Shown here: positions 1-64,000 of the stretch, piece by piece
How the letters are laid out: each line of letters starts with the position of its first letter
Numbering within the stretch: the stretch's first letter is position 1
Assembly (NCBI RefSeq): GCF_000006765.1
Contig: NC_002516.2
Length of the DNA stretch: 64,000 bases
Reading direction: 5' to 3' (one strand)
From: Pseudomonas aeruginosa PAO1
Lineage (GTDB): Bacteria > Pseudomonadota > Gammaproteobacteria > Pseudomonadales > Pseudomonadaceae
Translations under genes and position numbers: made by a program
Notes under the pieces: generated by a model
Seen by the model: only the letters and a program-made list of their open reading frames with translations
Told to the model about the DNA's origin: nothing
The model's database searches: none

Positions 1-635
1 GGGCGAGGCCGGGTCTCATCCACCTGAGCATGTCGACCCTGTCGCTCGATTGCGTCGAGGCGCTCGACCAGGCGCACCAGCGCCAGGGCCTCGCGTTCGT
101 CGCCGCGCCGGTGTTCGGCCGCACCGACGTGGCGGAGGCCGGCAAGCTGAACATCGTCGTCGGCGGTCCGGAGGAAGCCATCGAGCAAGTCAAGGCGCTG
201 CTGGAAATTATGGGACAGAAGACATGGTTTTTCGGAAAAGACCCGCGCGGGGCAATGGCGGTGAAGATCTCTGGTAACTTCATGATCGCCAGCGCCATCG
301 AAAGCATGGGCGAAAGCGTCGCCCTGGTGAAGCGCCTGGGCGTCGAGCCCGGCCGGTTCATGGAGCTCATGTCCTCGACGCTTTTCGATGCGCCTGTCTA
401 TCGCAACTACGGCCCGCAGATCGTCGAGCAGCGTTTCACCCCGGCCAGGTTCCGCCTGGTCCTCGGGTTGAAGGATGTCGATCTGGCGCTGTCCGCCGGC
501 AAGCGCCACAACGTGCCGCTGCCGCTGGCCAGCCTGTTGCACGACGTGTTGCTCGAAGCCATCGCCCATGGCGACGGGGAATCGGACTGGACGGCGCTGG
601 CGAAGGTAGCGTTGTCACGATCGGGACAAATCTGA
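1..635 (+). CDS. NAD(P)-dependent oxidoreductase, 3-hydroxyisobutyrate/6-phosphogluconate dehydrogenase family (5'-truncated by window; PA2199-like)
   Basis: Frame is open from the window start (ARPGLIHLSMST...). Contains family motifs APVFG, AEAGKLNIVVGG, VKISGN and LKDVDLAL. Confidence 0.85.
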   Translation, partial: ARPGLIHLSMSTLSLDCVEALDQAHQRQGLAFVAAPVFGRTDVAEAGKLNIVVGGPEEAIEQVKALLEIMGQKTWFFGKDPRGAMAVKISGNFMIASAIESMGESVALVKRLGVEPGRFMELMSSTLFDAPVYRNYGPQIVEQRFTPARFRLVLGLKDVDLALSAGKRHNVPLPLASLLHDVLLEAIAHGDGESDWTALAKVALSRSGQI

Positions 636-722
636 AAAGGTTCTGCGCACGGCCCGGCAGGGCCCGTGAAGCTGTTCGGCAATCTGGCGTGCTTTCCATG
701 GATTCATTAGGCGGAAGAAGGT

Positions 723-2318
723 ATGTCCGAGCGTGGAACGGCTGCAGAAGGCCGGATCAACTGGCGACGCATCCTGCCGATACTGCTCACCACCACCCTG
801 GTGGGCGGTGTCTGTGGGATCTTCGTCATCAACGAACTGGATCGCCAGCACGACGGCGCGCACCTGCGCTCGTACACCGAGAGGGCGCTGGAGCGGGCAC
901 TGGAGATTTCCTCCGCGGCGGACCAGATGCTCCGCGAGATGAACGCCGGCAGCGCGCCGGCCTGCAGCGACCGGGATCTGGAAATGCTGCGTTCCATCGT
1001 GCTCGAGTCGCGCTTCATGAGCGACGTTGGCAGGATCAGCGGCGACCGGGTCATGTGCACGGGCGTCCGGGGCCGGCTGCGCGCGCCCTGGGGATTGTCC
1101 GCGCCCGACCGGGTAGATGCCGCCGGCACCCGCTTCTGGTCGGAGGGCATGCCCCTGCCGTTGCAGGCGCTGCCCACCGGGCTGGTCAGTCGCGGCAACG
1201 CCGTCGTATTCATTGCCCCGCACGCCTATTTCGATGTCGACCACCCGGCCCCGGGCATCTCGGCGGCGGCCGTCAGCAGTGGCGGCGACTACATCTACCA
1301 CCGTTTCGCCTGGGACGACGATCAGCCCCTCGAGGCGCTCGGCCGGCCCGGCTGGCCGCGCTTCATCGGCGCCCGGCAGATAAGCCTGTGCGACCCGACG
1401 CAGGACATCTGCGTGGTCTCCCTTCTCCGCGAACGCGGCCTGCTTGGCACCGAGCCCGGACGCGCGGCCATGGCCGCGGCGATCGGCGGCGGGCTGTTGT
1501 TCGGCGTCATGCTGCTGCTCAGCTACCTGTTCGGCTTCCTCAACGACGAAAAACTGCCGGCCAGGCTGCTGCGCGCGTTGAAGCGCGAGGCCCTGGAGGT
1601 GCACTACCAGCCCATCGTGCGCCTGGCCAGCGGCCGCTGCGCCGGGGTCGAGGCCCTGGCGCGCTGGACCGATAGCAGCCTGGGGCGGGTTTCCCCGGAT
1701 GTCTTCATCGGCGCCCTGGAGGAGAGCGGCGACATCGAACTGCTGACCCGTTTCGTCTTCCGCCGCGCCCTGAAGCAGCTCGGGCCGTTGCTGAGGGAAC
1801 AGCGGAGCTTCTACGTCAGCGTCAACGTCACCGGCAAGGACATCGCCGACCCCGGTTTCATCGATTTCGCCATGCGCCAGATGGCCAGGGAAAGCGTGCG
1901 CCCGGAACAGGTCGCGCTGGAACTGACCGAGCGCACCACCGAGGCCCAGGGCTGCCTGCTGGCCGGGATGAACCGCCTGCGCGAACTCGGCCTGAAGATC
2001 TACGTGGACGATTTCGGCACCGGTCATTCGAACCTGGTCTACCTGGCCAACCTGCCGGTAGACGCGATCAAGATCGACAAGGTCTTCACTCAGTCCATCG
2101 GCGACAGCAGCGCCGTCGAACTGATCTTCGACAAGCTCTGCTCGATGGCCGAGCACCTGGAGATCGGCGTGGTCGTCGAAGGGATCGAGACACAGGCCCA
2201 GGCCGACCACGTGCTGCGCCGCTCGCCCGAGGCCCTCGGCCAGGGCTGGCATTTCGGCAAGGCACTGCCGCTGGAGGCCTTCCTCGACTACTACCGGAAC
2301 CAGCCGGCGGGCCGCTAG
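723..2318 (+). CDS. CSS-motif/EAL-domain c-di-GMP phosphodiesterase (PA2200-like)
   Basis: N-terminal TM, periplasmic PACSD motif plus distal Cys, second TM, then EAL domain (YQPIV, VEALARW, ELTE, DDFGTGHS, IKIDK, EGIET, QGWHFGK). Confidence 0.92.
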   Translation: MSERGTAAEGRINWRRILPILLTTTLVGGVCGIFVINELDRQHDGAHLRSYTERALERALEISSAADQMLREMNAGSAPACSDRDLEMLRSIVLESRFMSDVGRISGDRVMCTGVRGRLRAPWGLSAPDRVDAAGTRFWSEGMPLPLQALPTGLVSRGNAVVFIAPHAYFDVDHPAPGISAAAVSSGGDYIYHRFAWDDDQPLEALGRPGWPRFIGARQISLCDPTQDICVVSLLRERGLLGTEPGRAAMAAAIGGGLLFGVMLLLSYLFGFLNDEKLPARLLRALKREALEVHYQPIVRLASGRCAGVEALARWTDSSLGRVSPDVFIGALEESGDIELLTRFVFRRALKQLGPLLREQRSFYVSVNVTGKDIADPGFIDFAMRQMARESVRPEQVALELTERTTEAQGCLLAGMNRLRELGLKIYVDDFGTGHSNLVYLANLPVDAIKIDKVFTQSIGDSSAVELIFDKLCSMAEHLEIGVVVEGIETQAQADHVLRRSPEALGQGWHFGKALPLEAFLDYYRNQPAGR

Positions 2319-2442
2319 AACGGACCTTCCGCGGGGCACCACGCTGCGCTAGCATCGGCCGTCCATACCGGATGCGGCCTGGACGGCCGCACTCCGGATC
2401 GCACGGAACGGCCGGAAACGGCCGCGATCACCACAGGCCGCC

Positions 2443-3327
2443 ATGCACGCATTCCCCCTCACCCTGGACAACCGACTCGCCGAAGCCCTGCCGCTATGGC
2501 GCAACCTGGCCCGCACCGACCGGGCGCCGCGAAGGAACATCGACCTCGCCGACTGGAAAGCCGACTGGCGCGAACTGATCGCCGCGCTCGACAGGTTTTC
2601 CCGGAGCCACGGCTATCGCCAGCCGTTCGCCGCGCAAGGGCACGCAGCCCTGGAAAACGCCTGGGCCTGGGGCCAGGCCGCGGAAAACGCCAGTACGCTG
2701 CTGCTCAAGGCCATCGACCGGGGCCTGGCCGGCGCCGAACTGCGCTCCATCTACCTGGAGACCGCCGCGCTGTGGCTGGACTACAGCCGGCTGCTCGGCG
2801 CCGCCCGCGACAGCCTGCGCGAGCAGGGCGAGGTCGACTTCGAGACGGCGCCGGCCCTGGCGCCGCGCACAGGCCAGTATCCGTTCGCGCTGCAACTGCT
2901 CGCCATGGGCGTGCTGCTCGATGCCCAGGAGCTCATCCCGGCGCTGGTCGAGGAGGTCCTGCAGTTCGATACCGACCGCCTGCTCGACTATCTCGGCGCG
3001 GCCGCCCTCGGCCTGACTTCCGCCAGCGAGGAAACCTTCCATCCACGGCCGTTCGGGCAGTTGCGGGCGTTCTTCGAAGAGGCGGACGGCAGCGACGCCC
3101 AGGCGCTGGCGCCTTACCTGCAAAGCCAGTACCGGGAGTTCTTCCAGCTTTCCCCCAAGGCGCAGAAGAAGACCCGCCGCCTGACCGGCCCCTACGCCTG
3201 GGGCTGGTGGGCCATGGAGGTGTCGGCGCTGGGCGTGCTCTACGGCTGGGACGATGGCGTCCTGCGCGCCTCGCCGCATTACCTCGGCGACCTGGTCGAC
3301 TACGCGCGGGCGCGCGGCGACGCCTGA
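2443..3327 (+). CDS. PoNi-like (DUF1910/DUF1911) polymorphic-toxin immunity protein (PA2201-like)
   Basis: 294-aa ORF. C-terminal YAWGWWAMEVSALGVLYGWDD...HYLGDLVDY resembles the DUF1911 YxGYWxFEAAA...DD...YPxDL signature (family recognised from memory). Confidence 0.65.
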   Translation: MHAFPLTLDNRLAEALPLWRNLARTDRAPRRNIDLADWKADWRELIAALDRFSRSHGYRQPFAAQGHAALENAWAWGQAAENASTLLLKAIDRGLAGAELRSIYLETAALWLDYSRLLGAARDSLREQGEVDFETAPALAPRTGQYPFALQLLAMGVLLDAQELIPALVEEVLQFDTDRLLDYLGAAALGLTSASEETFHPRPFGQLRAFFEEADGSDAQALAPYLQSQYREFFQLSPKAQKKTRRLTGPYAWGWWAMEVSALGVLYGWDDGVLRASPHYLGDLVDYARARGDA

Positions 3328-3342
3328 GCCACCGGCCGACGC

Positions 3343-4029
3343 TCAGGCCCGCCGGCGGCGGGCGAGGAAAGCGGCGGCCAGGTCGAGGCTGGTGCAGAGC
3401 AGGAAGTAGAGCAGGGCGACGAACAGGAAGATCTCCGTCGGGTGGACCATCACCCGGTTGCTCACCTGGGTGGCGACGAAGGACAGCTCGCCGACGCCGA
3501 TCACGTAGGCCAGGGAAGTGTCCTTGATCAGCGACACCCACTGGTTGAGGAAGGATGGCAGCATCACCGGCAGCGCCTGCGGCAGGATCACCAGGCGCAA
3601 TACCTGCCACGGCCGCAGTCCGAGCGCGCGGGCGGCCGCCCACTGCCCGGCGGGGAGGCTGTGGATGCCGGCGTACACCGAGTGGGCGAGGTAGGCGCCG
3701 CCGATCAGCGACAGCGCGCAGACCACGGTGGCCAGCGCCGGTACGTCGACATGGAAGACGATCGGCAGCAGGAAGTAGGTCCAGAAGATCAGCATCAGCA
3801 CCGGGATCGCGCGGAAGAAGCCGAGCAGCGCCACCAGCAGCAGGCGCGGCTTGCCGGGCAGCACCGCGAGGGCCACGCCGAGGACCAGGCCGAGCACCGC
3901 CGAAGCCAGTCCGGAGAGCGACGCCAGCAGCAGGGTCAGCGCCGCTCCGCCGAGCGGGCCGTCCGGGTAGGCGCCGAGCAGCAGGTAGGACAGGTTGTCC
4001 GAGATGACCGAGAAATCCATCTCACGCAC
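3343..4029 (-). CDS. Polar amino-acid ABC transporter permease
   Basis: HisM/GlnP-type hydrophobic protein with EAA-like loop (GQWAAARALGL) and IKDTSL motif. Confidence 0.93.
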   Translation of the reverse strand: MREMDFSVISDNLSYLLLGAYPDGPLGGAALTLLLASLSGLASAVLGLVLGVALAVLPGKPRLLLVALLGFFRAIPVLMLIFWTYFLLPIVFHVDVPALATVVCALSLIGGAYLAHSVYAGIHSLPAGQWAAARALGLRPWQVLRLVILPQALPVMLPSFLNQWVSLIKDTSLAYVIGVGELSFVATQVSNRVMVHPTEIFLFVALLYFLLCTSLDLAAAFLARRRRA

Positions 4030-4738
4030 CTCCCTGGCGGTAGCGGCGGGTCTGCTGCAACGCCTGGCCGAAGGCTTCGATCAGGGCGATGGCGCCGATG
4101 TAGAGAAGGGTGGCGATGCCGAAGGCCTGGAAGGTCTTGAAGGTCTCGGTTTCCACCTGGCGCGAAGCGTAGGACAGCTCGGCCAGGCCGATGGCCATCG
4201 CCAGCGAGGAGTTCTTCAGCGCATTCATGTACTGCCCGAGCAGCGGCGGCAGAGCCGTGCGCAGGGCCTGCGGCAGCACCACCACGCGCCATACCTGGCG
4301 CTGGGTCAGCCCCAGGGCGAGGCCGGCGGCGCGCTGCTCGGGGCGTACCGAGGCGATGCCGGCGCGGAACTCCTCGGCGACGAAAGCCGAGGTATAGAGG
4401 GTCAGCCCCCAGGCACCGGCGAGGAACTCGAAGGACGGCCAGTCGAGCAAGGGCGTCTCGTGCGGCGTGTTCAGCCAGCTCACCAGCGCCTCCGGCAGCA
4501 GCGCGGGAACGCCGAAGTACCAGAAGAACAGCTGCACCAGCAGCGGGGTATTGCGGAACAGCGCCAGGTAGGCGCGCGCCGGCCAGGACAGCAGGCGCCG
4601 GCGCGACAGCCGGGCGATGGCCAGGGGGGCGCCGATCAGGGTGGCGAGCAGGCAACTGAGCAGGGCAAGACCGAGGGTCAGCAGGAAGCCGTCGAGCAAC
4701 CAGCGCAGGTACTGCGGGGCGAGAAGTTCGCCGAACAT
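4022..4738 (-). CDS. Polar amino-acid ABC transporter permease
   Basis: FRNTPLLVQL, AEEFRAGI, EQRAAGLALGL and KNSSL motifs; overlaps the next permease by 8 nt. Confidence 0.93.
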   Translation of the reverse strand: MFGELLAPQYLRWLLDGFLLTLGLALLSCLLATLIGAPLAIARLSRRRLLSWPARAYLALFRNTPLLVQLFFWYFGVPALLPEALVSWLNTPHETPLLDWPSFEFLAGAWGLTLYTSAFVAEEFRAGIASVRPEQRAAGLALGLTQRQVWRVVVLPQALRTALPPLLGQYMNALKNSSLAMAIGLAELSYASRQVETETFKTFQAFGIATLLYIGAIALIEAFGQALQQTRRYRQGGA

Positions 4739-4763
4739 GTGCGGGATTCCGTCGGGTAGAACG

Positions 4764-4792
4764 AAAAACGCGCCTCAGCGAAGTGAGGCGCG
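4764..4792 (-). terminator. Intrinsic-terminator-like hairpin between binding-protein and permease genes
   Basis: Minus strand reads CGCGCCTCA-cttcgc-TGAGGCGCG-TTTTT (9-bp stem plus T tract). Confidence 0.6.
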
Positions 4793-4818
4793 CGGGTCGT
4801 GCGGGCGAAGCGGGCCGC

Positions 4819-5625
4819 TCAGCTCTTGTCGCCGATCTTGTACAGGCGCGCCAGCGGGGTCTTGGTCTGCGGACCGAACCAGGTGTCGTAGATCTTCTGC
4901 GCCTGGCCGTCCTGCTCCAGCTCGCGCAGGCTCTTGTCGACGAACTCGGTCAGGGCCTTCTCGCCCTTGGGAATACCGACGCCGATCAGGTCGTTGGAAA
5001 TGGTGAAGGGCGGCACTTCGTACTTGTCGCGGTCGGGCACGTTGGCCAGCAGGCCGATCAGCTTCGGACCGTCCTGGGTGATGGCCTGGACCTGGCCGTT
5101 GCGCAGGGCGGTGAAAGCGAAGGGCGTGTCGTCGTAGGCGATGACCTTGGCGCCGGGGAACTTCTCGCGCAGCACGCCTTCGTTGACCGTGCCCTTGTCC
5201 ACGCCGACCCGCCACTTGTTGAGGACTTCCGGCGAGGTCAGGGTGCCTTTCTTGACGATGAACTGCTGGCCGGAGGAGAAGTAGGGGATGCTGAAGTCCA
5301 CCTGCTGCGCACGCTCCGGGGTGATGGTGAAGTTGGCCAGGACCAGGTCGACCTTGTTCGCCGTCAGCAGCGGGATGCGGTTGGCCGGGTTGGTCGGCAG
5401 CACTTGCAGCCGGACGCCCAGCTTGTCGGCCAGGGCCTTGGCATAGTCGACGTCGAGGCCTTCGATCTGCTTGCTCTTGGCGTCGACGAAGCCGAACGGC
5501 GGGTTGCTGTCGAAGGACGCGACGCGCAATACGCCGGCCTTGCGGATGTCCTCCAGGCGGTCGGCCTGGGCCAGGCCGGAGATCAGGGCGAGGGCGAGGG
5601 CGGTGATGGCGGGGAGTTTCTTCAT
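4819..5625 (-). CDS. Amino-acid ABC transporter periplasmic binding protein (SBP family 3; PA2204-like)
   Basis: Signal peptide MKKLPAITALALALISGLAQA; PPFGF, GLDVD, VDLVLANFTITPER motifs. Start placed at ATG 5625. Confidence 0.93.
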   Translation of the reverse strand: MKKLPAITALALALISGLAQADRLEDIRKAGVLRVASFDSNPPFGFVDAKSKQIEGLDVDYAKALADKLGVRLQVLPTNPANRIPLLTANKVDLVLANFTITPERAQQVDFSIPYFSSGQQFIVKKGTLTSPEVLNKWRVGVDKGTVNEGVLREKFPGAKVIAYDDTPFAFTALRNGQVQAITQDGPKLIGLLANVPDRDKYEVPPFTISNDLIGVGIPKGEKALTEFVDKSLRELEQDGQAQKIYDTWFGPQTKTPLARLYKIGDKS

Positions 5626-5923
5626 GAAAGTTCCAGCTCCTTGTCGGCCGCGATCGACGATCAGGGCCTTGCAATGTGGGGCGGACATTCCGGATGGGAA
5701 TGCCGCCATGTCGGCGCGGGGGTATCCCGTGGCGAAGGGAGTTTGGCAGGGGCCAAGGGTCGGGAGAAAAGAATGAATCGATCTATCTTATTTCCAGACG
5801 AAATAAGAGGTATGAAAACAAGGATTCAAGGAAATAAAAAACGATAGCGTAACGCCATGATCCGCAGGGCTTCCGCGTTGGGGGTTCGTCGTCGAGAAGG
5901 AAGGCCGGGGCCCGGCGGCCCCG

Positions 5924-6409
5924 TCAGCGGCTGTCCCGGCAGTCGATCACGCTGGCGTTGGTGATGATGTCCCGGCTGTCGGTGTACAGGGTGATGCTGC
6001 AGAAATAGTCGAGGATGGTCTCGTTCTCGTAGTAGCCGGTCTTGCGATAGACCGCCTCGCTACTCACCGGCGCCATGCCGGCGACCCCCTGGCCACCGAC
6101 GCCGACCCAGGTCTCGCGCTGGCCGACGTACTCGGTGCCGGTCTGTATGAAGACCTTGTCCGGCCCCATGTGGGTCCGCACGCGGTTCCAGGCGTAGAAG
6201 CCGCCGCTACCGTAGGACGAAGGGCCGAGGCCCTGGTCGGGCTTGCCGAACAGTTCGAAGGCCTTGCCGGCGGGCTGGCCGATGAGCTTCTGCGCGGCGA
6301 CCTTGACCTCGTTGTCGCGATTCCCCGACTGACCGAGGGAGGCGCAGGCGCTGAGACCGAGGACGAGCAGGGCGAGACCGAAGGGCTTGATCGAGGGCAT
6401 GGCATTCAC
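5924..6409 (-). CDS. Hypothetical lipoprotein
   Basis: Signal peptide with lipobox LSAC and high-GC3 codons. Start could be 6400. Confidence 0.75.
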   Translation of the reverse strand: MNAMPSIKPFGLALLVLGLSACASLGQSGNRDNEVKVAAQKLIGQPAGKAFELFGKPDQGLGPSSYGSGGFYAWNRVRTHMGPDKVFIQTGTEYVGQRETWVGVGGQGVAGMAPVSSEAVYRKTGYYENETILDYFCSITLYTDSRDIITNASVIDCRDSR

Positions 6410-6481
6410 TCCGTTGAAATGCCGCAGGATGTTAGAGGTCCAGCCGGCTCGCGGCTATTAGCTCATTTGTGCTAGTGCCGC

Positions 6482-7429
6482 TCACTTCGCCAGGTGCCGC
6501 GCCTGTTCGGCATGTACGCTGGCCATGAAGGTCTGCATGGCCGAGGAGTGGACCCGGTTGCGTCGGGTGATCAGGCCGTAGGGCGGCAGGCGCGGCTCCA
6601 GCTGGATCGGCAGGATCGCCAGCAGGTGCTTGCCCGGGTAGTCCTCGATCACCGAGCGTGGAGTGATGCCGATCATGTCGGTCTGTTGCAGCAGGGAGAG
6701 CAGGGTCATGATCGAGGTGGTCTCGACGATACTGCTCGGCAGGTCGATGCGCGCATTGTGGAAGGCCTGGTTGACGATCCCGCGCATCGGGCTGGGGTGC
6801 TGCTGCAACACCCAGGTCAGCTCCTGCAACTCGCCCCAGTCCAGCTTGCGTGCCTGCGACAACGGGTTCTGCGCGCCGACCACCACGCAGAGTTCTTCCT
6901 CGCCGAGGCTGTCGAACACCAGGTCGTCGGTGCGCGCGCCGCTGGGGATGCGTCCGAGCACCACGTCCAGCTGGTCCTGTTGCAGGGCCTGGACCAGCAC
7001 GTCGCTGGTGTCCACCTGGATGCTCATCGACAGCCGTGGATGACTCTGCTTCAGGGTGGCGATGGTGCGCGTCAGCAGGCTCGAGGCCAGCGCCGGGATC
7101 GCTCCGACGGTGACCCGGCCGAGGTTGCCGGACTCCAGCGCGACCAGTTCCTCGCGCATCCCGGACAGCTCGGCGAAGATCATCCGCGAGTAATAGATCA
7201 GCGTCTCGCCGAAAGGCGTTGCGCGCATGCCGCGCGGCAAACGCTCGAACAACTCGACGCCGAGCAGGTCTTCGGCCTCGTGGAGCATCTTGGTCGCCGC
7301 CGGCTGGGTCATGCCGATCTCGTCGGCGGCGCGGCGCAGCGAGCCGAGTTCCTCCAGGGCCAGCATCAGGCGCAACTGGCGCAGGCGCAGGCGGCTGTGG
7401 ATGATGCTGGCGTCGGGAATCCGGGACAT
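6482..7429 (-). CDS. LysR-type transcriptional regulator (PA2206-like)
   Basis: HTH (LRLRQLRLMLALEELGSLRRAA..MTQPAATKML..E), LFERLPRGM and substrate-binding domain. Start at MSRIP (7429). Confidence 0.93.
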   Translation of the reverse strand: MSRIPDASIIHSRLRLRQLRLMLALEELGSLRRAADEIGMTQPAATKMLHEAEDLLGVELFERLPRGMRATPFGETLIYYSRMIFAELSGMREELVALESGNLGRVTVGAIPALASSLLTRTIATLKQSHPRLSMSIQVDTSDVLVQALQQDQLDVVLGRIPSGARTDDLVFDSLGEEELCVVVGAQNPLSQARKLDWGELQELTWVLQQHPSPMRGIVNQAFHNARIDLPSSIVETTSIMTLLSLLQQTDMIGITPRSVIEDYPGKHLLAILPIQLEPRLPPYGLITRRNRVHSSAMQTFMASVHAEQARHLAK

Positions 7430-7496
7430 GGCGTATCTCGCTGGCGGCGGGGAGACCCAGGGTGACAAGAAATCCACCCCGCCGCCAGACGCAGGC

Positions 7497-9017
7497 TCAG
7501 GCGGCATGCCGGAGACTCCGCCGGCCACGCCGGAACAGCGCCCCGGCGCACCGCGCCAGCAACGGCCAGAGCAGCATCGCCAGCGCCGCACCGGTCAGGC
7601 CGGCCACCAGCGGGTTGGACCAGAACACCGAGAGTTGCCCGTCGGAGAACAGCATCGACTGGCGGAACGCGTCCTCGGCCTTGTCGCCGAGCACCGCGGC
7701 GAGCACCAGCGGGGCGATGGGGTAGCCAAGTTTCTTGAACAGGTAGCCGAGCGCGCCGAACAGCAGCATCAGGACCACGTCGAGCATGGCGTTGTGCACC
7801 GAGTAGGCGCCGATGGCGCAGACCATGACGATGATCGGTGCGACGATGGCGAACGGAATCCGCAGGATCGAGGCGAACAGCGGCACGGTCGCCAGTACCA
7901 CGATCAGGCTGACCACGTTGCCCAGGTACATGCTGGCGATCAGGCCCCAGACGAAGTCGTGCTGTTCGACGAACAGCGTCGGCCCGGGATGCAGCCCCCA
8001 GATCATCAGGCCACCGAGCATCACCGCGGCGGTCGCCGAGCCGGGGATGCCGAGCGTCAGCATCGGCAGCAGGGCGCTGGTGCCGGCGCTGTGGTCGGCT
8101 GTCTCCGGAGCGATCACGCCTTCCACCTCGCCGTTGCCGAAGTTCTCGCGGTTCTTCGAGAAGCGCCGCGCCAGGCTGTAGCTCATGAACGAGGCGGCGG
8201 TGGGGCCGCCCGGAGTGACGCCCATCCAGCAGCCGACCAGCGCGCTGCGCAGCCAGGTCAGCCAGTAGCGCGGCAGCCTGGCCCAGGTACGCAGGATCAC
8301 CATCGGCGTGATGCGTGCGCGCTCGCCGCGAAACACCAGGCCTTCCTCCACCGTGCAGAGGATCTCGCCGATGCCGAACAGGCCGATCACCGCCAGCTCG
8401 AAACTCAGCCCGGAAAGCAGCCAGGGCTGGTCGAAGGTCAGGCGCAGGTCGCCGGACACGGTATCCATGCCCACGGCGGCCATGGCGAAGCCGATGGTCA
8501 TCGCCACCAGGGTCTTCAATGGCGGGTTGCGGCTCATGCCGATGAAGGTGCAGAACGCCAGCAGGTAGACGGCGAAGAACTCGGGCGAGCTGAACGCCAG
8601 GGCGAAGCGAGCGATATGGGTGGACAGGAAGGTCAGCAGCAGCACGCCGACCAGCGCCCCGAGGAGCGCCGAGGTGAAGGCGGCGGTCAGCGCTTCGCCA
8701 GCCTGGCCGTTGCGCGCCATCGGGTAGCCGTCGAAGGTGGTGGCCACCGACGACGGCTCGCCGGGGATGTTGAACAGGATCGAGGTGATCGAGCCGCCGA
8801 ACAACGCGCCCCAGTACATGCAGGAAAGCAGGATGATCGCCGACACCGGCGACATGCTGAAGGTCAGCGGCAGCAGCAGCGCCACCCCGTTCGGCGCACC
8901 GAGGCCCGGCAGCACGCCGACCAGGATGCCGAGCAGCACGCCGATCACCATCAGGCCGAGGTGATGGGCGCTGAGGACCAGGCTCATGCCCTGCATCAGG
9001 GAATCGAATTCGCTCAT
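7497..9017 (-). CDS. tctA: Tripartite tricarboxylate transporter large membrane subunit TctA
   Basis: GVLPGLG, GGSITSILFNIPGEPSSVAT.FDGYPMA, LTLGIPGS motifs. Confidence 0.92.
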   Translation of the reverse strand: MSEFDSLMQGMSLVLSAHHLGLMVIGVLLGILVGVLPGLGAPNGVALLLPLTFSMSPVSAIILLSCMYWGALFGGSITSILFNIPGEPSSVATTFDGYPMARNGQAGEALTAAFTSALLGALVGVLLLTFLSTHIARFALAFSSPEFFAVYLLAFCTFIGMSRNPPLKTLVAMTIGFAMAAVGMDTVSGDLRLTFDQPWLLSGLSFELAVIGLFGIGEILCTVEEGLVFRGERARITPMVILRTWARLPRYWLTWLRSALVGCWMGVTPGGPTAASFMSYSLARRFSKNRENFGNGEVEGVIAPETADHSAGTSALLPMLTLGIPGSATAAVMLGGLMIWGLHPGPTLFVEQHDFVWGLIASMYLGNVVSLIVVLATVPLFASILRIPFAIVAPIIVMVCAIGAYSVHNAMLDVVLMLLFGALGYLFKKLGYPIAPLVLAAVLGDKAEDAFRQSMLFSDGQLSVFWSNPLVAGLTGAALAMLLWPLLARCAGALFRRGRRSLRHAA

Positions 9018-9544
9018 GGCCTGGCGCTCCCGACGAAGGCCGCGAGGTCGACCAGTATTCCGGCATCCAGCGGCACCTTGAACCAGACGGCGAAGACCAG
9101 GTAGCTGGCCAGCGCCGCGCCGCAGGACAGCGTGACGATCAGCGGCACGCCGTAGGGTTTGTCGCGGCTACGGTCGCGCCACATGAACCAGGCGATGAAC
9201 AACGCGGAGGCGAGGTAGATCCCGGCGAACGGCATGGCCGCCACGTAGGCGGCGATCGGCAGGAACACCGCAAGCACCCGGCGAAAGGCCGTGCGGGCGA
9301 CGAACGAGGTACCCAGCGCCCGCCAGCGGCACAGGGCCAAGAGCAGGTTGCCGAGGCTGGCGGCACTCAGCAGCAGGCCGATGTAGAAGGGGAAATAGCC
9401 GGCCTCGGGGCCGCTGTCGCCCCAGCCGATGCCGATATCCTGGCTGCCGTACATGACGATCGCGCCGAGCGCGGCGGTGAACAGCGCCAGGCCGATCTCC
9501 ACCCAGCGGGTGGCGACCAGCGGCGCATCGGATGAGCTGGACAT
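9014..9544 (-). CDS. tctB: Tripartite tricarboxylate transporter small subunit TctB
   Basis: 4-TM protein with GP..GYFP motif; overlaps tctA by 4 nt. Confidence 0.85.
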   Translation of the reverse strand: MSSSSDAPLVATRWVEIGLALFTAALGAIVMYGSQDIGIGWGDSGPEAGYFPFYIGLLLSAASLGNLLLALCRWRALGTSFVARTAFRRVLAVFLPIAAYVAAMPFAGIYLASALFIAWFMWRDRSRDKPYGVPLIVTLSCGAALASYLVFAVWFKVPLDAGILVDLAAFVGSARP

Positions 9545-9571
9545 GTTCGTCTCCTGATCGCGCTACGCGGG

Positions 9572-10585
9572 TTACTGGCGAAGCCAGCCGGCTTCCTGGA
9601 ACAGCGGGATGACGCGCTGGCGGTCCTTCTCGATGTAGCTCACCAGGTCCTCGCCAGCGAGGAAGGTCGGCGCCAGCGCCGAGCGTTCGACATAGTCCCT
9701 GAACTCGGCGGTCTGGCTGACCTTGCGCATCAACTCGACGTAGAAGGCGCGCTGCTCGTCGCTGACTCCGCCGGGCAGGAACACGGTGCGCGGGAAGCGG
9801 TACTGGTCGATGCCCAGGCCCTGTTCGTGGCAGGTGGGGATGTCCGCCCAGGACTGCTCGGCAGCGACCTTGGCGGTGTAGATCATGCGCTCGTGGCTGA
9901 ACACGCAGAGCGGCCGGACCTGGCCGCCGCGCCACTGGCTGAGGCTTTCCGCCGGGTTGTTGAGGTTGGCGGCGATGTGCCTGCCGGCCAACTGGATGGA
10001 CGCCTCGCTGCCGCTCTTGAAGGGGATGTAGGTCAGCTTGCCGCCGACCTGCTTGCCGAGCAGCAGGCTTAGAGTCTGGTCGACGTCCTTCGACTGGCTG
10101 CCGCCGAAGCGCATGCCTGTCGCGTCCTTCTTCAGATCGGCGAGGAACGCCGCGGCGTCCGCCCACGGCGCCGCCTGGTAGGTCCAGAGGATGAAGTCGT
10201 CCTCGGCCACCGCCGCCACCGGCGTCAGGTCGGTCCATTGGTAGCCCAGCCGGGCCACCAGCGGCAGCAGGTAGACATTGTTGGTGCCGATCACCAGCTT
10301 GTGCGCGTTGCCCTTGGCCAGCTTCAGGTCGAGGAAGGCTTCGGCGCCGTTGCCGCCGCCCTTGTTCAGCACCACGGTGTTGACGTCGAGCAGCTTGTTC
10401 TGGCTGATCGCCGACTGGACCAGGCGGGCGAGTTGGTCGGTGCCGCCACCGGGACCGCCGGCGACGACGATCTCCAGGTTCTCTTCGGGTTTCCAGGCAG
10501 CCGCCAGGGCGGGCAGGGCGGTGCAGCAGAGCAGGGCGCAAGCGGCCAGGAAGGAGGGGACGGAGCGCGCATATGCGGTACGCAT
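9572..10585 (-). CDS. tctC: Tripartite tricarboxylate transporter substrate-binding protein TctC/Bug
   Basis: Signal peptide; IVVAGGPGGGTDQLAR, NKGGGNG, YIPFKSGSEA motifs. Start at ATG 10585 with GAGG upstream. Confidence 0.9.
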   Translation of the reverse strand: MRTAYARSVPSFLAACALLCCTALPALAAAWKPEENLEIVVAGGPGGGTDQLARLVQSAISQNKLLDVNTVVLNKGGGNGAEAFLDLKLAKGNAHKLVIGTNNVYLLPLVARLGYQWTDLTPVAAVAEDDFILWTYQAAPWADAAAFLADLKKDATGMRFGGSQSKDVDQTLSLLLGKQVGGKLTYIPFKSGSEASIQLAGRHIAANLNNPAESLSQWRGGQVRPLCVFSHERMIYTAKVAAEQSWADIPTCHEQGLGIDQYRFPRTVFLPGGVSDEQRAFYVELMRKVSQTAEFRDYVERSALAPTFLAGEDLVSYIEKDRQRVIPLFQEAGWLRQ

Positions 10586-10641
10586 GGAGGACCTCTGGTT
10601 GTCATTGTTGTTATGGGTAGAGCGGAGTGTGCGAAGCGCAC

Positions 10642-10692
10642 CGATAAGCGTCCACTCAAAATAAGGCATACACCGATAGCCTGGGGTTATGA
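10642..10692. promoter_or_regulatory. Operator-like inverted repeat copy 1 (CGATAAGCG-N33-GGGTTATGA)
   Basis: Read directly. Same arm sequence and spacer as copies at 10720 and 15588; contains the T-N11-A box ATAGCCTGGGGTTAT. Confidence 0.6.
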
Positions 10693-10719
10693 GTGGAAGC
10701 GGATGTCGGATACCTGGAG

Positions 10720-10770
10720 CGATAACCGTAGGAAATGGCCGTATGAGCAGCTTTGATTAGACGGTTATCG
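10720..10770. promoter_or_regulatory. Operator-like inverted repeat copy 2 (CGATAACCG-N33-CGGTTATCG)
   Basis: Perfect 9-bp inverted arms in the divergent tctC/MFS intergenic region. Confidence 0.65.
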
Positions 10771-10851
10771 ATGGAAAGCCGGATAGTGGGCGTGCCGGAC
10801 CTGCCAACCCAGTTCCGCAGCACAAGAACAACAATAAAAGAGGTACGACCC

Positions 10852-12177
10852 ATGGCTCAGGCACAGACCGCCGTGCTCCAGGCTGATCCTGCCCAGGACA
10901 AGGCCACTGCCGCAAAACCCAGCAACGTCCGCTGGCGCATCTTCGCCATCGTCTTCGCCCTGACGGTGATCAACCTGGTCGACCGGGTCTCGCTGTCCAT
11001 CGCCATGCCCACCATCGCCGGTGAATTCCAGCTCACGCCGAGCATGCAGGGGCTGATCCTCAGCAGCTTCTTCTGGGCCTACGCGCTGTTGCAGATTCCC
11101 GGCGGCTGGCTGATCGACCGCTACGGCCCGCGCCGGGTGATCGGCTGGTCCACCGGCCTCTGGGGAGCCTTCCAGACCCTCGCGGCCTTCGCCAGCGGCG
11201 GCCTGTCGCTGATGTTCGCCCGGGTCGCCCTGGGCGCGGCGGAAGCGCCGCTGTTCCCCTCCGGCGGCAAGCTCAACTCGCTGTGGCTGGGCTCCAGCGA
11301 ACGCAGCCGCGGCGCCGTGCTGATGGACTGCGGAGGGCCGCTGGGCGTCGCTCTCGGCGGACTGGTCATCGCCTACCTGATCGCCGTGCTCGGCTCCTGG
11401 CGCAGCGCCTTCTTCATCGCCGGCATCGCCACCCTGGCCATGGCCTGGCTGGCCTGGCACTACCTGCGCGACGACCCGGCCGAGCATCCCGGGGTCAACG
11501 CCGCCGAGCTGGACCGGATCAACGCCGACCGCACCACCCCGCTCGCCGAAGCGGACTGCCAGGCCGGCGGAAGACTGGGCATCGCCGGCCGCTCCCTGGT
11601 CGGTATCGTCCTCGGCCGCGCCAGTTGGGCCATGGTGTTCTTCGGCCTGCTGACCTGGGGTCCTAGCTACCTGGCGCAGGCGCGCGGCTTCGATATCAAG
11701 GGTATCGGCGCCGCGACCTTCGTCATCTTCCTCTGCGGAGCCGTCGGTTCCCTGGTCGGCGGCTTCCTCTGCGACCTGCTGATCCGCAAGGGCGTGCGCC
11801 GCGGCCTGGCGGCCAAGGGCCTGCTGACGGTCTCGGGCCTCGCGGCGCTGGTCGCCTTCCTGCTGTTGCCGAGCCTGGAAGATGCCTATGCCGCCGTGAC
11901 CCTGCTGGCGCTGACCGCCTTCTTCCTGATGTGGGGCAGCCTGTACTGGAGCTTTCCGGCCTTGCTCGCCACTCCGGCCCGGGTCGGCCTGGTCGGCGGG
12001 GTGATGAACATGGCCGGCAGCCTCGGCGGCATCGCCGTGCCGATCCTGGTCGGGCTGCTGCTGCAACACCTGGGCGGATATGCCGCGGTGCTGGGCTTCT
12101 TCGCCCTCTGCTCGGCAGCCTTCATCGCCGGCACCCTGCTGATTTCCCTGGACAAGACCGAGGCAAAGCATGGCTGA
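10852..12177 (+). CDS. MFS transporter, anion:cation symporter (sugar-acid) family
   Basis: NLVDRVSLSIA, QIPGGWLIDRYGPRR, GAAEAPLFP motifs. Start at MAQAQ after GAGG. Confidence 0.92.
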   Translation: MAQAQTAVLQADPAQDKATAAKPSNVRWRIFAIVFALTVINLVDRVSLSIAMPTIAGEFQLTPSMQGLILSSFFWAYALLQIPGGWLIDRYGPRRVIGWSTGLWGAFQTLAAFASGGLSLMFARVALGAAEAPLFPSGGKLNSLWLGSSERSRGAVLMDCGGPLGVALGGLVIAYLIAVLGSWRSAFFIAGIATLAMAWLAWHYLRDDPAEHPGVNAAELDRINADRTTPLAEADCQAGGRLGIAGRSLVGIVLGRASWAMVFFGLLTWGPSYLAQARGFDIKGIGAATFVIFLCGAVGSLVGGFLCDLLIRKGVRRGLAAKGLLTVSGLAALVAFLLLPSLEDAYAAVTLLALTAFFLMWGSLYWSFPALLATPARVGLVGGVMNMAGSLGGIAVPILVGLLLQHLGGYAAVLGFFALCSAAFIAGTLLISLDKTEAKHG

Positions 12178-13129
12178 GCTGTACGACGGGCCGATCGTCG
12201 ACGCCCATCATCATTTCTGGGACCCGCAGGCGAACTACCACCCCTGGCTCGCGGAGGACGCCAAGATTCCGTTCCGCTACGGCGACTACAGCGCGATCAA
12301 GCGCCGCTACCTGCCGGCGGACTACTTCGGCGACGTCGGCGCACACCGGGTGGTCGAGACGGTCTACGTGGAAACCGAGTGGGACCCGCGCGATCCGCTC
12401 GGCGAAACACGCTTCGTGCATCACCTCGCCGAACGCCATGGCGCGCCCCACGCAGTGGTGGCGCAGGCCTGGCTGGACGCGCCGGACGCCGCCGAGGTGC
12501 TGGCGGCGCAGGCGGGCTTCGCACGGGTCCGCAGCGTCCGCCACAAGCCCGGCGGTCCGCAACGCCCGCAACAGGTCGGCGAGCTGCGCAGCCTGATGAG
12601 CGACGAGCGCTGGCGTCGCGGCTATGCCGAGCTGGCCCGGCACGGCCTGCACTTCGACCTGCAGACACCCTGGTGGAACCTCGCCGAGGCCGCATGCCTG
12701 GCGCGCGACTTCCCCGATACGCTGATCGTGCTCAACCACGCCGGCCTGCCGTCCGATCGCAGCGAGGAGGGGCTGGCCGCCTGGCAACGGGCCATGGCGC
12801 GCTTCGCCGAATGCCCCAACGTGGCGTTGAAGATCTCCGGCATCGGCCAGGCCGGCCGGCGCTGGAGCGTCGAGGACAACGCCTGGATCGTCCGCGAAAG
12901 CATCGCCCTGTTCGGCGTCGAGCGGGCGATGTTCGCCAGCAACTTCCCGGTGGACAGCCTGTGCGGCTCGTTCGACGACATCTATGGCGGTTTCAAACGC
13001 ATCGTCGCCGACCTGCCGTACGCCGACCAGGAACGGCTTTTCCATAGCAACGCGCGGCGCATCTACCGCACCGTACCCGACACCGTGCGCCTGCAGCAGG
13101 CGTCGCCCGACCCGAGGACTTCCCCATGA
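12170..13129 (+). CDS. Amidohydrolase_2-family protein, probable sugar-acid lactonase (2-carboxy-L-lyxonolactonase-like)
   Basis: IVDAHHHFWD, VLNHAG, LKISG, MFASNFPVD motifs. Specific function inferred from gene neighbourhood. Confidence 0.75.
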   Translation: MAELYDGPIVDAHHHFWDPQANYHPWLAEDAKIPFRYGDYSAIKRRYLPADYFGDVGAHRVVETVYVETEWDPRDPLGETRFVHHLAERHGAPHAVVAQAWLDAPDAAEVLAAQAGFARVRSVRHKPGGPQRPQQVGELRSLMSDERWRRGYAELARHGLHFDLQTPWWNLAEAACLARDFPDTLIVLNHAGLPSDRSEEGLAAWQRAMARFAECPNVALKISGIGQAGRRWSVEDNAWIVRESIALFGVERAMFASNFPVDSLCGSFDDIYGGFKRIVADLPYADQERLFHSNARRIYRTVPDTVRLQQASPDPRTSP

Positions 13130-14139
13130 ACGCTCCATCCCTACCGCGACTGGCCATGGTCCTGGGCGATCCGGCCGGCATCGGCCCGGAACTGATCGCC
13201 CGCCTGCTGGCCGACACCGAGGTGCGCGAGAAGGCGCACATCGTGCTGATCGCCGACGAAGCGGAAATGCGCCGCGGCATGCGCATCGCCGGCTGCGAAT
13301 TCCCCTACCGGCGCATCGACGCGCTGGAGACCCTGGATTTCGCCGACGCCACGCCACTGCTGCATCCCTGGCTCAGCCAGGGCGGGGACGAGTTCCCACG
13401 CAGCGAAGCGAGCGCCGTCGGTGGCCGCTACAGCCTGGAAACCCTCGCGCTGGCCCTCGAACTGACCCGCAGCGGCAGGACCGACGCGATCCTCTTCGGC
13501 CCGCTGAACAAGACCTCGCTGCACATGGCCGGCATGGACCACAGCGACGAGTTGCACTGGTTCGCCGAGCGCCTGGGGTTCGGCGGCCCGTTCTGCGAGT
13601 TCAACGTCCTCGACGACCTCTGGACCTCGCGGGTGACCTCCCACGTAGCCCTGGCCGAGGTGCCGGGCCTGCTCAGCCAGGAGCGGGTAGGGGAGGCGAT
13701 CCGCCTGATCGACGACGCGCTGCGCCGCAGCGGCCTGGCGCGGCCGCGCATCGGCGTCTGCGGACTGAACCCGCACAACGGCGACAACGGCAGCTTCGGC
13801 CGCGAGGAGCTGGACATCATCGCTCCGGCGGTGCAGAAGGCGCGCGAACAGGGCATCGCCGCCGACGGCCCGTATCCCGCCGACACCATTTTCCTCAAGG
13901 TGCAGGGCGACGCCCGTGCCTTCGACGCGGTGGTGACCATGTACCACGACCAGGGGCAGATCGCGATCAAGCTGATGGGCTTCTCCCGCGGCGTGACCGT
14001 CCAGGGCGGCCTGCCGATCCCCATCGCTACGCCGGCCCACGGTACCGCCTTCGATATCGCCGGGCAGGGAAGGGCCGACGTCGGCGCCACCCGCCAGGCG
14101 TTCGAGATCGCCTGCCGGATGGGCAGGCACAAAGCCTGA
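13126..14139 (+). CDS. PdxA-family NAD-dependent enzyme, probable 2-carboxy-L-lyxonate decarboxylase
   Basis: GDPAGIGPE, PLNK, GLNPHNG, GPYPADT, MYHDQG, TPAHGTAFDIAG motifs. Substrate inferred from neighbourhood. Confidence 0.8.
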   Translation: MNAPSLPRLAMVLGDPAGIGPELIARLLADTEVREKAHIVLIADEAEMRRGMRIAGCEFPYRRIDALETLDFADATPLLHPWLSQGGDEFPRSEASAVGGRYSLETLALALELTRSGRTDAILFGPLNKTSLHMAGMDHSDELHWFAERLGFGGPFCEFNVLDDLWTSRVTSHVALAEVPGLLSQERVGEAIRLIDDALRRSGLARPRIGVCGLNPHNGDNGSFGREELDIIAPAVQKAREQGIAADGPYPADTIFLKVQGDARAFDAVVTMYHDQGQIAIKLMGFSRGVTVQGGLPIPIATPAHGTAFDIAGQGRADVGATRQAFEIACRMGRHKA

Positions 14140-14311
14140 TCGCCTGCATGCGACGCGACAACCAGAGCGCCGCCCCTTCGTAACGCGCTCCCTGGCGCCT
14201 CCCTGTACCGTCGCGGCGGGGCAGGAGGCGTCGCACCTTCGACGAGAGACACATCGCCTGGAGCCGCAGCGCTCCACGGCTCGCTTCGGCCTGGGAAAAG
14301 GAAAAACAACA

Positions 14312-15562
14312 ATGACCCGTTCCGCTCCGAACCTGCTGAAATCCGCCTCGCTCGCTCCGGTCCTGCTGGCCGGCCTGCCGTCGCTCGCCGGCGCCGAGGG
14401 CTTTATCGAAGACGCCAGCGTCAGCCTCGGCCTGCGCAATCTCTATTTCAATCGCGACTTCCGCCAGCCCGGCGCGGCGCAGTCGAAACAGGAGGAGTGG
14501 GCCCAAGGCTTTCTCCTACAGGCGAAGTCCGGCTATACCCAGGGCACCCTGGGCCTCGGCGTCGAGCTGATCGGCCAGCTCGGCCTGAAGCTCGACAGCA
14601 GCCCTGATCGTGCTGGCTCCGGGCTGCTGCCACGCCACGCCGACGGACGCGCAGCGGACGACTACGCGCGACTGGGCGTGGCGCCGAAGCTGAAGCTGTC
14701 GAATACCGAGCTGAAGCTCGGCGAACTGCTGCCGGAACTGCCAATCCTCCTGCGCAACGACGGCCGCCTGCTGCCACAGACCTTCCAGGGCGGCATGCTG
14801 ACCTCCAGGGAAATCGCCGGCCTGACCCTGCACGGCGGGCAGATGCGTTCGCTCAGCCAGCGCAACTCCAGCGACCACCAGGACCTCTCGGTGGATGGGC
14901 GCGGCGGGGCGTTCTCCGACCGTTTCGACTACCTGGGCGCGGAGTACCGCTTCAATGCCGAGCGCAGCCAGGTCGGGCTGTGGCAGGCGCGACTGCAAGA
15001 CATCTACCGGCAGGACTACTACAGCTTGAGCCACAAGCAGAGCTTCGGCGGCTGGCGCCTGGGCGCCAGCGTCGGGCTCTTCGACACGCGCGACGAAGGT
15101 GCCGCGAAGCTCGGGGAACTGGAGAATCGCGCGCTGACCGGTTTCTTCAGCGCGACCCGCGGCGGCCACAGCCTCGGCGCCGGCTACCAGCGCATGTACG
15201 GCGACGACGGGATGCTCTACATCGCCGGCACCAGCACGCCGTTGGTCAACGACATCCAGGTGCGCAACTTCACCAGCGCCGGCGAGCGCTCCTGGCAACT
15301 GCGCTACGACTACGACTTCGTCGCCCTGGGCATTCCCGGGCTGACCGCCATGGCCCGCTACGCCAGCGGCGCCCATGCCCGGACGAAGGCGATGGACGAC
15401 GGCCGCGCCTGGGAACGCGACGTGGACGTCGCCTACGTAATCCAGAGCGGCCCGCTGAAGAACCTCGGCCTGCGTTGGCGCAACGCCATGCTGCGGTCCA
15501 ACCATGCCGCCGATGTCGACGAGAACCGCCTGATCCTCTCGTATTCCCTGCCGCTGCTCTGA
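14312..15562 (+). CDS. opdG: OprD/Occ-family outer-membrane porin (OccK subfamily)
   Basis: Signal peptide; LRNLYFNRDFR, EWAQGF, SGYTQG, DGRLLPQTF, ENRLILSY motifs. Position matches PA2213. Confidence 0.85.
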   Translation: MTRSAPNLLKSASLAPVLLAGLPSLAGAEGFIEDASVSLGLRNLYFNRDFRQPGAAQSKQEEWAQGFLLQAKSGYTQGTLGLGVELIGQLGLKLDSSPDRAGSGLLPRHADGRAADDYARLGVAPKLKLSNTELKLGELLPELPILLRNDGRLLPQTFQGGMLTSREIAGLTLHGGQMRSLSQRNSSDHQDLSVDGRGGAFSDRFDYLGAEYRFNAERSQVGLWQARLQDIYRQDYYSLSHKQSFGGWRLGASVGLFDTRDEGAAKLGELENRALTGFFSATRGGHSLGAGYQRMYGDDGMLYIAGTSTPLVNDIQVRNFTSAGERSWQLRYDYDFVALGIPGLTAMARYASGAHARTKAMDDGRAWERDVDVAYVIQSGPLKNLGLRWRNAMLRSNHAADVDENRLILSYSLPLL

Positions 15563-15587
15563 GCGCAGGGCCGCTCTCGCTGCTGCC

Positions 15588-15638
15588 CGATAACCGGCGA
15601 TTGGCTGATTGGTGAAAAGGTATTGCCTGGGGTTATCG
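15588..15638. promoter_or_regulatory. Operator-like inverted repeat copy 3 (CGATAACCG-N33-GGGTTATCG)
   Basis: Read directly upstream of the second MFS gene; shares GCCTGGGGTTAT with copy 1. Confidence 0.65.
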
Positions 15639-15747
15639 ATGAATGCGCAGAAGTGATTATCCGCGCGGGAGCGGCCTGGCTACAGTCGGCCCAACGCAAG
15701 CGGCCATGCCGCCTCCGCGTCGAACAACAACAAGAAGGAAGCCCTCC

Positions 15748-17070
15748 ATGAGCGCCATGAACGACCACGCCAGGCTGCTGTCCTCGGCGATCGCCACCAG
15801 CCGCCTGCGGCTCCTGCCTTTCCTGGTCCTGATGTATGTACTGGCTTTCATCGACCGGGCCAACGTCGGCTACGCGCGGGCCTTCCTGCAAGCCGACACC
15901 GGCCTCGGCGATGCCGCCTTCGCGTTCGGCGCAAGCATCTTCTTCATCGGCTACGCCTGCTTCGAGGTGCCCAGCAACCTGATGCTGCACCGCCTCGGCG
16001 CCAGGGTCTGGCTGTGCAGGATCATGGTCACCTGGGGCCTGGTCTCGGCGGCGATGATGTTCGCCGACGATGCCATGACTTTCTATGTCCTGCGCTTCCT
16101 GCTGGGCGTCGCCGAGGCGGGCTTCTTCCCCGGCATCATCCTCTACCTCACCTACTGGTTCCCGCAGCGCAGCCGTGCCCAGGCGCTCGGCCTGTTCTAT
16201 TTCGGCCTGCCGCTGGCGCTGGTGCTGGGCGGTCCGCTGTCCGGCTGGCTGCTGGAGTTCCACGGCATCTTCGGCCTGGCCAACTGGCAGTGGCTGTTCG
16301 TCACCGAGGGCCTGCTGGCCTCGCTGGTCGGCATTGCCGCCTACTTCTACCTGGTCGACCGCCCGCGCGATGCCGGCTGGCTGAGCGACGAGCAGAAGCG
16401 GGCGCTGGAAGGCGAGCTGGCCGAAGAAGACACCCGCAAACAGGCACGCGGCCCGCACGGCTTCCTCAGCGCCCTGCGCAGCGGCCAGGTGCTGAAGTTC
16501 TGCCTGGTCTACTTCACCATCCAGATGAGCGTGTACGGCGTGGTGTTCTACCTGCCGACCCGCATCGCTAGCTTCCTCGACGGCCAGGTCGGCCTGAACG
16601 TCGGCCTGATCACCGCGATTCCCTGGGTCTGCGCCCTGGTGGTAACGCGCCTGGTGACCCGCCAGGCCGACCGCAGCGGCCAGCATCGCCAGCTCGCGGT
16701 GGCCATGCTGGGCATGGCCGCAGCCGGTATCGCCGCCTCGGCGCTGGCCGGCAACCTGGGCCTGGCGGTGATCGCCTTCTGCTTCGCCGCGTCCGGCTTC
16801 GTCTCGGTGCAGCCGCTGTTCTGGACCCTTCCCACCGGCTACCTGAGCGGTGCGGCCGCGGCCAGCGGCATCGCCCTGATCAACTCCCTGGGCAACCTCG
16901 GCGGCTTCGTCGCGCCGAACCTCAAGACCCTCATGGAAAGCCAGTTCGCCGACCCGCGCGCCGGCATGTTCGCCCTGGCCGCCGTCGGCCTGCTCGGCGC
17001 CTGTCTGCTGGCCCGGCTGAAGACTTCCGGATCCTCGTCCGTCCCGCTGCGAGCGCGGCAGGCCGGCTGA
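15748..17070 (+). CDS. MFS transporter (ACS family, TtuB/RhmT-like)
   Basis: AFIDRANVG, FEVPSN, LGVAEAGFFPG, INSLGNLGGF motifs. Start at ATG 15748 after AAGGAAG. Confidence 0.92.
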   Translation: MSAMNDHARLLSSAIATSRLRLLPFLVLMYVLAFIDRANVGYARAFLQADTGLGDAAFAFGASIFFIGYACFEVPSNLMLHRLGARVWLCRIMVTWGLVSAAMMFADDAMTFYVLRFLLGVAEAGFFPGIILYLTYWFPQRSRAQALGLFYFGLPLALVLGGPLSGWLLEFHGIFGLANWQWLFVTEGLLASLVGIAAYFYLVDRPRDAGWLSDEQKRALEGELAEEDTRKQARGPHGFLSALRSGQVLKFCLVYFTIQMSVYGVVFYLPTRIASFLDGQVGLNVGLITAIPWVCALVVTRLVTRQADRSGQHRQLAVAMLGMAAAGIAASALAGNLGLAVIAFCFAASGFVSVQPLFWTLPTGYLSGAAAASGIALINSLGNLGGFVAPNLKTLMESQFADPRAGMFALAAVGLLGACLLARLKTSGSSSVPLRARQAG

Positions 17071-17100
17071 CCCACACTACGCACCGATAGGAGCTGCGAC

Positions 17101-18276
17101 ATGAAAATCAAATCCGTCCGTACCCGCGTCTTCGAATGGAAGGGCAAGGTCGTCCCGCCGCAGGCGCACTTCTGCACCAATGCCAGCGACATCCTGTTCG
17201 AGAAGGGAGACGCCATGGGTTCGTTCCGCTTCCACGGCTGGCTGGTGGTGGAGATCGAGACCGACGACGGCCTCGTCGGCATCGGCAACTGCGCCCTGGC
17301 GCCGCGCGTGGCGAAGGAAATCGTCGACCTCTACCTGGCGCCGATCTGCATCGGCGAAGACCCGTTCGACAACGAGTACATCTGGCAGAAGATGTATCGC
17401 CGCACCCACGCCTGGGGCCGCAAGGGCATCGGCATGGCAGCCATCTCGGCGGTGGACCTGGCGATCTGGGACATCATGGGCAAGGCGGTGAACAAGCCGG
17501 TGTTCAAGCTGCTCGGCGGCCGCACCAAGGAGAAGATCTGGACCTACGCCTCGAAGCTCTACGCCAACGACAACCTCGACGCCTTCCTCGAAGAGGCCCA
17601 GGGCTACCTGAACCAGGGCTTCACCGCGCTGAAGATGCGCTTCGGCTATGGCCCCAAGGACGGCCCGACGGGCATGCGCAGGAACATCGAGCAGGTCCGC
17701 GCGCTACGCGAACTGGCCGGGCCGGACATCGACATCATGCTCGAATGCTACATGGGCTGGACCCTGGAATACGCCCGGCGGATGCTGCCGAAGCTCGCCG
17801 AGTTCGAACCGCGCTGGCTGGAGGAGCCGGTGATCGCCGATGACATCGAGGGCTACGTCGAGCTGAAGAAGATGGGGATCATGCCGATCTCCGGCGGCGA
17901 GCACGAATTCACCGGCCACGGCTTCAAGGACCTGCTGGAGCGCCGCGCGGTGGACGTCATCCAGTACGACACCAACCGCGTCGGCGGGATCACCGCCGCG
18001 CGCAAGATCAACGCCATGGCCGAGGCCTGGTCAGTGCCGGTGATCCCGCACGCCGGACAGTTGCACAACTATCACCTGACCATGGCCAGCACCGCCTCGC
18101 CGATGGCCGAGTTCTTCCCGGTGTTCGACGTCGAGGTCGGCAACGAGCTGTTCTACTACGTGTTCAAGGGCGAGCCGCAGCCGGTCGACGGCTATATCCA
18201 GCTGGACGACCACAAGCCCGGCCTGGGCCTGGAGATATCCGAAGAGCACCTCAAGGATTTCATCATCATCGAGTGA
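17101..18276 (+). CDS. lyxD: Mandelate racemase/enolase-superfamily dehydratase, L-lyxonate dehydratase
   Basis: [33 protein letters not shown] motifs. Corresponds to PA2215 of the published PAO1 L-lyxonate pathway (from memory). Confidence 0.85.
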
Positions 18277-18303
18277 TAGTCGGAGCCCACAGGAGGAGCC
18301 GAG

Positions 18304-19299
18304 ATGCGGCTGATTCAATTCGAGGACCGGGCAGGGCAGCGCCGGGTCGGCGTCGTCGAAGGCGCCGGGATACAGGTGCTGCGCGGCGTGCGCAGCACGC
18401 GCGAACTGGGGCTGGCGGCGATTCGCGCGGGCAGCGGCCTGCACGACGAGGTGCTGCGCCGAGGCAGCGAGCCAGGCCCGGACTATGCCGGGTTGCTGGA
18501 GGAGGGAAGGGTGCTGCCGCCGCTGGATCATGACGACCCGGCCCATTGCCTGGTCAGCGGCACCGGCCTGACCCACCTGGGCAGCGCCGCGACGCGCGAC
18601 CGCATGCACCAGCAGAACCAGGGCGACGAGACCGCGCTGACCGACACCATGCGCATCTTCAGGTGGGGCCTGGAGGGCGGCAAGCCACCGGCGGGCCAGG
18701 TCGGCGCGCAGCCCGAATGGTTCTACAAGGGCGACGGCGGCATCGTCGTGCGCCCCGGCGCGGACTTCCCGCTACCGGCCTTCGCCGAGGACGCCGGCGA
18801 GGAACCGGAGCTGGTCGGGCTCTACCTGATCGGCGATGACCGCCGGCCTTACCGGCTCGGCTACGCCCTGGGCAACGAGTTCTCCGACCACCTGATGGAG
18901 CGCCGCAACTACCTGTACCTGGCGCATTCCAAGCTACGCGCCTGCTGCTACGGGCCGGAGCTGCGAGTCGGCGAACTGCCGCGCCACCTGCAGGGCGAGA
19001 GCCGGATCCTGCGCGACGGCGAAGTGCTCTGGCAGCAGGCGTTCCTTTCCGGCGAGGACAACATGTGCCACAGCCTGGAGAACCTCGAGTACCACCATTT
19101 CAAGTACGCGCAGTTCCTCCGTCCGGGCGACGTCCACGTGCATTACTTCGGTACCGCCACGCTGTCCTTCGCCGACGGGATCAAGGCTGCTCCGGGGGAT
19201 GTCTTCGAGATCGCCATGGCCGAGTTCGGCGCGCCGCTGCGCAATGGCATCGCCGCCGTCGAGACCGCACTGACGCCGGGGCGGGTGGTAGCGCTCTGA
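18304..19299 (+). CDS. FAH-family (AraD1-like) 2-keto-3-deoxy-L-lyxonate dehydratase
   Basis: GTGLTHLGSA, QPEWFYKG, EEPEL, GNEFSDH, YLAHSKLR motifs. Confidence 0.85.
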   Translation: MRLIQFEDRAGQRRVGVVEGAGIQVLRGVRSTRELGLAAIRAGSGLHDEVLRRGSEPGPDYAGLLEEGRVLPPLDHDDPAHCLVSGTGLTHLGSAATRDRMHQQNQGDETALTDTMRIFRWGLEGGKPPAGQVGAQPEWFYKGDGGIVVRPGADFPLPAFAEDAGEEPELVGLYLIGDDRRPYRLGYALGNEFSDHLMERRNYLYLAHSKLRACCYGPELRVGELPRHLQGESRILRDGEVLWQQAFLSGEDNMCHSLENLEYHHFKYAQFLRPGDVHVHYFGTATLSFADGIKAAPGDVFEIAMAEFGAPLRNGIAAVETALTPGRVVAL

Positions 19300-19427
19300 A
19301 GCCCCACCGCCGTGCATAGGCCGGAGCTCCACGAGAGACCCGCGGCACGGTTTCCTTCATTCCTGCGGAGCCTTGGCTCCAACCCCGCCGGCCATCCCCG
19401 GCGGGGCTTCCCCTGTATGAGGTCGAC

Positions 19428-21011
19428 ATGACAGCCATCCTCGGACACAACTTCATCGGCGGCGCCCGCAGCGCGGCCGGCACGCTCTTCCTGCAAAGCC
19501 TCGACGCCGCCAGCGGTGAGGCGCTGCCGTACCGCTTCGTGCAAGCCACCCCGGAAGAAGTGGACGCCGCCGCCGAAGCCGCCGCCAGCGCCTACCCGCA
19601 CTACCGGCAACTGCCGGCCAGCCGCCGCGCGGAATTCCTCGATACCATCGCCGCCGAACTCGACGCGCTGGACGATGATTTCGTCGCCATCGTCTGCCGT
19701 GAAACCGCGCTACCGGCCACGCGCATCCAGGGCGAACGCAGCCGCACCAGCGGCCAGCTGCGCCTGTTCGCCGAAGTCCTGCGGCGCGGCGACTTCCATG
19801 GCGCGCGCATCGACCGCGCCCGGCCCGAACGCAAGCCGCTGCCACGCGTCGACCTGCGCCAGTGCCGGATCGGCCTCGGCCCGGTGGCGGTGTTCGGCGC
19901 GAGCAACTTCCCCCTGGCGTTCTCCACCGCCGGCGGCGATACCGCCGCGGCCCTGGCCGCCGGCTGCCCGGTGGTGTTCAAGGCGCACAGCGGACACATG
20001 GCCACCGCCGAACGGGTCGCCGCGGCGATCCTCCGCGCGGCCGAGCGCACCGGCATGCCGGCGGGCGTATTCAACATGATCTACGGCGGCGGAGTAGGGG
20101 AGCGGCTGGTACGCCACCCCGCGATCCAGGCGGTCGGCTTCACCGGTTCGCTGAAGGGTGGCCGCGCCCTCTGCGACATGGCGGCCGCCCGGGCGCAGCC
20201 GATCCCGGTGTTCGCCGAGATGAGCAGCATCAACCCGGTGGTGCTGCTGCCGGCGGCGCTGAAGAAGCGCGGCGAGGCCGTGGCCGACGAACTGAGTGCC
20301 TCGGTGGTGCTCGGCTGCGGCCAGTTCTGTACCAATCCCGGGCTGGTCATCGGCATCCGCTCTGCGCAATTCTCGGCGTTCCTCGAACGCTTCGCCGCCC
20401 GCATGGACGACCAGCCGGCGCAGACCATGCTCAACACCGGCACGCTGGCCAGCTATGAAAAAGGCCTGGCGGCGCTGCACGCCCACCCGCGCGTCCGCCA
20501 TCTCGCCGGGCAACCGCAGGAGGGCCGCCAGGCCCGGCCGCAACTGTTCCAGGCGGACGTCAGCCTGCTGCTGGAGGGCGACGAGTTGCTGCAGGAAGAA
20601 GTCTTCGGCCCGGCCAGCGTGGTCGTCGAGGTCGCCGACCACGCCGAACTGAAGCGCGCGCTGCATGGGCTGCACGGGCAGCTCACCGCGACCCTGATCG
20701 CCGAAGCGGAAGACCTGGCGTCCTTCGCCGACCTGGTACCGCTCCTGGAACAGAAGGCAGGACGCCTGCTGCTCAACGGCTACCCGACCGGCGTGGAAGT
20801 CTGCGACGCGATGGTCCACGGCGGCCCGTACCCGGCCACTTCGGACGCCCGCGGCACCTCGGTGGGCACCCTGGCCATCGACCGTTTCCTGCGCCCGGTG
20901 TGCTACCAGAACTACCCGGACGCGTGGCTGCCGGAAGCGCTGAAGGATGGCAACCCATTGGGGATTGCGCGGTTGGTGGACGGGATCGTGACGCGGGCGG
21001 CGGTTGCTTGA
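19428..21011 (+). CDS. Alpha-ketoglutarate semialdehyde dehydrogenase (NADP+)
   Basis: FGASNFPLAFSTAGGDTA, GFTGS, EMSSINP, GQFCTNPG, EEVFGP motifs. Confidence 0.9.
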   Translation: MTAILGHNFIGGARSAAGTLFLQSLDAASGEALPYRFVQATPEEVDAAAEAAASAYPHYRQLPASRRAEFLDTIAAELDALDDDFVAIVCRETALPATRIQGERSRTSGQLRLFAEVLRRGDFHGARIDRARPERKPLPRVDLRQCRIGLGPVAVFGASNFPLAFSTAGGDTAAALAAGCPVVFKAHSGHMATAERVAAAILRAAERTGMPAGVFNMIYGGGVGERLVRHPAIQAVGFTGSLKGGRALCDMAAARAQPIPVFAEMSSINPVVLLPAALKKRGEAVADELSASVVLGCGQFCTNPGLVIGIRSAQFSAFLERFAARMDDQPAQTMLNTGTLASYEKGLAALHAHPRVRHLAGQPQEGRQARPQLFQADVSLLLEGDELLQEEVFGPASVVVEVADHAELKRALHGLHGQLTATLIAEAEDLASFADLVPLLEQKAGRLLLNGYPTGVEVCDAMVHGGPYPATSDARGTSVGTLAIDRFLRPVCYQNYPDAWLPEALKDGNPLGIARLVDGIVTRAAVA

Positions 21012-21149
21012 AAGGGGTGCCAGGGAGGGGCGAGGTCTCGAGCGGAGCGGGACCTCGCTGGCGCGGAAAAAGCCGGAGAGGTGCGCGGCAGGACGCGGGG
21101 GAGCGGGCCGAATCAATCTCCCGGCGCTGTTGCCCTGGCGTGCACGACG

Positions 21150-22253
21150 CTACAGATGCTCGTCGAAGAATCCGGCAATCCGATCGAAAGGAATCCTGTC
21201 CAGCCGGTCGTACAGGTCGACATGACTGGCTCCCGGAACGATCAGCAGCTCCTTTGGCTCTGCGGCAGCGGCGTAGGCGGTCTCGCTGAAGTAGCGTGAA
21301 TGGGCCCTTTCGCCGTGGATTAACAGGATCGGGCGTGGCGAGATCTCCTTGATGTAGGTGAGGATCGGCATGTTCATGAACGACAGCGGCGTGGTCATCG
21401 TCCAGGCGTTACCGGAGTTGACTGCCCGCGGGTGGTAGCCACGGGGTGTCATGTAGTAGTCGTGGTAGTCGACGAGGAACTGTGCCTCACCACCCTTCAG
21501 TTCGTTGTAGGGCGGCTGATAGGCGGGGGTACCGCTTTCCGCGTCCTTCCAGCGCTGCTGGCCCAGTTGTTCCAGCGTTCGCGTGCGCTGTTCGAGGGTC
21601 ACGCTGTCGTTGTAGCCCTTGGACATGACCCGCGTCATGTCGTACATGGTGCTGGTCACCACCGCCTTGACGCGCTTGTCCACGGCCACCGCGTTCAGCG
21701 CCATGCCACCCCAGCCGCAGATGCCGATGACGCCGATGCGCTCGCGATTCACTTCCGGCAACAAACTGATGAAATCCACTGCCGCGCTGAAGTCTTCGGT
21801 ATTGATATCCGGCGAAGCGACGTTGCGTGGCTGACCGCCGCTCTCACCGGTATACGATGGGTCGAACGCCAGCGTGACGAATCCGCGTTCGGCCATGGTT
21901 TGCGCATACAGTCCGGAGGACTGCTCCTTGACCGCGCCGAACGGACCGCCGATCACGATTGCCGGCAGCCGATCGCCGCCACGGTTCTTCGGCAGGTACA
22001 GGTCAGCTGCCAGGGTGATGCCGTAGCGATTGGCGAAGGTGACCTTGCGATGTTCGACCTTTGCGCTCAGGGGAAAGGTCTTGTCCCACTCCTGGGTCAA
22101 TTGCAGCTGCATGTTGGTTCCTCCGGTGTTTGACGAAGTCGTTGCCGCCGGACTGGTCTGGCAGCCGACGAGAGCCATCAGCGCACCGGCAAGGACTGCG
22201 CCCCTCAGGGCACCCTTGCGAGAGCGAGCTCGATTGCTGTGCTTGGTTTCCAT
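21150..22253 (-). CDS. Exported alpha/beta hydrolase (YcjY-like; PA2218-like), probable lipoprotein
   Basis: Lipobox LVGC; GGPFGAVKEQ, FDPSYTGESGG, GICGWGG nucleophile elbow, HVDLYD. Alternative start at 22265. Confidence 0.85.
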   Translation of the reverse strand: METKHSNRARSRKGALRGAVLAGALMALVGCQTSPAATTSSNTGGTNMQLQLTQEWDKTFPLSAKVEHRKVTFANRYGITLAADLYLPKNRGGDRLPAIVIGGPFGAVKEQSSGLYAQTMAERGFVTLAFDPSYTGESGGQPRNVASPDINTEDFSAAVDFISLLPEVNRERIGVIGICGWGGMALNAVAVDKRVKAVVTSTMYDMTRVMSKGYNDSVTLEQRTRTLEQLGQQRWKDAESGTPAYQPPYNELKGGEAQFLVDYHDYYMTPRGYHPRAVNSGNAWTMTTPLSFMNMPILTYIKEISPRPILLIHGERAHSRYFSETAYAAAAEPKELLIVPGASHVDLYDRLDRIPFDRIAGFFDEHL

Positions 22254-22346
22254 GGCGTTCTCCATCGATCAGATCGACGTGGTGGGATTCGGCTCGACGA
22301 CCTGGCCTGCGGCGCGAGGCAAGTCGCGTCCGGGCGTTCCCGGGGT

Positions 22347-23555
22347 CTAGCCGGCCGGGGCTTTCGAGCGTGCGGTGAGGATGGTCAGGAAGGCTGCGAT
22401 CAGCAGCATCGCGGCGCTGGCGAAGAAGGTCGCCTGATAGCCAGTGCGATCGAACAGCAGACCACCCAATGTGGAGCCCAGGGCAATGGAGAGTTGCACC
22501 ACGGCGACGAACAGGCCGCCACCGGCTTCGGCGTCCTCTGGGAACACCCTGGCGATCCAGGCCCACCAACCGACGGGGGCCGAGGTACCGGTCAGTCCCC
22601 ACAATCCGAGCAGGACGACAACGATGGCGGGCCAGCCGCCAAGGACCGTCAGTACCAGGGCGATCAGGGCCATCAGCAACGGGATGGCGACCAGTGTCTG
22701 GAAGAAGCGCCGTTGCAGAACCCGGTCGATCAGCAGGGTGCCGATAAAGCCCGCTGCACCGATCACCAGCAGTACCAGCGAAACATGCGCGCCATGTACG
22801 CCGGTGACCGTCTCCAGGAATGGTCGCACATAGGTGAACAGGGAAAACTGGCCCATGAAGAACAGGCTGCTGGCGAGCATGCCGAGCATCACACCGGGAC
22901 GCTTGAGCAGAGCGAATACCGTGAACACATTGCCCGGGCCGGGAGCACGCGCGCCGGCCCGCATGGAGGGCAGGGTGGTCCATTGCCAGGCCAGTGCCAC
23001 CAGGGCTACCGGCACAAGGCAGAGAAAAGCCCCTCGCCAGCCGATGAGGGTGCCTAGCCAGGCGCCCAGCGGCGCGGCCACCACTGTCGCCAGAGCGTTG
23101 CCGCCATTGACGAGGGCCAGGGCTCGCGGCACGTCGTTGGCAGGCACCAGGCGCATGGCCGTGGCTGCCGACATCGACCAGAAGCCGCCGATCACTATGC
23201 CGATCAGCGCCCGGCCCAGCATGTAGACGAAATAGTTTGGCGCGAGCGCGACGATTGCGCCGGACATGCCCATTGCCGCCGTCAGTCCCAGCAACAGCGT
23301 CTTGCGGTTCAGGCTGCCGGCAACGGATGAAATGAACAGGCTGGTTAAAACGGCGAAGGCGCCGGAGATGGCGATGCCCTGGCCTGCCATGCCCTCGGTA
23401 GTTCCCAGGTCGTTGGCGATGGGAGTCAGCAGGCTGACCGGCAGGAACTCCGACGCGACCAGTGCGAAGGCGCAAACCGCAATGGCCAGGACGCCACTCC
23501 AGGAGCCCGATTGTTCAGGGTTTTCGTTGGCGGTATCGAGTGCGCGGGTTGTCAT
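22347..23555 (-). CDS. opdE: MFS transporter (DHA1/NepI-like), OpdE
   Basis: SEFLPVSLLTPIA and GGFWSMSAATAMRLVP motifs; position matches PA2219. Confidence 0.85.
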   Translation of the reverse strand: MTTRALDTANENPEQSGSWSGVLAIAVCAFALVASEFLPVSLLTPIANDLGTTEGMAGQGIAISGAFAVLTSLFISSVAGSLNRKTLLLGLTAAMGMSGAIVALAPNYFVYMLGRALIGIVIGGFWSMSAATAMRLVPANDVPRALALVNGGNALATVVAAPLGAWLGTLIGWRGAFLCLVPVALVALAWQWTTLPSMRAGARAPGPGNVFTVFALLKRPGVMLGMLASSLFFMGQFSLFTYVRPFLETVTGVHGAHVSLVLLVIGAAGFIGTLLIDRVLQRRFFQTLVAIPLLMALIALVLTVLGGWPAIVVVLLGLWGLTGTSAPVGWWAWIARVFPEDAEAGGGLFVAVVQLSIALGSTLGGLLFDRTGYQATFFASAAMLLIAAFLTILTARSKAPAG

Positions 23556-23770
23556 GAAAAAACCGGCTTATCCAAAGAGTGAAAAGAAGAGATCAGCTCC
23601 GCTGGTGACAAACGCCTGGGCTGAGTCGGCAGGGAAGGGAAGTCAGGGTGCGGTAGGCGGAGATGATTGTTGCAAATGAATATTCGGGTATGCGGCGGCC
23701 TGTTACTAGCTAAACAATTCTTAATGGGTATATAAGCTCTACTAATTAATGGTCCGTGGAAGAATTGGCC

Positions 23771-24691
23771 ATGATCAAACGTAACCTCAACGACCTCCTG
23801 TCCTTCGTTGCCGTCGCCCGCGAGGGCACCTTCACCCGTGCCGCCGCCCAACTGGGCGTGACGCAGTCGGCATTGAGCCAGTCGATAAGCGGCCTGGAGG
23901 CGCGCCTGCAGATCCGCTTACTCACCCGCACCACCCGCAGCGTTTCGCCCACGGCGGCAGGGGAGCGCCTGTTGAATGCCATCGGCAATCGCTTCGACGA
24001 GATCGAGGCGGAACTGGACGAGCTGTCGGCGCTGCGCGACAAACCAAGTGGCACGGTTCGCATTACCTGTGGCGATCACATCCAGCGAACCCTGTTGCTA
24101 CCCAGGCTCACCCCGTTGCTGCTGGAATATCCAGACATCAAGGTGGAGTTCGACATCAACTATGGCTTTCGGGACATCGTGGCCGACCGGTTCGATGCCG
24201 GCGTACGCCTGGGCGACACCATAGACAAGGACATGATCGCCGTGCCGATTGGGCCGCCAGTGCGCATGGCGGTCGTCGCGGCCCCGGCCTACTTTGCGGC
24301 ACATCCGAAGCCCAGGAGTCCTCGCGATCTGGTCGACCACAACTGCATCAACATGCGCATGCAGTCCGGCGGCGGCCTGTATGCCTGGGATTTTCAGCGG
24401 AAAGATCGACACGTGAACGTCCGTGTCGATGGACAGCTCATTTTCAACACCTCGCCGAATATCGTGGATGCCGCGCTGGCGGGGCTGGGAATCGCCTGGC
24501 TCCCCGAAGAGGAATTCGCTCCGCATATCGAGGAGGGCCGGTTGCTGCGAGTGCTGGAAAACTGGTGCCCACTGTTCCCTGGCTACTACCTGTACTACCC
24601 GAACCGTCGGCAACCATCGCCGGCTTTCAGCCTGGTCGTGGATGCGCTGCGTTACACCAGGCCCAGGGGAACGACCATAGGCGGCGGGTAG
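23771..24691 (+). CDS. LysR-type regulator (CrgA/PtxR-like), divergent from opdE
   Basis: FTRAAAQLGVTQSALSQ, LLTRTTRSVSPT, FDAGVRLG motifs. Start 23771 (alternative 23756). Confidence 0.92.
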   Translation: MIKRNLNDLLSFVAVAREGTFTRAAAQLGVTQSALSQSISGLEARLQIRLLTRTTRSVSPTAAGERLLNAIGNRFDEIEAELDELSALRDKPSGTVRITCGDHIQRTLLLPRLTPLLLEYPDIKVEFDINYGFRDIVADRFDAGVRLGDTIDKDMIAVPIGPPVRMAVVAAPAYFAAHPKPRSPRDLVDHNCINMRMQSGGGLYAWDFQRKDRHVNVRVDGQLIFNTSPNIVDAALAGLGIAWLPEEEFAPHIEEGRLLRVLENWCPLFPGYYLYYPNRRQPSPAFSLVVDALRYTRPRGTTIGGG

Positions 24692-25067
24692 CGGGCATGC
24701 AGGGACTCGGTCGCCGGCCACTCATCACGGGGTGGACGATCTGTGAAAACGGCGACAATCGCCAGAGATGCGACGTTTGACCATCCAGCCTCAGGCACCT
24801 GCTGTTTTTCGGACACAGGTTCAGGCCAGCTCACAGACACGCGACGCATACGCATGGTGGGAAGAAATGTTCGAGGGCGAGGACCTCCTGGCCAACCTGG
24901 GCCGGAGGTTGTCGTCGGAGCGCGAGAACGAAACATCCTTGCGAGCGATGTCGAGGAACCCGGCGACAACGGCGCCGGGTTATTAACTATCAGTGTCGGG
25001 CAAGAGGGCGAGATTCGAGCCGAAAGCTCAATCGCAAAGGATGTGAGTTCCACCTAGGTCATATTTA

Positions 25068-25095
25068 ATTTAACATAATATACATTATGCGAATC
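25068..25095 (-). other. dif: Chromosomal dif site (XerCD recombination site)
   Basis: Minus strand reads GATTCGCATAA-TGTATA-TTATGTTAAAT. XerD arm and spacer are identical to E. coli dif (GGTGCGCATAA TGTATA TTATGTTAAAT); XerC arm differs at 2 positions. Confidence 0.95.
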
Positions 25096-25100
25096 CATGG

Positions 25101-26400
25101 TGTTACGGCCAAATAGTAATGGCGTCTAGGGTTTCCCTCCTGCATCACAGGAGGCACGCCATGACTGCGGCAACTTGCGGATGGGTCACCATGAGCATGC
25201 GGGAGCTGGATCGCCTCAAGGTCATCGAGGCAATCATCGAGGGTCGGTTGAAACCTGCCGCTGCGGCGCAGCGTCTGCGCCTGACGACACGTCAGGTGCA
25301 CCGGCTGGTTCTGCGTTATCGCGAGGACGGCCCAGCCGGCCTAACATCTCGTCGACGTGGTCAGCCGAGTAACCGGCAGTTGTCGCCAGGTCTGGAGAAT
25401 CCCGCCATTAGCTTGATTCGACGGAACTATAGCGACTTTGGTCCAACTCTGGCCCAGGAAAAACTGGTCGAGTGCCACGGCCTTAAGCTGGCCAAAGAAA
25501 CGGTACGACGGATCATGGTTGATGCCGGCATGTGGGTACCGCGCAAGCAACGGCCGCCCAAGGTCTATCAGCCACGCAACCGGCGCGCCTGTTGCGGCGA
25601 ACTGATCCAGATCGATGATGGAAAGCCGCTGGCCTTCTACAGCGACAAAGCCAGCGTGTTCCGCAGTAACCACAAGGCGCCTCAGGGCGGCGACGGCTAT
25701 ACCCAGTTCGGCCGAGCGATGTACGAGTTGAACATCGAGAGCTGCGCCAACAGCAGCCAGGCCAAAGGTCGTGTGGAGCGTGCGAACCTCACTCTGCAGG
25801 ATCGCCTGGTCAAGGAGCTGCGGCTTCGCGGAATCAGCAACATGGCCGACGCCAATGCCTTTGCAGCCCACTTTATGGCCAGCTACAACGCGCGTTTTGC
25901 CAAGCCGCCGCGCTCTGAGCATGACTGCCATCGCCCGCTGCACAGTGATGAAGATTTGGAGCTGATCTTCGCCTGGCGAGAAGCGCGGCGGGTTTCGCAG
26001 CGGTTGACCGTGCAGTACGACAAGGTGCTGTATCTGCTAGCGGACACTCCGCAGTCCCGTCGCCTGGCGGGTGATCACGTCGATGATCTACCACTACCCG
26101 AATGGCCGCATCGAGCCCAGGGTGGACGGCACCGCCCTCCCCTTTACCACCTACGACAAACTCTGCGAGATAGACCAGGGTGCCATCGTCGAGAACAAGC
26201 GCTTGGGTCATGTGCTGCAAGTCGCCCAGCTCGTCCAAGCGCAGCGCGACAATCGGCGCTCGCAATCGGTACCGGGAAATCCGCGGCAGTCAACGCAAGG
26301 CAAGATGCTGTCGAAGAAGGCGCAGCGAGAACTGATGCCGGAAGATATCGCCGCTGCCCTGGATAACACGCCACCATCGAGGCGAAGTCGCCATGCGTGA
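25101..26400 (+). mobile_element. Degenerate IS1202-family (formerly ISNCY) insertion sequence abutting dif
   Basis: Starts TGTTACGGCCAAATAGTAATG 5 bp after the XerC arm and carries a transposase pseudogene. No right IR was found by eye. Confidence 0.75.
25161..26400 (+). pseudogene. IS1202/ISNCY DDE transposase pseudogene
   Basis: MSMRELDRLKVI, GELIQID, YSDK, ANSSQAKGRVER, QYDK motifs. IQIDD is joined directly to GKPLAFYSDK (internal deletion near 25618). A frameshift near 26075 continues as YHYPNGRIE...DQGAIVENKRL. Confidence 0.85.
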
Positions 26401-26631
26401 GTCAGCGCCGAGGCACTGAAGATACTAGTGGTTGCCGGAGCTGCGCGGGACTTACGTGCTATTCCTGCGCCTTCCGGCCACGGTTGGCAGCTCCAAGTGC
26501 GCTACAGTCCCGACGGTCAATATTACCCGCTACGTTCTCGACGTGAACTTGTGCGCATATTTGGATCACTGGACTCGCTTAATCGGTACGCAAATCGTTT
26601 GGGCATCCACACGTATAGCGTGGAGTTATAA
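26401..26631 (+). pseudogene. Small plasmid/transposon-type protein, probably 5'-truncated
   Basis: Frame VSAEALKILVVAGAARDLRAI...WQLQVRY...LRSRRELVRIFGSLDSL..YANRLGI..YSVEL resembles ~80-aa mobile-element proteins. No ATG at its apparent N-terminus. Confidence 0.4.
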
Positions 26632-26885
26632 CTGTGACACGAATTTCCCCATGTGGGGAGTCGACAGGTTTCTAGAAAAATAGTTCGATAAGTGTAGCGA
26701 CTTTCGTTTGCAAACCGCTACAAATAGCGCTGCGGGCCAACCAGCTGAGCTTTTCCAACACCTGACAGTGTGGAATAACGCTTCTCCGAGTTCCGGAATT
26801 AAGGGCGATGGTATCCACATATTATTTAGCGGGCGTGATAATTTTTTATCTGGCCCTCTTTATCGAAGGAGAGGGCCAGATAACA

Positions 26886-27542
26886 CTAGATCGCTGCAAA
26901 ATAGGCCAGCAGCAAGGTTACTGCGGTCGTATAGCGGAGACCCGATTTGATCGTATTGAATACGTCGCTGAAGTTGGGAGCGTCCAGACGTAAACCAACA
27001 CCAGGTCCGACTAACGCTTTGATATCCTCAGGGAGCGTCATTGCCTGCCAAGTACCAGGAGTCAGTGTCCTCAGATTCACACCGTAGGAAACCAGTAGTC
27101 CGGATTCCTGCGAAATGCCTCCGGATGCATCCGTAGAGAAACCAACGTCGGTTGGATAGACGTTCGGACTGCCCTTGAAGCGGTCAAGATATCCACTGCC
27201 GAAACGGGCTTTTATTCGATCAAGATTCTGCGCCATGGAGGTGAGCAAAGGAAGTATCTCAACGTTGCAAACACGTTCCTTTTCATTAACCATCCTGAAA
27301 CCAATGGTTACGCCGTTGGCTATTTCCTGGGCAAGCAACGTCGAGTATTGCTGGTCCGCTTTGCTGATGTCTCCGCCCGGAATGAATTCCGGGTGTAGCC
27401 TCAGCGGAATGTCCCATGCCTCTATAGTCTGTGCTTCGGGGAAGACAAAGCCAGGATTGCATTGACGGGCAAAACCCTTATAGATATTAGCCAGGGATTG
27501 ACCAGGATTCTGGTAGATATTGATCTCGGCCATCGTCGCCAC
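26886..27542 (-). CDS. Hypothetical protein with hydrophobic C-terminal tail (PA2222-like)
   Basis: 218-aa ORF starting 2 bp after the muramidase stop, with AGAGG SD. No recognisable motif. Confidence 0.75.
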   Translation of the reverse strand: MATMAEINIYQNPGQSLANIYKGFARQCNPGFVFPEAQTIEAWDIPLRLHPEFIPGGDISKADQQYSTLLAQEIANGVTIGFRMVNEKERVCNVEILPLLTSMAQNLDRIKARFGSGYLDRFKGSPNVYPTDVGFSTDASGGISQESGLLVSYGVNLRTLTPGTWQAMTLPEDIKALVGPGVGLRLDAPNFSDVFNTIKSGLRYTTAVTLLLAYFAAI

Positions 27543-27544
27543 CT

Positions 27545-28564
27545 CTAGAGTCCCAGGGATCGTTGGAGATAGTCCGCGCGATTGTTCAATCGCCTGGCTA
27601 TGCCATCGCTCGGATCGGTACTGTTGGGAGTACCATTCCAGTTCCTCAACTCCCTAATGGCGGCTAGCCAGTCGCTCTGGGAAATAGCAGTCTCAAAGTT
27701 TGGGAACGAGGAATACTCACCATAGTGGTAATACAGGTCTGTCACTATGGTTTTGACCGCCGGAGGTAAGGTGCTCCACTGCTGGAACTTCACCTTCATC
27801 CGATCAGTGACCTTGATCATCTTGGCGGTAAAGAGGGACAGCCCGTCTTCATCTGTGAGTACCGGGATGAGTTGGGCTAATGCCTGGAAGGTCGCGGTGT
27901 TCGCTCCTTTCAAGCCGAGGGCGGGGCGAATTTTTTTGCGCGTGGATTCAGCAATGTTCAGAGCCTGAATGCCGGATTCATCGTGCTGGCCGACATCGAA
28001 GCCATAGCCAATCGTTACACCTGATTCACCGTTGGGGTCAGAGGTCGGAATAGTAGCTCTGTTGCCTCGCCCACCAGGTGGAAGCTCATGACGGGCGGTG
28101 AAATCGATATTAATACCCATTTCAATCAGATAGGAAATATTGGACTGGAGGCGGCTGACCTTATCGGCTTTGTCACCATCGATGCGGTCTTGGATAAAGG
28201 TATTGATCTGCTGGTTCAATTGCACCTGGAGGTCGCTCACCGAAATACTGTTGGCTCCTCCGGTTTCGGCGACCGTACGAATAGTGACCTCATGAACCTT
28301 GAAGTAGTCGTCGAAGACTAGAACGGGCCGCCCGGCAGTCTGGCTTATGACCTGCGTCAGTTGCCCCGTCAACCCACCTTGTGCTGAGTAGCTGGGGGAT
28401 GACAGCCAGTCGGTATAGAGGTCAGGAATTCCGTGAGTAATTCGGATAGGCTCTGGTTCCGCTGCGAGCAGAACACGCTGTGCCTCCTCTCGTTCTGGAT
28501 TTTCTAGGTAATTGTATAGCCGCTCCAGATTGCGCTGAAGGGTCTGATCCAATTCTCTATTCAC
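27545..28564 (-). CDS. Pesticin C-terminal (T4-lysozyme-like muramidase) domain protein (PA2223-like)
   Basis: IDFTARHE...IP...SGVTIGYGFDVGQ and LP...T...LYYHYG...FPNF.....W...IRELRNW...RR..RADYL match the pesticin muramidase pattern. No signal peptide. Confidence 0.8.
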   Translation of the reverse strand: MNRELDQTLQRNLERLYNYLENPEREEAQRVLLAAEPEPIRITHGIPDLYTDWLSSPSYSAQGGLTGQLTQVISQTAGRPVLVFDDYFKVHEVTIRTVAETGGANSISVSDLQVQLNQQINTFIQDRIDGDKADKVSRLQSNISYLIEMGINIDFTARHELPPGGRGNRATIPTSDPNGESGVTIGYGFDVGQHDESGIQALNIAESTRKKIRPALGLKGANTATFQALAQLIPVLTDEDGLSLFTAKMIKVTDRMKVKFQQWSTLPPAVKTIVTDLYYHYGEYSSFPNFETAISQSDWLAAIRELRNWNGTPNSTDPSDGIARRLNNRADYLQRSLGL

Positions 28565-28596
28565 CTTAGTCTCCTCTGCTTAGTGAAGCCAATTTG

Positions 28597-29340
28597 TTAT
28601 TTCATTGACTGTTCGCACTCGCTTTCTAGACGATTGAACTCAGTAGAATACTTATCATATTCATTTTGCATTTTTTCCGGCAAATACTCTCGCTTCAGGT
28701 CTCTGAAGAAGCTGCCCTTCTCTAGTATCTTCTTGCATTGGTGATTTTTGGCAGACAAGGAGAGATGTGCCGTATGAAAAACACGAGAGAGATAACCAAA
28801 ACCTTCAAACATATCCCTACACTCTGTTATCAGTTTTCGAGAAATCCAGTAGGCCTTCTCTGTCTCGTTATTCTTCAGTGCTTTCTTCACTTGCTTGTCG
28901 TTGAATCTTATAGAGGCGGGCTCGCAGATTGGGGAAGGCTTCCAATACGTACCAGTAAAACCTGCTGCCGCCCCGCAGAAGCCCTGACAGTCCCTGCTTG
29001 CGGCTCCTTTCTCTATGGTAATTCTGTCATCATTCAGTTTGAAAACGACATCGCACGACATATCGCCGATGCCACGGACGTCGACCTGCACATGACCTGA
29101 CTCTATAGTTCCATTCAATCCGCAAGCATGTGCATTGTGTCCAGTGCTTCGTATCCGAAACTTTTGAAGTCCTTCGAATAACGGAGATATCGTCAGCAGC
29201 CCACTATTTCCAGTCCTATAGTAATCCCCAGGAGGGAAGTAGCTCTTTGGTTCTTCAGCGACACAAAGAGTGATATTGTAGTAAAGGGTGAGTATGGCAA
29301 AAATGCTAATGCTTTTGAGCTTCATGTTTATGCCCTGCAT
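28597..29340 (-). CDS. Secreted Cys-containing protein, candidate muramidase inhibitor/immunity (PA2224-like)
   Basis: Sec signal (MKLKSISIFAILTLYYNITLCVA; likely start 29325); HACGLNG...SCDVVF...DCQGFCGAAAGFTGTY pattern. Confidence 0.65.
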   Translation of the reverse strand: MQGINMKLKSISIFAILTLYYNITLCVAEEPKSYFPPGDYYRTGNSGLLTISPLFEGLQKFRIRSTGHNAHACGLNGTIESGHVQVDVRGIGDMSCDVVFKLNDDRITIEKGAASRDCQGFCGAAAGFTGTYWKPSPICEPASIRFNDKQVKKALKNNETEKAYWISRKLITECRDMFEGFGYLSRVFHTAHLSLSAKNHQCKKILEKGSFFRDLKREYLPEKMQNEYDKYSTEFNRLESECEQSMK

Positions 29341-29572
29341 GAAAGCAGCTAGGTGGGGCGCTGGGTGATCCCATATAGGATGGTTTTTTGCTGGTCAGAT
29401 CGACTGATCTATAAGTTCCGTCGAGCAGGCTAGTCCGCCCAAAAAACACAAGCAGACTTGTAAGAGTCATTCTGTTTTACCAGCACTTCATGTTCAACAT
29501 CACTAAAGTTTAGACGTCATTGAGCATGAGCTGGAAAAAGTTGCGGCAACGACCCTAGACGCTGAACGCTGC

Positions 29573-29989
29573 TCACCTGAGGCGTTCCACTTCCTTGCGA
29601 AACATCACTCTCTGCTTGAAGCTGAAACCTCCGCCACCATCCAGCAGCGCCGGCGGAGCAACCGGTAGATCGGGCTCGCGGCAGGTGGCTATCACGCGCT
29701 TGGCGAAGACTTCATCGAGCGTACTGCGGCTCTTATCATTCCCCGCGCCGTACTGTACCCGGCAACTGCTTATGCGCCCCGACGAGCTTGCGAAGCGGAA
29801 AAACACCATAACATCGGCCTCGGGGATCTCATCTCCCGGTGCGAACAGCGGGTAACGAAGCCTCTTGGCGAATTCCTGGCGGAATTCCTGGATAAAAATG
29901 GCCTCTTGCTCTGCTCGCTCCTGCAAAGTGACTGAATGGGAGCAGCCGCCGATCAGACTCAGCAATACCAATAGGCAAACTATCCTCAA
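29573..29989 (-). CDS. Lipoprotein with TonB C-terminal-like domain (PA2225-like)
   Basis: TTG start and lipobox IGGC; RLRYP...V.V.F....SGRISSCRV...LDE......PP pattern. Confidence 0.6.
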   Translation of the reverse strand: MRIVCLLVLLSLIGGCSHSVTLQERAEQEAIFIQEFRQEFAKRLRYPLFAPGDEIPEADVMVFFRFASSSGRISSCRVQYGAGNDKSRSTLDEVFAKRVIATCREPDLPVAPPALLDGGGGFSFKQRVMFRKEVERLR

Positions 29990-30032
29990 CGCTCTTCCTC
30001 CTTGAAAAAGAGGCAGTCTTTTATTTTAGTAT

Positions 30033-30533
30033 CTAAAAATGACTCTTGACGTCTAAGCCAAGAACTGCAAGAGCTTCCAGCGCCAGGTTTTGACCTTCTG
30101 CAATACCCGAATTATGTGCAAACTCGACAAGTCGCTCGATTACTCTGACGCCACCCTGATCTGGCTCGACAAATTCCGATATATTATCCATAGCAACAGA
30201 TGCGTCCCACGCAGCCTGACTAAGCAGCTCTTTATACAATGCATCAGCGCTAGATATATTACGAATATTTGCGAGATTAAGCCTGATTCGATCCAAGGCT
30301 TCGTGCGCGATCTGAAGTAGCAAATATGGAAATGGATTCTTTTGAGTTCGACGCTTCCTGCATGAGTCGCTAATTAGTCCAGCAAGCATTGCTGATCCTT
30401 CGGCCTCAATGCGAAGGGAATCATCAGCAATCGAGATTGTCCGCGCCTTCGCAATATAGCCCAAAACGTAAGCATCGAACTGAGTCTCGGCAATCATAGA
30501 CAGAATCTGATTATTACGATTATTGAAATTCAT
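30033..30533 (-). CDS. qsrO: Quorum-sensing repressor QsrO
   Basis: ATG at 30533 with AAGGAG SD gives 166 aa. Lies directly downstream of vqsM as in PAO1; symbol assigned by synteny. Confidence 0.75.
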   Translation of the reverse strand: MNFNNRNNQILSMIAETQFDAYVLGYIAKARTISIADDSLRIEAEGSAMLAGLISDSCRKRRTQKNPFPYLLLQIAHEALDRIRLNLANIRNISSADALYKELLSQAAWDASVAMDNISEFVEPDQGGVRVIERLVEFAHNSGIAEGQNLALEALAVLGLDVKSHF

Positions 30534-30567
30534 AAGATGCTCCTTGCCCAATCTCAAACTAGATAGA

Positions 30568-31545
30568 TCAGTGGAAACTGTTTCTGAATTCTGTAGTAGA
30601 CTGCCCGGTCCAACGTCTGAATGCATGTCTAAAACTCGCTGTTTCCGAGTACCCCAGAATATCGCTAATACGATCAACTGGTATCGATGAATTCAGTAGC
30701 AGTGCAATTGCTCGTTCTTTGCGGGCCTTATCTACAATCTGGCGATAAGTGCAGCCCTCGTCCGCCAAGCGACGTCTTACCGTCCGCTCATTCATGCGTA
30801 AATACTTTGCGGTAGTCACCAAGCTAGGGTATTGATCTGGTATGGAATCAAGGAATAACTCGATTCGCTGACGGAGCCCTCCCATCTCTACTTCCAACAG
30901 AGCATTGAAACTCTCACCTGCCATAGTCAGGGCCGACTGAAATACCGCCGGATTGGCAGTCGCCAGTGTTCTATTCAACTGATGAGCTGGAAAGCTAAAT
31001 ATTATGTCATTTCCTTCATGCTTCACAGGCAAAGAAAAGAAACCTTCATATATTGTTTTATCTGCGCCGTGCACAGGCACTGTCAATGCAGAGATGGGAA
31101 AGTCATTACCTAACAGATCCATAATGAGCTTGTAGGTTGCAGAGGCTATAACATTTACATGAAACTGACGGGATGCGTCATTCCACTCTGGCTTAAAGTT
31201 AACTGAAATATGGATTTCTACTTCGTAATTCTCCCTAGGCTTGACGCCAACATTAGCTATATCACGATTGAACAACTTGACATAGGCCCTGATGACTTTC
31301 AAAATATCACCTACGTTCTCGGCGCATAGCAACGCCAATCCTATCACGCCATAATCAGATATATGGTAATAAGTTCCAAGATTCAGTCCTTCTTTTCCTG
31401 AATACCCCTTGCTGACTATCCAGTTGTAAAGTGCGTCACTTCTTGACTCTTGTTCTGCCGCAAAGGGTGGTATTGCGATATCACGATCACGAAGATAGTT
31501 CTGCAGAGGGCGCCATTCAAAATCAAATATGTGTTCGGTCACCAT
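30568..31545 (-). CDS. vqsM: AraC-family regulator VqsM
   Basis: N-terminal ligand domain plus C-terminal double HTH (MNERTVRRRLADEG, ILGYSETASFRHAFRRWTGQS). 325 aa; alternative GTG start at 31557. Confidence 0.88.
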   Translation of the reverse strand: MVTEHIFDFEWRPLQNYLRDRDIAIPPFAAEQESRSDALYNWIVSKGYSGKEGLNLGTYYHISDYGVIGLALLCAENVGDILKVIRAYVKLFNRDIANVGVKPRENYEVEIHISVNFKPEWNDASRQFHVNVIASATYKLIMDLLGNDFPISALTVPVHGADKTIYEGFFSLPVKHEGNDIIFSFPAHQLNRTLATANPAVFQSALTMAGESFNALLEVEMGGLRQRIELFLDSIPDQYPSLVTTAKYLRMNERTVRRRLADEGCTYRQIVDKARKERAIALLLNSSIPVDRISDILGYSETASFRHAFRRWTGQSTTEFRNSFH

Positions 31546-31553
31546 GTCTATAT

Positions 31554-32765
31554 TCACCTCACCCCTACTGTTCTTGATATAGCCCTGAACGCTGCAAGTG
31601 CCTCATGCTCCATACGGATGCCGTCAACGTTGTAGTCGACATACGCGGAGGTCTTTGCAATCACCACACGCCTAAGTGGATTTACATAAATAAACTGCCC
31701 GTACACTCCGATAGCCAAGAACTCCCCTTCTTTGCCTTCTGGAATCCACCACTGGTAACCATACCCAAGATTTGGCTCACCATCCTCTATGTAACGTCCA
31801 GGACGCAAGTGAGCACTCCGAGGTTTGGTTGATGCCTTGACCCACTCAGCACTTACAATTTGACTTCCAGTCAGGCTGCGACCGCCATGAAGAAATAATA
31901 GACCAATGCGTGCAAAGTCTCTTAGGCAAAGGTTCACCCCACCGAATGCTAGCTCTGTGCCCCGATCGTCTGTTAACCAAGCACCTTCACATTCGGCACC
32001 CAGTTGGGGCCAAAGTCTTTGATTCATAAACTGTGAGGGGCCCATACCAGTCGCGCCCAATAAGACCATACCAAGCACCTGGGTATCTACGCTAACGTAG
32101 TGGTGCACTCTCCCCGGGGCATCTTCTCTTCTCAATGAACTCACTTTTTCATTTACTGATCCGCCAAGCGCTATAGTCCTACCTAGCTGGTTGATATCGG
32201 AGTCCGAATTCCCGTAGTCCTCACTGAAAGCTATTCCTGATGACATCTCAAGCACATCTCTCAAAGAAACACCCGCATATCCGCCAGCAGAAAGCTGTGG
32301 GGCGTACAGGTTCACAGGATCTAGCAGACTGTGTATTGATCCTTCATCAACTGCCATTCCAATCAAGAGGGACATTAGTGATTTGCTTAGCGACCAGCCA
32401 ATAGCAAGGCTTTTCGCACTATTGCCCAGGTAGTATTCCTCAAAGGCAATGCGATCGTCACTGAGAACTATAAGGCCGGTGGTATTGCTGCTCGCCAACC
32501 AGTCTTTAAAGCCAATCTCGTGACCTTGAAAGCTAAATGAGCCAGGCATATCCCTGAGGTTTTTTTCAAAAAAATGAGCCGCTCCGCTCTTCTTTATTGG
32601 GACCGAGTTAAACAGTCTCGGCATTGCTCGAAAATTTTCAGCAATTTTCCCCGAGTCAAACAAAGTGTAAAAATTCCACACTCTCACACCTGCACTACCA
32701 ATGCAGGCGATGCTAAAAAAGATGAGAATCATTGAGAGGAAAATAGCATTTCTCTTATTTATCAT
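31554..32765 (-). CDS. Serine hydrolase, beta-lactamase class C-like/NylB family, exported (PA2228-like)
   Basis: SxxK (WSLSKS), YxS (HYVS), YGYQWW and GVYGQ motifs; N-terminal hydrophobic helix. Confidence 0.88.
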   Translation of the reverse strand: MINKRNAIFLSMILIFFSIACIGSAGVRVWNFYTLFDSGKIAENFRAMPRLFNSVPIKKSGAAHFFEKNLRDMPGSFSFQGHEIGFKDWLASSNTTGLIVLSDDRIAFEEYYLGNSAKSLAIGWSLSKSLMSLLIGMAVDEGSIHSLLDPVNLYAPQLSAGGYAGVSLRDVLEMSSGIAFSEDYGNSDSDINQLGRTIALGGSVNEKVSSLRREDAPGRVHHYVSVDTQVLGMVLLGATGMGPSQFMNQRLWPQLGAECEGAWLTDDRGTELAFGGVNLCLRDFARIGLLFLHGGRSLTGSQIVSAEWVKASTKPRSAHLRPGRYIEDGEPNLGYGYQWWIPEGKEGEFLAIGVYGQFIYVNPLRRVVIAKTSAYVDYNVDGIRMEHEALAAFRAISRTVGVR

Positions 32766-33706
32766 TCTTGTCGATCTCTCAGTTTGTGCTAGCTCGTCTC
32801 GACCCAGCTAACAGCCAGTGACTATCCGGTAGTGGAGCAAGGTTAAGTCCTTAAGGACTTTTCTCTTAAAGGTGAAGATCAAGGCATTTCACCATCTACT
32901 GATATTTAATTTTAACTCGCTTAACACTACTCCGCACGCATGCCATGCACTACTATTATCTGAGTCGCGAAGGTATCCGCCTCCCTTGGACTATGCTTTC
33001 AATTTAGCAACACGAAACACTGCAGCATGATCGATATCGCCCTTGGATGAATCGGCAGACTCATCAATAGGCGCCCGCAATAAACAAGACCCAACATCAC
33101 CGCATATCCCGGAGGATCAGCAACAGGATAGATTCAGTCTTTTTCATTATTTCCATCCGCCGCCTCATGCGTACTACTAGCCCGAAAGCTGATAAAACCA
33201 GCATGAAGCATCTTTTTGCTAGAGTATCTTCGGACAAATGCCGGATATTTTCGGACACCCTCTTCGGCAGGTCCTTAGCGGCACCATGTCTTATCTGCGC
33301 TTTTATTTCATTAAACACCCCATAGAGAGTACTAATGACTTGTCGTCCAGATTGTAACTATCGTAGATGAGTCGACTAGAGGTATTCGCTACAATTTATA
33401 GATTCGAAAATTCATTTCATGCTTGGAGATATCGATTTAACACTTATCTTGTGTTACTTCTGCGCTAGGTTCCGTACGCAAAGTAATGTCGTAAGCACCG
33501 TAGCGTGCAAGCCAGCGTGACCATTACGCCAAGATTCTTGACGAGCTTCAGAATCCCACGGCCAGCTCAGCTAGGTCCTGGGGACTCCCCGCCCACCGAG
33601 GTTATCGACGCATCCGGAGGGTCTGGCGGCTTGACAGCGGGCGAAGGCTTGGCGGACTCTATATTGTATTTAGTCGATACCATCTCGCATCTTAGAGAAC
33701 CCTCCC

Positions 33707-34426
33707 ATGCCCCTGCCTGCCCTACCCCTGGATGCCCTTCTCACCGGCCGCGCCCGGCCCTTCACCCGCCCCGGCTCGCGCAGCGGCATCGCCAAGTCTC
33801 CGCGCGACGGTGCGCTCAGGGTCACCCCCGTCGGCCTGGAAGGCGACGAACAGGGCGACCTGCGCGTCCATGGCGGCGTCGAGAAAGCGATCCACCATTA
33901 CCCACGCGAACACTACGCCGCCTGGATCGCCGAACTGGGCGAACACCCCCTGCTGATGCAGGCGGGCGCCTTCGGCGAGAACTTCAGCACCAGCGGCTGG
34001 AGCGAAGCCGACGTCTGCCTCGGCGACCGCGTGCGGGCCGGGACCGCGCTGCTGGAAGTGTCCCAGGGGCGCATGCCCTGCTGGAAGCTCAACGACCGCT
34101 TCGAGGTCGCCGGGATGTCCCTGAGGGTGCAGGAGTCCGGGCGCACCGGCTGGTACTACCGGGTGCTGGAGGAAGGCGTGGTGGCGGCTGGCGATATCCT
34201 GCAACTGGTCGAACGGTGCCATCCGGACTGGTCGTTGTTGCGCCTGTCCGAGGTGCTGTTCGACAGGCGGGCCGACGCCGAGCTGCTGCGCCAGTGCCTG
34301 CCGCTGCCGCTGACGCCATCCTGGCGGCGCACCCTGGAGCGGCGCCTGGAAAAAGGCCAGGTCGAGGACTGGGGGCCGCGCCTGGAGGGAGCCCCCGGCC
34401 AGGCCGAGACGCCCAGGCCGACCTGA
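33707..34426 (+). CDS. MOSC/3-alpha domain protein (YiiM-like)
   Basis: GDEQGD..HGG..KAI..Y, FGENF, QGRMPCWKL, GWYYRVLEEG motifs. Confidence 0.9.
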   Translation: MPLPALPLDALLTGRARPFTRPGSRSGIAKSPRDGALRVTPVGLEGDEQGDLRVHGGVEKAIHHYPREHYAAWIAELGEHPLLMQAGAFGENFSTSGWSEADVCLGDRVRAGTALLEVSQGRMPCWKLNDRFEVAGMSLRVQESGRTGWYYRVLEEGVVAAGDILQLVERCHPDWSLLRLSEVLFDRRADAELLRQCLPLPLTPSWRRTLERRLEKGQVEDWGPRLEGAPGQAETPRPT

Positions 34427-34543
34427 GGAAGCGCCGACGCCCCCCGCAGGCAGGGAATCGGCCTGGGGATGCATGGAGTGCCGGAAAGCGGGTATAAAGC
34501 GCCAGCGTTAAGCGACCCAGACGTCTGCCAAAGGACCCCTTTC

Positions 34544-35140
34544 ATGCTGCGGCTCTCGATGCCGGCCCTGCTCCTGGCTCTTGCCGGCTGCGCCACCAAG
34601 CCCCCCGCCAATCCCGACAACCTCTGCGAGATCTTCCGCGAAAAACCGAAATGGCACGAGGCGGCGCTGAAGATGCAGCAGCGCTGGGGCGCGCCGGTCC
34701 AGGTGCCGATGGCGATGATGTACCAGGAATCTTCCTTCAAGCATGACGCCCTGCCGCCGCGCTACTACTTCCTCGGTTTCATCCCCTGGGGCCGGGTCAG
34801 CTCCGCCTACGGCTACGCCCAGGCCAAGGACGAGACCTGGGCCGACTACAAGCGCGAGGCCGGCGGCTGGGGCGCCAGCCGCGACGACTTCGCCGACGCC
34901 CTGGACTTCATGGGCTGGTACATCCAGAAGAGCCAGCGGGTCAACGGCGTCTCCAAGTGGGACGCCTACGGCCAGTACCTGAACTACCACGAGGGCTGGG
35001 GCGGCTACCGCAACCGCAGCTACGACGCCAAGCCATGGCTGAAGAACGTCTCGCAGAAGGTCCAGTCCCGCGCCTCGCTGTTCGGCGCCCAGTACCGCAG
35101 TTGCCAGCAGGAGCTGTCGCGCGGCGGCTGGTTCTGGTAG
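34544..35140 (+). CDS. Lipoprotein with SLT-like lytic transglycosylase domain (PA2230-like)
   Basis: Lipobox LAGC; catalytic-type MYQESSF, SSAYGYAQA and YLNYHEG motifs. Confidence 0.8.
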   Translation: MLRLSMPALLLALAGCATKPPANPDNLCEIFREKPKWHEAALKMQQRWGAPVQVPMAMMYQESSFKHDALPPRYYFLGFIPWGRVSSAYGYAQAKDETWADYKREAGGWGASRDDFADALDFMGWYIQKSQRVNGVSKWDAYGQYLNYHEGWGGYRNRSYDAKPWLKNVSQKVQSRASLFGAQYRSCQQELSRGGWFW

Positions 35141-35449
35141 AGCCGTCCGCGCACGCCGCGGGCCCGAACCTCTTCCGCCTTCGACGAGGGCAAACGTCCG
35201 CCAAGCCCCCCAGGTCGGACCGGCACGCTCGAACGGCCAACCTGCGTCATGGAACCGCAGGCGCATCCTGCCCAGCCAGCCCGCAGCGCCAGTGGACAGG
35301 CGGGTCGTCGAACCGGCGGCTGGCCACCTGGCCGAGCGGCCTGCCCTCACCTTTCGCCCCGCTTCGCTTCCCAGGCCAGAGCGCTCGCGGATTGGCGGCG
35401 TCAGATTTCCTCGTCTACTGTTTGGATAAAAGTTTGGCGCCAGAAATAC

Positions 35450-35463
35450 GTCAATAAATTGAC
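35450..35463. promoter_or_regulatory. FleQ box 1 of psl promoter
   Basis: GTCAATAAATTGAC matches the FleQ consensus GTCaNTAAAtTGAC. Confidence 0.8.
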
Positions 35464-35503
35464 TAAAAAAACTTACCCAGACTACGGATATTTCCCTGGG
35501 AAT

Positions 35504-35511
35504 GCTAAGAT
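35504..35511 (+). promoter_or_regulatory. Putative RpoS-type -10 element of psl operon
   Basis: GCTAAGAT (C-TAAGAT) about 155 nt upstream of the pslA ATG, consistent with the known RpoS-dependent long psl leader. Confidence 0.55.
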
Positions 35512-35588
35512 AGCTATCACAAAGCCACTATCGACGAATGAACCTATTCGACGGGAAAATGACTAAACCGCGTGGCAAATGAAAAATA

Positions 35589-35602
35589 GTCACTAAATTG
35601 AC
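35589..35602. promoter_or_regulatory. FleQ box 2 of psl promoter/leader
   Basis: GTCACTAAATTGAC matches the FleQ consensus. Confidence 0.8.
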
Positions 35603-35666
35603 GCTTCACCGCCTTGCTCTTCCCTATCCACTCAATGGACTGCCCGTGATCGGCAGAGCAAACAAC

Positions 35667-37103
35667 ATGCATTCGAAGTCGGTAGATAGCCTGTCGCTGA
35701 CACGGGCTGGATTCATCGAGTACTTCCTGGTCGCGACCAAACTGGTACACGCGCTCACCGCCATCGCCCCGGCGCTGTTCCTGCTGTACTACCCCGGCCT
35801 GGTTCCCGTGGAGCTGCGCAGCAACATGCTCGGGCTGCTGCTGTTCTTCGGCGCGCTCACGGTGATTATGTTCCAGGCACTGGACGTCTACTCCGACGAT
35901 ATCTTCAGCAACCGCCTGCGCTTCCGCATCATGTTCTTCGCCTGGGCCTCGGCGTTCTGCCTGCTGTTGTTCATGTACCAGGGCCTGGGCCTGTTTCCCT
36001 ACCTCAGCAGCAAGCTGGTGATCTTCTGGTTCACCGGCAGCCTGCTGCTGTTCGGCGTGCAGCGCCTGCTGGTGCTGCGCCTGTACCGGGCCTGGATGAA
36101 ACGCGGCATGTACCTGCAACGGACGGTGATCCTCGGCTTCACCGAGAGCGGCATGCACCTGGCCGAATACCTGGTACGCAACCACGACATCCGCTCCGGC
36201 ATCATCGGCTTCATCGACGACCGCTCCGAGCGGGTCCCGGAGAACTACAACTCGCTGCCGCTGCTGGGCAACACCAAGGACCTGGAGAAGCTGATCCGCC
36301 AGGAACAGGTCGACCAGGTGCTGGTCGCCCTGCCCTGGTTCGCCGAGGGGCGCATCGGCGCCATCGTCCACCGCCTGCGGCAATTGCCGGTGAACGTCCT
36401 GCTGGTGCCGGACATGGCTGCCTTCCGGCATGCCCACAACCGCATCGTCGACGTTTCCGGAATCCCCATGTTCAACGCGTCCGAGCTGCCGCTGCGCGGC
36501 TGGTCGCCGCTGATCAAGCGCTGTGAGGACCTGGTCCTGGCGAGCATCGCGCTGGTCCTCTTCGCCCCGCTGATGGCCCTGGTGGCCCTGGCGATCAGGC
36601 TCGACTCCAAGGGGCCGGTGCTGTTCCGGCAGAAACGCTACGGCTACAACAACCGGCTGATCTGGGTCTTCAAGTTCCGCTCGATGTACACGGAAAGGAC
36701 CGACGCCAACGCCGAACGCCAGACCACCCGCGACGACGACCGCATCACCCGGGTCGGCCGCTTCATCCGCAAGACCAGCATCGACGAGCTGCCGCAGCTG
36801 TTCAACGTGCTCGCCGGCAGCATGTCGATGGTCGGCCCGCGCCCCCACGCCACCGCGACCAAGGCCGCCGGCATTCCCTTCGAGGAGGCGGTCAGCGAAT
36901 ACAGCTCGCGCCACCGGGTCAAGCCCGGCATCACCGGCTGGGCGCAGATCAACGGCTACCGCGGTGAGACCGACACCCTGCACAAGATCAAGAAACGCGT
37001 GGAATACGACCTCGAATACATCGCCAAGTGGTCGGTGTGGTTCGACCTCTACATCCTGTTCCGTACGGTGCCAGCCGTACTCCTGACCAAGGAAGTCTAC
37101 TGA
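35667..37103 (+). CDS. pslA: Polyprenyl-phosphate glucose phosphotransferase PslA
   Basis: KFRSM, SIDELPQLFNVL.GSMSMVGPRP, KPGITGWAQING motifs; 478 aa. Confidence 0.95.
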   Translation: MHSKSVDSLSLTRAGFIEYFLVATKLVHALTAIAPALFLLYYPGLVPVELRSNMLGLLLFFGALTVIMFQALDVYSDDIFSNRLRFRIMFFAWASAFCLLLFMYQGLGLFPYLSSKLVIFWFTGSLLLFGVQRLLVLRLYRAWMKRGMYLQRTVILGFTESGMHLAEYLVRNHDIRSGIIGFIDDRSERVPENYNSLPLLGNTKDLEKLIRQEQVDQVLVALPWFAEGRIGAIVHRLRQLPVNVLLVPDMAAFRHAHNRIVDVSGIPMFNASELPLRGWSPLIKRCEDLVLASIALVLFAPLMALVALAIRLDSKGPVLFRQKRYGYNNRLIWVFKFRSMYTERTDANAERQTTRDDDRITRVGRFIRKTSIDELPQLFNVLAGSMSMVGPRPHATATKAAGIPFEEAVSEYSSRHRVKPGITGWAQINGYRGETDTLHKIKKRVEYDLEYIAKWSVWFDLYILFRTVPAVLLTKEVY

Positions 37104-38569
37104 TGAACGCCGTCGCCCCGCTGATCCCCTGCATCGTTTCCGGCGGTTCCGGGACCCGCCTGTGGCCGGTTTCCCGGGAGAGCATGCCGAAACCCTTCAT
37201 GCGCCTGGCCGATGACCAGAGCCTGTTGCAGAAGACCTTCCTGCGTATCGCCGGGCTGCCGGACGTCGCCCGCCTGCTCACGGTGACCAACCGCGACCTG
37301 CTGTTCCGCACCCTGGACGACTACCGCGCGGTCAACCGCAGCGGCCTGGCCCAGGACCTGCTGCTGGAGCCGGTGGGACGCAATACCGCGCCGGCCATCG
37401 CCGCCGCCGCGCTGCATGTGCAGGAGCACTTCGGCGACCAGGCGCAGTTGCTGATCCTTCCCGCCGACCACCTGATCCGCGACGAGCAGGCCTTCGCCGC
37501 GGCGGTGGCCGAGGCTCGCGGACTCGCGGCCCAAGGCTACCTGGTGACCTTCGGCATCACCCCGGAGCGCGCCGAGACCGGCTTCGGCTATATCGAACAG
37601 GGCGCCCCGCTGGGCAACGGCTTCCGGGTCGCGCGCTTCGTCGAGAAACCCGACCAGGCCACCGCCCAGTCCTACCTGGACAGCGGCAAGTACCTGTGGA
37701 ACGCCGGCATGTTCTGCTTCCAGGCCGCCACCGTGTTGCAGGAACTGGAGCGCCACGCGCCGGAGGTGCTGATCGCCGCCCGCGCCGCCCTGGCCGACGG
37801 CAGCAGCCTGGAGAACGGCCAGTGCCGCCAGCGCGAGCTGGCCGCCGGGGCCTTCGCCGAGGCGCCGGACATCTCCGTCGACTACGCGCTGATGGAGCGC
37901 TCGGACAAGGTCGCCGTGGTGCCCTGCTCCATCGGCTGGAGCGACATCGGCTCCTGGCAGGCGCTGCGCGAACTCAGCGCGGCGGACGAGAACGGCAACC
38001 AGGTACGCGGCGAAAGCGTGCTGCACGACGTCAGCAACTGCTACATCGATTCGCCGAAGCGCCTGGTCGGCGCCGTCGGCGTGCACGACCTGATCATCGT
38101 CGACACCCCCGACGCCCTGCTGGTGGCCGACGCGGCGCGCAGCCAGGACGTCAAGTTCGTCGCCCAGGAACTCAAGCGTCGCGGCCACGACGCCTTCCGC
38201 CTGCACCGCACGGTCAGCCGGCCCTGGGGCACCTACACCGTGCTCGAGGAAGGCCGCCGCTTCAAGATCAAGCGCATCGTGGTGCGCCCCAAGGCTTCGC
38301 TGTCGTTGCAGATGCACCACCATCGCAGCGAGCACTGGATCGTGGTCAGCGGCATGGCGCTGGTGGAGAACGGCGAGCGCGAGTTTCTCCTCAACACCAA
38401 CGAATCCACCTTCATCCCCGCCGGGCATAGCCACCGCCTGAGCAATCCGGGGATCATCGACCTGGTGATGATCGAGGTACAGAGCGGCGAGTACCTCGGC
38501 GAGGACGACATCGTCCGCTTCAACGACATCTACGGTCGCGCCCCCGCCAGCGACGAGAAGAAAGCCTGA
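37103..38569 (+). CDS. pslB: Bifunctional mannose-1-P guanylyltransferase/phosphomannose isomerase PslB
   Basis: GGSGTRLWPVSR..PKPF, EPVGRNTAPA, C-terminal cupin (RPWG, HHHRSEHW). Confidence 0.95.
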   Translation: MNAVAPLIPCIVSGGSGTRLWPVSRESMPKPFMRLADDQSLLQKTFLRIAGLPDVARLLTVTNRDLLFRTLDDYRAVNRSGLAQDLLLEPVGRNTAPAIAAAALHVQEHFGDQAQLLILPADHLIRDEQAFAAAVAEARGLAAQGYLVTFGITPERAETGFGYIEQGAPLGNGFRVARFVEKPDQATAQSYLDSGKYLWNAGMFCFQAATVLQELERHAPEVLIAARAALADGSSLENGQCRQRELAAGAFAEAPDISVDYALMERSDKVAVVPCSIGWSDIGSWQALRELSAADENGNQVRGESVLHDVSNCYIDSPKRLVGAVGVHDLIIVDTPDALLVADAARSQDVKFVAQELKRRGHDAFRLHRTVSRPWGTYTVLEEGRRFKIKRIVVRPKASLSLQMHHHRSEHWIVVSGMALVENGEREFLLNTNESTFIPAGHSHRLSNPGIIDLVMIEVQSGEYLGEDDIVRFNDIYGRAPASDEKKA

Positions 38570-39480
38570 TGCGCTGCGCCCTGGTCATTCCCACGCGCAA
38601 CGCCGGCGCGCACCTGGACCGGCTGCTGCCGGCCCTGGCCGCGCAACGGCGGCAGCCGGACAGCATCCTGGTGGTGGACAGCCGCTCCAGCGACGACACG
38701 GTGGAGCGCTTCCGCGCCTTCGGCGCGCGGGTCGAGGTCATCGAGCCGGCCAGCTTCAACCACGGCGGGACGCGGCGCTGGGCCAGCCAGCAGGTCGAGG
38801 CCGACGCGCTGATCTACCTGACCCAGGACGCCATTCCCGCCTCGCCCGACAGTTTCGCCAACCTGCTCGACGAACTCTATGCCGAGGCCGACATCGGCGT
38901 GGCCTACGGCCGCCAGTTGCCGCACCCCGGCGCCGGCCTGCTCGGTGCCCAGGCGCGGCGCTTCAACTACCCGCCGGAAAGCCGCAGCAAGCGCCTGGCC
39001 GACGCCTCGGAACTGGGGATCAAGACCTGCTTCAGTTCCGACTCGTTCTCCGCCTACCGCAGCGACGCCCTGGCGGCCGTCGGCGACTTCCCCGAAGACG
39101 TCATCGGCAGCGAGGACGCCTACGTCGCCGCGCGCCTGCTGCAGGCCGGCTACGCGGTGCGCTACGCGGCCAGCGCCGAGGTCTACCATTCCCACGATTA
39201 CCGCTTGCTGGAAGAGTTCCGCCGCTATTTCGACATCGGCGTGTTCTACGGCCGCGAGCGTTGGATACGTGCCGCCTTCGGCGGCGCGGGTGGCGAGGGC
39301 AAGCGCTATGTCCTCGCCGAGATACAGGCCTTGCGTGCCGCCGGTGCCCTGTATCGCGTACCTGAAATAGCGCTGCGTAGCGCGTTCAAGCTGCTCGGCT
39401 ACCGCCTTGGCCAGCTGGAACGCCACCTGCCGGTCGCCCTCAAGCGCCGCATCAGCATGTTTCCAGGCTACTGGAAGTGA
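38569..39480 (+). CDS. pslC: GT2 glycosyltransferase PslC (rhamnosyltransferase-like)
   Basis: VIPTRN, DSRSSD, FNHGGTR, LTQDA, GSED motifs. Confidence 0.93.
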   Translation: MRCALVIPTRNAGAHLDRLLPALAAQRRQPDSILVVDSRSSDDTVERFRAFGARVEVIEPASFNHGGTRRWASQQVEADALIYLTQDAIPASPDSFANLLDELYAEADIGVAYGRQLPHPGAGLLGAQARRFNYPPESRSKRLADASELGIKTCFSSDSFSAYRSDALAAVGDFPEDVIGSEDAYVAARLLQAGYAVRYAASAEVYHSHDYRLLEEFRRYFDIGVFYGRERWIRAAFGGAGGEGKRYVLAEIQALRAAGALYRVPEIALRSAFKLLGYRLGQLERHLPVALKRRISMFPGYWK

Positions 39481-39509
39481 ACATCATGACCTACAGGAAG
39501 TGCTCCCTC

Positions 39510-40280
39510 ATGAAACGCACCCTCCTCATGCTCGCCATGCTCGCCCTGGCCGCATGCAACACCCCCGCACGGATTCCCGCACCGGACAGCGACACCGTGG
39601 ACAGCGGCAAGCGTGCCCTGGAAGAACTCGCCAGGCTACCGCCGGCGATGGAGCGGGTGCGCGTCGGGGACACCCTGCGGATCGTCCGCGATGCCGGGGA
39701 GATGCCGACCCTCTCGGCGTTCAACGTCGCCACCATCTATGAACTGACGCTGTACACCGTGCTCAACGACGGCAGCATCTACTATCCGTTCATCGGTCGC
39801 ATCCAGGCCGCGCACCGCACGCCGCAGGAAATCGCCAACGAGCTGACCACCAAGCTCGCGCCGATCTACCGCGAGCCGCGGGTCACGGTGAACATCAACC
39901 AGGCGCCGGGCAATACGGTGTTCGTCGGCGGCGCGGTGCGCAACCCGTCGGCCGTGCCGATCCCCGCCGCCAACAACATGGAGCAGGCGATCCTCGGCGC
40001 CGGCGGCATCCTGCCGGTGGGCGACGCCCGCCGCGTGGCGCTCATGCGCGAGGACTCGGAAGGCCGCTATCACGCCTACTTCCTCGACTTCAGCCAGTTG
40101 ATGAAGATCGGGCCGGAAGGCCGCAAGCCCCTGGCCATGCAGCGTGGCGACATCGTCTTCGTGCCCAAGTCGATGGTCGGCGACCGTATCGAGGGCGTCG
40201 ACGTCTACCTGAACCAGTTGCTGCCCTTCGCCAAGTCCATCGGCGTCGGCGTCAGCTACACCGTCAACAATGATCGCTGA
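39510..40280 (+). CDS. pslD: Wza-like polysaccharide export lipoprotein PslD
   Basis: Lipobox LAAC; DGSIYYPFIG and SLBB-type GGAVRNP; 256 aa. Confidence 0.93.
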   Translation: MKRTLLMLAMLALAACNTPARIPAPDSDTVDSGKRALEELARLPPAMERVRVGDTLRIVRDAGEMPTLSAFNVATIYELTLYTVLNDGSIYYPFIGRIQAAHRTPQEIANELTTKLAPIYREPRVTVNINQAPGNTVFVGGAVRNPSAVPIPAANNMEQAILGAGGILPVGDARRVALMREDSEGRYHAYFLDFSQLMKIGPEGRKPLAMQRGDIVFVPKSMVGDRIEGVDVYLNQLLPFAKSIGVGVSYTVNNDR

Positions 40281-40294
40281 GGAGCGACATCGCC

Positions 40295-42283
40295 ATGATA
40301 GAAATTCGTTCCTTGCGTGATCTGTTGCGCCTGCTGTTCATCTACCAGCGCGAGTTCAAGCTGGCGGCCCTCAGCGCGGTGGTGATCATCGTCCTCGGCG
40401 CCTTCCTGCTGCCGGCCAAGTACGAGTCCAACGCACGCCTGCTGGTCAAGCCGGGCCGTGACTCGACCCTGCCGATAGAGATCAGCAACCGCCAGGCGCT
40501 GGTGATGCCGAGCACCCAGCGCGACCCTATCGTCGACGAAGAACGCCTGCTCACCGGCCGGCCGATCGTCCGTCAGGTGGCCGAGCGCTACCTCGAGGTG
40601 CTGGCCAACCGGCCGCCGCCGGAGGGCCTGTGGAAGCGCACCAAGTTCTATGTGAAGAAGGCCATCGGCGCGGTGTTCGACGGGATTCGCGTGACCCTGG
40701 AAACCTTCGGCGTGATCGAGGAAACCACCGCGGTCGAGCGCCTGGCCAAGGACCTCGAGAAGAAATTCGAGGTCACCCATGCGGCCGGCTCGACGGTGAT
40801 GGAGATCAGCTTCACCTGGAGCGAGCCGGAAGTCGCCCAGGAAGTGGTCAAGGCCTGGATCGAGATCTACATGGAAGAGCGCACCCAGGCGCTCGGCCGC
40901 AAGAGCCTGTACGCCTTCTACGAGGCGCAGACTGCCGACAGCGCGGCGCAGATCAAGAGCTACAAGGCGCAGATCCTCAAGCACCTCAACGAGATCGGCG
41001 CATCCAGCATCGAGGACCGCCTGCAGGACCTGTCCGAGCGGATCAACGTGCTGCGCGGCGAGCGTTTCAACTCGATCCGCCTGATCGCCTCCTCCGACAG
41101 CGCCCTGGAATCCACCCGCCAGCAACTCAAGGGGCTGCCCAGGGAGATCGTCACGGTGCGGCAGATCGCGCTGAACCCGGCGCAGCAGGACCTGCGCCGG
41201 CTGCTCAACCAGAAGCGCCTGGAACGCGCCGACATGATGCGCACCTACACCGACGACGCGCCGCCGGTGAAGGCCCTGGACGCCTCGATCCGTGCCCTGG
41301 AGAAGGAAGTCCAGGACGAAGGCGCCACCGTGCAGAGTTCCGAGGACCGCGCGCCGAACACCCTGACCACTCACCTGGAACGGGTCCTGCTGGACGAGAC
41401 CAGCAACAACGCGGCCCTGCGCACCCAGCTCGCGGAGCAGGAAAAGCAGCTCGCCGAACTCGAGGCGCAACGGCGCGAAGCGCTGGACATCGAGCCGACC
41501 CTGGCGCGCCTGCAGCGCGAGCTGAACGCCACCGAGCGCAACTACGCGCTGTACGTCGACAGCCTGGAGAAATCGCGGATCGACCGTGAACTGGACAAGA
41601 GCCAGATCAGCAACATCTCGGTGATCGAGGAAGCCACCTACAACCCCGGGCGGATCTTCCCGAAAACCCTGCTGATGCTGTTCCTCGCCGTGCCCTTCGG
41701 CCTCGCCGTCGGCCTGCTGGTGGTCTATCTCTGCTACCTGCTCGACCAGCGCATCCACGACGGCGGCCTGGTCGAGGAGAAATTCGGCCTGCCGCTGTGG
41801 ACCACCCTGCCGGAGCTGAGCAACAGCACCGCGGAGAGCAGCAACGCCTTCACCGCCAGCATCTACCGGCTGTACGGGCTGCTGCCCTACGCGCGCATCG
41901 AGGAAAAGGGCCTGACCCTGGGCCTGACCTCGGCGCGCCACGGTGAAGGCGTGACCTTCATCATCGAGCAACTGCGCCGCCTGCTGGAGGAAAACGGCGT
42001 GCGCGTGCGGATCGGCGGCGAACCGGCCCAGCCGGGTGAAGTGGTATTGCTCGACGCGCCGGCCCTGCTGGACAGCCGCGAGGCCTTCATCGCCCTGCGC
42101 CGCGCCGACCTGATCGCCCTGGTGGTAGAGGCGCAGAAGAGCACCGTGCCGGTGGTCGAGCATGCGCTGACCATCCTCACCACGGCGTTCGGCAAGGTCG
42201 ACGGGATCATCATCAACCGGCGCCGCTTCGAGGTGCCGAGCAAGGTCCTGCAGACCATCGCCCGCTACCGGAGCGCGTTCTGA
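40295..42283 (+). CDS. pslE: Wzc-like polysaccharide co-polymerase PslE
   Basis: Two TMs flanking a coiled-coil periplasmic region; degenerate kinase-like C-terminus. Confidence 0.93.
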   Translation: MIEIRSLRDLLRLLFIYQREFKLAALSAVVIIVLGAFLLPAKYESNARLLVKPGRDSTLPIEISNRQALVMPSTQRDPIVDEERLLTGRPIVRQVAERYLEVLANRPPPEGLWKRTKFYVKKAIGAVFDGIRVTLETFGVIEETTAVERLAKDLEKKFEVTHAAGSTVMEISFTWSEPEVAQEVVKAWIEIYMEERTQALGRKSLYAFYEAQTADSAAQIKSYKAQILKHLNEIGASSIEDRLQDLSERINVLRGERFNSIRLIASSDSALESTRQQLKGLPREIVTVRQIALNPAQQDLRRLLNQKRLERADMMRTYTDDAPPVKALDASIRALEKEVQDEGATVQSSEDRAPNTLTTHLERVLLDETSNNAALRTQLAEQEKQLAELEAQRREALDIEPTLARLQRELNATERNYALYVDSLEKSRIDRELDKSQISNISVIEEATYNPGRIFPKTLLMLFLAVPFGLAVGLLVVYLCYLLDQRIHDGGLVEEKFGLPLWTTLPELSNSTAESSNAFTASIYRLYGLLPYARIEEKGLTLGLTSARHGEGVTFIIEQLRRLLEENGVRVRIGGEPAQPGEVVLLDAPALLDSREAFIALRRADLIALVVEAQKSTVPVVEHALTILTTAFGKVDGIIINRRRFEVPSKVLQTIARYRSAF

Positions 42284-43470
42284 TGCGGATCGCCCTCCTC
42301 GCGCCCCTGCCGCCGGAAAAGAATGGCATCGCCGACTACGCCAGTCATTTCCGCAACGCCCTGCAGGGTCTCGGCATCGAAGTAGCCACGCCGCTCGCCG
42401 GCGTGGCGGCCGACAGCGCGAATATCGCCAGCCGGCTGGACAGCGTCGACTGGAACGCCTTCGACCTGGTCCATGCCGAACTCGGCGGCGGCCGCCTGGG
42501 CGAGTTCATCGCCCTGCGCGAGCTGCGCAAGCGCTTCCCGCGCCTGCCGCTGAGCGCCACGGTGCACGATCCGGAGCGCATGGTCTGGCGCCGCGAGCGC
42601 CTGCCCTGGCCGCTGAACCTGCTGGAACGCCTGCCCTCTCCCCTGCCCCAGGCCGCCGTGGTGCTCGCCGACCCGCTGACCCTGCGCGAAGAGCGTGCCG
42701 TGGCCCAGGGCCTGACGCGCCTGGTGACCCTCACCGGCCTGGGCGGCGAGTGCCTGGCCCGGCGGATGCGCCTGCCGCCCGGGCGGGTCGAGGTGATCAA
42801 CCACGGCAACCTGGAGATCGCCACGGTGCCGCTGCCGTCGCTGGACACCCTGCGCCTGCTGTACTTCGGATTCATCTATCGCGGCAAAGGCATCGAGGAC
42901 CTGCTCGAGGCCCTCGCCGACCTGTTCGCCAGCGCGCCGGAGATGCGCCAGCGCGTGCGCCTGACCCTGGCCGGCGGCACCGCCGCGGAAATGGCCTTCG
43001 GCGCCGGCGGCAACTACCTCTACCAGTTGAAGGCACAGATCGCCGAGCTTGGCCTGGCCGACGCCATCGACTGGAACCTGAACCTGGCCGCCGCGGACAT
43101 CCCGCGTACCATCCAGGCCCACCACGTGATGGTCCTGCCGTACCGCGAGTCGAAGAAACTCGGTCTGCTCGGCCAGCAGCGCGGCACCAGCGGCGCCCTG
43201 TCCTGGGCGGCAGCCTGCGGGCGCGGCGCGATCACCTCGGACGCTCGCGCCTTCGCCGAGGAAGTCGCCAGCGGCAACGGCGCCATCTACCCTCAGGGAG
43301 ACGTGGCAGCCCTCTCCGAACAGTTGTTGAACCTCGCTCGCGAACCCCGCCTGGCACAGGCCTGGGCCGAGCGCGCCGGAGCGATCGGCCATGCGCGGAC
43401 CTGGCCGCGCACCGCGCTGCGCTTCCAGGCACTGTTCAACGACATGGTGGGAACCGTTCATGGCACGTAA
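42283..43470 (+). CDS. pslF: GT4 glycosyltransferase PslF
   Basis: PLPPEKNGIADY, FGFIYRGKGIE, LPY..SG motifs. Confidence 0.92.
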   Translation: MRIALLAPLPPEKNGIADYASHFRNALQGLGIEVATPLAGVAADSANIASRLDSVDWNAFDLVHAELGGGRLGEFIALRELRKRFPRLPLSATVHDPERMVWRRERLPWPLNLLERLPSPLPQAAVVLADPLTLREERAVAQGLTRLVTLTGLGGECLARRMRLPPGRVEVINHGNLEIATVPLPSLDTLRLLYFGFIYRGKGIEDLLEALADLFASAPEMRQRVRLTLAGGTAAEMAFGAGGNYLYQLKAQIAELGLADAIDWNLNLAAADIPRTIQAHHVMVLPYRESKKLGLLGQQRGTSGALSWAAACGRGAITSDARAFAEEVASGNGAIYPQGDVAALSEQLLNLAREPRLAQAWAERAGAIGHARTWPRTALRFQALFNDMVGTVHGT

Positions 43471-44788
43471 GGGACTCTATCTGGGCGGCAGCGCGCTGCT
43501 GCTCGCCGTGGTACTGCTGCTGGTGTTCTGGGGGCGTCCCGCCGACGCCGAGATCCAGGTACTGAAGGCGCCTCGCGCGGTGGTCTGGAAAGACTTCCTC
43601 GGGGTCAACGCGCAGTTCCTCTGGTTCAGCCCGGAGCGTTACAACAAGCAGATCGACCGCCTGCAGGACCTGGGGCTGGAGTGGGTGCGCCTGGACCTGC
43701 ACTGGGACCGCCTGGAAACCGCCGAGGACCAGTACCAGCTGGCCTCCCTCGACCAGTTGGTCAAAGATCTCGAGGCGCGCCAGCTGAAGTCGGTGTTCTA
43801 CCTGGTCGGCTCGGCCCGCTTCATCACCACCGCGCCGTTCTACTCGCCCTTCCAGGACCAGTATCCGCCGCGCGACCCGGAAGTCTTCGCCCGGCGCATG
43901 GCGATGCTCTCGCAGCGCTACCCGAGCGTGGCCGCCTGGCAGGTATGGAACGAGCCCAACCTGATCGGCTTCTGGCGGCCCAAGGCCGACCCGGAAGGCT
44001 ACGCCAAGCTGCTCCAGGCCAGCACCATCGCCCTGCGCATGGTCGACCCGGAGAAGCCGGTGGTTTCCGCCGGCATGGCCTTCTTCAGCGAGATGCCCGA
44101 CGGCCGCACCATGTTCGACGCCCTCGGCCACCTGGGCGTGGAGAGCCTCGGCACCATCGCCACCTACCACCCCTATACCCAGTTGCCGGAAGGCAACTAC
44201 CCGTGGAACCTGGACTTCGTCTCCCACGCCAACCAGATCAACCGCGCCCTGCGCAACGCCGGCGTGCCGGCGATCTGGAGCACCGAGTGGGGCTGGTCGG
44301 CCTACAAGGGGCCGAAGGAGTTGCAGGACATCATTGGCGTCGAAGGCCAGGCCGACTACGTGCTGCGTCGCCTGGCGCTGATGAGTGCGCTGGACTACGA
44401 CCGGATCTTCCTCTTCACCCTCAGCGATCTCGACCAGCGCGCCAGCGTGCGCGACCGCGACTACGGCCTGCTCGACCTGGACGCCAACCCCAAGCCGGTC
44501 TACCTGGCCCTGCAACGCTTCCTCAAGGTCACCGGGCCGAAGCTGCGCCCGGCCGACCCGCCGGTCACCGAGGACCTGCCCGACGGTTCCTTCAGCATCG
44601 GCTGGACCCGCGAGGACGGTCGCAACGTCTGGCTGTTCTGGTCGGCCCGCGGCGGCAACGTGCGCCTGCCGAAGCTCAAGGAGGCCACCCTGCACGATCC
44701 GCTCAGCGGCAAGGTCACGCCCTTGAGCGGCAGCGACGGCCTGGAAGTCCCGGTGAAGTCCAGCCTGCAGATGCTGGTCTGGGAGTGA
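43460..44788 (+). CDS. pslG: Periplasmic glycoside hydrolase PslG (GH39-like)
   Basis: WQVWNEPN (acid/base) and STEWG (nucleophile); 442 aa. Confidence 0.95.
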   Translation: MARKGLYLGGSALLLAVVLLLVFWGRPADAEIQVLKAPRAVVWKDFLGVNAQFLWFSPERYNKQIDRLQDLGLEWVRLDLHWDRLETAEDQYQLASLDQLVKDLEARQLKSVFYLVGSARFITTAPFYSPFQDQYPPRDPEVFARRMAMLSQRYPSVAAWQVWNEPNLIGFWRPKADPEGYAKLLQASTIALRMVDPEKPVVSAGMAFFSEMPDGRTMFDALGHLGVESLGTIATYHPYTQLPEGNYPWNLDFVSHANQINRALRNAGVPAIWSTEWGWSAYKGPKELQDIIGVEGQADYVLRRLALMSALDYDRIFLFTLSDLDQRASVRDRDYGLLDLDANPKPVYLALQRFLKVTGPKLRPADPPVTEDLPDGSFSIGWTREDGRNVWLFWSARGGNVRLPKLKEATLHDPLSGKVTPLSGSDGLEVPVKSSLQMLVWE

Positions 44789-44796
44789 AGCCACCC

Positions 44797-46005
44797 ATGC
44801 GTATTCTCTGGATCCTGCCCTACTCGCCCTGGCCCACCACCAGCGGCGGCAAGACCCGCCAGTACCACCTGCTGCGCAGCCTCGCGGCACGCGGCCACCG
44901 GATCACCGTGCTGCTGCACAGCAAGCAGCCGGTGAGCGCCGAGGACCGCCAGGCCCTGGAGCCCTTCCTCGAACGCCTGGTCGTGCTGCCGCGCCGGCCG
45001 CTGCGCAGCCTCTCCACGCTGCTCGCCGCGCTGTTCGCGCCCTACCCGCTGCTGGCCAGCGTCAACGGCCTGTCGGCGGAGCTGCAACGCACCGCCACGG
45101 AGTTGCTGCGCGAGCCCTGGGACGTGGTCCAGGTCGAGCACAGCTATAGCTTCCAGCCCTACGAGCGACCGCTGCGCGACGCCGGCCAGCCGTTCGTGCT
45201 CACCGAGCACAACGTCGAGTCGTCCCTCGGTGCCGCCACCTACGACCGTCTGCCGGGCTGGGCGCTGCCCTTCGTGCGCTACGACCAGTGGCGTTACCGC
45301 CGCTGGGAACGCCGGGTGATGAGCCAGGCGGCAGCGGTCGTCGCCGTGACCGAGAAAGATGCGCGGCAGCTCGGCGCGATGCTCGGCCGCCCGGTGCCAG
45401 TGGTGGTCAACGGGGTCGACTGCGAGCACTTCGCCACCGCCCGGCCGACGCCCGAAGCGCAGCGCGTGCTGTTCCTCGGCAACTACGAATACGCACCGAA
45501 CGTCGATGCCGTGGAATGGATGCTCGACGAGATCCTGCCGCGGGTCTGGGCACACTGCCCCGAGGCGCGCATGAGCGTCTGCGGCTATGCGCTGCCGGCG
45601 GAGTGGGCGCAACGCTGGAGCGATCCGCGCATCGAATGGCAAGGCTTCGTTCCCGACCTGCTGCAACTGCAATCGAGCAGTTCGGTGTTCCTCGCCGCGC
45701 TGCGCCATGGCGGCGGTTCGAAGCTGAAGGTGCTCGAGGCCCTGGCCGCCGGGCTGCCGCTGGCGAGTACCGCGCAGGGCGTTTCCGGCCTGGAACTGCG
45801 GGACGGCGAGGACTACCTCGGCGGCGAATCCGCCGAGCAGCTCGCCAACGCCGTGGTGCGCCTGTTGCAGGACCCGGCGCAGGCCCGCGCGCTGGGCGAG
45901 AACGGCCGCGCCTACGTACGTCGCGCGCACGACTGGAGCGTCGCCGCCAGCCAACTGGAACAGGTCTACGCCGGCCTCGCCGAAGGAGCGCCGGCATGCG
46001 CATAG
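44797..46005 (+). CDS. pslH: GT4 glycosyltransferase PslH
   Basis: PWPTTSGG, GNYEYAPN, KLKVLEALAAG motifs; 402 aa. Confidence 0.92.
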   Translation: MRILWILPYSPWPTTSGGKTRQYHLLRSLAARGHRITVLLHSKQPVSAEDRQALEPFLERLVVLPRRPLRSLSTLLAALFAPYPLLASVNGLSAELQRTATELLREPWDVVQVEHSYSFQPYERPLRDAGQPFVLTEHNVESSLGAATYDRLPGWALPFVRYDQWRYRRWERRVMSQAAAVVAVTEKDARQLGAMLGRPVPVVVNGVDCEHFATARPTPEAQRVLFLGNYEYAPNVDAVEWMLDEILPRVWAHCPEARMSVCGYALPAEWAQRWSDPRIEWQGFVPDLLQLQSSSSVFLAALRHGGGSKLKVLEALAAGLPLASTAQGVSGLELRDGEDYLGGESAEQLANAVVRLLQDPAQARALGENGRAYVRRAHDWSVAASQLEQVYAGLAEGAPACA

Positions 46006-47099
46006 GACTCGACTACCGCACCGTCGGCAGCTCGCCGCACTCGGGCATCAGCCGCCAGGTCTATGCCATGGAGCAGGCCCTGGAAAGCCTGCCCGGCACG
46101 CAGGTGACCCGCTTCACCGTGGCCCCTCTCGACGACCCGCTGCGCCAGCGGGCGGTCTGCCCGCCGTGGGGCTGCCCGCGCACCGCGATGCACCAGCCGC
46201 ACCAGCGCCTGCGCTTCGAAGCCGGGTTCCTCCCACGCGCCTTGCGCGAACAGGACATCGACCTGTACATCAGCACCTTCAACATGGGCCTGCCGCTACC
46301 GCCGCGTCCGCCGGGCGTGCGCTATGCGCTGCTGATCCACGATCTGTTCCAGATCACCCTGAAGAACTACCACGCCAACCGCCTCAAGGCACTGGTCTAT
46401 CGGGTCAGCGACTACCTGTCGATCGCCTATGCGCTGCGTGTCGCCGACCGTGTCTGGACCCCTTCGCAGTACAGCGCCGACGAGGCTGTGCGGCTGTTTC
46501 CCGGGGTCGCCGGGAAAGTCCGGGTGCTGCCCAACCAGGTCGACGGCTTCGCCGGCGAACCCGCCGACCTCTCGGCACGCGGCCTGCCGCCACGCTACTG
46601 GCTGCTGGTGGGTACCCGCGAACTGCGCAAGAACGTGCCCTGGTTCGTCAGTGCCTGGACCCGGGCGCGCGCCCAGGCGCCCGGCGTGCCGCCGCTGGTG
46701 CTGGTCGGCAGCCTCGACCACCTGCCCGAGGAACAACGCGGCTTGCCCGGCCTGCACGCGCTCGGCGGGCTCGACGACGCCGAACTGCACGCGCTGTACC
46801 GCCAGGCCGAGCGGCTCTGGCAACCGTCCTACGCGGAAGGCTTCGGCCTGCCGGTGGTCGAGGCGCTGAGCGTCGGCACGCCGGTGGCGGTGGCCAGCGG
46901 CACCTCGCTGGACGAAGTCACCCCGCCGTCGGCGCCGCGCTTCTCGCCCAGCGACGGCGCCGCCCTGGAACGCCTGATGCTGCGCCTGGCCGATGCGCCG
47001 CGCGAAGCCTCGGCGGAAGAACTCATCGCCTGGGCCGCGCGCTTCAACCGCGAAGCCTACCGGCAACGGCTGGCCGCACTGATCGAGGAACTGAGTTGA
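45996..47099 (+). CDS. pslI: GT4 glycosyltransferase PslI
   Basis: LIHDL, RKNVP, SYAEGFGLPVVEA motifs; 367 aa. Confidence 0.92.
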   Translation: MRIGLDYRTVGSSPHSGISRQVYAMEQALESLPGTQVTRFTVAPLDDPLRQRAVCPPWGCPRTAMHQPHQRLRFEAGFLPRALREQDIDLYISTFNMGLPLPPRPPGVRYALLIHDLFQITLKNYHANRLKALVYRVSDYLSIAYALRVADRVWTPSQYSADEAVRLFPGVAGKVRVLPNQVDGFAGEPADLSARGLPPRYWLLVGTRELRKNVPWFVSAWTRARAQAPGVPPLVLVGSLDHLPEEQRGLPGLHALGGLDDAELHALYRQAERLWQPSYAEGFGLPVVEALSVGTPVAVASGTSLDEVTPPSAPRFSPSDGAALERLMLRLADAPREASAEELIAWAARFNREAYRQRLAALIEELS

Positions 47100-47101
47100 G
47101 A

Positions 47102-48538
47102 ATGTCGTTGGGAAACCTCGTCGCTGTCGTCTTCGGCCTGGCCTTCGGCGGAGCGCTGCTGATGCTCAGCCCGGCCAAGGCCGGCGCCGCCATGGTCGGC
47201 CTGGCGGCCGCGGTCACCATCCTGCGCTTCCCGTTCTGGGGGCTGCTGCTGTTCGCCCTGGTGGCGACCTTCATGCCCTACTCCACGGTCAACGTGGGGA
47301 TCCGTTCGACGGTCAGCGAAGCGATCCTCGCCCTGACCTGGGGCGCGGTGCTCTGGCACATCTTCCTCTCGCGCCTGCCGCCGGCGCCGGCGCTGCGCTA
47401 CCGCTCCACCGAGCGCATGCTGCTGTGGCTGATGCTGTTCACCGTGCTGCCGTTCGTGGTCGGCCAGGTCAGCATCAAGGCCGAGGCCAGCGGCCTGTCG
47501 AACTGGCTGCGCTGGTTGCTCAACCTGTCCATCGTGTTCCTCGCCGGACGCCTGCTGGTGGAGCGCAAGAACCGCGAGACACTGGTCATCGCCCTGCTGC
47601 TGGGCACCCTGGCGATGCTGCTGATGTCCATCGCGGTGTTCATCCGCTACCGCTCGGCGTCGGGGATGGCGCCGATCCTGGCGATGTTCAACTACGCCAA
47701 CCTGGACACCCTCAAGTTCGGCCTGGAGGCGCTTTCCTCGCGGATGGGCTCGCCATGGATGCACCCCAACGCCACCGGCGGGATCATGGCCCTGCTGCTG
47801 CCCCTGGCGTTCTGCTACGGGGTCGCCAACCAGGGCTGGCGGCGCGGCCTGGGCCTCGCCGTGGCGGTCCTCGGCGCCGCCGCGATCCTCCTCGCCAGTT
47901 CCCGCGGGGCGATGCTCAGCCTGGCGGTGGTGCTGTTCTGGATGTCCCTGCGCAAGGTGCCCTACACCGGCCGCCTGCTGTTGCTCGGGGTCGGCCTGGT
48001 GGTGGTCCTGGTGCTCAGCTACCCGCCGTTGCAGGAGCGCCTGGCGACCATCTTCTCGCCGCAGAACGCCAGTACCGAGGTGCGTTTCGACGAATACCGG
48101 ATGTTCCCCAAGGCCGTCGCCCGCTATCCGCTGGGAATCGGCTTCAAGGTCGACCCGCCGGTGCCGGGCACCGACCTCCTGGGCATCTCCAACCTGTGGC
48201 TGAACTTCATGTACAAGGTCGGCCTCGGCGGCATGCTGCTGTTCATCGCGGTGACCTGGCGCTGGTGGCGCGAAGCCCGTCCGGAGAAAGGCCCGATCCG
48301 CCTGACCCGCGACAACGCGATCTGGCTGGGCAGTACGGGCGGCATCCTGGCGGCGCTGGTCAGCGGCCTGTTCGACCACTACTTCAGCTTCGCCGTGGTG
48401 ATGATCGGCCTGTTCTGGCTGCTGGTCGGGATCAACCTGCTGGAAGCCCGCCGGCTGTTCCCGGAACGCCAGCCGCAACCGCGGGCGGTGGGTTATCGCA
48501 AGCTCAAGCGACAGCTCGAGCGCGGGGCCGAGGCCTGA
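47102..48538 (+). CDS. pslJ: Wzy/O-antigen-ligase-like polymerase PslJ
   Basis: Polytopic; HPNA, SSRGA, GIG...NLWL....GLGG motifs; 478 aa. Confidence 0.92.
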   Translation: MSLGNLVAVVFGLAFGGALLMLSPAKAGAAMVGLAAAVTILRFPFWGLLLFALVATFMPYSTVNVGIRSTVSEAILALTWGAVLWHIFLSRLPPAPALRYRSTERMLLWLMLFTVLPFVVGQVSIKAEASGLSNWLRWLLNLSIVFLAGRLLVERKNRETLVIALLLGTLAMLLMSIAVFIRYRSASGMAPILAMFNYANLDTLKFGLEALSSRMGSPWMHPNATGGIMALLLPLAFCYGVANQGWRRGLGLAVAVLGAAAILLASSRGAMLSLAVVLFWMSLRKVPYTGRLLLLGVGLVVVLVLSYPPLQERLATIFSPQNASTEVRFDEYRMFPKAVARYPLGIGFKVDPPVPGTDLLGISNLWLNFMYKVGLGGMLLFIAVTWRWWREARPEKGPIRLTRDNAIWLGSTGGILAALVSGLFDHYFSFAVVMIGLFWLLVGINLLEARRLFPERQPQPRAVGYRKLKRQLERGAEA

Positions 48539-48539
48539 G

Positions 48540-49949
48540 ATGCTCGGCTCCGCCTTCTGGCTGACCCTTGCCACCCTGCTCGGCCTGTGCCTGGGCTTCG
48601 CCCGCGAATGGCTGCTGGTGGCCTCCTGGGGCGCCGGCGAGCGCAGCGACGCCTTCCTCATCGCCCTGTTCCTGCCCGAGGCCCTGCGCATGTCGCTGGC
48701 CGGCGGCGTGCTCAGCGCGGCGGCCCTGCCACTGTTTCTCGAACGCCAGGGCGAACGTCGCCTCGACTGGCTGGCGGCGATCCTCCCGGCGCTGCTCGGT
48801 ATCGCCGTGGCGCTCAGCCTCCTGCTGCTGGCGGCGGCGCCCTGGCTGGTGCGCTTGCTCGGCCCGGGCCTGGCCGAGACGGCCAGCGCCCAGGCCGCGG
48901 CCAACTTGCGGGTCCTCGCCTGGTGCGTGCCGGGGCTGATGCTCCATGCGCTATTCAGCATCCCCCTGCAGGCCGCCGAGCGCTTCGTCCTGGCCGGGCT
49001 CGGCTCGCTGCTGTTCAATCTACCGCCGGTGCTCTACCTGGCCTTGCACGGCCAGGCCAGCCAGCCCGAACAACTGGCCCTGGCCTGCCTGCTCGGCAGC
49101 CTGCTGATGCCGCTGGTGCTGCTGCCTTCGCTATGGATCGAGGGCTGGCGGCCCTGGCACTGGCGCCTTTCCGGCGTCGAACTGGGCGAGCTTGGCGGGC
49201 GCATCGCTCCGCTGCTGCTGAGCAACGCCGCCAGCCAGGGCCTGGCGCTGGTCGAGCGGCTGGTGGCCTCGCTGCTCGGCGAAGGCGCGGTGACCTGGGT
49301 CAACCTGGCGCGCAAGCTGATGAACCTGCCGCTGATCGCCCTGATGAGCCTCAACCAGGTGTTGCTCGGCATGATGAGCCGACGCCAGGGTGGCGAGCGT
49401 CTGGCCCTGCTTCGCCGCGGCCTGGAGACCGCCAGCCTGCTGACCCTGCCGGCCGGGGTCGGGCTGGTCGCTGCCGCACCCGGCCTGGTGGCCCTGTTGC
49501 TGCCGCGGCAGACCGCCGGCTCGCCGTTGCCGGCGCTGCTGGCCTGGTTCGCCGTGCCACTGGTGTTCGGCGCCTGGAATGCCTTGCTGGCGCGTTACGC
49601 CTACGCCGCCGGCGATACTCGCCTGCCGCTGCGCTGCGAGCTGCTCGGCAGCGCGCTGAACGCCGCGCTGCTGGCGGTCCTGCCGTTGATTTTCGGACTG
49701 CCGGGGATTCCCCTCGCGGCCCTTGGCGGGGTGCTCTGCACCGCGCTGCTGCTGATGCGTCGCCAGGCCCTGCTCGGCGCCCTGCCCTGGGCCCGGCTGT
49801 GGCTACTGAACGCCCTGGCCATGGCGCTCGCCGCCGGCCTGCTGTTCCGCATCGACGGTATCTGGCTGCAATTGGGCCTGGGCACCGTCGCCGGCTGCCT
49901 GGCGCTGCTCGGCATGGCGCTCTGGCTGCGGCCCTGGCGCACCGATTGA
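48540..49949 (+). CDS. pslK: MurJ/MOP-family flippase PslK
   Basis: LGFARE..., SDAF.IA...PE motif; polytopic. Confidence 0.9.
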   Translation: MLGSAFWLTLATLLGLCLGFAREWLLVASWGAGERSDAFLIALFLPEALRMSLAGGVLSAAALPLFLERQGERRLDWLAAILPALLGIAVALSLLLLAAAPWLVRLLGPGLAETASAQAAANLRVLAWCVPGLMLHALFSIPLQAAERFVLAGLGSLLFNLPPVLYLALHGQASQPEQLALACLLGSLLMPLVLLPSLWIEGWRPWHWRLSGVELGELGGRIAPLLLSNAASQGLALVERLVASLLGEGAVTWVNLARKLMNLPLIALMSLNQVLLGMMSRRQGGERLALLRRGLETASLLTLPAGVGLVAAAPGLVALLLPRQTAGSPLPALLAWFAVPLVFGAWNALLARYAYAAGDTRLPLRCELLGSALNAALLAVLPLIFGLPGIPLAALGGVLCTALLLMRRQALLGALPWARLWLLNALAMALAAGLLFRIDGIWLQLGLGTVAGCLALLGMALWLRPWRTD

Positions 49950-50031
49950 CCCATGGCTCCGGGTAGGGAGCCTGGCCCTGGGGGCCTTCGAACAACCACT
50001 GTGAGTTAGCGCGTCAAGCGGGAGTTGCAAA

Positions 50032-51099
50032 GTGAAAAAACGCTGGATTCAGATGGATGTGACCCGCGGCGTGGGCATCCTGATCATCGTCTTCGGGCAC
50101 AGCTGGTTCGTCGCCAGTTCGCCGACCGTGCTCTATCCGTTGCTCTCTCCGTTCATCCTGCCACTGTTCTTCTTCATTTCCGGGGTGTTCTTCAGGACCG
50201 AGCAACCCTTCGGCGAGATGGCCCTGCGCAAGGCCGACGCCCTCCTCAAGCCGTTCTTCGTGACCATGCTCGGCTACGTCATCCTCCGCGACCTGCTGCG
50301 CGGCCAGCCGCTGCTGCCGGACATCGGCGGAGTGCTGTACGCCTCGGTCGACACCCTGCCCTGGCAGGCGCTCTGGTACCTGCCGCACTTCTGGGTAGCG
50401 ACCCTGTTCGCCTGGTTCATGCTGCGCGTCATCCAGCGTCTCGGCCTGTCCCTCGCCGCCAGTTGCGTGCTGCTGGCCGTGCAACTGGGCCTGGGCATCC
50501 TGTTCCTCAAGACGTTCTGGCAGATCCCGGTGGAGTTCGGCGGCGAACAGTACCTGCTGCCGGGCCTGCCGTTCAGCCTGGACATCACCCTGATCAGCAG
50601 CGCCCACTTCATGTTCGGCTATGTCCTGCGCGACGTCCTGCGTCGCCACCAGAGTTCGTTGCTGACCCTGTGCATCGCCCTTGCCGTGACCACCGCCAGC
50701 TTCCTCTACTACCCGACGGTGGTGGACATGGCGCAGCGCCGCTACGACCACTGGTTCTGGGCCACCGTCCAGGCAGTGAGCGGCGTCTACCTGTGCTGGG
50801 CGCTGTCCGGGCTGATGATGAAGATCGACTGGCTGGGCAAGGCGATGACCTACATCGGCCAGTCGACCCTGATCCTGCTGATCTTCCACGGCGAGATCCA
50901 GCACAAGACCTTCAACCTGCTGGTCCACCTGGGTCTGTCGGAACCGGCCGCTGCCAGCGTCGCCCTGGTGATCTCGGTGATCGTCTCGCTGCTGATCGGC
51001 GAAGTGATCAAGCGCGTCGCGCTGCTGCGCGCCCTCTACTTTCCCTTCCCGGTGCGCAAGAAGACCGCCGCGGTCCAGGGCGGCGGCGAAGCGCGCTGA
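50032..51099 (+). CDS. pslL: Acyltransferase_3-family membrane acyltransferase PslL
   Basis: DVTRGVGILIIVFGH, LPLFFFISG, LWYL motifs. Confidence 0.92.
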   Translation: MKKRWIQMDVTRGVGILIIVFGHSWFVASSPTVLYPLLSPFILPLFFFISGVFFRTEQPFGEMALRKADALLKPFFVTMLGYVILRDLLRGQPLLPDIGGVLYASVDTLPWQALWYLPHFWVATLFAWFMLRVIQRLGLSLAASCVLLAVQLGLGILFLKTFWQIPVEFGGEQYLLPGLPFSLDITLISSAHFMFGYVLRDVLRRHQSSLLTLCIALAVTTASFLYYPTVVDMAQRRYDHWFWATVQAVSGVYLCWALSGLMMKIDWLGKAMTYIGQSTLILLIFHGEIQHKTFNLLVHLGLSEPAAASVALVISVIVSLLIGEVIKRVALLRALYFPFPVRKKTAAVQGGGEAR

Positions 51100-51106
51100 C
51101 GCCCTC

Positions 51107-51133
51107 GGCCCGGTGCGCCTGCGCCGGGCCTTT
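51107..51133 (+). terminator. Putative terminator ending pslA-L
   Basis: GGCCCGGTGC-gcct-GCGCCGGGCC followed by a short TTT and pyrimidine tract. Confidence 0.45.
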
Positions 51134-51285
51134 CCCCTCCCGTCTCCCTTTTCCCTAACGGGCGGCCGACCTCGCTTCGACCTGGCCGATGATCGCCCGC
51201 TCCTTTCGCTGAGCGGGTTGGTACGCGGGCATTGCCTCCCTAGAATATGGAACATCGTTCCGAAATCTTGAAAAAGGGAGAAGCC

Positions 51286-53019
51286 ATGACCTCTGCGGCC
51301 GTCGAGACCACCCCGCTAACCTGTGACGTGCTGGTCGTCGGCTCCGGCGCCGCCGGGCTGGCGGCGGCGGTGACCGCGGCCTGGCACGGGCGCCGGGTAG
51401 TCCTGGTGGAGAAGGACCCGGTGTTCGGCGGCGCCAGCGCCTGGTCCGGCGGCTGGGCCTGGTTGCCGCGCAACCCGCTGGCGCGTCGCGCCGGTATCGA
51501 GGAGGACATCGAGCAACCGCGTACCTACCTGCGCCACGAACTGGGCGAGCGTTACGACGCCGCGCGGATCGACGCCTTCCTCGAAGCCTGCCCGCACATG
51601 GTGGCCTTCTTCGAGCGCCACACCCACCTGCGGTTCGTCGACGGCAACGGCATCCCGGACATGCATGGCGACACGCCGGGCGCCGCCGAGGGCGGCCACC
51701 AGTTGGTCGCCGCGCCCTATGACGCACGGCAACTGGGCCCGCTGCTGCCGCGCCTGCGCAAGACCCTGCGGGAGACCTCGTTCATGGGCATGCCGATCAT
51801 GGCCGGTGCCGACCTCGCCGCCTTCCTCGACCTGACCCGCTCGCTGCCGGCCTTCCTGCATGTCGCCCGGCGCTTTTCCAGCCACCTCTGGCACCTGCTG
51901 CGCTACGGTCGCGCCATGCACCTGGTCAATGGCGTGGCCCTGGTAGCGCGCCTGGCCAAGTCCGCCGAAGCCCTGGGTGTGCGCCTGATCGAATCGGCGC
52001 CAGCCCGCGAACTGCTGCTGCGTGACGGCAAGGTGGTCGGCGCGCTGGTCGAGAGCGCCGAGGGACTCCTGCGCATCGAGGCAGGCGCCGTGGTCCTGGC
52101 CTGCGGCGGCTTTCCCCATGATCCGCAGCGCCGCGCCGAGCTGGCCCCCACCCTGGACACCCTGCTGCCGCTGCCGCCGCCGGGCTGCAACGGCGACGGC
52201 TTGCGCCTGGGGGAAAGCGCCGGCGGCCGGGTGGCCGACGACCTGCGCTCGCCGATCGCCTGGGCGCCGGTCTCGCGAGTTCCCCACGGCGATGGCGAGA
52301 CCGGGCACTTCCCGCACATCATCGAGCGCGGCAAGCCCGGGCTGATCGGCGTGCTGGCCAACGGCAGGCGCTTCGTCAATGAGGCGCACGGTTACCACGA
52401 CTATGTCGCCGCCCTGCTCGAGGCCACCCCGCCCGGGCAGCCGGCACGCTCCTGGCTGGTCTGCGACCGGCGCTTCCTGCGTCGCTACGGCCTCGGCTAC
52501 GTGCGTCCGGCGCCGCTGCCGATCGCCGCGCACCTGCGCAGCGGCTATCTCAAGCGCGGGACCAGCCTGGATCAGTTGGCAAGGAGCTGCGGCATCGACC
52601 CGTCCGGCCTGGCCGCCACCGTCGCCGAATACAACCGCCACGCCCGCGAGGGCCGCGACCCAGAGTTCGGCCGCGGCGGCACGGCATTCAACCGCAAGCA
52701 GGGCGACCCGGCGTATCCGGGGCCGAATCCCTGCGTCGCCCCCATCGAACGCGGACCGTACTACGCGGTGCAGGTCGAGCCCGGCTGCTTCGGCACCTTC
52801 GCCGGGCTGAAGACCGACGCCCAGGCCCGCGTGCTGGACGGCGGCGGGCAGCCGATCCCCGGCCTGTACGCGGCGGGCGCGGACATGGCGAGCCTGTTCG
52901 CCGGCCACTATCCCTCCGGCGGCATCAACCTGGGGCCGGCGCTGACCTTCGGCTACATCGCCGGCCGCCATATCGCCGGCGCCCTCGGCTACGAGCAGGA
53001 GCAAGCGCAGCGCGGTTGA
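51286..53019 (+). CDS. pslM: FAD-dependent oxidoreductase (SdhA/ketosteroid-dehydrogenase-like), PslM
   Basis: DVLVVGSGAAG, GGASAWSGG, GRRFVNE, GTFAGL, YPSGGINLGPA motifs. Confidence 0.88.
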   Translation: MTSAAVETTPLTCDVLVVGSGAAGLAAAVTAAWHGRRVVLVEKDPVFGGASAWSGGWAWLPRNPLARRAGIEEDIEQPRTYLRHELGERYDAARIDAFLEACPHMVAFFERHTHLRFVDGNGIPDMHGDTPGAAEGGHQLVAAPYDARQLGPLLPRLRKTLRETSFMGMPIMAGADLAAFLDLTRSLPAFLHVARRFSSHLWHLLRYGRAMHLVNGVALVARLAKSAEALGVRLIESAPARELLLRDGKVVGALVESAEGLLRIEAGAVVLACGGFPHDPQRRAELAPTLDTLLPLPPPGCNGDGLRLGESAGGRVADDLRSPIAWAPVSRVPHGDGETGHFPHIIERGKPGLIGVLANGRRFVNEAHGYHDYVAALLEATPPGQPARSWLVCDRRFLRRYGLGYVRPAPLPIAAHLRSGYLKRGTSLDQLARSCGIDPSGLAATVAEYNRHAREGRDPEFGRGGTAFNRKQGDPAYPGPNPCVAPIERGPYYAVQVEPGCFGTFAGLKTDAQARVLDGGGQPIPGLYAAGADMASLFAGHYPSGGINLGPALTFGYIAGRHIAGALGYEQEQAQRG

Positions 53020-53074
53020 ACGTTCCAGCGGGCGCAGCGGCCTAAACAGGCAAGCTTTCCTTCGGAACCCAAGC

Positions 53075-54076
53075 ATGAGCGCAGCGCCACCGGATATCCC
53101 CGCCCTGCCCGCAGGCCTCTGCTACGTCGACGACCGCCAGCCGGGCATCCGTCGACGCCGGCAGGGCAAGCGCTTCGTCTATTTCGATGCCGACGGCCAG
53201 CGCATCGGCGACGCCGAGGAGATCCGCCGGCTGGACAAGCTGGCCATTCCGCCGGCCTATCGCGAGGTCTGGATCTGTCCCGACCCCAACGGCCATCTCC
53301 AGGCCACCGGCCGCGACGCCCGTGGGCGCAAGCAGTACCGCTACCACCCGCGCTGGCGCGAGGTACGCGATGCCGACAAGTACGAGCGCCTGCTGCGCTT
53401 CGGCCAGGCGCTGCCGCGGCTGCGCCGGCACATCGACGCCCAGTTGCGCCTGCCCGGCCTCGGTCGCGACAAGGTGGTGGCCCTGGCGGTTGCGCTGCTC
53501 GACGCCACCCTGATCCGCGTCGGCAACCACCGCTACGCCCGCGACAACCGCTCCTACGGCCTGACCACCCTGCGTACCCGGCACGTGGACGTGAACGGCA
53601 GTCGCATCCGGTTCCGCTTCAAGGGCAAGAGCGGCATCGAGCACGACGTCAGCCTGGAGCATCCGCGCCTGGCGCGGGTGCTGCGGCGCTGCCTGGAATT
53701 GCCCGGCCAGGACCTCTTGCAGTACCTGGACGAGGACGGCCAGCCGCACCGCATCGGCTCCCACGACATCAACGAGTACCTGCGCCGGCATACCGGCGAG
53801 GATTTCAGCGCCAAGGACTACCGTACCTGGGCCGGCAGCGCGCTGGCGCTGGAGCGCCTGCGGCGTGCCGAAGCCGACGGGCTTGGCGCGGTGGTGGCGG
53901 AGGTCGCCGCCGAATTGGGCAACAGCGTGGCGATCTGCCGGCAATGCTACATCCACCCGGCGATCATCGAGGCCTACCAGGCCGGGCAACTGGGCCAGCT
54001 CAGGCGCGCCCGCAAGCGCCGCTGGCTGAGTGCCGAGGAAGCGACCCTGCTGGCCTTCCTCGACACGCCCGGCTGA
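53075..54076 (+). CDS. pslN: Type IB DNA topoisomerase (annotated PslN)
   Basis: IPPAY..VWI, GRDARGRKQYRYH, RVGN..Y...N.SYGLTTL, FKGKSG, AKDYRTW, and catalytic Tyr in CYIHP. Confidence 0.92.
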   Translation: MSAAPPDIPALPAGLCYVDDRQPGIRRRRQGKRFVYFDADGQRIGDAEEIRRLDKLAIPPAYREVWICPDPNGHLQATGRDARGRKQYRYHPRWREVRDADKYERLLRFGQALPRLRRHIDAQLRLPGLGRDKVVALAVALLDATLIRVGNHRYARDNRSYGLTTLRTRHVDVNGSRIRFRFKGKSGIEHDVSLEHPRLARVLRRCLELPGQDLLQYLDEDGQPHRIGSHDINEYLRRHTGEDFSAKDYRTWAGSALALERLRRAEADGLGAVVAEVAAELGNSVAICRQCYIHPAIIEAYQAGQLGQLRRARKRRWLSAEEATLLAFLDTPG

Positions 54077-54370
54077 TCAGTTGCCCGGGTGCGGATCGAT
54101 GCCGTGCCGGCGCAGCAGGCCGAGCAGGCGGCCAATCTCGGTCTGGCAGGCTTCCAGTTCCTTGCGCAGGGTGTGTTCGCGGCGCTGCTGCTCCAGCTTC
54201 ACGCGTTCGAGTTCGGCGCGCGCCTCACGGCGGATCTGCCGCTCGCGCTCCTTGTCGGAATGCTCGGCGCCGAGGGCCTCTTCGGCCTTGCGCGCGCGGT
54301 ATTCGCGCATCCGCTGGGCGGCCGACTTGGCCTTGCCGCTCGGCTTGGGCCCGGGTTTGCTGGCTTTCAT
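54077..54370 (-). CDS. Small basic protein with putative DNA-binding N-terminus and coiled coil (at the 'pslO' locus)
   Basis: MKASKPGPKPSGKAKSAAQRMREYRARK followed by a heptad-rich helix. GAGG SD just upstream of the ATG; stop abuts the TopIB stop. Confidence 0.65.
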   Translation of the reverse strand: MKASKPGPKPSGKAKSAAQRMREYRARKAEEALGAEHSDKERERQIRREARAELERVKLEQQRREHTLRKELEACQTEIGRLLGLLRRHGIDPHPGN

Positions 54371-54377
54371 GAACGCC

Positions 54378-54429
54378 TCTATCTGCGTAACGTTACGCAA
54401 TCAGAATAGCGTAACGTTACGCAGATAGA
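54378..54429. repeat. Perfect 21-bp inverted repeat, each arm containing the palindrome GCGTAACGTTACGC
   Basis: TCTATCTGCGTAACGTTACGC-aatcagaata-GCGTAACGTTACGCAGATAGA, read directly. Confidence 0.95.
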
Positions 54430-54441
54430 CAGGGTCTATGC

Positions 54442-54903
54442 TTAGAGCGGCGGGGCCGAGCGCAGCATCACCGACTTCAGCGCGAAGGCCGACTTGATGC
54501 CAGCCACGCCGGGAATGCAGGTCAGGGTATTGGTGAGGAACGCCTGGTAGGCGGCGAGATCCTTGACTACAACCCGCAGCATGTAGTCCGCATCGCCGGT
54601 CATCTGGAAACAGCTCATGACCTGCGGCGCATCGACGATGCGTTCCTCGAAGCGAGCGAGGTAGTCGCCGGTCTGCTTTTCCAGGGACACCGAGACGAAC
54701 ACGCTCATCGCCCCGGACAGGCGCTCCTCGTCGAGCCGGGCGAAGTAGCCCTGGATGTAGTGTTCCTCTTCCAGGCGGCGTACCCGGCGCAGCGTCGGCG
54801 TCAGCGACAGGCCGACCTTCTGGGCGAGATCGCGCCAGCTCAGGCGGCCGTCGTCGGCCAGGGCACGGAGGATTTTCAGGTCGATGCGGTCGAGTTCAGC
54901 CAT
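54442..54903 (-). CDS. bkdR: Lrp/AsnC-family activator BkdR
   Basis: LDRIDLKILRAL..DGR, LSLTP.LRRVRRLE motifs; divergent from the bkd operon. Confidence 0.95.
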   Translation of the reverse strand: MAELDRIDLKILRALADDGRLSWRDLAQKVGLSLTPTLRRVRRLEEEHYIQGYFARLDEERLSGAMSVFVSVSLEKQTGDYLARFEERIVDAPQVMSCFQMTGDADYMLRVVVKDLAAYQAFLTNTLTCIPGVAGIKSAFALKSVMLRSAPPL

Positions 54904-55050
54904 GGTGCGTTGTTTCTCTTGTTAGCGATTCTTGTAGTTCAAACAACCCAATACTGCCGGAATACCTTAGTCAATTTGGAGCAAAAAACTAGCACCCGAA
55001 GCCTATACTGAAATTACAAAAACAAAACCCGAGGGCCTCACCATGAGTGA

Positions 55051-57494
<2,444 letters not shown>

Positions 57495-58781
57495 ATGGGT
57501 ACCCATGTGATCAAGATGCCGGACATCGGGGAAGGCATCGCCGAGGTCGAACTGGTGGAGTGGCATGTCCAGGTCGGCGACTCGGTCAATGAAGACCAGG
57601 TCCTCGCCGAGGTGATGACCGACAAGGCCACGGTGGAGATTCCCTCGCCGGTGGCCGGACGCATCCTCGCCCTCGGCGGCCAGCCGGGCCAGGTGATGGC
57701 GGTGGGCGGCGAACTGATCCGCCTGGAGGTGGAAGGCGCCGGCAACCTCGCCGAGAGTCCGGCCGCGGCGACGCCGGCCGCGCCCGTCGCCGCCACCCCG
57801 GAGAAACCGAAGGAAGCCCCGGTCGCGGCGCCGAAAGCCGCCGCCGAAGCGCCGCGCGCCTTGCGCGACAGCGAGGCGCCACGGCAGCGGCGCCAGCCCG
57901 GCGAACGCCCGCTGGCCTCCCCCGCGGTGCGCCAGCGCGCCCGCGACCTGGGCATCGAGTTGCAGTTCGTGCAGGGCAGCGGTCCCGCCGGACGCGTCCT
58001 CCACGAGGACCTCGATGCCTACCTGACCCAGGATGGCAGCGTCGCGCGCAGCGGCGGCGCCGCGCAGGGGTATGCCGAGCGACACGACGAACAGGCGGTG
58101 CCGGTGATCGGCCTGCGTCGCAAGATCGCCCAGAAGATGCAGGACGCCAAGCGACGCATCCCGCATTTCAGCTATGTCGAGGAAATCGACGTCACCGATC
58201 TGGAAGCCCTGCGCGCCCATCTCAACCAGAAATGGGGTGGCCAGCGCGGCAAGCTGACCCTGCTGCCGTTCCTGGTCCGCGCCATGGTCGTGGCGCTGCG
58301 CGACTTCCCGCAGTTGAACGCGCGCTACGACGACGAGGCCGAGGTGGTCACCCGCTACGGCGCGGTGCACGTCGGCATCGCCACCCAGAGCGACAACGGC
58401 CTGATGGTGCCGGTGCTGCGCCACGCCGAATCGCGCGACCTCTGGGGCAACGCCAGCGAAGTGGCGCGCCTGGCCGAAGCCGCACGCAGCGGCAAGGCGC
58501 AACGCCAGGAGCTGTCCGGCTCGACCATCACCCTGAGCAGCCTCGGCGTGCTCGGCGGGATCGTCAGCACACCGGTGATCAACCATCCGGAGGTGGCCAT
58601 CGTCGGCGTCAACCGCATCGTCGAGCGACCGATGGTGGTCGGCGGCAACATCGTCGTGCGCAAGATGATGAACCTCTCCTCCTCCTTCGACCACCGGGTG
58701 GTCGACGGGATGGACGCGGCGGCCTTCATCCAGGCCGTGCGCGGCCTGCTCGAACATCCCGCCACCCTGTTCCTGGAGTAA
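57495..58781 (+). CDS. bkdB: Dihydrolipoamide acyltransferase E2
   Basis: Lipoyl domain (VMTDKATVE), Ala/Pro linker, E3-binding domain (ASPAVR), FDHRVVDG. Confidence 0.96.
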   Translation: MGTHVIKMPDIGEGIAEVELVEWHVQVGDSVNEDQVLAEVMTDKATVEIPSPVAGRILALGGQPGQVMAVGGELIRLEVEGAGNLAESPAAATPAAPVAATPEKPKEAPVAAPKAAAEAPRALRDSEAPRQRRQPGERPLASPAVRQRARDLGIELQFVQGSGPAGRVLHEDLDAYLTQDGSVARSGGAAQGYAERHDEQAVPVIGLRRKIAQKMQDAKRRIPHFSYVEEIDVTDLEALRAHLNQKWGGQRGKLTLLPFLVRAMVVALRDFPQLNARYDDEAEVVTRYGAVHVGIATQSDNGLMVPVLRHAESRDLWGNASEVARLAEAARSGKAQRQELSGSTITLSSLGVLGGIVSTPVINHPEVAIVGVNRIVERPMVVGGNIVVRKMMNLSSSFDHRVVDGMDAAAFIQAVRGLLEHPATLFLE

Positions 58782-58784
58782 GCG

Positions 58785-60179
<1,395 letters not shown>

Positions 60180-60222
60180 TTCCCGCGAACCTCGGTAGCC
60201 GGCCAACCACCGGCGCACATTA

Positions 60223-60254
60223 CCCCCTTGCCCGTCGGGCAAGGGGGCTTTTTT
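60223..60254 (+). terminator. Rho-independent terminator of bkd operon
   Basis: CCCCCTTGCCC-gtc-GGGCAAGGGGG-CTTTTTT. Confidence 0.9.
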
Positions 60255-60311
60255 CGTGGCCGCGAACCGGGTCGTCAGCAGGTCTCACCGCCCTGCGCGA
60301 TCCCCCGCCCC

Positions 60312-61130
60312 TCACTCCGTCTCCAGCAACCCATGCCGCAAGCTCCCCGCCGCCAGGCGCTGGCGAATATCCTCGTCGATCCGCGGATCGTCCGGGCGGT
60401 ACAGGCGCACCTGGCGGTAGGCGTTGATCCGGTTGATTTCCGCACCGAGGTAGTCCCAGACCACCCGGCTGCATGCCGGGGTCCGCCGGTCACCACTGGA
60501 AACGCCCATCTTCAGGCCGTTCAGGCGGGTGATACGGCTCTTGAAACTGGGAATGAGGATGGTCTGGCTCATCTCGTTGAGGGTCAGCGACTCGTAGTCG
60601 ATCAGGAACACCCGGTCCTGCAACTGGAAGGCCGCGCCGAGATAGCGGCAACGCGCCCACTCCTCCGCCTGCACGTCGGTACTGCTGGTGCGCTCCTGGC
60701 GTTCCTGGCGCTCGAAGAGGAACACGCCGTCCTCCTCGTAGAGATGCACCAGGGAGAGCAGGATGCTGCCTGGCACCGACATGCAGTTGGCATATTCGAA
60801 GTAGTAGCCGCAGTAGCGGCCCAGGTCGCCGGCCTCGGCGCGCAGCGGTTGCAGCAGCCGCAACAGCGGGTCGTTGCTGGGCTGGCGCGGCTGGGCGCTG
60901 GTGCGGGCGCCGATCAGGCGGGCGAACTGCTCGGGCGGCAAGCCCAGCTCGTAGTCCTCGACGCCGAAGAAGTCGCCGATCCGCTTGCGGTTGTACGGCG
61001 TCGGCTGGCTCTGGCCGCTGAGGTACTTGTTGAACTGTGCGCGATTGATCGCCAATTGCCGGCAAACCTCGGAAATCGAGCGGTAATGGCTGCAAAGCAG
61101 CTTGAGATTGGCGCCCAGGTGCTCGGACAT
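60312..61130 (-). CDS. XRE-family HTH regulator with C-terminal unknown domain (PA2251-like)
   Basis: MSEHLGANLKLLC..YRSISEVCRQLAINRAQFNKYLSGQSQP. The longer ORF-track version is an antisense extension through the neighbouring gene. Confidence 0.8.
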   Translation of the reverse strand: MSEHLGANLKLLCSHYRSISEVCRQLAINRAQFNKYLSGQSQPTPYNRKRIGDFFGVEDYELGLPPEQFARLIGARTSAQPRQPSNDPLLRLLQPLRAEAGDLGRYCGYYFEYANCMSVPGSILLSLVHLYEEDGVFLFERQERQERTSSTDVQAEEWARCRYLGAAFQLQDRVFLIDYESLTLNEMSQTILIPSFKSRITRLNGLKMGVSSGDRRTPACSRVVWDYLGAEINRINAYRQVRLYRPDDPRIDEDIRQRLAAGSLRHGLLETE

Positions 61131-61298
61131 CGATGGCTCCAAAACTGATGCTATGGACGCGATTCTAGCATCAGGTCGCATCAAGCAGGAGCAACCCGCG
61201 AAATTGTAACCAGGTGCGTCATGGCCAACCATGCGCCGCGCACCAAGGCGCTGCCGCAGCGCACGCCGGTACCAGAATAAGAACCGAGGTAGACCTCC

Positions 61299-62744
61299 AT
61301 GCTTGAAATGCTCAACGATTTCCTTTCCGGAAAAGTCCTCATCGTCCTGATCGTCGGCCTGGGTGCCTACTTCACGATCCGTTCGCGTTTCGTCCAGTTC
61401 CGCCACTTCGGCCACATGTTCGGCGTATTCAGGGAATCGCTGCGCGGCCAGGCCGGCCAGCTCAGTTCCTTCCAGGCCCTGATGCTGAGCCTCGCCGGCC
61501 GGGTCGGCGCCGGCAACATCGCCGGGGTCGGCATCGCCGTGACCCTCGGCGGTCCGGGGGCGGTGTTCTGGATGTGGGTCACCGCGCTGGTCGGCATGTC
61601 CAGCAGCTTCTTCGAATGCACCCTGGCCCAGGTCTACAAGCGCAGCGACGGCGACGGCCTGTATCGCGGCGGCCCGTCCTACTACATCCAGCACGGCCTG
61701 AAGCTGCGCTCGATGGCGGTGGTCTTCGCGGTACTCCTGCTGGTGACCTACGGCTTCGCCTTCAACGGCCTGCAGTCCTACACCGTCACCCATTCGCTGC
61801 AGAACGCCTTCGGCTTCGCCCCGCAGCACACCGGGATCGCCCTGGCGGTGCTGCTCGGCGTGGTCTTCATCGGCGGCATCAAGCGCATCGCCGCGGTCTC
61901 CGACCTGCTGGTGCCGATCAAGACCCTGGCCTACATCGGCGTCACCCTGTACGTCATCGCCAGCCAGATCGAGCACGTCCCGGCAATGCTGGAAACCATC
62001 GTCAAGAGCGCCTTCGGCCTAGACCCGGCGTTCGGCGGCCTGCTCGGCAGCGCCATCGTGATGGGCGTCAAGCGTGGCGTCTTCGCCAACGAGGCCGGCC
62101 TGGGCAGCGCGCCGAACGTCGCCGCGGTCGCCGCCGTGCGCCATCCGGCGGCACAGGGCGTGGTCCAGGCCTTCAGCGTGTTCCTCGACACCTTCGTGAT
62201 CTGCACCTGCACCGCCCTGCTGATCCTGCTCTCGGGCTTCTACACCCCGGGCTTCGAAGGCGACGGCATCGTCCTCACCCAGAACTCCCTGGCCGCGGTG
62301 GTCGGCGACTGGGGCCGGGTGTTCGTCAGCGTGGCCCTGTCGCTGTTCGTCTTCACCTGCATCCTCTACAACTTCTACCTGGGCGAGAACAGCCTACAGT
62401 TCCTCAGCCGCAACCGCCTGGTGCTGATCGGCTACCGCGCGCTGGTGCTGGCCCTGGTGGTCTGGGGCTCGGTGCAGGACCTGTCCACCGTGTTCGCCTT
62501 CGCCGACATCACCATGACCTGCCTGGCCTTCGTCAACCTGATGGCCCTGGCCCTGCTGTTCAAGGTCGGCCTGCGGGTGATGCGCGACTATGACGTGCAG
62601 CGCCGCGCCGGGATCAAGCAACCGGTGTTCGACTCGGCGCAGTTCGCCGACCTCGACCTGGACCGCGAAGCCTGGCCCGCCGGCCAGCGCGCCGAGCCCC
62701 CGGCGCAGGCGGACGCCGAGCCGCTGCCGAGCGGCAATCGCTGA
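61299..62744 (+). CDS. AGCS-family alanine/glycine:cation symporter
   Basis: LAGRVGAGNIAGV, GGPGAVFWMW, FANEAGLGSAP motifs. Confidence 0.93.
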   Translation: MLEMLNDFLSGKVLIVLIVGLGAYFTIRSRFVQFRHFGHMFGVFRESLRGQAGQLSSFQALMLSLAGRVGAGNIAGVGIAVTLGGPGAVFWMWVTALVGMSSSFFECTLAQVYKRSDGDGLYRGGPSYYIQHGLKLRSMAVVFAVLLLVTYGFAFNGLQSYTVTHSLQNAFGFAPQHTGIALAVLLGVVFIGGIKRIAAVSDLLVPIKTLAYIGVTLYVIASQIEHVPAMLETIVKSAFGLDPAFGGLLGSAIVMGVKRGVFANEAGLGSAPNVAAVAAVRHPAAQGVVQAFSVFLDTFVICTCTALLILLSGFYTPGFEGDGIVLTQNSLAAVVGDWGRVFVSVALSLFVFTCILYNFYLGENSLQFLSRNRLVLIGYRALVLALVVWGSVQDLSTVFAFADITMTCLAFVNLMALALLFKVGLRVMRDYDVQRRAGIKQPVFDSAQFADLDLDREAWPAGQRAEPPAQADAEPLPSGNR

Positions 62745-62843
62745 GTTTCGCGCAGGCGCCCTCCCCCCGGAGCGGCGCCTGCGCCACAATGGTGTCCCCT
62801 CTTCGCACGTCCGGCGCGAAAAGGCCCGACACAAGGATTACGG

Positions 62844-63830
62844 ATGCTCCCAGTCAAGAACCTCTTCGTGCTCTACACCGGCGGCACCATCGGCATGTTG
62901 CAGACCCCGCAGGGACTGGCTCCGGCCGGTGGCTTCGAAGCGCGCATGCGCGACCACCTGCAAAGCCTCGGCGACGCCCCGGACCTGCGCTGGCGCTTCG
63001 CCGAACTGCAACCGCCGCTGGACAGCGCCAACATGACCCAGGGCAACTGGCTGGCGATGCGCGACGCCATCGTCGCCGCGCTCGACGCCGGCCACGACGG
63101 CGTGCTGCTCCTGCACGGCACCGACACCCTGGCCTACAGCGCCGCGGCGCTGTCCTTCCTGCTCCTCGACCTGCCGATCCCGGTGCTGCTGACCGGCTCC
63201 ATGCTGCCGGCCGGCGCGCCGGGCAGCGATGCCTGGGACAACCTGGTCGGCGCCCTGCGCGTCCTCCAGGAGGGCCACGCGCGCGGCGTACAGGTCTATT
63301 TCAACGATGCCCTGCTGCACGGCGCGCGAGTCAGCAAGCTGCGCAGCGACGCGTTCGACGCCTTCGCCGAACTGCCGCGACCGCGCCACGCCGAGCATGC
63401 GCCGGTGCCTGCGGCGCTCGGCTACCGCCAGCCGCGCCGGGAAGTGAACCTCGCCGTGCTGCCGCTCTATCCAGGGCTGCGCGCCGCGCACCTGCGCGGG
63501 CTGCTCGACAGCGGCGTGGAAGCGCTGCTGCTGGAATGCTATGGCAGCGGCACCGGCCCGTCCGACGACGAGGAGCTGCTGGCGCTGCTGCGCGAAGCCC
63601 ACGCCCGCGGCGTGCTGCTCGCCGCGGTCAGCCAGTGCGCCTACGGCCAGGTCGAGTTCGGCGTCTACGCCGCCGGCAGCCGCCTGCGCGACGCCGGCCT
63701 GCTCTCGGCTGGCGGAATGACCCGCGAGGCGGCCCTGGGCAAGCTCTTCGGCCTGCTCGGCGCCGGCCTCGGACGCGACGAAGCGCAACGCTGGTTCGCC
63801 CTCGACCTGTGCGGCGAGAACGCCGACTGA
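62844..63830 (+). CDS. ansA: L-asparaginase I (cytoplasmic)
   Basis: YTGGTIGM, LDSANM, HGTDTLAY, LTGSM, YGSG motifs. Confidence 0.93.
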   Translation: MLPVKNLFVLYTGGTIGMLQTPQGLAPAGGFEARMRDHLQSLGDAPDLRWRFAELQPPLDSANMTQGNWLAMRDAIVAALDAGHDGVLLLHGTDTLAYSAAALSFLLLDLPIPVLLTGSMLPAGAPGSDAWDNLVGALRVLQEGHARGVQVYFNDALLHGARVSKLRSDAFDAFAELPRPRHAEHAPVPAALGYRQPRREVNLAVLPLYPGLRAAHLRGLLDSGVEALLLECYGSGTGPSDDEELLALLREAHARGVLLAAVSQCAYGQVEFGVYAAGSRLRDAGLLSAGGMTREAALGKLFGLLGAGLGRDEAQRWFALDLCGENAD

Positions 63831-64000
63831 CCGCCCTGCGGCCGCCCGCCGGCGGCCGCTTCCTTCAGCCCTCCCCGCGATACGCGACAACGCCGGCGGC
63901 CCGCCCGTGCCCGGCGCCCATCGTCAAGCTTCAGCGAACAGTGTTTCCGGCCTTCCCCGGTTTATCCCCCGGCGGCGAGTCCACAGGATGTCGCCTTCCG

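Follow-up and report, generated by a model that had tools for sequence, protein, structure and literature searches.

Gene content of the locus

The window analysed here is the whole stretch of 64,000 nucleotides (64 kb) from the Pseudomonas aeruginosa PAO1 chromosome, and it is placed at about 2.42–2.48 Mb of PAO1. It includes RGP23, which extends in PAO1 from about 21,012 to 33,554; 4.0 kb of it lie left of the chromosomal dif site and 8.5 kb right of it. Both the PAO1 dif (literature of 2009 and 2018) and RGP23 are already known. The features of the region are as follows (positions are those of the window).

19428..21011, + strand: PA2217, aldehyde dehydrogenase, left core anchor (gene annotation and strain comparison)
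21012..25067, no strand: left accessory module, PA2218-PA2220 (GC 0.623)
21150-22265, - strand: PA2218, alpha/beta hydrolase
22347-23555, - strand: PA2219, MFS transporter
23756-24691, + strand: PA2220, LysR regulator
25068..25095, - strand: chromosomal dif, 28 bp, canonical reading GATTCGCATAA TGTATA TTATGTTAAAT, same as the published PAO1 dif
25068..25078, - strand: predicted XerD-binding arm, ATTTAACATAA on the + strand, on the PA2220 side (homology to the E. coli/proteobacterial dif layout)
25079..25084, - strand: dif centre, 6 bp, TATACA on the + strand (window sequence)
25085..25095, - strand: predicted XerC-binding arm, TTATGCGAATC on the + strand, on the PA2221 side, where foreign elements join
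25096..33554, no strand: right accessory module, PA2221 and the PA2222-PA2228 islet
25119-26366, + strand: PA2221, ISNCY-family transposase ORF (GC of the IS part 0.601)
26600-33554: low-GC islet PA2222-PA2228 (GC 0.479)
33707..34426, + strand: PA2229, MOSC-domain protein, right core anchor, followed by PA2230 and then pslA
35598-37103: pslA, downstream of PA2229 and PA2230, with further genes beyond

Core DNA has a GC content of 0.68 on both sides of the region, against 0.623, 0.601 and 0.479 in the accessory segments, and the islet ends with a sharp step at about 33,500. These values and the gene content bear out the first-pass annotation, which had described atypical DNA on both sides of dif (an accessory trio on the left, an IS relic and an AT-rich islet on the right). 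The islet contains PA2222 (DUF3218), PA2223 (pesticin-like lysozyme homologue), PA2226 qsrO, PA2227 vqsM (AraC family) and PA2228 (beta-lactamase fold), with gene names after Kohler et al. 2014. The term “relic” fits PA2221 only in part: the ISNCY model is matched in two pieces, 153 bp that are present in other strains are missing, and no terminal inverted repeats were found for the ISNCY element (nor for the islet), but the ORF itself is unbroken and encodes 415 aa.

No tRNA or tmRNA gene was found in the whole 64-kb window, so there is no tRNA-type integration target in it, and an Rfam scan of 24500-25300 returned no RNA family. In the literature, RGP23 of strain PA34 is flanked by PA2217 and PA2235 and is 125 kb long, that of PA7 is 33 kb long with integrases and cupD genes, and that of PA14 contains transposon DNA and a PAGI-1 fragment, with an inversion breakpoint in one isolate. 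This literature on RGP23 of PA34, PA7 and PA14 makes no mention of dif within the region.

Sequence and identity of the dif site

PA2220 and PA2221 are separated by an intergenic spacer that contains the site. On the + strand, positions 25068-25095 read ATTTAACATAATATACATTATGCGAATC, and the conventional XerC-to-XerD reading, on the - strand, is GATTCGCATAATGTATATTATGTTAAAT. The + strand is parsed as ATTTAACATAA/TATACA/TTATGCGAATC in an 11-6-11 layout with partially palindromic arms, which matches the proteobacterial consensus. The reverse complement agrees in every letter with the published PAO1 dif, given at 2,443,082 (Carnoy & Roten 2009, PMC2731167), so the site had been correctly annotated as a canonical 28-bp dif. 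In the PAO1-type chromosome CP047067.1 (2,427,438-2,449,021; found by PA2217 protein look-up), the gene order is the same and dif is located at about 2,443,078.

Within the 64-kb window, there is one match to dif at three or fewer mismatches, compared with none in 100 dinucleotide-preserving shuffles, and no second dif-like site with nine or fewer mismatches was found on either strand. The only match with 10 mismatches, at 33647, is inverted relative to dif and falls in core DNA that is also found in another strain with a different right module (locus L076), and it was put down to chance. A better dif at the skew switch was also looked for; there is none in the window, and genome-wide searches in the literature report one dif in PAO1 (PMC2731167; Bhowmik et al. 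2018). The exact 28-mer was found once per retrieved stretch in 45 other genomes, mostly Pseudomonas; these stretches are 8-kb pieces in which dif is not central, and they are of little use for comparing flanks.

KOPS polarity and GC skew around dif

The motif GGGNAGGG of the KOPS (FtsK-orienting polar sequences) is distributed around dif as follows.

10511..23639, + strand: copies left of dif, pointing to dif (starts 10511, 13685, 14062, 14067, 18329, 18504, 22968 and 23632)
16826, - strand: contrary copy left of dif (motif search)
26135..63876, - strand: 12 copies right of dif, pointing to dif (first 26135, last 63869)
49961, + strand: contrary copy right of dif (motif search)

Left of dif the strand counts are thus 8+/1-, and right of it 1+/12- (Fisher p = 2.4e-4). 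KOPS converge on the site, and the polarity switches within 23632-26135, i.e., in the 2.5 kb that bracket dif. For the two arms of PAO1-UW, KOPS counts of 153/34 and 271/57 were reported (Bhowmik et al. 2018).

The cumulative G-C curve gives a less exact position. In the window it peaks at about 10,800, some 14 kb to the left of the site, and again locally at 28,500; dif is therefore near the skew switch but not exactly at it. As a check on the site, proposed in the first-pass annotation, the skew fails to coincide with dif, yet the distance equals the known PAO1 offset: the published cumulative GC-skew maximum is at 2,428,120, that is 14,962 bp from dif (Carnoy & Roten 2009, PMC2731167), and in PAO1-UW dif is given at 2.4 Mbp with the skew switch less than 15 kb away (Bhowmik et al. 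2018). According to the latter study, dif of PAO1-UW is the end of segregation and not of replication; owing to the rrn inversion, replication finishes about 0.7 Mb away. For locating dif in PAO1, GC skew is off by 14 kb, while KOPS polarity is accurate to 2.5 kb.

Variation on both sides of dif among strains

In order to compare the flanks, loci of other strains were collected by exact-protein look-ups with six anchors (PA2217, a prophage replication protein, the common PA2229 allele, a KfrA-like island protein, a GajB-like protein and a KAP NTPase). The comparison confirms a strain-variable block between PA2217 and the PA2229/psl side. In total, 18 dif-bearing loci were obtained, and each contains one dif, in the orientation of the window and with at most two differences. 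The outermost base of the XerD arm is A or G and this arm is otherwise constant, the outer bases of the XerC arm are GAATC, GAAGC or GAATG, and the centre is TATATA instead of TATACA in two loci, both of which bear prophages.

On both sides of this constant site, the DNA differs among strains up to the edges of the site. Six kinds of neighbour directly follow the XerC arm on the right:

Right neighbour 1: PAO1 flank CATGGTGTTACGG
Right neighbour 2: allelic flank AAGAGTGTTAAGG with a 34-bp partial duplication
Right neighbour 3: 2.8-kb Lactamase_B / Gly-zipper / SDR module, directly followed by PA2229 (L076 and L084, the latter being CP003149.1)
Right neighbour 4: element with two tyrosine recombinases (L078)
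Right neighbours 5 and 6: two families of filamentous prophage ends

The PAO1 right module is widespread among strains and stable. In L076 and L084 the Lactamase_B module takes its place, and identity to the window resumes at 33555, which marks the right core boundary. On the left, at least six neighbours were found beside the XerD arm, and the spacer directly next to the site is hypervariable:

25037..25067, no strand: 31-nt spacer directly left of dif, with at least six forms among strains

The gene sets on this side include PA2220, a set of 180-aa/PucR/PhyH/BNR/MMPL genes and a pair of GajA/GajB-like genes. The left boundary lies just after PA2217, as seen in L065, a genome 95.6% identical to the window and probably of the PA7 clade, in which an island follows straight after PA2217 and PA2218-PA2220 are absent.

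From the above, with at least six neighbours on the right and at least six on the left abutting the same 28 bp, the description of the locus as a plasticity hotspot holds, and in the literature it corresponds to RGP23. The expectation that any replacing island must retain or supply dif also fits every configuration seen (one dif, in the same orientation), although as a statement about selection it goes beyond the configurations themselves.

Integrase-less filamentous prophages at dif

On the XerC side, filamentous prophages of 7 kb occur in many strains, singly or in tandem. In locus L051, identity to the window extends across all of dif, from the XerD arm to the end of the XerC arm, and stops there. 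Beyond the XerC arm, there are genes for Zot-like, DUF2523, CoaB, RstB-like and G2P-type replication proteins and a repressor. No Phage_integrase match was found among the prophage genes, and no toxin cargo was seen in the prophage gene lists. Other complete genomes contain two to four prophage units in tandem (6.9-7.5 kb each), and one array includes 1.6-kb satellites.

Every unit boundary in these arrays has the form CTAACGTAA(C/T)-N9-10-(A/T/G)CA-TTATGCGAAGC, that is, a perfect XerC arm after a degenerate XerD-like half-site with longer spacing. The far junction of the arrays, beside PA2221, reads ...CGTCTGCACA-TTATGCGAATC-catggtgttac; in it, phage DNA is joined, inside the dif centre, to the XerC arm and flank of the PAO1-type chromosome (TTATGCGAATCcatggtgttac), and identity to the window begins at 25082. 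The strains with prophage thus have junctions of the type known from IMEX (integrative mobile elements exploiting Xer), with a full dif regenerated at one end and a hybrid site at the other. The same attP is contiguous in the deposited genome of phage WX_Y (OQ354711.1), and the record of prophage 36-2 has at its ends a 12-bp repeat, ACATTATGCGAA, identical to 25082-25093 of the window. The PAO1 window, without any IMEX, represents the empty attB.

Among 29 contigs with one common PA2229 allele, the phage-type junction lies next to PA2221 in 24, indicating that use of dif is common. The prophages at dif are only partially similar to the integrase-less Pf groups 4-7 (81-93% identity at a query coverage of at most 37%), and coverage this low by the records of Evseev et al. 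means that several further prophage types exist. Evseev et al. 2023 describe the integration sites of Pf groups 4-7 as intergenic and consider the use of host integrases possible; their text does not contain the word dif.

The prophage junctions are indirect evidence of Xer recombination at dif, which would be the attB of integrase-less Pf-like phages; we did not find this stated in the literature searched, and it would be an expected extension of the IMEX paradigm. The first-pass annotation had regarded the locus as organised around dif, and there is mechanistic support for this in the phage arrays on the XerC side, but only for those.

PAGI-1-type islands on the XerD side

The primer for PAGI-1 orf42, taken from PMC3360775, matches a GajA-like OLD/ATPase gene in L054. 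Beside this gene, to the left of dif, is a GajB-like helicase gene, and in 10 of 10 configurations some 220 bp separate its end from the site. The low-GC right end of PAGI-1-type islands therefore abuts dif on the XerD side; this too we did not find stated in the literature searched, and it is likewise an expected extension of a known paradigm. A 2025 review gives PAGI-1 as replacing about 7 kb, with “-” as the entry for its insertion site. A replacement of PA2218-PA2222 (6.7 kb in PAO1), named in the first-pass annotation for many isolates, is not general, since PA2221-PA2228 are still present right of dif in at least two orf42-positive loci, L054 and L077.

A short block near dif may be of interest on this side:

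24990..25036, no strand: block of about 47 nt left of dif, tentative; three unrelated left flanks have diverged copies equally far from dif

Between the copies of this block, blastn-short detected no significant link. The left end (GTAGGACGAACTG...) of an island with integrase and KfrA genes is joined to seven different flanks, and in two contexts, in other strains, it is attached exactly at the end of the block (25036/25037). The right end of this island is followed by Fer2/MoCoBD/TetR genes, and neither dif nor the block was found within 5-7 kb after it in two genomes. This speaks against a simple insertion of the island 30 bp left of dif, which would leave dif or the block at the right end. 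Inverted or direct repeats between the left end of the island and the dif-adjacent DNA were looked for and none were found.

Comparison with known systems

The PAO1 dif shares the 11-6-11 layout and the convergence of GGGNAGGG with E. coli K-12 dif and the proteobacterial consensus. We take two of the 28 positions, in the outer XerC arm, to differ between the PAO1 and E. coli sites, and we know of no Tus/Ter fork trap in P. aeruginosa. While E. coli dif lies in conserved DNA, PAO1 dif is embedded in strain-variable DNA.

A close parallel on the XerC side is dif1 of Vibrio cholerae with its arrays of CTX-phi, RS1 and TLC-phi. The P. aeruginosa dif phages are likewise integrase-less, form tandem arrays and are accompanied by small satellites, and as in the V. 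cholerae-type IMEX, a full dif is regenerated, a hybrid is left behind, and attP combines a good XerC arm with a poor XerD arm. The dif-integrating phages of Xanthomonas, Yersinia and E. coli O18:K1 belong to the same paradigm. There are also differences: the spacer between the half-sites of the P. aeruginosa attP is 9-10 nt, against 6-7 in the V. cholerae-type IMEX, the PAO1 window is an empty site, and the use of Xer by the P. aeruginosa phages is putative. Within the species, the members of Pf groups 4-7 (36-2, 17897 and 97-1; Evseev et al. 2023) and WX_Y are partly similar to the dif prophages.

The non-phage DNA can be compared with the RGP23/PAGI-1 locus (Mathee-type regions of genomic plasticity; Liang et al. 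2001), which shares its anchors, PA2217 to the left and the psl side to the right, and has strain-specific cargo of a similar kind; the orf42 marker is present beside dif. The gonococcal genetic island (GGI) at the Neisseria dif is likewise a large non-phage island beside dif; the GGI, however, is flanked by dif and a degenerate difB, while no second site was found for the PAO1 modules. The background on IMEX and the GGI is given in PMC2731167.

Origin of the variability around dif

We consider it very probable that 25068-25095 is the single chromosomal dif of PAO1, situated in the middle of RGP23, and that it serves as a pivot for Xer-exploiting elements and other modules. There, chromosome dimers would be resolved by XerC and XerD once FtsK has activated them at the septum, with FtsK led to the site by KOPS converging from both arms; the genes xerC, xerD and ftsK themselves lie beyond the window. 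Between the anchors PA2217 and PA2229, nothing but the 28 bp of dif would be invariant. Variation on the XerC side would come largely from IMEX, i.e., the integrase-less 7-kb filamentous phages and their small satellites, whose attP (a perfect XerC arm and a degenerate XerD-like half-site) would recombine with dif. A full dif would be regenerated beside the left flank and a hybrid left at the far end, and elements would in this way stack rightwards as arrays. The other modules, namely the ISNCY element and AT-rich islet of PAO1, the DK2-type Lactamase_B module and the PAGI-1-type islands on the XerD side, may be swapped via homologous replacement, by their own integrases, or through Tn3 or IS activity. 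In all these configurations dif is kept, presumably because its loss is selected against. Observed directly are the identity of the sequence, its uniqueness in the window, the polarity of KOPS, the variation among strains up to the site and the structure of the junctions; the dependence on Xer and FtsK, the selection for retention of dif and the origin of the non-phage modules are what we infer.

How much of the variability is due to dif itself can be questioned. The site could be dif in a terminus that is simply a permissive zone, with low gene dosage and homologous replacement between PA2217 and PA2229, where integrase islands, Tn3-family elements and IS do the work and dif is a passenger kept by selection. 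We regard this as possible, if on the whole unlikely. Several observations suit it: no relic Xer site was found at the distal ends of the non-phage modules, the variable DNA is rich in Tn3 transposases, IS66, IS21, DDE_Tnp_1 and tyrosine integrases, PA2222 contains IS insertions with an 8-bp duplication in L063 and L064, the integrase/KfrA island has the same defined end on its seven flanks, and PAGI-1 is described as fixed through recombination-driven replacement (2025 review, on Liang et al.). However, a permissive zone alone would not place breakpoints at the edges of a 28-bp site. Here, for six independent types of neighbour, the right breakpoint is at the final base of the XerC arm, variation on the left also reaches the XerD arm, and the prophage arrays have textbook IMEX junctions.

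A search for a relic XerC arm at the 33555 boundary gave, as its best candidate, CCATTACGCCAA at 33521 with a 9/12 match, which is unconvincing. The boundary matters to another reading, in which the PAO1 right module (25096-33554) is itself a fossil IMEX placed at dif by Xer, with nothing newer acquired since. The module abuts the XerC arm exactly, like the phages; the phages sit between dif and the module, matching the age order expected from repeated integration at a regenerated dif; and its composition is foreign (GC 0.48), with the vqsM operon on a transposable element (Kohler et al. 2014). Against this, no dif-like or XerC-arm relic is seen at 33555 (the candidate at 33521 has 3/12 mismatches), the match at 33647 belongs to the core and is inverted relative to dif, the module itself is stable and widely distributed among strains, and DK2-type strains have an alternative module in the same slot, also without a relic site. 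A fossil IMEX is thus a doubtful origin for this module.

A broader version can be imagined, in which RGP23 grows through two distinct site-specific systems, one on each side of a single essential site. The XerC side would receive Xer-exploiting phages and satellites, a process of which the PAO1 ISNCY element and islet may be a fossil, and on the XerD side the att core of integrase/KfrA islands of the PAGI-1 type would be the block at 24990-25036. The position of the block, about 30 bp from dif, would then reflect a preference of this island family for DNA next to dif, and the block may also seed inversions with a breakpoint there. We rate this combination as improbable and offer it as speculation.

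That the 28-mer is a pseudo-dif or attL carried in by a mobile element, with the working dif elsewhere, is barely credible: accessory DNA does lie on both sides and the GC-skew maximum is 14 kb off, but the KOPS polarity switch brackets the 28-mer within 2.5 kb, the match to the gamma-proteobacterial consensus is the best possible and published genome-wide searches name this 28-mer as the PAO1 dif, one such site is present at the locus in every strain examined whatever the flanking modules, and PAO1 chromosome segregation ends at the locus (Bhowmik et al. 2018).

Significance

The site is a textbook element, and the value of reading it as the single PAO1 dif and the pivot of RGP23 is one of annotation and context. 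The PAO1 dif is now located precisely inside RGP23, and the 28 bp appear as the invariant pivot of the region; we did not find this stated in the literature searched, and it would be an expected extension of a known paradigm. With dif as the pivot, it can be explained why PAGI-1 is found without a tRNA or other recognised insertion site. Genome assemblies may break at the dif locus. Naming dif as the putative attachment site of integrase-less Pf-like prophages makes their lysogeny testable by xerC/xerD genetics, and attachment at dif would predict the order in which the members of an array were acquired.

Flanks of dif

The 28-bp dimer-resolution site dif (window 25068-25095) was compared with loci from other strains' genomes (numbered with the prefix L). 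The window features involved, and two further to the right, are as follows.

24990-25067: conserved block and hypervariable spacer left of dif, from comparison with L058, L069 and L075-L084
25119-26366: PA2221, ISNCY-family transposase ORF, 415 aa, uninterrupted in PAO1
26846-26883: perfect inverted repeat with 14-nt arms and a 10-nt loop, just downstream of PA2222 (- strand)
34508-35350, - strand: ORF antisense to PA2230, recorded in the protein collection

On the left (XerD) side, a conserved block of ~47 nt followed by a hypervariable spacer of ~30 nt is found in unrelated flanks, and the end of the block is the exact junction with an integrase/KfrA island in two contexts.

Immediately right of dif (XerC side), L050 (15671-15730), L061 and L077 carry a different allele of the flank at window 25096-25121, with a partial tandem duplication of 34 bp in these strains (GCCAAATAGTAATG... 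/ GCCAAATAGAAATG...). Their XerC arm terminates with GAAGC, which is the arm carried by the phages, and the allelic flank may be a scar left by past phage integration and excision. In L078 (11294-16900), the XerC arm, whose final bases there are GAATG, is followed directly by an element that encodes a pair of neighbouring tyrosine recombinases and a protein of ~760 aa. The element is also present in L055 (2800-8600), where it is placed past a prophage array (tandem integrase-less filamentous prophages at dif).

PA2221, the low-GC islet and the PA2230-antisense ORF

The NCBIfam model aligns to the PA2221 ORF as two pieces. Other strains (L050, L061) contain an extra 153 bp between window positions 25617 and 25618, and their PA2221 gene is split into two frames of 147 aa and 340 aa. 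Terminal inverted repeats were sought for the PA2221 ISNCY element and none were found.

In the low-GC islet (PA2222-PA2228), PA2223 ends in a C-terminal domain of the pesticin-type lysozyme kind (Pfam E = 3e-16), and the adjoining PA2222 gives a full-length match to DUF3218 (E = 9e-152). These two genes (window 26886-28564) may serve as a bacteriocin-like toxin/immunity pair. PA2222 is interrupted in L063 and L064 (~1650-3290) by an IS with a DDE_Tnp_1 transposase, and the 8-bp target duplication corresponds to window 26995-27002. The inverted repeat downstream of PA2222 probably terminates transcription of the vqsM-PA2222 operon.

For the PA2230-antisense ORF, the 90%-identity cluster bears the name "LysR family transcriptional regulator" (303 aa). 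Pfam search of the window ORF detected no domain, and the name probably reflects a quirk of clustering or annotation.

dif in other genomes and small units in a prophage array

A scan of genome contigs detected the exact dif 28-mer in 45 species representatives, most of which are Pseudomonas; the others include Halomonas, Xenorhabdus, Proteus, Neisseria and Thiobacillus MAGs. Absent from these matches is the representative of P. aeruginosa, whose stretch may have been masked. The 7.0-Mb contig JAQAQO010000001.1 (L052) starts within dif, with the locus ending in ...ATTTAACATAATAT, and an assembly that breaks or starts at dif may result from repeated units there.

In L060 (4900-8200), two 1.6-kb units lie in tandem inside a prophage array at dif. 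Each unit carries an attP-type site of its own, GCTCAACATAA-N9-TTATGCGAAGC, and encodes an RHH_1 protein together with ORFs of 78 aa and 114 aa. The units look like satellite IMEXs (integrative mobile elements exploiting Xer), comparable to RS1 or TLC at dif of V. cholerae.

What the first reader, a model, noticed from the sequence alone, without database searches (positions are those of the whole stretch)
25096..26400. IS1202-family element inserted exactly 5 bp from the XerC arm of chromosomal dif
Seen: the dif XerC arm ends at 25095, then CATGG, then TGTTACGGCCAAATAG at 25101, an SD/ATG at 25161 and an ISNCY-type transposase. Established: the ISAba32 subgroup of the IS1202 family targets xrs/dif sites about 5 bp from the XerC arm, with TGT ends and short target duplications. 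Inference: this 'conserved hypothetical' ORF is the relic of a dif-targeted transposon that may have seeded the neighbouring island. It is now dead: deletion in the DDE core, a frameshift and no visible right IR.
Basis: partly seen in the sequence, partly recalled or inferred. Interest (0 to 1): 0.8.

Follow-up and report, generated by a model that had tools for sequence, protein, structure and literature searches.

The report
Dead dif-hunting transposon beside PAO1 dif
The 'hypothetical' gene next to the Pseudomonas aeruginosa chromosome-dimer resolution site (dif) is the decayed left part of an IS1202-family transposon that homes to dif, and the quorum-sensing-modulating vqsM/qsrO island beside it lies exactly where intact relatives carry cargo genes.

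Summary
The window carries the published PAO1 dif 28-mer at 25068-25095, with its XerC arm ending at 25095. CATGG follows, then a TGT-initiated left inverted repeat at 25101 and a broken ISNCY/IS1202-type transposase gene.

Intact relatives start at exactly this base. They sit 3-7 bp from dif-like sites (34 of 55 loci) and make 5-6 bp target duplications. That places the relic in the dif-hunting ISAba32/ISAjo2 subgroup (59% aa identity to ISKpn21 transposase).

The copy is dead, with five lesions in tnp, the left end and orf80. No right end exists anywhere in the 64 kb window.

New findings:
- The relic belongs to a Pseudomonas-only clade built as tnp, a coupled 80-aa gene (orf80), cargo, then the right end. 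Complete copies carry 0-6.8 kb of cargo, including ars and cop operons.
- In P. aeruginosa, the relic plus the low-GC vqsM/qsrO island (25096-33554) form one polymorphic block. Other strains have a 2.75 kb segment instead.
- The block's right border is a truncated IS5-like fragment, which is a deletion scar.

The idea that the transposon delivered the island is therefore plausible (about 0.45) but unproven. This is a new member of a known kind, of moderate interest.

The parts
25068..25095 (-). Chromosomal dif. On the + strand it reads XerD arm ATTTAACATAA, central TATACA, XerC arm TTATGCGAATC. The XerC arm faces the element.
   Evidence: It is an exact, unique match. It is identical to the published PAO1 dif at 2,443,082 (PMC2731167). 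Cumulative GC skew has its local maximum here.
25096..25100 (.). The 5-bp spacer CATGG between the XerC arm and the IS end. This is the expected position of one copy of the target duplication.
   Evidence: Among P. aeruginosa alleles the spacer is CATGG, CAGGA or CAGAA.
25101..25120 (+). Left terminal inverted repeat (TGTTACGGCCAAATAGTAAT...). It is truncated: a 34-bp deletion after 25120 removed the rest of the IR and the second binding repeat GCCAAATAGAAATGTC.
   Evidence: Alignment with L003, L009 and L091. nhmmer left-end profile, E=3e-5. The same 23 nt begin complete elements on the P. oryzihabitans plasmid.
25161..26400 (+). Transposase pseudogene, PA2221 by position. Frame 1 runs 25161-26083 and frame 2 runs 26085-26400. 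Lesions: a 153-bp in-frame deletion at 25617|25618 (51 aa between catalytic D1 and D2), a 3-bp deletion at 25742|25743, and a 1-bp insertion at 26084.
   Evidence: NCBIfam NF033594, 369.6 bits. HTH_29, HTH_32, HTH_23 and HTH_28 domains. Protein alignment A1. DNA alignment with the full-length allele L001.
26393..26631 (+). Remnant of orf80, an 80-aa gene whose ATG overlaps the tnp stop (ATGCGTGA). A 4-bp deletion at 26401|26402 breaks it, and only the 67-aa tail ORF 26428-26631 remains in frame.
   Evidence: Intact in L001, L009, L090, L095-97 and both plasmid copies. dN/dS is 0.05-0.21 between elements. The family has 18 proteins and is found only in Pseudomonas.
26632..26653 (+). The last 22 bp of the conserved element core. 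Homology to the closest intact element (L096/L097) stops here, which is the cargo junction.
26654..33460 (.). Low-GC (0.48) island carrying PA2222-PA2228. It encodes DUF3218, a pesticin-lysozyme-domain protein, PA2224, PA2225, qsrO (PA2226), vqsM (PA2227, AraC-type) and PA2228 (beta-lactamase fold). It occupies the cargo position of the element.
   Evidence: GC values. Pfam hits. Gene names were assigned by exact matches of published PAO1 primers (PMC3923755). The island is always linked to the relic in the 15 relic-bearing sequences compared (window plus 14 loci) and is absent together with it in B-type strains.
33461..33554 (-). Truncated terminal fragment of an IS5-family (ISPst8-like) element. 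It forms the right border of the polymorphic block and is a deletion scar.
   Evidence: 83% identity to the 3' end of annotated ISPst8-family transposase genes on P. aeruginosa plasmids. Homology to B-type strains resumes at 33555.

Best explanation
Window 25101 to about 26653 is the decayed left portion of a transporter insertion sequence. It belongs to the IS1202 family, in the dif-hunting ISAba32/ISAjo2 subgroup.

How it works (inferred from the family): the TnsB-like DDE transposase binds the TGT-initiated terminal repeat and a second subterminal repeat at each end. It recognises a XerC/XerD-type recombination site, probably through XerC bound to its arm, and inserts the left end 5-6 bp outside the XerC arm in a fixed orientation. 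This duplicates 5-6 bp of target.

What is shown here: the insertion took place at the true chromosomal dif of a P. aeruginosa lineage. The element belonged to a Pseudomonas-specific clade built as IRL, tnp, orf80, cargo, two right-end repeats, IRR.

What happened afterwards: the copy decayed neutrally. The PAO1 type has five lesions, and other strains have different ones. The right end was lost, most likely through a deletion that began inside a later IS5-like insertion and also removed the neighbouring chromosomal segment.

The element is now immobile. The dif core is untouched.

Sub-claim, held at about 0.45: the vqsM/qsrO island (PA2222-PA2228), which lies in the cargo position, was brought in by this element.
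For: dif identity and geometry.

Family assignment:
- NF033594 scores above its cut-off.
- Identity is 59%, 52% and 44% to ISKpn21, ISRel26 and Acinetobacter transposases. A 65%-identical protein is named ISBcen27.
- Q lies at E+7, the family signature, in the window's ...GRVERANLTLQ.
- D148/D209/E254 spacing matches TnpAjo2 D142/D203/E247.

Targeting in relatives:
- 34 of 55 genome loci have the motif CATAA-N6-TTAT-N7 placed 3-7 bp before TGT.
- 15 loci have complete 5-6 bp duplications and lengths of 1566-1710 bp (two are about 2.3 kb).

Complete members of the same clade, all with their left end at the base equivalent to 25101:
- L090: 1902 bp, TSD GCGCG.
- L009: 2734 bp, TSD TACGCA, at a dif identical to the P. 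aeruginosa site in 25 of 28 positions (all differences in the outer XerC arm).
- L095/L097: 2554 bp.
- L096: an intact copy at P. aeruginosa-type dif plus CATGG.
- P. oryzihabitans plasmid: a pdif followed by elements of 4890 bp (ars cargo) and 8595 bp (cop cargo).

Decay:
- Lesions are mapped.
- Different alleles carry different lesions.
- dN/dS is 0.48 within P. aeruginosa against 0.07-0.09 between intact elements.

Loss of the right end: searches find none, and searches identify the IS5-like scar.

Block polymorphism: breakpoints fall at 25095|25096 and 33554|33555.
Against: - No right inverted repeat, right-end repeats or target duplication survive in the window or in any P. aeruginosa locus examined. 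Transposition in situ, and the extent of the original element, therefore cannot be proven from this copy.
- Relic-free strains read TACAG after the XerC arm, not CATGG, CAGGA or CAGAA. Homology breaks at the end of the arm rather than 5 bp further on. A simple insertion into a present-day B-type site does not fit.
- The qsrO-vqsM-PA2228 trio also occurs at 77% identity on a P. aeruginosa plasmid in an integrase context, without any IS1202-family element.
- The only full-length P. aeruginosa allele (L001) has a 12-bp in-frame deletion in the first HTH.
Confidence: 0.88

Rival explanations
1. The relic is real, but the vqsM/qsrO island is unrelated to it. The low-GC DNA arrived separately, for example with the IS5-like element, an integrase-borne element or homologous recombination. 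It replaced the element's original right part.
For: - No IRR or TSD encloses the island.
- A related qsrO-vqsM-PA2228 trio travels on a plasmid next to an integrase and IS21, without an IS1202-family element.
- The distal part of the island differs between alleles. L001 has a resolvase gene after the equivalent of window position 30003.
- None of the 120 metagenome contigs with the right-end motif carries island genes.
Against: - The low-GC DNA starts within about 22 bp of the orf80 stop. This is the same junction at which five independent relatives start their cargo.
- Cargo sizes of 0-6.8 kb in relatives include the 6.8 kb seen here.
- The relic and island are gained or lost together in every P. 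aeruginosa locus compared.
Confidence: 0.45
2. The element did not transpose into the chromosomal dif. It sat next to a pdif or attP on a plasmid or IMEX, and was brought in by XerCD recombination or by homologous recombination across the conserved dif.
For: - The A/B polymorphism breaks exactly at the end of the XerC arm.
- The spacer and the last arm bases vary (GAATC/GAAGC) in the way IMEX-derived arms do.
- IMEXs and a Pf-like prophage are integrated at this very dif in other strains.
- The clade occurs next to pdif on Pseudomonas plasmids.
Against: - There is no second dif-like site anywhere in the window. The best other match has 10 of 28 mismatches and is in the wrong orientation.
- An intact relative sits at the same dif with the same CATGG spacer (L096), so direct targeting of this site does occur.
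- Direct targeting of chromosomal dif is documented for the subgroup.
Confidence: 0.1
3. The ORF is a domesticated DNA-binding protein, retained because its HTH domains bind near dif or regulate the adjacent operon. On this view it is not a decaying pseudogene.
For: - The N-terminal HTH domains are intact.
- The identical 401-aa product is seen on at least 1000 contigs.
- RefSeq names it 'helix-turn-helix domain-containing protein'.
Against: - Several lineages carry different, independent lesions. These include a 75-bp deletion within the N-terminal DNA-binding region (L091) and a 5' truncation by another transposon (L092).
- Many strains lack the gene altogether.
- dN/dS within the species is relaxed at 0.48, against 0.08 between active copies.
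- Its own binding repeat in the left end is deleted in the window.
Confidence: 0.05

Closest known systems
ISKpn21 (transporter IS, IS1202 family, ISAba32/ISAjo2 subgroup; Klebsiella plasmids and chromosomes)
   Same: - The transposase is 59% identical over 97% of its length.
- It has TGT...ACA ends and a 5-bp TSD.
- Its left end lies 5 bp from the XerC side of dif or dif-like sites, including chromosomal dif, and tandem insertions occur.
- It carries a passenger ORF.
   Different: - The window copy is a dead fragment without a right end.
- The Pseudomonas clade has a conserved, translationally coupled 80-aa gene. This gene is not found in the 55-69%-identical relatives or in the metagenome contigs sharing the right-end motif.
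- The clade can carry multi-gene cargo (ars and cop operons) rather than one ORF.
ISBcen27 (Burkholderia cenocepacia; same subgroup)
   Same: - It is reported at chromosomal dif sites of Burkholderia replicons, with a 5-bp TSD.
- A Pseudomonas protein 65% identical to the window ORF is named ISBcen27 by NCBI.
- The nearest genome relatives are mostly Burkholderiales, at 55-69% identity.
   Different: It has a single ORF and no orf80. Harmer et al. judged the sites it targets to be only loosely dif-like, whereas here the target is a perfect dif.
ISAba32 / ISAjo2 / ISAba71 (Acinetobacter 'dif site hunters')
   Same: They share the same geometry (IRL 5 bp from the XerC arm), the same orientation, TGT/ACA ends, a second internal transposase-binding site near each end, and a TnsB-like transposase with two HTH domains, a DDE domain and Q at E+7.
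   Different: - Identity is only about 44% aa.
- They are 1.5 kb long with no passenger genes.
- They mostly sit on plasmid pdif modules.
IMEXs (integrative elements exploiting Xer: CTX-type and Pf-type filamentous prophages, gonococcal genetic island)
   Same: They also put foreign DNA directly beside dif. Such elements are seen at this same dif in other P. aeruginosa strains.
   Different: IMEXs integrate by XerCD recombination inside dif and are flanked by two Xer sites. The relic lies outside an intact dif, has a DDE transposase, and no second Xer site is present.

Membership tests
IS1202 family (Harmer, Pong & Hall 2023; Siguier et al. 2022) | Large TnsB-like DDE transposase of about 440-480 aa with two N-terminal HTH domains | tested here: met
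   HTH_29, HTH_32, HTH_23 and HTH_28 lie at residues 13-119. NF033594 ISNCY_2 scores 369.6 bits against a cut-off of 250. Full-length alleles and relatives are 455-479 aa. In the window the gene is broken.
IS1202 family (Harmer, Pong & Hall 2023; Siguier et al. 2022) | Conserved D, D, E motifs with Q (not K/R) seven residues after the catalytic E | tested here: met
   The window encodes ...QID......YSDK... and ...GRVERANLTLQ.... D148/D209/E254 of P0075 are invariant in alignment A4 and have the same spacing as TnpAjo2 D142/D203/E247. The 51 aa between D1 and D2 are deleted in the window.
IS1202 family (Harmer, Pong & Hall 2023; Siguier et al. 2022) | Imperfect terminal inverted repeats of about 24-26 bp starting 5'-TGT and ending ACA-3' | tested here: inconclusive
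   The left end TGTTACGGCC... is present at 25101. The right end is absent from the window. In complete clade members both ends are present, TGT...TTGACA.
IS1202 family (Harmer, Pong & Hall 2023; Siguier et al. 2022) | [quoted passage not shown] | tested here: inconclusive
   It is deleted in the window (34-bp deletion after 25120). It is present as GCCAAATAGAAATGTC in other P. aeruginosa alleles (L003, L091) and in L009, L090 and L093-95. Two GACATTTCTA repeats lie at their right ends.
ISAba32 / ISAjo2 subgroup (dif or xrs targeting) | Left end located 5-6 bp from the XerC arm of a dif or dif-like site, in a fixed orientation | tested here: met
   The XerC arm ends at 25095 and the IRL starts at 25101, with tnp reading away from dif. 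The same geometry is found in 34 of 55 relatives and in L009, L090, L093, L095, L096 and L100.
ISAba32 / ISAjo2 subgroup (dif or xrs targeting) | Target site duplication of 5-6 bp (3-5 bp in Harmer et al.) | tested here: inconclusive
   This cannot be tested on the window copy because it has no right end. It is met in relatives: 15 loci with 5-6 bp TSDs, L090 GCGCG, L009 TACGCA, and CAAAG on the plasmid pair.
ISAba32 / ISAjo2 subgroup (dif or xrs targeting) | Transposase clusters with subgroup members rather than with the IS1202 (27-28 bp DR) or ISTde1 (15-17 bp DR) subgroups | tested here: inconclusive
   Identity is 59% to ISKpn21, 52% to ISRel26 and 65% to an ISBcen27-named protein, all of which are subgroup members.
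IMEX (Xer-integrated element) | Flanked by two Xer sites (dif plus a hybrid or degenerate site), with integration inside the dif core | tested here: not met
   There is only one dif-like site in 64 kb. The next best match has 10 of 28 mismatches and is in inverted orientation. The dif core is intact and the element lies outside it.

The most novel reading that the evidence does not exclude
A Pseudomonas-specific clade of dif-hunting IS1202-family elements, recognisable by a coupled 80-aa accessory gene, acts as a cargo transposon. On this reading it delivers multi-gene modules to chromosomal dif and plasmid pdif sites, including metal resistance operons, immunity or defence-like genes, and in P. 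aeruginosa PAO1 the quorum-sensing-repressing qsrO/vqsM operon. The terminus-proximal PA2221-PA2228 accessory region of PAO1 would then be the fossil of one such delivery. orf80 would be a clade-specific factor for targeting or regulation.
Probability: 0.4. Interest if true: 0.65.

Novelty: new member of a known kind. Interest (0 to 1): 0.5.

Why it matters
- It gives a concrete identity to a widely conserved P. aeruginosa gene (PA2221 by position). RefSeq labels it 'hypothetical' or 'HTH domain-containing protein', and the identical product is seen on at least 1000 contigs.
- It extends dif-hunting IS1202-family elements to Pseudomonas. Neither founding paper mentions this genus in its main text.
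- It offers a mechanistic origin for an accessory region next to the replication terminus that modulates quorum sensing and type III secretion when over-expressed (PMC3923755). That paper only states that the operon 'is located on a transposable element'.
- It shows that the P. aeruginosa dif flank is a hotspot used by three kinds of mobile DNA. These are a DDE transposon that reads the Xer site, Xer-integrated IMEXs and filamentous prophages, and secondary IS or Tn insertions. This helps in interpreting the large insertions and deletions reported at PA2221 in clinical isolates.
- The intact clade members, with a defined target and multi-kb cargo capacity, could be useful as site-specific insertion tools.

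Tried and rejected
1. A weak right-IR candidate at 26634-26666 (...GAGTCGACA) lies at the same distance after orf80 as a look-alike in L009. I rejected it because the true L009 IRR lies 1 kb further on with a perfect 6-bp TSD. The window segment is also not recovered by the right-end profile.

2. An IRL-like motif occurs at 33452-33492, near the island's right border. It was the second-best left-end profile hit but only E=4.2. It turned out to lie inside an IS5-like (ISPst8) fragment.

3. I looked for a second dif-like site that would make the block an IMEX and found none.

4. The first genome scan, using the single protein P0075, found nothing because its peptide patterns were too specific. 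The scan with the alignment worked.

5. orf80 function remains unknown. There was no Pfam hit for the intact protein and no NCBIfam hit for the window remnant. The AF2 model has pLDDT 72, and there was no PDB fold match with E<0.001 and TM>0.55.

6. A metagenome scan with the right-end motif returned 120 contigs. All came from more distant family members (40-55% aa), and none had orf80 or island genes.

7. A plasmid search with the island DNA found only a partial, IS1202-independent copy of qsrO-vqsM-PA2228.

A look-up with PA2228 returned only contig-end fragments.

9. pD36-4 (CP012956), the reference for ISAba32, is not in the plasmid collection.
Full report
**1. The observation**

The 28-mer ATTTAACATAATATACATTATGCGAATC occurs once in the window, at 25068-25095, with none expected by chance. 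Its reverse complement is the dif sequence published for P. aeruginosa PAO1 at 2,443,082 (PMC2731167).

A PAO1-sized genome record (CP047067.1, 2,442,717 onward) is co-linear with the window. Thirteen published PAO1 primers for PA2222-PA2230 match the window exactly (PMC3923755). Cumulative GC skew turns over here.

On the + strand the XerD arm is on the left and the XerC arm (TTATGCGAATC) ends at 25095. Then come CATGG (25096-25100), TGTTACGGCCAAATAG (25101-), an AGGAGG and the ATG at 25161.

**2. What the ORF is**

ORF 25161-26366 has four N-terminal HTH-type Pfam domains. It scores 369.6 bits (cut-off 250) on NCBIfam NF033594 'ISNCY family transposase', in two stretches with part of the profile missing.

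A database search returned thousands of relatives:
- The identical 401-aa product is on at least 1000 contigs, named 'hypothetical' or 'helix-turn-helix domain-containing protein' in P. aeruginosa.
- A rare full-length 460-aa allele exists (P0075).
- Intact proteins of 455-479 aa at 55-89% identity are named ISNCY transposases, one of them ISBcen27.

P0075 is 59% identical over 97% of its length to annotated ISKpn21 transposases. It is 52% identical to ISRel26 and about 44% to Acinetobacter ISNCY transposases. These are the members of the short-TSD, dif-targeting subgroup of the IS1202 family (PMC10132070; bioRxiv 10.1101/2022.12.17.520857).

The family signature, Q seven residues after the catalytic E, is present (GRVERANLTLQ). 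The invariant D148/D209/E254 of the clade have the spacing of TnpAjo2 D142/D203/E247.

**3. Do intact homologues begin at 25101 and sit next to dif?**

Yes. I examined 55 relatives from species-representative genomes that had enough left flank.
- 34 have the strict motif N6-[CT]ATAA-N6-TTAT-N7 lying 3-7 bp before a TGT end. Several of the others are tandem insertions or slightly degenerate sites.
- 15 have a complete element bounded by the same 5-6 bp on both sides, with lengths of 1566-1710 bp and two of about 2.3 kb.

Closer relatives (70-89% aa) give exact boundaries:

| Locus | Length | Target site | TSD |
|---|---|---|---|
| L090 | 1902 bp | dif-like site | GCGCG |
| L009 | 2734 bp | dif matching the P. 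aeruginosa site in 25 of 28 positions | TACGCA |
| L095 / L097 | 2554 bp | degenerate dif-like site (L095) | CAGTC at the left; the contig ends 2 bp (CA) past the IRR |
| L096 | intact | P. aeruginosa-type dif | same CATGG spacer as the window |
| P. oryzihabitans plasmid NZ_CP044073 | 4890 + 8595 bp | pdif GATTTAACATAA-GATAGA-TTATGCGAAGT | CAAAG (flanks the pair) |

On the plasmid, the first 23 nt of both elements are identical to the relic's left end as preserved in other P. aeruginosa alleles (20 of them survive in the window). In every case the left end corresponds to window position 25101.

**4. Anatomy of the clade, and what is left in the window**

Complete Pseudomonas members share one layout:
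- an IRL plus a second binding repeat (GCCAAATAGAAATGTC);
- tnp;
- an 80-aa gene whose ATG overlaps the tnp stop (orf80);
- a variable cargo region that starts within about 22 bp of the orf80 stop;
- two GACATTTCTA repeats;
- an IRR ending TTGACA.

orf80 is confined to Pseudomonas, with 18 proteins found. It is under purifying selection, with dN/dS of 0.05-0.21. It has no recognisable family or fold.

Cargo in complete copies:

| Copy | Cargo |
|---|---|
| L090 | none |
| L097 | one small ORF |
| L009 | an SMI1_KNR4 gene set |
| L095 / L098 | a T5orf172 gene |
| plasmid IS#1 | arsRBCH |
| plasmid IS#2 | ptrA-copABCD-copRS |

Relative to the full-length P. aeruginosa allele (L001) and other alleles, the window copy has these lesions:
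- A 34-bp deletion after 25120, which removes the inner binding repeat.
- A 153-bp in-frame deletion at 25617|25618, flanked by ATGG microhomology. It removes the 51 aa between the first and second catalytic Asp, so the RNase-H fold is destroyed although D, D and E remain encoded.
- A 3-bp deletion at 25742|25743.
- A 1-bp insertion at 26084, which causes the frameshift.
- A 4-bp deletion at 26401|26402, which breaks orf80.

No right-end repeat or IRR exists anywhere in the 64 kb, nor in any P. aeruginosa locus fetched.

**5. Population context**

The relic is not fixed in the species. Relic-bearing strains (A type) show an allelic series with different, independent lesions:

| Allele | Spacer | State |
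|---|---|---|
| PAO1 type (window, L113-116) | CATGG | the lesions listed above |
| L003-L008 | CAGAA | 129-bp deletion that removes the catalytic E |
| L091 | CATGG | 75-bp plus 1-bp deletions |
| L092 | not applicable | 5' end replaced by a TniABQ transposon |
| L001 / L002 | CAGGA | full-length ORF with a 12-bp deletion in HTH1 |

Within-species dN/dS is 0.48, based on 15 substitutions. Between intact elements it is 0.07-0.09. This pattern is neutral decay, not domestication.

Other P. aeruginosa genomes with the same LysR neighbour (B type: L102, L103, L105, L109-111) lack both the relic and the island. After the XerC arm they read TACAGGTTCACAGG... and carry a 2.75-kb segment of native GC (0.64). 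That segment encodes a Lactamase_B-fold protein, a Gly-zipper protein and an SDR.

Homology to the window breaks exactly at 25095|25096 and resumes at 33555. So window 25096-33554 behaves as one unit: the spacer, the relic and 6.8 kb of GC-0.48 DNA carrying PA2222-PA2228.

The last 90 bp of that unit (33461-33554) are the truncated end of an ISPst8-like IS5-family element. The right border is therefore a deletion scar. This is a simple explanation for the missing IRR and for the replacement of the B segment.

**6. Was the island cargo?**

In favour:
- The low-GC DNA begins at the cargo junction used by five independent relatives.
- Its size is within the observed cargo range.
- The relic and island are always gained or lost together.

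Against:
- There is no IRR or TSD.
- The spacer differs from the B-type flank.
- A related qsrO-vqsM-PA2228 trio travels in a different, integrase-associated context on a plasmid.
- Metagenome contigs with the right-end motif gave no island genes.

I rate the cargo reading at about 0.45. One weak hint is that the least decayed allele has the spacer CAGGA. This matches the B-type flank (TA-CAGGT-TCACAGG) at four of five positions if a 2-bp indel is allowed. This is inference only.

**7. Comparison with what is known, and novelty**

dif-hunting by this subgroup is established, including at chromosomal dif and in tandem arrays. This is therefore a new member of a known kind.

What I did not find reported:
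- Pseudomonas is not mentioned in the main text of either founding paper. It is also absent from the one held supplement of Harmer et al..
- No paper in the library links IS1202 or ISNCY elements with P. aeruginosa dif.
- I found no description of the tnp-orf80-cargo architecture with multi-gene cargo. This part rests on loci outside the window.

I could not query ISfinder. The clade may already have an IS name there.

**8. Verdict**

Interest is moderate (0.5). The result is a clean, well-supported annotation with a plausible but unproven link to a quorum-sensing-modulating accessory operon.

Noticed in passing
L107:6300-9631 (P. aeruginosa CP124670.1; equivalent to window 25068-25095): Two tandem copies of a 1652-bp element are integrated at dif in a relic-free strain. 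Each encodes 114-aa, RHH-type 120-aa and 78-aa ORFs. They are bounded by dif and two hybrid sites (CAACATAAGGC-CGAGCA-TTATGCGAAGC / ...GAATC). This is a small IMEX-like satellite.
   Followed up: partly
L004:1-4901 and L001:2582-4902: In L004 a Pf-like filamentous prophage (Phage_CRI, G5P, Coat_B) lies directly left of the relic. In L001 a 2.3-kb gene set lies there instead. Both end in a hybrid site ACGTAACGCC-G(A/T)GGTC-ATTATGCGAA(T/G)C, and L001 keeps a second complete dif 2.3 kb upstream. These are Xer-integrated elements next to the dead transposon.
   Followed up: partly
L092:1-4000: A TniA/TniB/TniQ (Tn5053/Tn402-like) transposon has replaced dif, the left end and the first codons of the relic's transposase gene in one P. 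aeruginosa lineage.
   Followed up: no
window 33461-33554: A truncated end of an IS5-family, ISPst8-like element (83% identity to plasmid copies) forms the right border of the PA2221-PA2228 block. The PA2229 upstream primer of Koehler et al. lies inside it.
   Followed up: yes
window 25091-25100 and equivalents in L001-L008, L091, L096, L102-L111: The last bases of the XerC arm (GAATC or GAAGC) and the next 5 bp (CATGG, CAGGA, CAGAA or TACAG) vary far more than the surrounding DNA, which is 96-99% identical. The GAAGC form matches arms contributed by IMEXs. This is unexplained.
   Followed up: partly
L094 (NZ_CP044073.1 149231-162720, P. oryzihabitans plasmid): Two clade members lie head-to-tail after a single pdif. 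One is 4890 bp carrying arsRBCH and the other is 8595 bp carrying ptrA-copABCD-copRS. CAAAG flanks the pair as a whole. The inner junction reads ...GCCTTGAAA-CGGCG-TGTTAC, so the first element's right end does not finish in ACA.
   Followed up: partly
window 27545-28564 (-), PA2223 by position: This 339-aa protein has a C-terminal Pfam 'Pesticin' (phage-lysozyme-like bacteriocin) domain (E 3e-16). It sits next to a DUF3218 protein and small ORFs, and may be a bacteriocin or effector-immunity module inside the vqsM/qsrO island.
   Followed up: no
L095:5305-6537: An intact clade member sits beside a degenerate dif-like site in an accessory region that also encodes a HigB-like toxin with an HTH partner, an AcrF3-family anti-CRISPR homologue and an MvaT-like protein.
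   Followed up: no
window 24749-25067 versus L104, L106, L108: In some P. aeruginosa genomes, homology to the window already stops at 24748. That is 57 bp after the LysR gene and before dif, and unrelated genes follow (PqiA/MlaD, or YobI-ATPase and a group II intron RT). These are further rearrangements at the terminus. The literature reports a 57-kb deletion PA2164-PA2221 with a prophage (PMC12607904) and a 52.7-kb insertion downstream of PA2221 (PMC8088628).
   Followed up: no

Follow-up and report, generated by a model that had tools for sequence, protein, structure and literature searches.

Conserved gene trio for a predicted pesticin-type muramidase, a lysozyme-fold paralogue and an exported protein in a low-GC island near dif of Pseudomonas aeruginosa PAO1

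Results

Four genes in a low-GC island

The window, the whole 64,000-nt stretch of Pseudomonas aeruginosa PAO1 (NC_002516.2) that was analysed, carries four co-oriented ORFs on its minus strand, PA2225, PA2224, PA2223 and PA2222, where the initial annotation had placed them (29989..29573, 29340..28597, 28564..27545 and 27542..26886; 138, 247, 339 and 218 aa). Two of these lengths depend on the choice of start codon. For PA2224 an ATG at 29340 gives 247 aa, while NCBI uses the second ATG at 29325 (242 aa). For PA2222 a GTG at 27542 gives 218 aa, while NCBI and PDB entry 2IGS use the ATG at 27533. The 2-bp gap first described between PA2223 and PA2222 therefore holds with the GTG start only and becomes 11 bp with the ATG. 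The features of the region are as follows:

25068..25095, minus strand: chromosomal dif site, a neighbour outside the cassette, 1 mismatch to consensus
25119..26366, plus strand: IS-type ORF, PA2221-like, between dif and the cassette (Pfam, blastn)
26826..30003, minus strand: four-gene cassette block PA2225-PA2222 with its 3' hairpin (blastn to a second locus, L011)
26846..26883, minus strand: perfect 14-bp inverted repeat with a 10-nt loop, 3 bp past the PA2222 stop
26886..27533, minus strand: PA2222, 215-aa DUF3218 protein (PF11508; identical to PDB 2IGS)
27545..28564, minus strand: PA2223, 339-aa predicted pesticin-type muramidase (Pfam, profile, Foldseek)
27668..28063, minus strand: Pfam Pesticin match (PF16754), PA2223 residues 168-299
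28115..28564, minus strand: N-terminal region of PA2223, residues 1-150, an orphan domain (phmmer, AF2)
28597..29325, minus strand: PA2224, 242-aa predicted exported protein with signal peptide (ORF, signal-like segment, Cys)
29573..29989, minus strand: PA2225, 138-aa predicted lipoprotein (TTG start, AGGAGG, LIGGC)
30033-30677, minus strand: qsrO, upstream in the same low-GC island (Pfam, PMC3923755)
30568-31557, minus strand: vqsM, likewise upstream in the island (Pfam, PMC3923755)
31554-32765, minus strand: PA2228, likewise upstream in the island (Pfam, PMC3923755)

As first noted, the ORFs are low in GC (0.44-0.56 versus 0.65-0.71 in the flanks), and the low-GC island spans ~26400 to 33500. 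The four genes and the hairpin behind them form a single continuous blastn match of ~3.19 kb at 85% identity to L011 9310-12499. That copy sits in an unrelated mobile context, and similarity ends at 26826 and 30003. Because of the low GC and the occurrence of the same cassette in other mobile contexts, we conclude, in line with the initial annotation, that PA2225-PA2222 were acquired horizontally. Compared with the second allele, all four genes are under purifying selection (dN/dS 0.13-0.37) and are therefore real, constrained genes. The inverted repeat, which falls within the block common to PAO1 and L011, probably marks the 3' end of the cassette transcript; a simple terminator scan misses it because its tail is A-rich, not T-rich.

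The adjacency to dif was also borne out: the site lies 1.8 kb from the cassette, differs at one position from the consensus of PMC6199493 (no chance matches are expected), and the sign of the GC skew flips at ~26-30 kb. In the PA2221-like ORF between the two, Pfam gives helix-turn-helix domains only, with no integrase-core (rve, catalytic) domain. Its first ~425 bp recur in two other loci (L017/L018; 81% identity over 453 aligned bases), placed ~1.2 kb beyond a PA2225-like block.

Upstream, the genes at 30033..32765 carry AraC and beta-lactamase domains among their Pfam matches. PA2225-PA2222 have been published as the distal part of a vqsM/qsrO operon, with cotranscription and co-overexpression data for PA2228-vqsM-qsrO and the cassette genes (PMC3923755). 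As qsrO, vqsM and PA2228 are absent from L011 and all other trio loci, they lie outside the mobile block, though cotranscription with the cassette can occur.

PA2223 is predicted to be a pesticin-type muramidase

PA2223 matches PF16754 with 60.2 bits (cut-off 25.8; E 3e-16) over residues 168-299. Pesticin is its sole Pfam domain, and no PAAR, VgrG, Rhs or MIX-type trafficking domain was found by Pfam. A profile of its family matches pesticin chains at E 3e-11 (pesticin residues 196-332). When the AF2 model was searched with Foldseek, the top nine matches were all pesticin (E 5e-5, rmsd 3.4) and the next were phage endolysins; the alignment to pesticin covers ~203/339 columns, that is, the activity domain only. 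The model is mostly confident over residues 130-339 (10-residue block means 61-94, mostly >70), and pLDDT is <50 across residues 19-127.

Three residues, E160, T184 and D190, are invariant in an alignment of 7 family members, E160 lying just upstream of the Pfam Pesticin envelope. They are spaced by 24 and 6 residues, compared with 23 and 6 for Glu-178, Thr-201 and Asp-207 of pesticin, which are reported to be essential (PMC3390615). Thr and Asp align directly with those of pesticin in the family profile; the catalytic Glu was assigned by spacing and invariance because it falls outside the aligned stretch. Pesticin homologues have two other strictly conserved residues, Pro-187 and Gln-301, mutation of which has a ~10-fold effect; the Gln position is occupied by His in PAO1 PA2223, by Gln in most relatives and by Asn or Thr in two, and the Pro falls outside the aligned stretch. 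With residue roles taken from PMC3390615 and PMC9620997, sequence and model together predict that PA2223 is a pesticin/T4-lysozyme-type muramidase with an intact catalytic triad, and the lysozyme pattern first noted in the sequence was upheld by both Pfam and Foldseek. The NCBI annotation of the enzyme already reads 'pesticin C-terminus-like muramidase'.

No signal peptide (as initially observed), transmembrane or hydrophobic segment, or Cys was found in PA2223, which argues for a cytoplasmic location in the producer. The N-terminal ~150 residues, described at the outset as of no known kind, indeed proved to be an orphan: a phmmer search of 1.84 billion representative proteins found no relatives outside the family, all 8 matches being members of it or fragments thereof. 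The first 10 residues differ among lineages. In homology tests, which would miss an import domain of separate origin, the translocation/TonB-box and receptor-binding domains of pesticin have no counterpart in PA2223.

PA2222 resembles a lysozyme that has lost catalytic residues

The initial annotation had called the product of the downstream gene an unknown partner with a hydrophobic tail. PA2222 is in fact a DUF3218 protein (503 bits to PF11508, E 8.6e-152, model positions 1-213 of 213), identical across 215 aligned residues to PDB 2IGS, a structural-genomics structure of this same protein. The C-terminus is indeed hydrophobic, but it stays under the usual transmembrane threshold (maximum KD19 1.24) and belongs to the crystallised full-length protein.

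Comparison of PA2222 with the PA2223 family by hhalign gave a probability of 96.4% (E 1.3e-9) over residues 128-199, and the PA2223 model matches 2IGS chains in Foldseek with probability 0.87-1.0. In these alignments T184 of PA2223 pairs with L150 and D190 with N156. Throughout the PA2222 family, Leu (in one lineage Glu) stands in place of the Thr, and an invariant Asn in place of the Asp. The alignment revealed no conserved Glu at the extrapolated catalytic position; a conserved acidic residue occurs ~55 residues upstream in the sequence alignment. PA2222 is thus a soluble lysozyme-fold paralogue of PA2223 without the catalytic Thr and Asp. In the tabulated and related loci a PA2222-type gene always directly follows the muramidase gene, and DUF3218 was found here in no other setting than immediately behind such a pesticin-type gene. 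Judged by the literature that was searched, the link between DUF3218, the lysozyme fold and the neighbouring muramidase is new.

PA2224 is a constant exported neighbour, PA2225 an optional one

PA2224 has a hydrophobic, signal-like segment at its N-terminus and contains 9 Cys, 8 of them invariant in the family alignment. Signal peptides and the eight invariant Cys recur in homologues from all four lineages of the locus, in keeping with the original description of an exported, Cys-rich upstream protein. Its AF2 model (pLDDT 80) combines a beta-barrel (residues 33-128) with a helical repeat (136-241); it has no significant PDB or viral fold match and none to a known lysozyme inhibitor. As a conserved exported neighbour of PA2223, PA2224 is a reasonable candidate for a periplasmic partner, inhibitor or immunity protein.

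PA2225 has a strong ribosome-binding site (AGGAGG) before a TTG start, hydrophobic residues 3-13 and a LIGGC lipobox that is kept in its homologues; PSORT gives a type II signal (PMC3923755). The label of TonB-C lipoprotein that it had received is unsupported, since neither Pfam (no family at E<=10, TonB_C included) nor PDB searches by phmmer and a five-sequence profile (no TonB chain at E<=10) gave a match. Nor is it a constant member of the system: homologues occur beside two different trio lineages (78% identity in L011, 85% in L017), and PA2225 is absent from the others. We regard it as an optional part of the module.

The trio is shared by mobile elements of Pseudomonas

PA2224, PA2223 and PA2222 were found together in the window and in 40 of 43 fetched loci. 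Of the remaining loci, two are contigs of ~1.5 kb and the third has just the enzyme, as a distant viral homologue. Wherever a related locus is long enough for the trio to be seen, the trio is there, save in one strain variant (L035) in which PA2223 is truncated, with loss of its catalytic part, and PA2224 is also missing. The loci fall into four lineages at 22-52% identity, and the trio persists through changed gene order as well as this divergence. Its carriers are prophages, integrative conjugative elements (ICEs) and integrase/Tn3 islands. All hosts are P. aeruginosa or P. paraeruginosa except for one short metagenome-bin contig, which is probably contamination. The PAO1 and L011 alleles hardly differ in the muramidase domain but do so by 27% in PA2224, where dS is threefold higher.

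In one lineage the trio is part of the cargo region of an ICE, with Gabija-like, ParDE and dynamin-like genes as neighbours; in another it is close to DUF4224 and LexA-type repressor genes, which are integrase-proximal in a prophage-like region. PA2222-PA2226 and the PA2224 homologue of the ICE lineage have no match in PADLOC-DB 2.0 at E<=0.1. Pesticin-type domains also occur in Vibrio and Pelagibacter phages; no Pseudomonas phage in a 50,697-record collection encodes a relative.

No finding connects the module with TonB import or a T6SS. The N-terminus is an orphan, and in eight tabulated loci covering all four lineages the module has neither vgrG, hcp or PAAR nor an adaptor gene as a neighbour, a test that would miss orphan Hcp-dependent cargo effectors. 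Loci with tabulated genes likewise have no TonB-dependent receptor or lysis gene beside the module.

Discussion

The closest known system is pesticin/Pim of Yersinia pestis (PDB 4AQN, 4ARQ; PMC3390615), which has in common with PA2223 a PF16754 C-terminal muramidase domain with Glu, Thr and Asp. The two proteins are also similar in total size, lack a signal peptide and adjoin a gene for an exported protein. They differ in that the N-terminal 150 residues of PA2223 are unlike the translocation and receptor-binding domains of pesticin, and the conserved Gln of its homologues is His. The PAO1-type module further has an extra, obligatory lysozyme-fold partner (DUF3218); PA2224 is a 27-kDa, two-domain, eight-Cys protein whose family occurs in Pseudomonas only; and the module resides on chromosomal islands, prophages and ICEs, whereas pesticin is carried by a small plasmid. 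The same catalytic domain family and essential residues are found in TssI2-TsiI2 of Vibrio fluvialis (PMC9620997) and VgrG3cp-TsiV3cp of V. cholerae (PMC9927483), toxins that act only in the periplasm and whose immunity proteins have a Sec signal. These Vibrio toxins are C-terminal extensions of VgrG spike proteins within T6SS clusters; PA2223, in contrast, stands alone as a 38-kDa protein, VgrG, PAAR and adaptor genes being absent from its surroundings, and the gene coupled downstream of it encodes a predicted cytoplasmic pseudo-lysozyme, not an exported protein.

Tse3-Tsi3, an orphan H1-T6SS pair of P. aeruginosa, also joins a muramidase to periplasmic immunity. Like PA2223 and PA2224, it couples a signal-less peptidoglycan hydrolase, encoded far from a T6SS cluster, to an adjoining gene for an exported protein. 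It belongs to another enzyme family, has two genes and not three, and is part of the core genome, whereas the PAO1 cassette is strain-variable and on mobile elements. Finally, T4/P1/P22-type endolysins and the pesticin-domain lysozymes of Vibrio and Pelagibacter phages have the fold predicted for PA2223, are signal-less, lie on mobile DNA and likewise need another factor to get to the wall. Unlike phage lysis cassettes, the module has no holin or spanin; PA2223 has an extra N-terminal domain, and its conserved partners are not known from such cassettes.

The best reading, to which we give an even chance, is that PA2224-PA2223-PA2222 form a mobile peptidoglycan toxin/immunity module. In its favour are the predicted enzyme identity and intact catalytic residues of PA2223, its likely cytoplasmic location, a PA2224 partner with signal peptide and eight invariant Cys in all four lineages, the persistence of the trio through divergence and altered gene order, purifying selection on all four genes, and the fact that a strain-variable, polymorphic, element-borne trio is the usual population pattern of toxin/immunity loci. 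The joint loss of the catalytic part of PA2223 and of PA2224 in L035 is consistent with linked loss. Pesticin-domain toxins paired with Sec-exported periplasmic immunity are established for the Yersinia bacteriocin (PMC3390615) and for Vibrio T6SS effectors (PMC9620997; PMC9927483), and PAO1 tolerates strong co-overexpression of the whole operon (PMC3923755). Several observations speak against it. A near-identical muramidase domain with a divergent PA2224 (PAO1/L011) is unexpected for a tightly co-evolving pair, and the gene coupled to the toxin, the usual immunity position, encodes cytoplasmic PA2222 rather than PA2224. No known lysozyme inhibitor is matched by the PA2224 model, the N-terminal domain of PA2223 is common to no other toxin, the tabulated loci have no T6SS, TonB-dependent receptor or lysis gene beside them, and the Gabija-like/ParDE/dynamin-like ICE setting suits a defence role equally well.

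That setting raises what we consider the least improbable of the alternatives, though still an unlikely one: a module for phage defence or exclusion that mobile elements carry as cargo. PA2224, with or without PA2225, would work in the envelope to ward off incoming phage or conjugative DNA, or else the muramidase/pseudo-lysozyme pair, from the cytoplasm, would lyse infected cells prematurely. Besides the ICE cargo lineage between Gabija-like (OLD-type ATPase and UvrD-type helicase), ParDE and dynamin-like genes, the lineage near DUF4224 and the LexA-type repressor occupies a usual spot for accessory cargo of a prophage-like region. Vibrio and Pelagibacter phages also use the pesticin-type domain, and T4 spackle, a periplasmic inhibitor of phage tail lysozyme with PDB entries among the Foldseek matches of PA2223, offers a precedent. 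Yet none of 5027 PADLOC models matched, sensor, nuclease and NTPase components are all absent, the same kinds of islands also house toxin/immunity loci, and a cytoplasmic muramidase needs a membrane breach, which in infection comes only once phage progeny are complete. A further alternative is a cell-wall enzyme that serves the carrier elements by lysis or peptidoglycan remodelling, for example phage or vesicle release by lysis of a subpopulation or wall opening for a transfer apparatus, with PA2224 limiting periplasmic damage; we hold this to be less probable still. The trio is always on a prophage, an ICE or an integrase-bearing island, phage endolysins are its enzyme's closest structural relatives after pesticin, and a signal-less endolysin-type enzyme dependent on a membrane breach is the classical phage arrangement. 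Against this, there are no adjacent holin or spanin genes, wall-opening enzymes of transfer systems normally have signal peptides, and the Pseudomonas phages of the 50,697-record collection hold no relative. Moreover, the island that holds the PAO1 cassette is a remnant whose surroundings have no intact transfer or phage genes, and the cassette is nevertheless under purifying selection.

The interpretation originally offered, a pesticin-like TonB-imported bacteriocin or T6SS effector with PA2225 as a TonB-C-type lipoprotein of the system, seems to us about as doubtful, if anything slightly more so. The layout of PA2223 (~150 aa plus a muramidase domain, 339 aa) resembles that of pesticin (357 aa), the top nine Foldseek matches are all pesticin, and PA2225 recurs by two different trio lineages. 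To our knowledge, all P. aeruginosa strains carry T6SSs. But the pesticin alignment is limited to the activity domain, no relative of the N-terminal domain is joined to another toxin, Pfam gives no PAAR, VgrG, Rhs or other trafficking domain, the tabulated loci show no T6SS or receptor gene, and PA2225 has no TonB_C match and is missing from most lineages. A role for the cassette as a regulatory accessory of the vqsM/qsrO quorum-sensing locus, in QS and T3SS repression and not in cell-wall attack, is very improbable. It would account for cotranscription and co-overexpression with PA2228-vqsM-qsrO and for the block of T3SS induction by PA2225 together with qsrO (PMC3923755). However, plasmid deletion of PA2222, PA2223 and part of PA2224 left QS suppression unchanged (PMC3923755), the intact conserved triad is given no role, and the occurrence of the cassette without qsrO or vqsM in L011 and every other lineage largely refutes this explanation.

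Altogether, the observation made in the initial annotation is confirmed and its interpretation partly supported. Its statement that the genes had not been described holds for their function, but not for the operon, which has been published (PMC3923755), or for the enzyme, which NCBI names. If the trio is a toxin/immunity module, it is one uncharacterised to date. PA2223 would then be harmless in the cytoplasm of the producer and active once inside a periplasm, most probably in a rival Pseudomonas cell, and could be delivered either as cargo of one of the T6SSs of the species or by release on lysis followed by receptor-mediated import. PA2222 would be its non-catalytic partner, acting to stabilise or chaperone it or, delivered together with it, to bind glycans, while PA2224 would serve as the protecting immunity protein in the periplasm.

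Organization of the cassette and its surroundings

The initial annotation had described four co-oriented, AT-rich ORFs adjacent to dif, and each of these points held. The coordinates match exactly and all four ORFs lie on the minus strand; GC content is 0.44-0.56 in the island against 0.65-0.71 outside it; and the dif site is at 25068-25095, 1.8 kb from the end of PA2222. The window is a chromosome segment of the P. aeruginosa PAO1 type, and PA gene numbers were assigned from gene order and from the descriptions in PMC3923755.

Features of the cassette region (window coordinates)
29989..29573, minus strand: PA2225, 138-aa ORF
29340..28597, minus strand: PA2224; the NCBI start at 29325 gives 242 aa
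28564..27545, minus strand: PA2223, 339-aa ORF
27542..26886, minus strand: PA2222; NCBI and the PDB entry start at the ATG at 27533, which gives 215 aa
25119-26366, plus strand: IS-type ORF between dif and the cassette; Pfam finds helix-turn-helix domains only
30042-30065, minus strand: terminator-like hairpin with T-run, overlapping the qsrO stop, approximately 40 bp before the cassette block

The low-GC island spans about 26.4 to 33.5 kb, and Pfam places qsrO, vqsM and PA2228 inside it as well. As the terminator-like hairpin overlaps the qsrO stop codon, it hints at two separate units, qsrO and the cassette, linked via read-through, the number of terminator-like matches in this region being not above shuffled expectation. 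The cassette block ends with a perfect inverted repeat of 14 bp that immediately follows PA2222. Since no integrase-core (rve, catalytic) domain was detected in the IS-type ORF with Pfam, it looks like a degenerate transposase gene.

The dif search used the consensus printed in PMC6199493, from which the PAO1 site differs by one mismatch; the GC skew switches sign in the same area. A model in which the island is a Xer-integrated element found no support: the window holds no other dif-like site with 8 or fewer mismatches. In a second copy of the four-gene cassette (L011, 9310-12499), a dif-like site at 7464-7491 (one mismatch to PAO1 dif) also lies 1.8 kb away, on the other side of the cassette and in the opposite orientation, and the flanks are unlike the core genes of the window. 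A position near dif may recur with this cassette; neither the PAO1 nor the L011 copy is bounded by a second dif-like site. We also compared the dif end in three of the IMG/VR contigs (L020, L023 and L026 among L020-L028). In L020, identity to the window covers the cassette and stops inside dif, and beyond lies a small element with a filamentous-phage-type (RstA-like) replication protein, encoded in two consecutive ORFs with one break, and an RstB-like gene. In that strain, therefore, a filamentous-phage-like element is integrated at this dif, with the cassette outside it. In L023 and L026 identity ends slightly before dif, at about window 25118-25281.

PA2223 carries a pesticin-type catalytic domain

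The proposed pesticin-type domain of PA2223 was borne out by both HMM and structure searches. Residues 168-299 match Pfam Pesticin (PF16754) at E 3e-16, and a family profile finds pesticin chains in the PDB at E 3e-11. An AlphaFold model was built from seven family members, and most of it is confident between residue 130 and the C-terminus; when it was searched against the PDB with Foldseek, the best nine matches were all pesticin (E 5e-5, ~203 aligned columns), followed by phage endolysins. E160, T184 and D190 are invariant across the family; T184 and D190 align with pesticin Thr-201 and Asp-207, and the Glu-to-Thr spacing is 24 residues in PA2223 and 23 in pesticin. Alanine mutants of these Glu, Thr and Asp residues are inactive in pesticin (PMC3390615) and likewise in the Vibrio fluvialis effector TssI2 (PMC9620997). 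At a fourth conserved position, pesticin Gln-301, the PAO1 allele has His. The catalytic domain of PA2223 is a member of the Pesticin family and has its testable defining features: the family match, the predicted lysozyme fold and the catalytic Glu, Thr and Asp. NCBI labels members of the enzyme family "pesticin C-terminus-like muramidase".

As first described, the 339-aa protein has no signal peptide; it is also devoid of hydrophobic segments and of cysteines. Its N-terminus is poorly modelled (pLDDT <50 over residues 19-127), and a search of residues 1-150 against 1.84 billion representative proteins returned no relatives beyond its own family. Because only own-family relatives were found, the N-terminal 150 aa, correctly called unknown at the outset, are an orphan domain and not a trafficking module common to other toxins. 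A shared delivery domain was rejected on the same result, and no sign of polymorphic-toxin-type domain shuffling was seen. By import-domain homology PA2223 is not a pesticin-type bacteriocin, and by domain or linkage it is not recognisable as a T6SS effector, although either mode of action is possible. We also considered a phage lysis cassette and rejected it: PHROGs gave the enzyme only two families, both of unknown function, and tblastn against 50,697 phage records found Vibrio and Pelagibacter phages only, at 26-28% identity.

PA2222 (DUF3218) resembles PA2223

PA2222 belongs to DUF3218 (Pfam, E 9e-152) and is identical to PDB 2IGS, a structural-genomics entry labelled "Protein of Unknown Function" and released in 2006. 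Three independent comparisons tie it to PA2223. BLASTP aligns PA2223 residues 180-219 with PA2222 residues 146-185; profile-profile comparison matches PA2222 128-199 with PA2223 165-233 (probability 96.4%, E 1.3e-9); and the PA2223 model retrieves five 2IGS chains from the PDB (probability 0.87-1.00, 124-178 columns). The PA2223 family profile reaches 2IGS too, in the same stretch. At the catalytic Thr position PA2222 has Leu (Glu in one lineage), at the catalytic Asp position an invariant Asn, and at the extrapolated general-acid position no conserved Glu. Given these replacements, PA2222 is best read as a lysozyme-fold pseudo-enzyme, the residue-level alignment covering part of the fold. The hydrophobic tail reported for this protein is present as a hydrophobic C-terminus but does not reach membrane-spanning level, being below the usual transmembrane threshold; with hydropathy under threshold and the full-length protein crystallised, we rejected a tail-anchored membrane protein.

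A table of Xanthomonadales T6SS loci (PMC6653060) lists a "DUF3244/DUF3218" protein among the neighbours of orphan vgrG genes in Lysobacter gummosus. This entry is the sole hint of a link between DUF3218 and T6SS, and of the family outside Pseudomonas.

PA2224 is a predicted periplasmic protein of a new family

The description of PA2224 as Sec-exported and Cys-rich proved correct: a signal peptide is present, and of the nine cysteines eight are invariant over eight family members at only 22-28% identity to PA2224. The signal peptide recurs in every lineage, including one whose gene call had missed it. In the structural model (pLDDT 80) an eight-stranded beta domain (33-128) is followed by a helical repeat (136-241). 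A known lysozyme inhibitor fold was rejected: Foldseek against the PDB and the viral models of BFVD gave weak matches only (best E 0.05 and 1e-3), to lipocalin-like barrels and TPR/PCI-like repeats, with no known lysozyme inhibitor among the best 50, and a sequence profile found nothing in the PDB. We thus predict that PA2224 represents a new family and is periplasmic and disulfide-bonded, and from its location and linkage we infer that it may inhibit the enzyme.

PA2225 behaves as a separate block

The predicted lipoprotein PA2225 starts at a TTG behind a strong ribosome-binding site and carries a lipobox. Its earlier labelling as a TonB-C protein had to be dropped, as there was no Pfam family at E≤10 and no match in the PDB with either the single sequence or a profile. 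Homologues at 78-85% identity occur only beside the PAO1-type allele of L011 and in part of the ICE lineage, where the gene is placed downstream of the PA2224/PA2223/PA2222 trio. PA2225 acts as a separate block of ~510 bp (window 30003-29494; 9054-9563 in the ICE-lineage loci L017 and L018; 1935-2443 in L019), whose 5' junction, 14 bp before the start codon, is common to L011 and the ICE-lineage loci. In the latter the PA2225 protein is 84-85% identical, against only 24-47% for the adjoining trio proteins. About 1.2 kb past the PA2225-like block, these loci also contain a segment that matches the IS-type ORF over its first ~425 bp (25101-25543) at 81% identity.

The module is mobile, polymorphic and under purifying selection

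The enzyme family is tiny and essentially confined to P. aeruginosa. The enzyme gene is followed directly by the DUF3218 gene in the window and in 40 of 43 fetched loci (the other three being two contigs of ~1.5 kb and one with a distant viral enzyme homologue alone), and a PA2224-type gene is present in every enzyme/DUF3218 locus except L035. We sorted the loci into four lineages: the PAO1 type, two in which identity is ~48-52% (enzyme, DUF3218) and 28% (PA2224), and one ICE lineage at ~45% (enzyme), 47% (DUF3218) and 24% (PA2224). Of the two intermediate lineages, one is carried by a prophage-like region, close to its integrase-proximal DUF4224 and repressor genes, and the other by an integrase-bearing island adjoining mutY. 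The gene order in the ICE lineage is enzyme, DUF3218, exported protein: adjacency of enzyme and DUF3218 is constant over the lineages, and the gene for the exported protein changes place.

The PAO1 cassette is a discrete block of DNA (30003..26826), 85% identical to the L011 block, which sits between integrase, KfrA and Tn3 genes and has neither qsrO nor vqsM. The horizontal acquisition proposed for the cassette is upheld by its low GC and by the recurrence of the block in this unrelated integrase/Tn3 setting, together with the prophage-like and ICE lineages. None of 72,556 plasmids searched with blastn matched the cassette. Between PAO1 and L011, dN/dS is 0.13-0.37, all four genes being under purifying selection. 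For PA2224 the value is 0.14, and we rejected positive selection on this gene; its larger divergence reflects a dS threefold higher than that of its neighbours, indicating that the allele is older or has recombined. Alleles identical to PAO1 PA2225 and PA2222 are each found on at least 1000 public contigs, as are other variants of the two genes; the commonest PA2224 variant is on 781.

Outside P. aeruginosa/paraeruginosa-type DNA, one genome per species and metagenome contigs yielded neither the module nor DUF3218 (the scans used short peptide patterns, by which distant members would be missed), except on one 3-kb contig binned as Finegoldia magna (L014, JAWGCW010000038.1). This contig carries a complete trio of a 48-51% identity lineage and is most likely a binning contaminant, not evidence for the module in Firmicutes.

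Several individual loci deserve description. In the strain variant L035 (OBJZ01000030.1), unrelated DNA takes the place of all of the island beyond window 27884, toward higher coordinates: PA2222 is untouched, PA2224 and PA2225 are missing, and of PA2223 just the last 109 residues are left, without the catalytic part. In L001 (9700-12443), L002 (7906-8606) and L007 (9792-12273) a truncated, high-GC fliN lies directly downstream of the trio, and fliO, fliP, fliQ and fliR come after it (and flhB as well in L007); this partial copy of the flagellar export gate is in the integrase-bearing island beside mutY, away from the expected flagellar sites. Finally, the ICE-lineage trio in L008 and L009 is flanked (4654-7492 and 12768-16728) by a Gabija-like pair (OLD-type TOPRIM ATPase and UvrD-type helicase), two ParDE-type toxin-antitoxin pairs and a resolvase, with dynamin-like genes in L008. 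These flanks resemble the part of a pKLC102/PAPI-type ICE that carries defence or addiction cargo.

Previous work on the operon

PA2228-PA2222 are treated as the vqsM operon in PMC3923755: a deletion mutant overexpresses the whole of it 20-100-fold, quorum sensing is repressed by qsrO on its own, T3SS induction is blocked by qsrO together with PA2225, and nothing changed when PA2222, PA2223 and a portion of PA2224 were taken off the plasmid. qsrO lies within an accessory block gained or lost as a unit (PMC6902481). Transposon insertions in PA2222-PA2223 have been reported, and a deletion attempt failed (PMC3462791). PA2223 appears once in a pppA-ppkA transcriptome table, beside stationary-phase and quorum-sensing genes. 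In the literature searched, no function was assigned to PA2222-PA2224, DUF3218 was not linked to lysozymes and no pesticin-like toxin of P. aeruginosa was described. The initial view that these genes had not been described as a toxin system therefore stands as regards function, but the operon itself is published (PMC3923755) and the enzyme is named by NCBI.

Interpretation

Judged from sequence, the locus encodes an intact, signal-less pesticin-type muramidase, an obligatory lysozyme-fold partner without the catalytic Thr and Asp, and a conserved Sec-exported, putatively disulfide-rich third component, and it is mobile, polymorphic and under purifying selection. The three-component architecture (an obligate pseudo-lysozyme plus a new exported family) is undescribed for the pesticin-domain systems that we found. 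A toxin/immunity module is the most economical reading, because in the two characterised kinds of pesticin-domain toxin, the Yersinia bacteriocin and the Vibrio VgrG effectors, an enzyme without a signal likewise goes with an immunity protein exported by Sec, because the population pattern is that of toxin/immunity loci, and because L035 loses the catalytic part and PA2224 together and keeps PA2222; we give it an even chance of being right. The enzyme would attack peptidoglycan in the periplasm, to which it would need delivery, PA2224 would protect the producer and its kin, and PA2222 would assist the enzyme without catalysis. Against this reading, however, PA2224 is unlike any known inhibitor and diverges independently of the near-unchanged catalytic domain, and the classical immunity position is taken by cytoplasmic PA2222. 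As to a delivery route, we found no TonB box homology, no trafficking domain and, beside the module in the loci with tabulated gene calls, no receptor, lysis or T6SS gene.

A purely regulatory role is nearly excluded because the cassette is found without qsrO or vqsM. Defence or exclusion stays live, if improbable, because the ICE lineage has Gabija-like, ParDE and dynamin-like genes as its neighbours, against which stands the finding that PADLOC returned no match to a defence system. Lysis in the service of the carrying element seems slightly less probable again. Returning to the toxin/immunity module, a fuller form of it would be a three-component antagonism system, so far of P. aeruginosa and its sister species only, in which the muramidase is obligately paired with a dead DUF3218 paralogue, neutralised by new periplasmic inhibitors of disulfide-rich beta-barrel/helical-repeat type, and delivered via the orphan N-terminal domain. 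We put this forward tentatively, as a possibility that we would sooner bet against. We know of no precedent among peptidoglycan toxins for the pairing of an active toxin with a pseudo-enzyme.

A major opportunistic pathogen has PAO1 as its reference strain, and the interbacterial toxins of this strain (pyocins, T6SS effectors) are often considered to be mostly catalogued. The enzyme annotation was already in public databases; what had gone unrecognised is a likely toxin module, a conserved and widespread accessory, at the end of the much-studied vqsM/qsrO operon. Phenotypes of earlier operon insertions and overexpression may involve a cell-wall enzyme and its partners. 2IGS/DUF3218, an orphan structure since 2006, gains a concrete functional context, and PA2224, if it is an inhibitor, would represent a new family of lysozyme-type inhibitor. 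Altogether, four hypothetical proteins become a specific, checkable model.

Follow-up and report, generated by a model that had tools for sequence, protein, structure and literature searches.

The P. aeruginosa chromosome carries an interval known as pslO in which a perfect inverted repeat stands directly in front of a small minus-strand open reading frame (ORF) of 97 codons, and the question raised by this locus is which strand encodes its gene, what kind of protein is made and what the repeat is for. Published work states that Psl does not depend on pslM, pslN or pslO (PMC12690498, PMC7550585), and literature searches for the DNA motif and for PA2245/pslO gave nothing on an element composed of a gene plus palindromes. 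We analyzed the window, i.e. the whole 64-kb stretch of DNA, together with related sequences from strains, phages and metagenomes. Judged from these sequences, the ORF probably encodes an autoregulated, oligomeric DNA-binding protein with the repeat as its tandem operator, both being parts of an orphan cassette of filamentous-phage type that is maintained by selection, a reading to which we assign a probability of about 0.7. The positions of all features are compiled in Table 1.

Table 1. Features of the 97-aa ORF, the inverted repeat and the neighbouring genes, in window coordinates
Feature	Position	Strand	Remarks
Topoisomerase IB gene ('pslN'), convergent	53075..54076	+	Pfam Topoisom_I, Top1B_N_bact
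97-aa ORF, real gene of the interval	54077..54370 (stop codon included)	-	Codon GC, synonymous differences, contig counts
Residues 17-88, predicted single long helix	54107..54322	-	Basic helix, then charged helix, then hydrophobic-heptad C-terminus
Basic motif KPGPKPSGKAKSAAQRMREYRARK, codons 5-28	54287..54358	-	Shared with inovirus protein P0017 and with P0018
Shine-Dalgarno GAGG	54376..54379	-	5 nt before ATG
Whole inverted repeat	54378..54429	.	Perfect 21-nt arms TCTATCTGCGTAACGTTACGC (54378-54398) and GCGTAACGTTACGCAGATAGA (54409-54429), 10-nt loop 54399-54408
Proposed operator O2, gene-proximal palindrome GCGTAACGTTACGC	54385..54398	.	Core GTAACGTTAC 54387-54396
Spacer TATTCTGATT (minus-strand reading)	54399..54408	-	Best -10-like hexamer TATTCT at 54408-54403 (by eye and by analogy with relatives)
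Proposed operator O1, distal palindrome GCGTAACGTTACGC	54409..54422	.	Core 54411-54420
bkdR (Lrp/AsnC family), upstream, same strand as the 97-aa ORF	54442..54903	-	Pfam AsnC_trans_reg, HTH_24

The 97-aa ORF begins with the ATG at 54370, and its stop codon (54079-54077) abuts that of the topoisomerase IB gene (54074-54076), the two being read jointly as TGATCA, while at its other end the repeat arm and the Shine-Dalgarno (SD) sequence overlap by 2 nt. Both the overlap and the gap of 0 bp between the stop codons had been pointed out in an earlier note on this DNA. The GC content by codon position in the minus frame (0.755/0.48/0.857) resembles that of topoisomerase IB, bkdR and bkdA1. Comparison with P. 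paraeruginosa revealed nine base differences within the ORF, all of them at third positions and synonymous (9/9), and the encoded protein is identical. Since the five codons that separate the ATG from the proximal palindrome are altered in P. paraeruginosa, we regard ATG 54370 as the start rather than an upstream TTG. The exact 97-aa protein was present on more than 1000 P. aeruginosa contigs, and frameshifted versions were rare and limited to a few strains. The substitution pattern indicates that the minus-strand ORF is a gene under purifying selection and that selection acts on the minus frame only. A role of the product as a Psl polysaccharide biosynthesis protein ('PslO') was rejected, as searches of Pfam and NCBIfam gave no enzyme family match. 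The earlier note had anticipated both points by suggesting that the real gene of the 'pslO' locus would be on the minus strand and unrelated to Psl. Databases list the protein as 'hypothetical protein' or, wrongly, as 'inner centromere protein'.

P. paraeruginosa was the single other species with the gene when one genome each of 185,579 species was searched, and the gene order topoisomerase IB, 97-aa ORF, bkdR was the same there and in other P. aeruginosa strains. A candidate for a diverged orthologue (P0005/L334) was discarded as a hypermutated or artefactual contig, 140 of its 146 differences (14.7%) being transitions.

The two arms of the inverted repeat are fully complementary over 21 nt and contain one copy each of the palindrome GCGTAACGTTACGC, 24 bp apart from start to start, with 14 nt between the end of the proximal palindrome and the ATG of the 97-aa ORF and 12 nt between the stop codon of bkdR and the repeat. 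The perfect 21-bp repeat, its 10-nt loop and the identical dyads 24 bp apart described previously are thus all found in the sequence. Perfect inverted repeats with arms of at least 16 nt and a loop of at most 30 nt do not occur anywhere else in the window, and arms of 14 nt are expected by chance 0.02 times per 64 kb (100 Markov-1 simulations). Elsewhere in the window GCGTAACGTTACGC did not occur even with up to two mismatches allowed, and with further sites absent from both the window and 16 kb of P. paraeruginosa, no regulon was visible. An intrinsic (rho-independent) terminator was rejected, as predicted from the missing U-tract: the stem is there, a T-run 3' of the 21-bp hairpin is absent on both strands, and the single match of the terminator scan was the small 5-bp hairpin of one palindrome.

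Closer examination of the variation among strains revealed that both 10-mer cores and the spacer were invariant in the sampled P. aeruginosa strains as well as in P. paraeruginosa, whereas the 37 nt flanking cores and spacer had acquired six substitutions. The proximal 14-mer palindrome was likewise unchanged in this set, and the distal palindrome exhibited one change, at 54421 in P. paraeruginosa, which lies outside the core. The outer 7 nt of the arms differed by one or two substitutions in other P. aeruginosa strains and P. paraeruginosa, and the SD sequence reads GGAG(G) in P. paraeruginosa and most other strains. To judge from these alignments, perfect 21-nt arms are specific to the strain analyzed here, and conservation concerns the two 10-mer cores as a unit rather than the 21-nt hairpin, which the earlier note had overlooked. 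The note had named conservation of repeat and ORF across Pseudomonas as a check; the ORF, the cores and the spacer are conserved, but the perfect arms are strain-specific, and among one genome each of 185,579 species the gene occurred in P. aeruginosa and P. paraeruginosa only.

The AlphaFold2 model of the 97-aa protein (mean pLDDT 88) consists of a coil (residues 1-16) followed by one helix (residues 17-88), which is predicted to start exactly at AAQRMREYRARK and has three hydrophobic heptads at its end. Searches with the protein against Pfam, NCBIfam, PDB sequences and Foldseek returned nothing significant, and PHROGs gave weak, non-significant matches to terminase small subunit (E = 0.04) and replisome organizer (E = 0.48) families. 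When 1.8 billion representatives were searched exhaustively with HMMER, no full-length relative was found outside P. aeruginosa, the matches being P. aeruginosa fragments, the protein P0018 described below and one odd 226-aa protein with two copies of the motif, while tblastn against annotated phages and plasmids gave no match. Three established types of DNA-binding protein were considered and rejected. For a helix-turn-helix phage repressor (CI/Cro, Xre), no such domain was detected in Pfam, NCBIfam or PHROGs and none is apparent in the model; for a ribbon-helix-helix protein (CopG/Arc/MetJ), which has an N-terminal beta-strand and two short helices, the model shows coil and one long helix instead and Pfam was blank; and for an AT-hook, defined by a G-R-P core with basic flanks, the 97-aa protein has KPGPKPSGK and no GRP. 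An RGRP arm was found in the relatives L076, L080, L301 and L315, and the KPGPKPSGK arm may work like an AT-hook arm.

The N-terminus of the protein has the form G-x-P-x-x-G-x-A-x-(T/S)-x-A-(E/Q)-(R/K)-x-(R/K)-x-Y-R-x-R. Its 23 residues KPGPKPSGKAKSAAQRMREYRAR are identical in the inovirus protein P0017 and differ by one substitution (Q to E) in P0018; both are short proteins whose likeness to the 97-aa protein is limited to the N-terminal KPGPKPSGKAKSAA(Q/E)RMREYRAR. An HMM of diverse motif sequences (19 members, with the 97-aa protein, P0017, P0018 and L076 left out) identified the 97-aa ORF as the sole significant match among 758 frames of the window (E = 1.4e-7). An HMM of the narrow L315 family gave no score for the protein, and tblastn with P0017 against the phage collection gave no match.

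P0017 is encoded in the inovirus prophage L001 beside REP_ORF2-G2P, coat B and Zot, and upstream of it stand GCGTAACGTTAC and CCGTAACGTTACGG, 25 bp apart. The DNA alignment between the window and L001 pairs the two palindromes, the intervening spacer and the ATG position of one with those of the other, with the proximal palindrome aligned to CCGTAACGTTACGG and the distal one to GCGTAACGTTACCC of L001, and the spacers are similar (CTATTCTGATT in the window, CTATTGCTAATT in L001). The 23 motif codons exhibit many synonymous differences between the two while the residues are identical, which implies that the motif frame is translated and the peptide constrained in distant genomes; the basic motif noticed earlier in the 97-aa ORF is conserved through synonymous changes in its phage relatives. 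One copy of GCGTAACGTTACGC precedes the same motif in L002, and P0018 is likewise preceded by one GCGTAACGTTACGC. Homology on the basis of about 24 residues plus the DNA alignment links the whole cassette, from operators and spacer to start codon and motif, to a regulatory cassette of inoviruses of Pseudomonas- and Stutzerimonas-like hosts.

This filamentous-phage type of the cassette had escaped the earlier note. No phage genes were found near the 97-aa ORF, the neighbours being topoisomerase IB and bkdR, and given this lack of phage genes and the identical gene order in P. paraeruginosa and in further strains, we classify the P. aeruginosa copy as an orphan chromosomal cassette outside any prophage. 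Pf1 and Pf3 contain neither the site nor the motif.

The association of the motif with the palindrome was examined from both sides. The site-first search with the pattern GTAACGTTAC-N8-24-GTAACGTTAC gave, among the matches listed, at least 120 metagenome and at least 117 viral loci with tandem sites, comprising 175 distinct sequences with a GC content from 0.29 to 0.69. The peptide pattern [RK]x[RK]xYRx[RK] was encoded within 250 nt at 25 of the 237 listed tandem loci, compared to 19 of 3600 control windows (0.5%) taken in the same listed loci, which corresponds to an enrichment of about 20-fold at listed tandem GTAACGTTAC loci; the strict expression passes over genuine members, among them MTAAERQRRRRAK and TPAQKQAAYRDR, so that 25 is an undercount. 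Starting instead from an alignment of small motif proteins, all 13 motif-bearing loci (13/13), located on viral contigs of 4-9 kb, carried GTAACGTTAC, and each of the ORFs mapped in detail (7/7) had GTAACGTTAC upstream of its ATG, e.g. GGTAACGTTACTATAAT 48 nt before it. Motif and GTAACGTTAC hence co-occur in both search directions. Site spacing among the relatives ranged from 20 to 28 bp without fixed helical phasing, and the window has the site arrangement of the inovirus cassette, with two GTAACGTTAC palindromes 24 bp apart directly upstream of the gene. A larger group is the L315 family, whose 265 members are all annotated as 'hypothetical', have no Pfam domain and derive mostly from contigs of about 7 kb or from Stutzerimonas/Pseudomonas genomes; the L315 model shares the layout of the 97-aa protein, its disordered RGRP arm being followed by a basic helix of 15 residues and a coiled coil.

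The same 10-mer also occurs away from such small genes. About 104 of the 237 listed tandem loci are internal to genes for the terminase small subunit (PF10668), in which the motif is absent, and the sites there encode ...SNVT...SNVT... GTAACGTTAC is accordingly not exclusive to the motif; it is a recognition sequence in wide use among phages that other proteins may read as well, which makes binding by the 97-aa protein a less firm deduction. Replication initiators of tailed phages (PHROG families, with a DnaT domain in L055) bear the same motif, followed within their genes by clusters of GTAAC/GTTAC that are 6-20 times denser than outside the gene and include the exact 14-mer. In IMG/VR the exact 14-mer gave 73 matches, roughly the chance level by a rough estimate, four of them in motif-bearing initiator genes. 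This combination of motif and DNA element in phage replication initiators was another feature overlooked in the earlier note.

In the relatives the motif gene has a near-consensus sigma-70 promoter that is bracketed or overlapped by the two sites, e.g. TTGACA-17-TATAGT (11/12) in L146, TTGACA-18-TATGAT (11/12) in L163 and TTGCTA-17-TATTAT (9/12) in L001. The order of elements is either -35, site 1, -10, site 2, SD and ATG, or site 1, -35, site 2 and -10. Sites placed over a gene's own promoter are the usual arrangement of a self-repressing regulator. The promoter scan of the window detected no sigma-70-like promoter; a weak candidate found by eye, CTGTCT-N18-TATTCT, has its -10 in the spacer, as in the relatives, and the 97-aa gene may depend on read-through or co-transcription from bkdR.

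Taken as a whole, we infer from the sequence data DNA binding, the oligomeric state, its stoichiometry, repression or autoregulation and any role beyond self-control, and propose the following mechanism. The N-terminal module, a disordered basic arm (KPGPKPSGKAK) plus a basic helix (SAAQRMREYRARK), would read the palindrome GTAACGTTAC, with the long C-terminal helix providing oligomerisation. The tandem operator of the 97-aa protein would consist of the two palindromes, which lie 24 bp apart immediately before the start codon, and occupied operators would block its own promoter and 5' end, resulting in negative autoregulation. Filling both dyads would require four copies of the motif, i.e. a dimer of dimers. 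An autoregulated DNA-binding protein with a tandem operator was what the earlier note had named first, and the selection on the minus frame, the conservation of the basic motif in phage relatives, the co-occurrence of motif and site and the promoters of the relatives all argue for it.

An unlikely alternative is that the element functions as RNA. Read-through from bkdR would then produce a hairpin that masks the SD and works like a terminator, as a stabiliser or as an insulator, the palindromes mattering as a stem rather than as binding sites for a protein. Consistent with this, the minus-strand RNA folds with -44.5 kcal/mol (z = -7.2) and has both G's of the SD paired in the read-through transcript, the hairpin begins 12 nt past the bkdR stop on the same strand, the scan detected no promoter for the 97-aa ORF, and all three arm substitutions outside the 10-mer cores keep G-U pairing on the minus-strand RNA, although the chance probability of three wobble-compatible changes out of three is 1/8. 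On the other hand, no U-tract follows the hairpin, and Rfam contained no matching family, the best scores being those of miRNA-precursor models with 33 bits against thresholds of 95-110 bits. More importantly, across elements with a GC content of 0.45-0.69 it is the sequence GTAACGTTAC that is kept and not just the pairing, with spacing and flanks being variable, and in the relatives the predicted promoter is located between or over the sites, which places the upstream site outside the mRNA, where the long hairpin cannot form. Because the outer arms vary between strains, the long hairpin is regarded as secondary. What stood of the switch proposed by the earlier note, an RNA or cruciform structure hiding the SD, is the stable fold with its paired SD G's, while as an account of the element it is weaker than the operator reading, lacking a U-tract and an Rfam family. 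The RNA hairpin may coexist with the operator in P. aeruginosa as an extra layer but not as the core mechanism.

It is improbable that the locus is merely the decaying leftover of an old filamentous-phage insertion, devoid of present function and with an ORF that is translated little or not at all. Such decay could account for the confinement of the gene to the P. aeruginosa group (one match in genomes of 185,579 species), for the lack of distant full-length relatives among 1.8 billion representatives and of surrounding phage genes, for a promoter that looks degraded compared to those of the relatives and for the frameshifts in a few strains. It is contradicted by the nine synonymous and zero non-synonymous differences to P. 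paraeruginosa, the intact copy on more than 1000 contigs, an SD that is kept or shifted to GGAG in other strains, and operator cores that are invariant within variable flanks.

Even less credible, and in our view very improbable, is the idea that the palindromes descend from a packaging signal or from a single-strand or rolling-circle origin of a filamentous phage and that a Rep or packaging protein reads them instead of the 97-aa protein. In its favour, hairpins are used as origins and packaging signals in ssDNA phages, to which the relatives belong, the sites lie near Rep genes, and arrays of the 10-mer are found within tailed-phage genes for replication initiators and terminase small subunits. 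Yet the neighbouring rolling-circle Rep genes belong to four unrelated families (Rep_trans, Phage_CRI, REP_ORF2-G2P and Rep_1) or are missing, Zot being often present, while the 10-mer stays the same. Since Rep families differ or are missing, GTAACGTTAC tracks the small motif gene and not Rep, which argues against an origin function. In addition, the sites overlap sigma-70 promoter elements of the motif gene, and the cores are conserved in P. aeruginosa in spite of the absence of a Rep or packaging gene.

That one of the plus-strand ORFs (132, 106 or 142 aa; open frames 54030-54428, 54089-54409 and 53944-54372) is the coding gene and the minus-strand ORF its shadow can practically be dismissed, for long open frames of this kind are usual in GC-rich DNA, their codon-position GC has no gene-like pattern, the nine P. 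paraeruginosa substitutions that alter no residue in the minus frame would lead to 9, 2 and 9 residue changes in the plus frames, and their proteins had neither a family match nor an exact match in 15 billion sequences, with two fragmentary matches and no real relatives for the 132-aa frame.

The operator reading bears on more than this interval, whose gene lies on the minus strand, is of phage regulatory type and has no relation to Psl. A peptide motif and a 10-bp palindrome, both without a description in Pfam or the literature, are common to hundreds of filamentous-phage genomes and several initiators. We tentatively suggest, as a possibility with the odds somewhat against it, that the arm and helix of about 24 residues (A-E/Q-R/K-x-R/K-x-Y-R-x-R) constitute an undescribed portable reader of GTAACGTTAC with sequence specificity, common to filamentous-phage regulators and tailed-phage initiators and grafted onto unrelated oligomerisation domains, and that the one copy domesticated by P. 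aeruginosa might, in addition to its self-control, repress incoming filamentous phages with the same operators. If so, the gene would encode an immunity repressor that resides in the chromosome without a prophage. Binding, if true, would extend the known repertoire of DNA-reading modules by a compact one and would supply operators and promoters for a large group of uncultured inoviruses. The locus would also exemplify domestication, a phage regulator being kept as a single gene under purifying selection in P. aeruginosa and P. paraeruginosa, and the retained regulator raises the question of its effect on filamentous phages, which matter in P. aeruginosa biofilms.

Self-controlling phage repressors with tandem palindromic operators over their promoter are represented by the lambda CI/Cro type and, in filamentous phages, by RstR of CTXphi and Pf4r of Pf4. 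The cassette described here resembles them in consisting of a small phage-type regulator gene with two dyad sites at a distance of 2-3 helical turns, which in the relatives cover the -35/-10/+1 region of the gene's promoter, and in the leaderless or nearly leaderless start codon of some relatives (L146, L001). It differs in that the 97-aa protein lacks a helix-turn-helix or other Pfam domain, in the proposed reading element, which would be an N-terminal basic arm plus helix, and in the location of the P. aeruginosa copy outside a prophage.

A likeness to bZIP proteins concerns a possible working mode and not the family. In the model the basic segment would run unbroken into a long helix with hydrophobic heptads at its far end, and the proposed target, a short palindrome, has CG at its centre. 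In contrast to bZIP proteins, the heptads are set off from the basic segment by about 40 residues of charged helix, the AA...YR spacing deviates from the bZIP signature, the half-sites GTAAC/GTTAC are oriented opposite to TTAC/GTAA, and the relatives of the 97-aa protein carry unrelated C-terminal domains. Membership of bZIP_1 or bZIP_2 was rejected, as there was no Pfam match up to E = 1 and the zipper does not directly follow the basic segment.

Phage replication initiators of the lambda O type (DnaD-like, O-like) share the motif in forms such as SAAERQRRYRQRK, NAERQRRYRDR, SADRQRRYRER and TAAERMRNYRER, followed by the GTAAC/GTTAC clusters with the exact 14-mer. They differ in their length of 250-400 aa, in their initiator and DnaT/DnaD-type domains and in having the repeats as arrays inside the coding sequence, and the motif alone is what the 97-aa protein has in common with them. 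Two types of phage proteins, the L315 family of uncharacterised inovirus proteins (MIDPADK...KRKRGRPATGKAMTPAEKQRAYRER...) and the small L145/L146/L078 type (M..TPAEKQRAYRxR...WQESERGE), show no detectable similarity to the 97-aa protein past about 24 residues, and relatives have RGRP where the 97-aa protein has PGPKP. Their genes reside in phage genomes of 6-9 kb beside Rep and Zot, and like the 97-aa protein they combine an N-terminal basic motif with a helical or coiled-coil remainder and with upstream GTAACGTTAC sites, which in these relatives lie on the promoter.

The tandem arrangement of the palindromic site GTAACGTTAC, the proposed operator, recurred within genes for the terminase small subunit (Pfam PF10668), where pairs were found in the four loci tabulated below as well as in about 100 more (L078-L314) among the matches listed. 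Among these matches the phages concerned were highly varied, with a GC content of 0.29-0.69, and most of the pairs were spaced by 21, 22, 24 or 33 bp. The pairs encode a peptide of the form ...SNVT..(G/K)SNVT..., which is located immediately C-terminal of the HTH helix. In L215, AAC was used for the N of NVT, while adjacent N codons were AAT; this codon choice suggests a constraint on these sites at the DNA level, and the pairs may represent a packaging recognition site. The runner-up perfect inverted repeat of the window (26846-26883, TTATCTGGCCCTCT / AGAGGGCCAGATAA, 14-nt arms and 10-nt loop) lies in an AT-rich setting.

Several copies of the 97-aa protein (window 54077-54370, minus strand) are called "inner centromere protein" in NCBI and UniRef, a misnomer caused by its coiled coil. 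The entire 990-nt contig L334 (Logan SRR9087304) covers the bkdR-ORF-topoisomerase IB region of P. aeruginosa with 14.7% difference, but was rejected as a natural orthologue and regarded as hypermutated or artefactual, since 140 of the 146 differences were transitions.

The inovirus prophage with the closest cassette, L001, carries a distinct HTH-type repressor-like gene at the end opposite to the motif gene. Three small membrane-protein ORFs follow the motif gene, and its product may thus regulate an accessory module instead of lysogeny. On the 6.8-kb inovirus contig L076, the gene for a 62-aa motif protein (RRRGRPATGKAKTAAQRMREYRQRR) runs into the beginning of the replication gene at TAATG; GTAACGTTAC was absent from the 6.2 kb searched, a stretch that excludes the 553 nt upstream of the motif gene.

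Coordinates of motif genes, neighboring genes and tandem sites
Feature	Locus	Position
Tandem GTAACGTTAC in terminase small subunit gene	L215	2749-2779
Same	L203	5191-5222
Same	L095	4525-4555
Same	L256	2101-2134
HTH repressor-like gene	L001	153-557 (-)
Small membrane-protein ORFs downstream of motif gene	L001	6186-6777 (+)
62-aa motif protein gene	L076	87-275
Replication gene	L076	274-1572
Motif-bearing replication initiator gene	L013	2323-3144
Same	L028	1720-2613
Same	L055	1254-2474
Same	L071	4655-5632
Same, further loci	L079, L137, L272, L292	

The 226-aa protein P0022, found in the search of representatives, contains TAAERMREYRARKKK twice, and KRSAAERAKEY follows it both times. Its sequence is non-bacterial in appearance. 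The basic motif may also be used outside phages. In the phage replication initiator genes of eight loci, the basic motif is followed by GTAAC/GTTAC arrays of 5-21 copies, at a density 6-20 times that outside the gene; these arrays look like a replication origin internal to the initiator gene.
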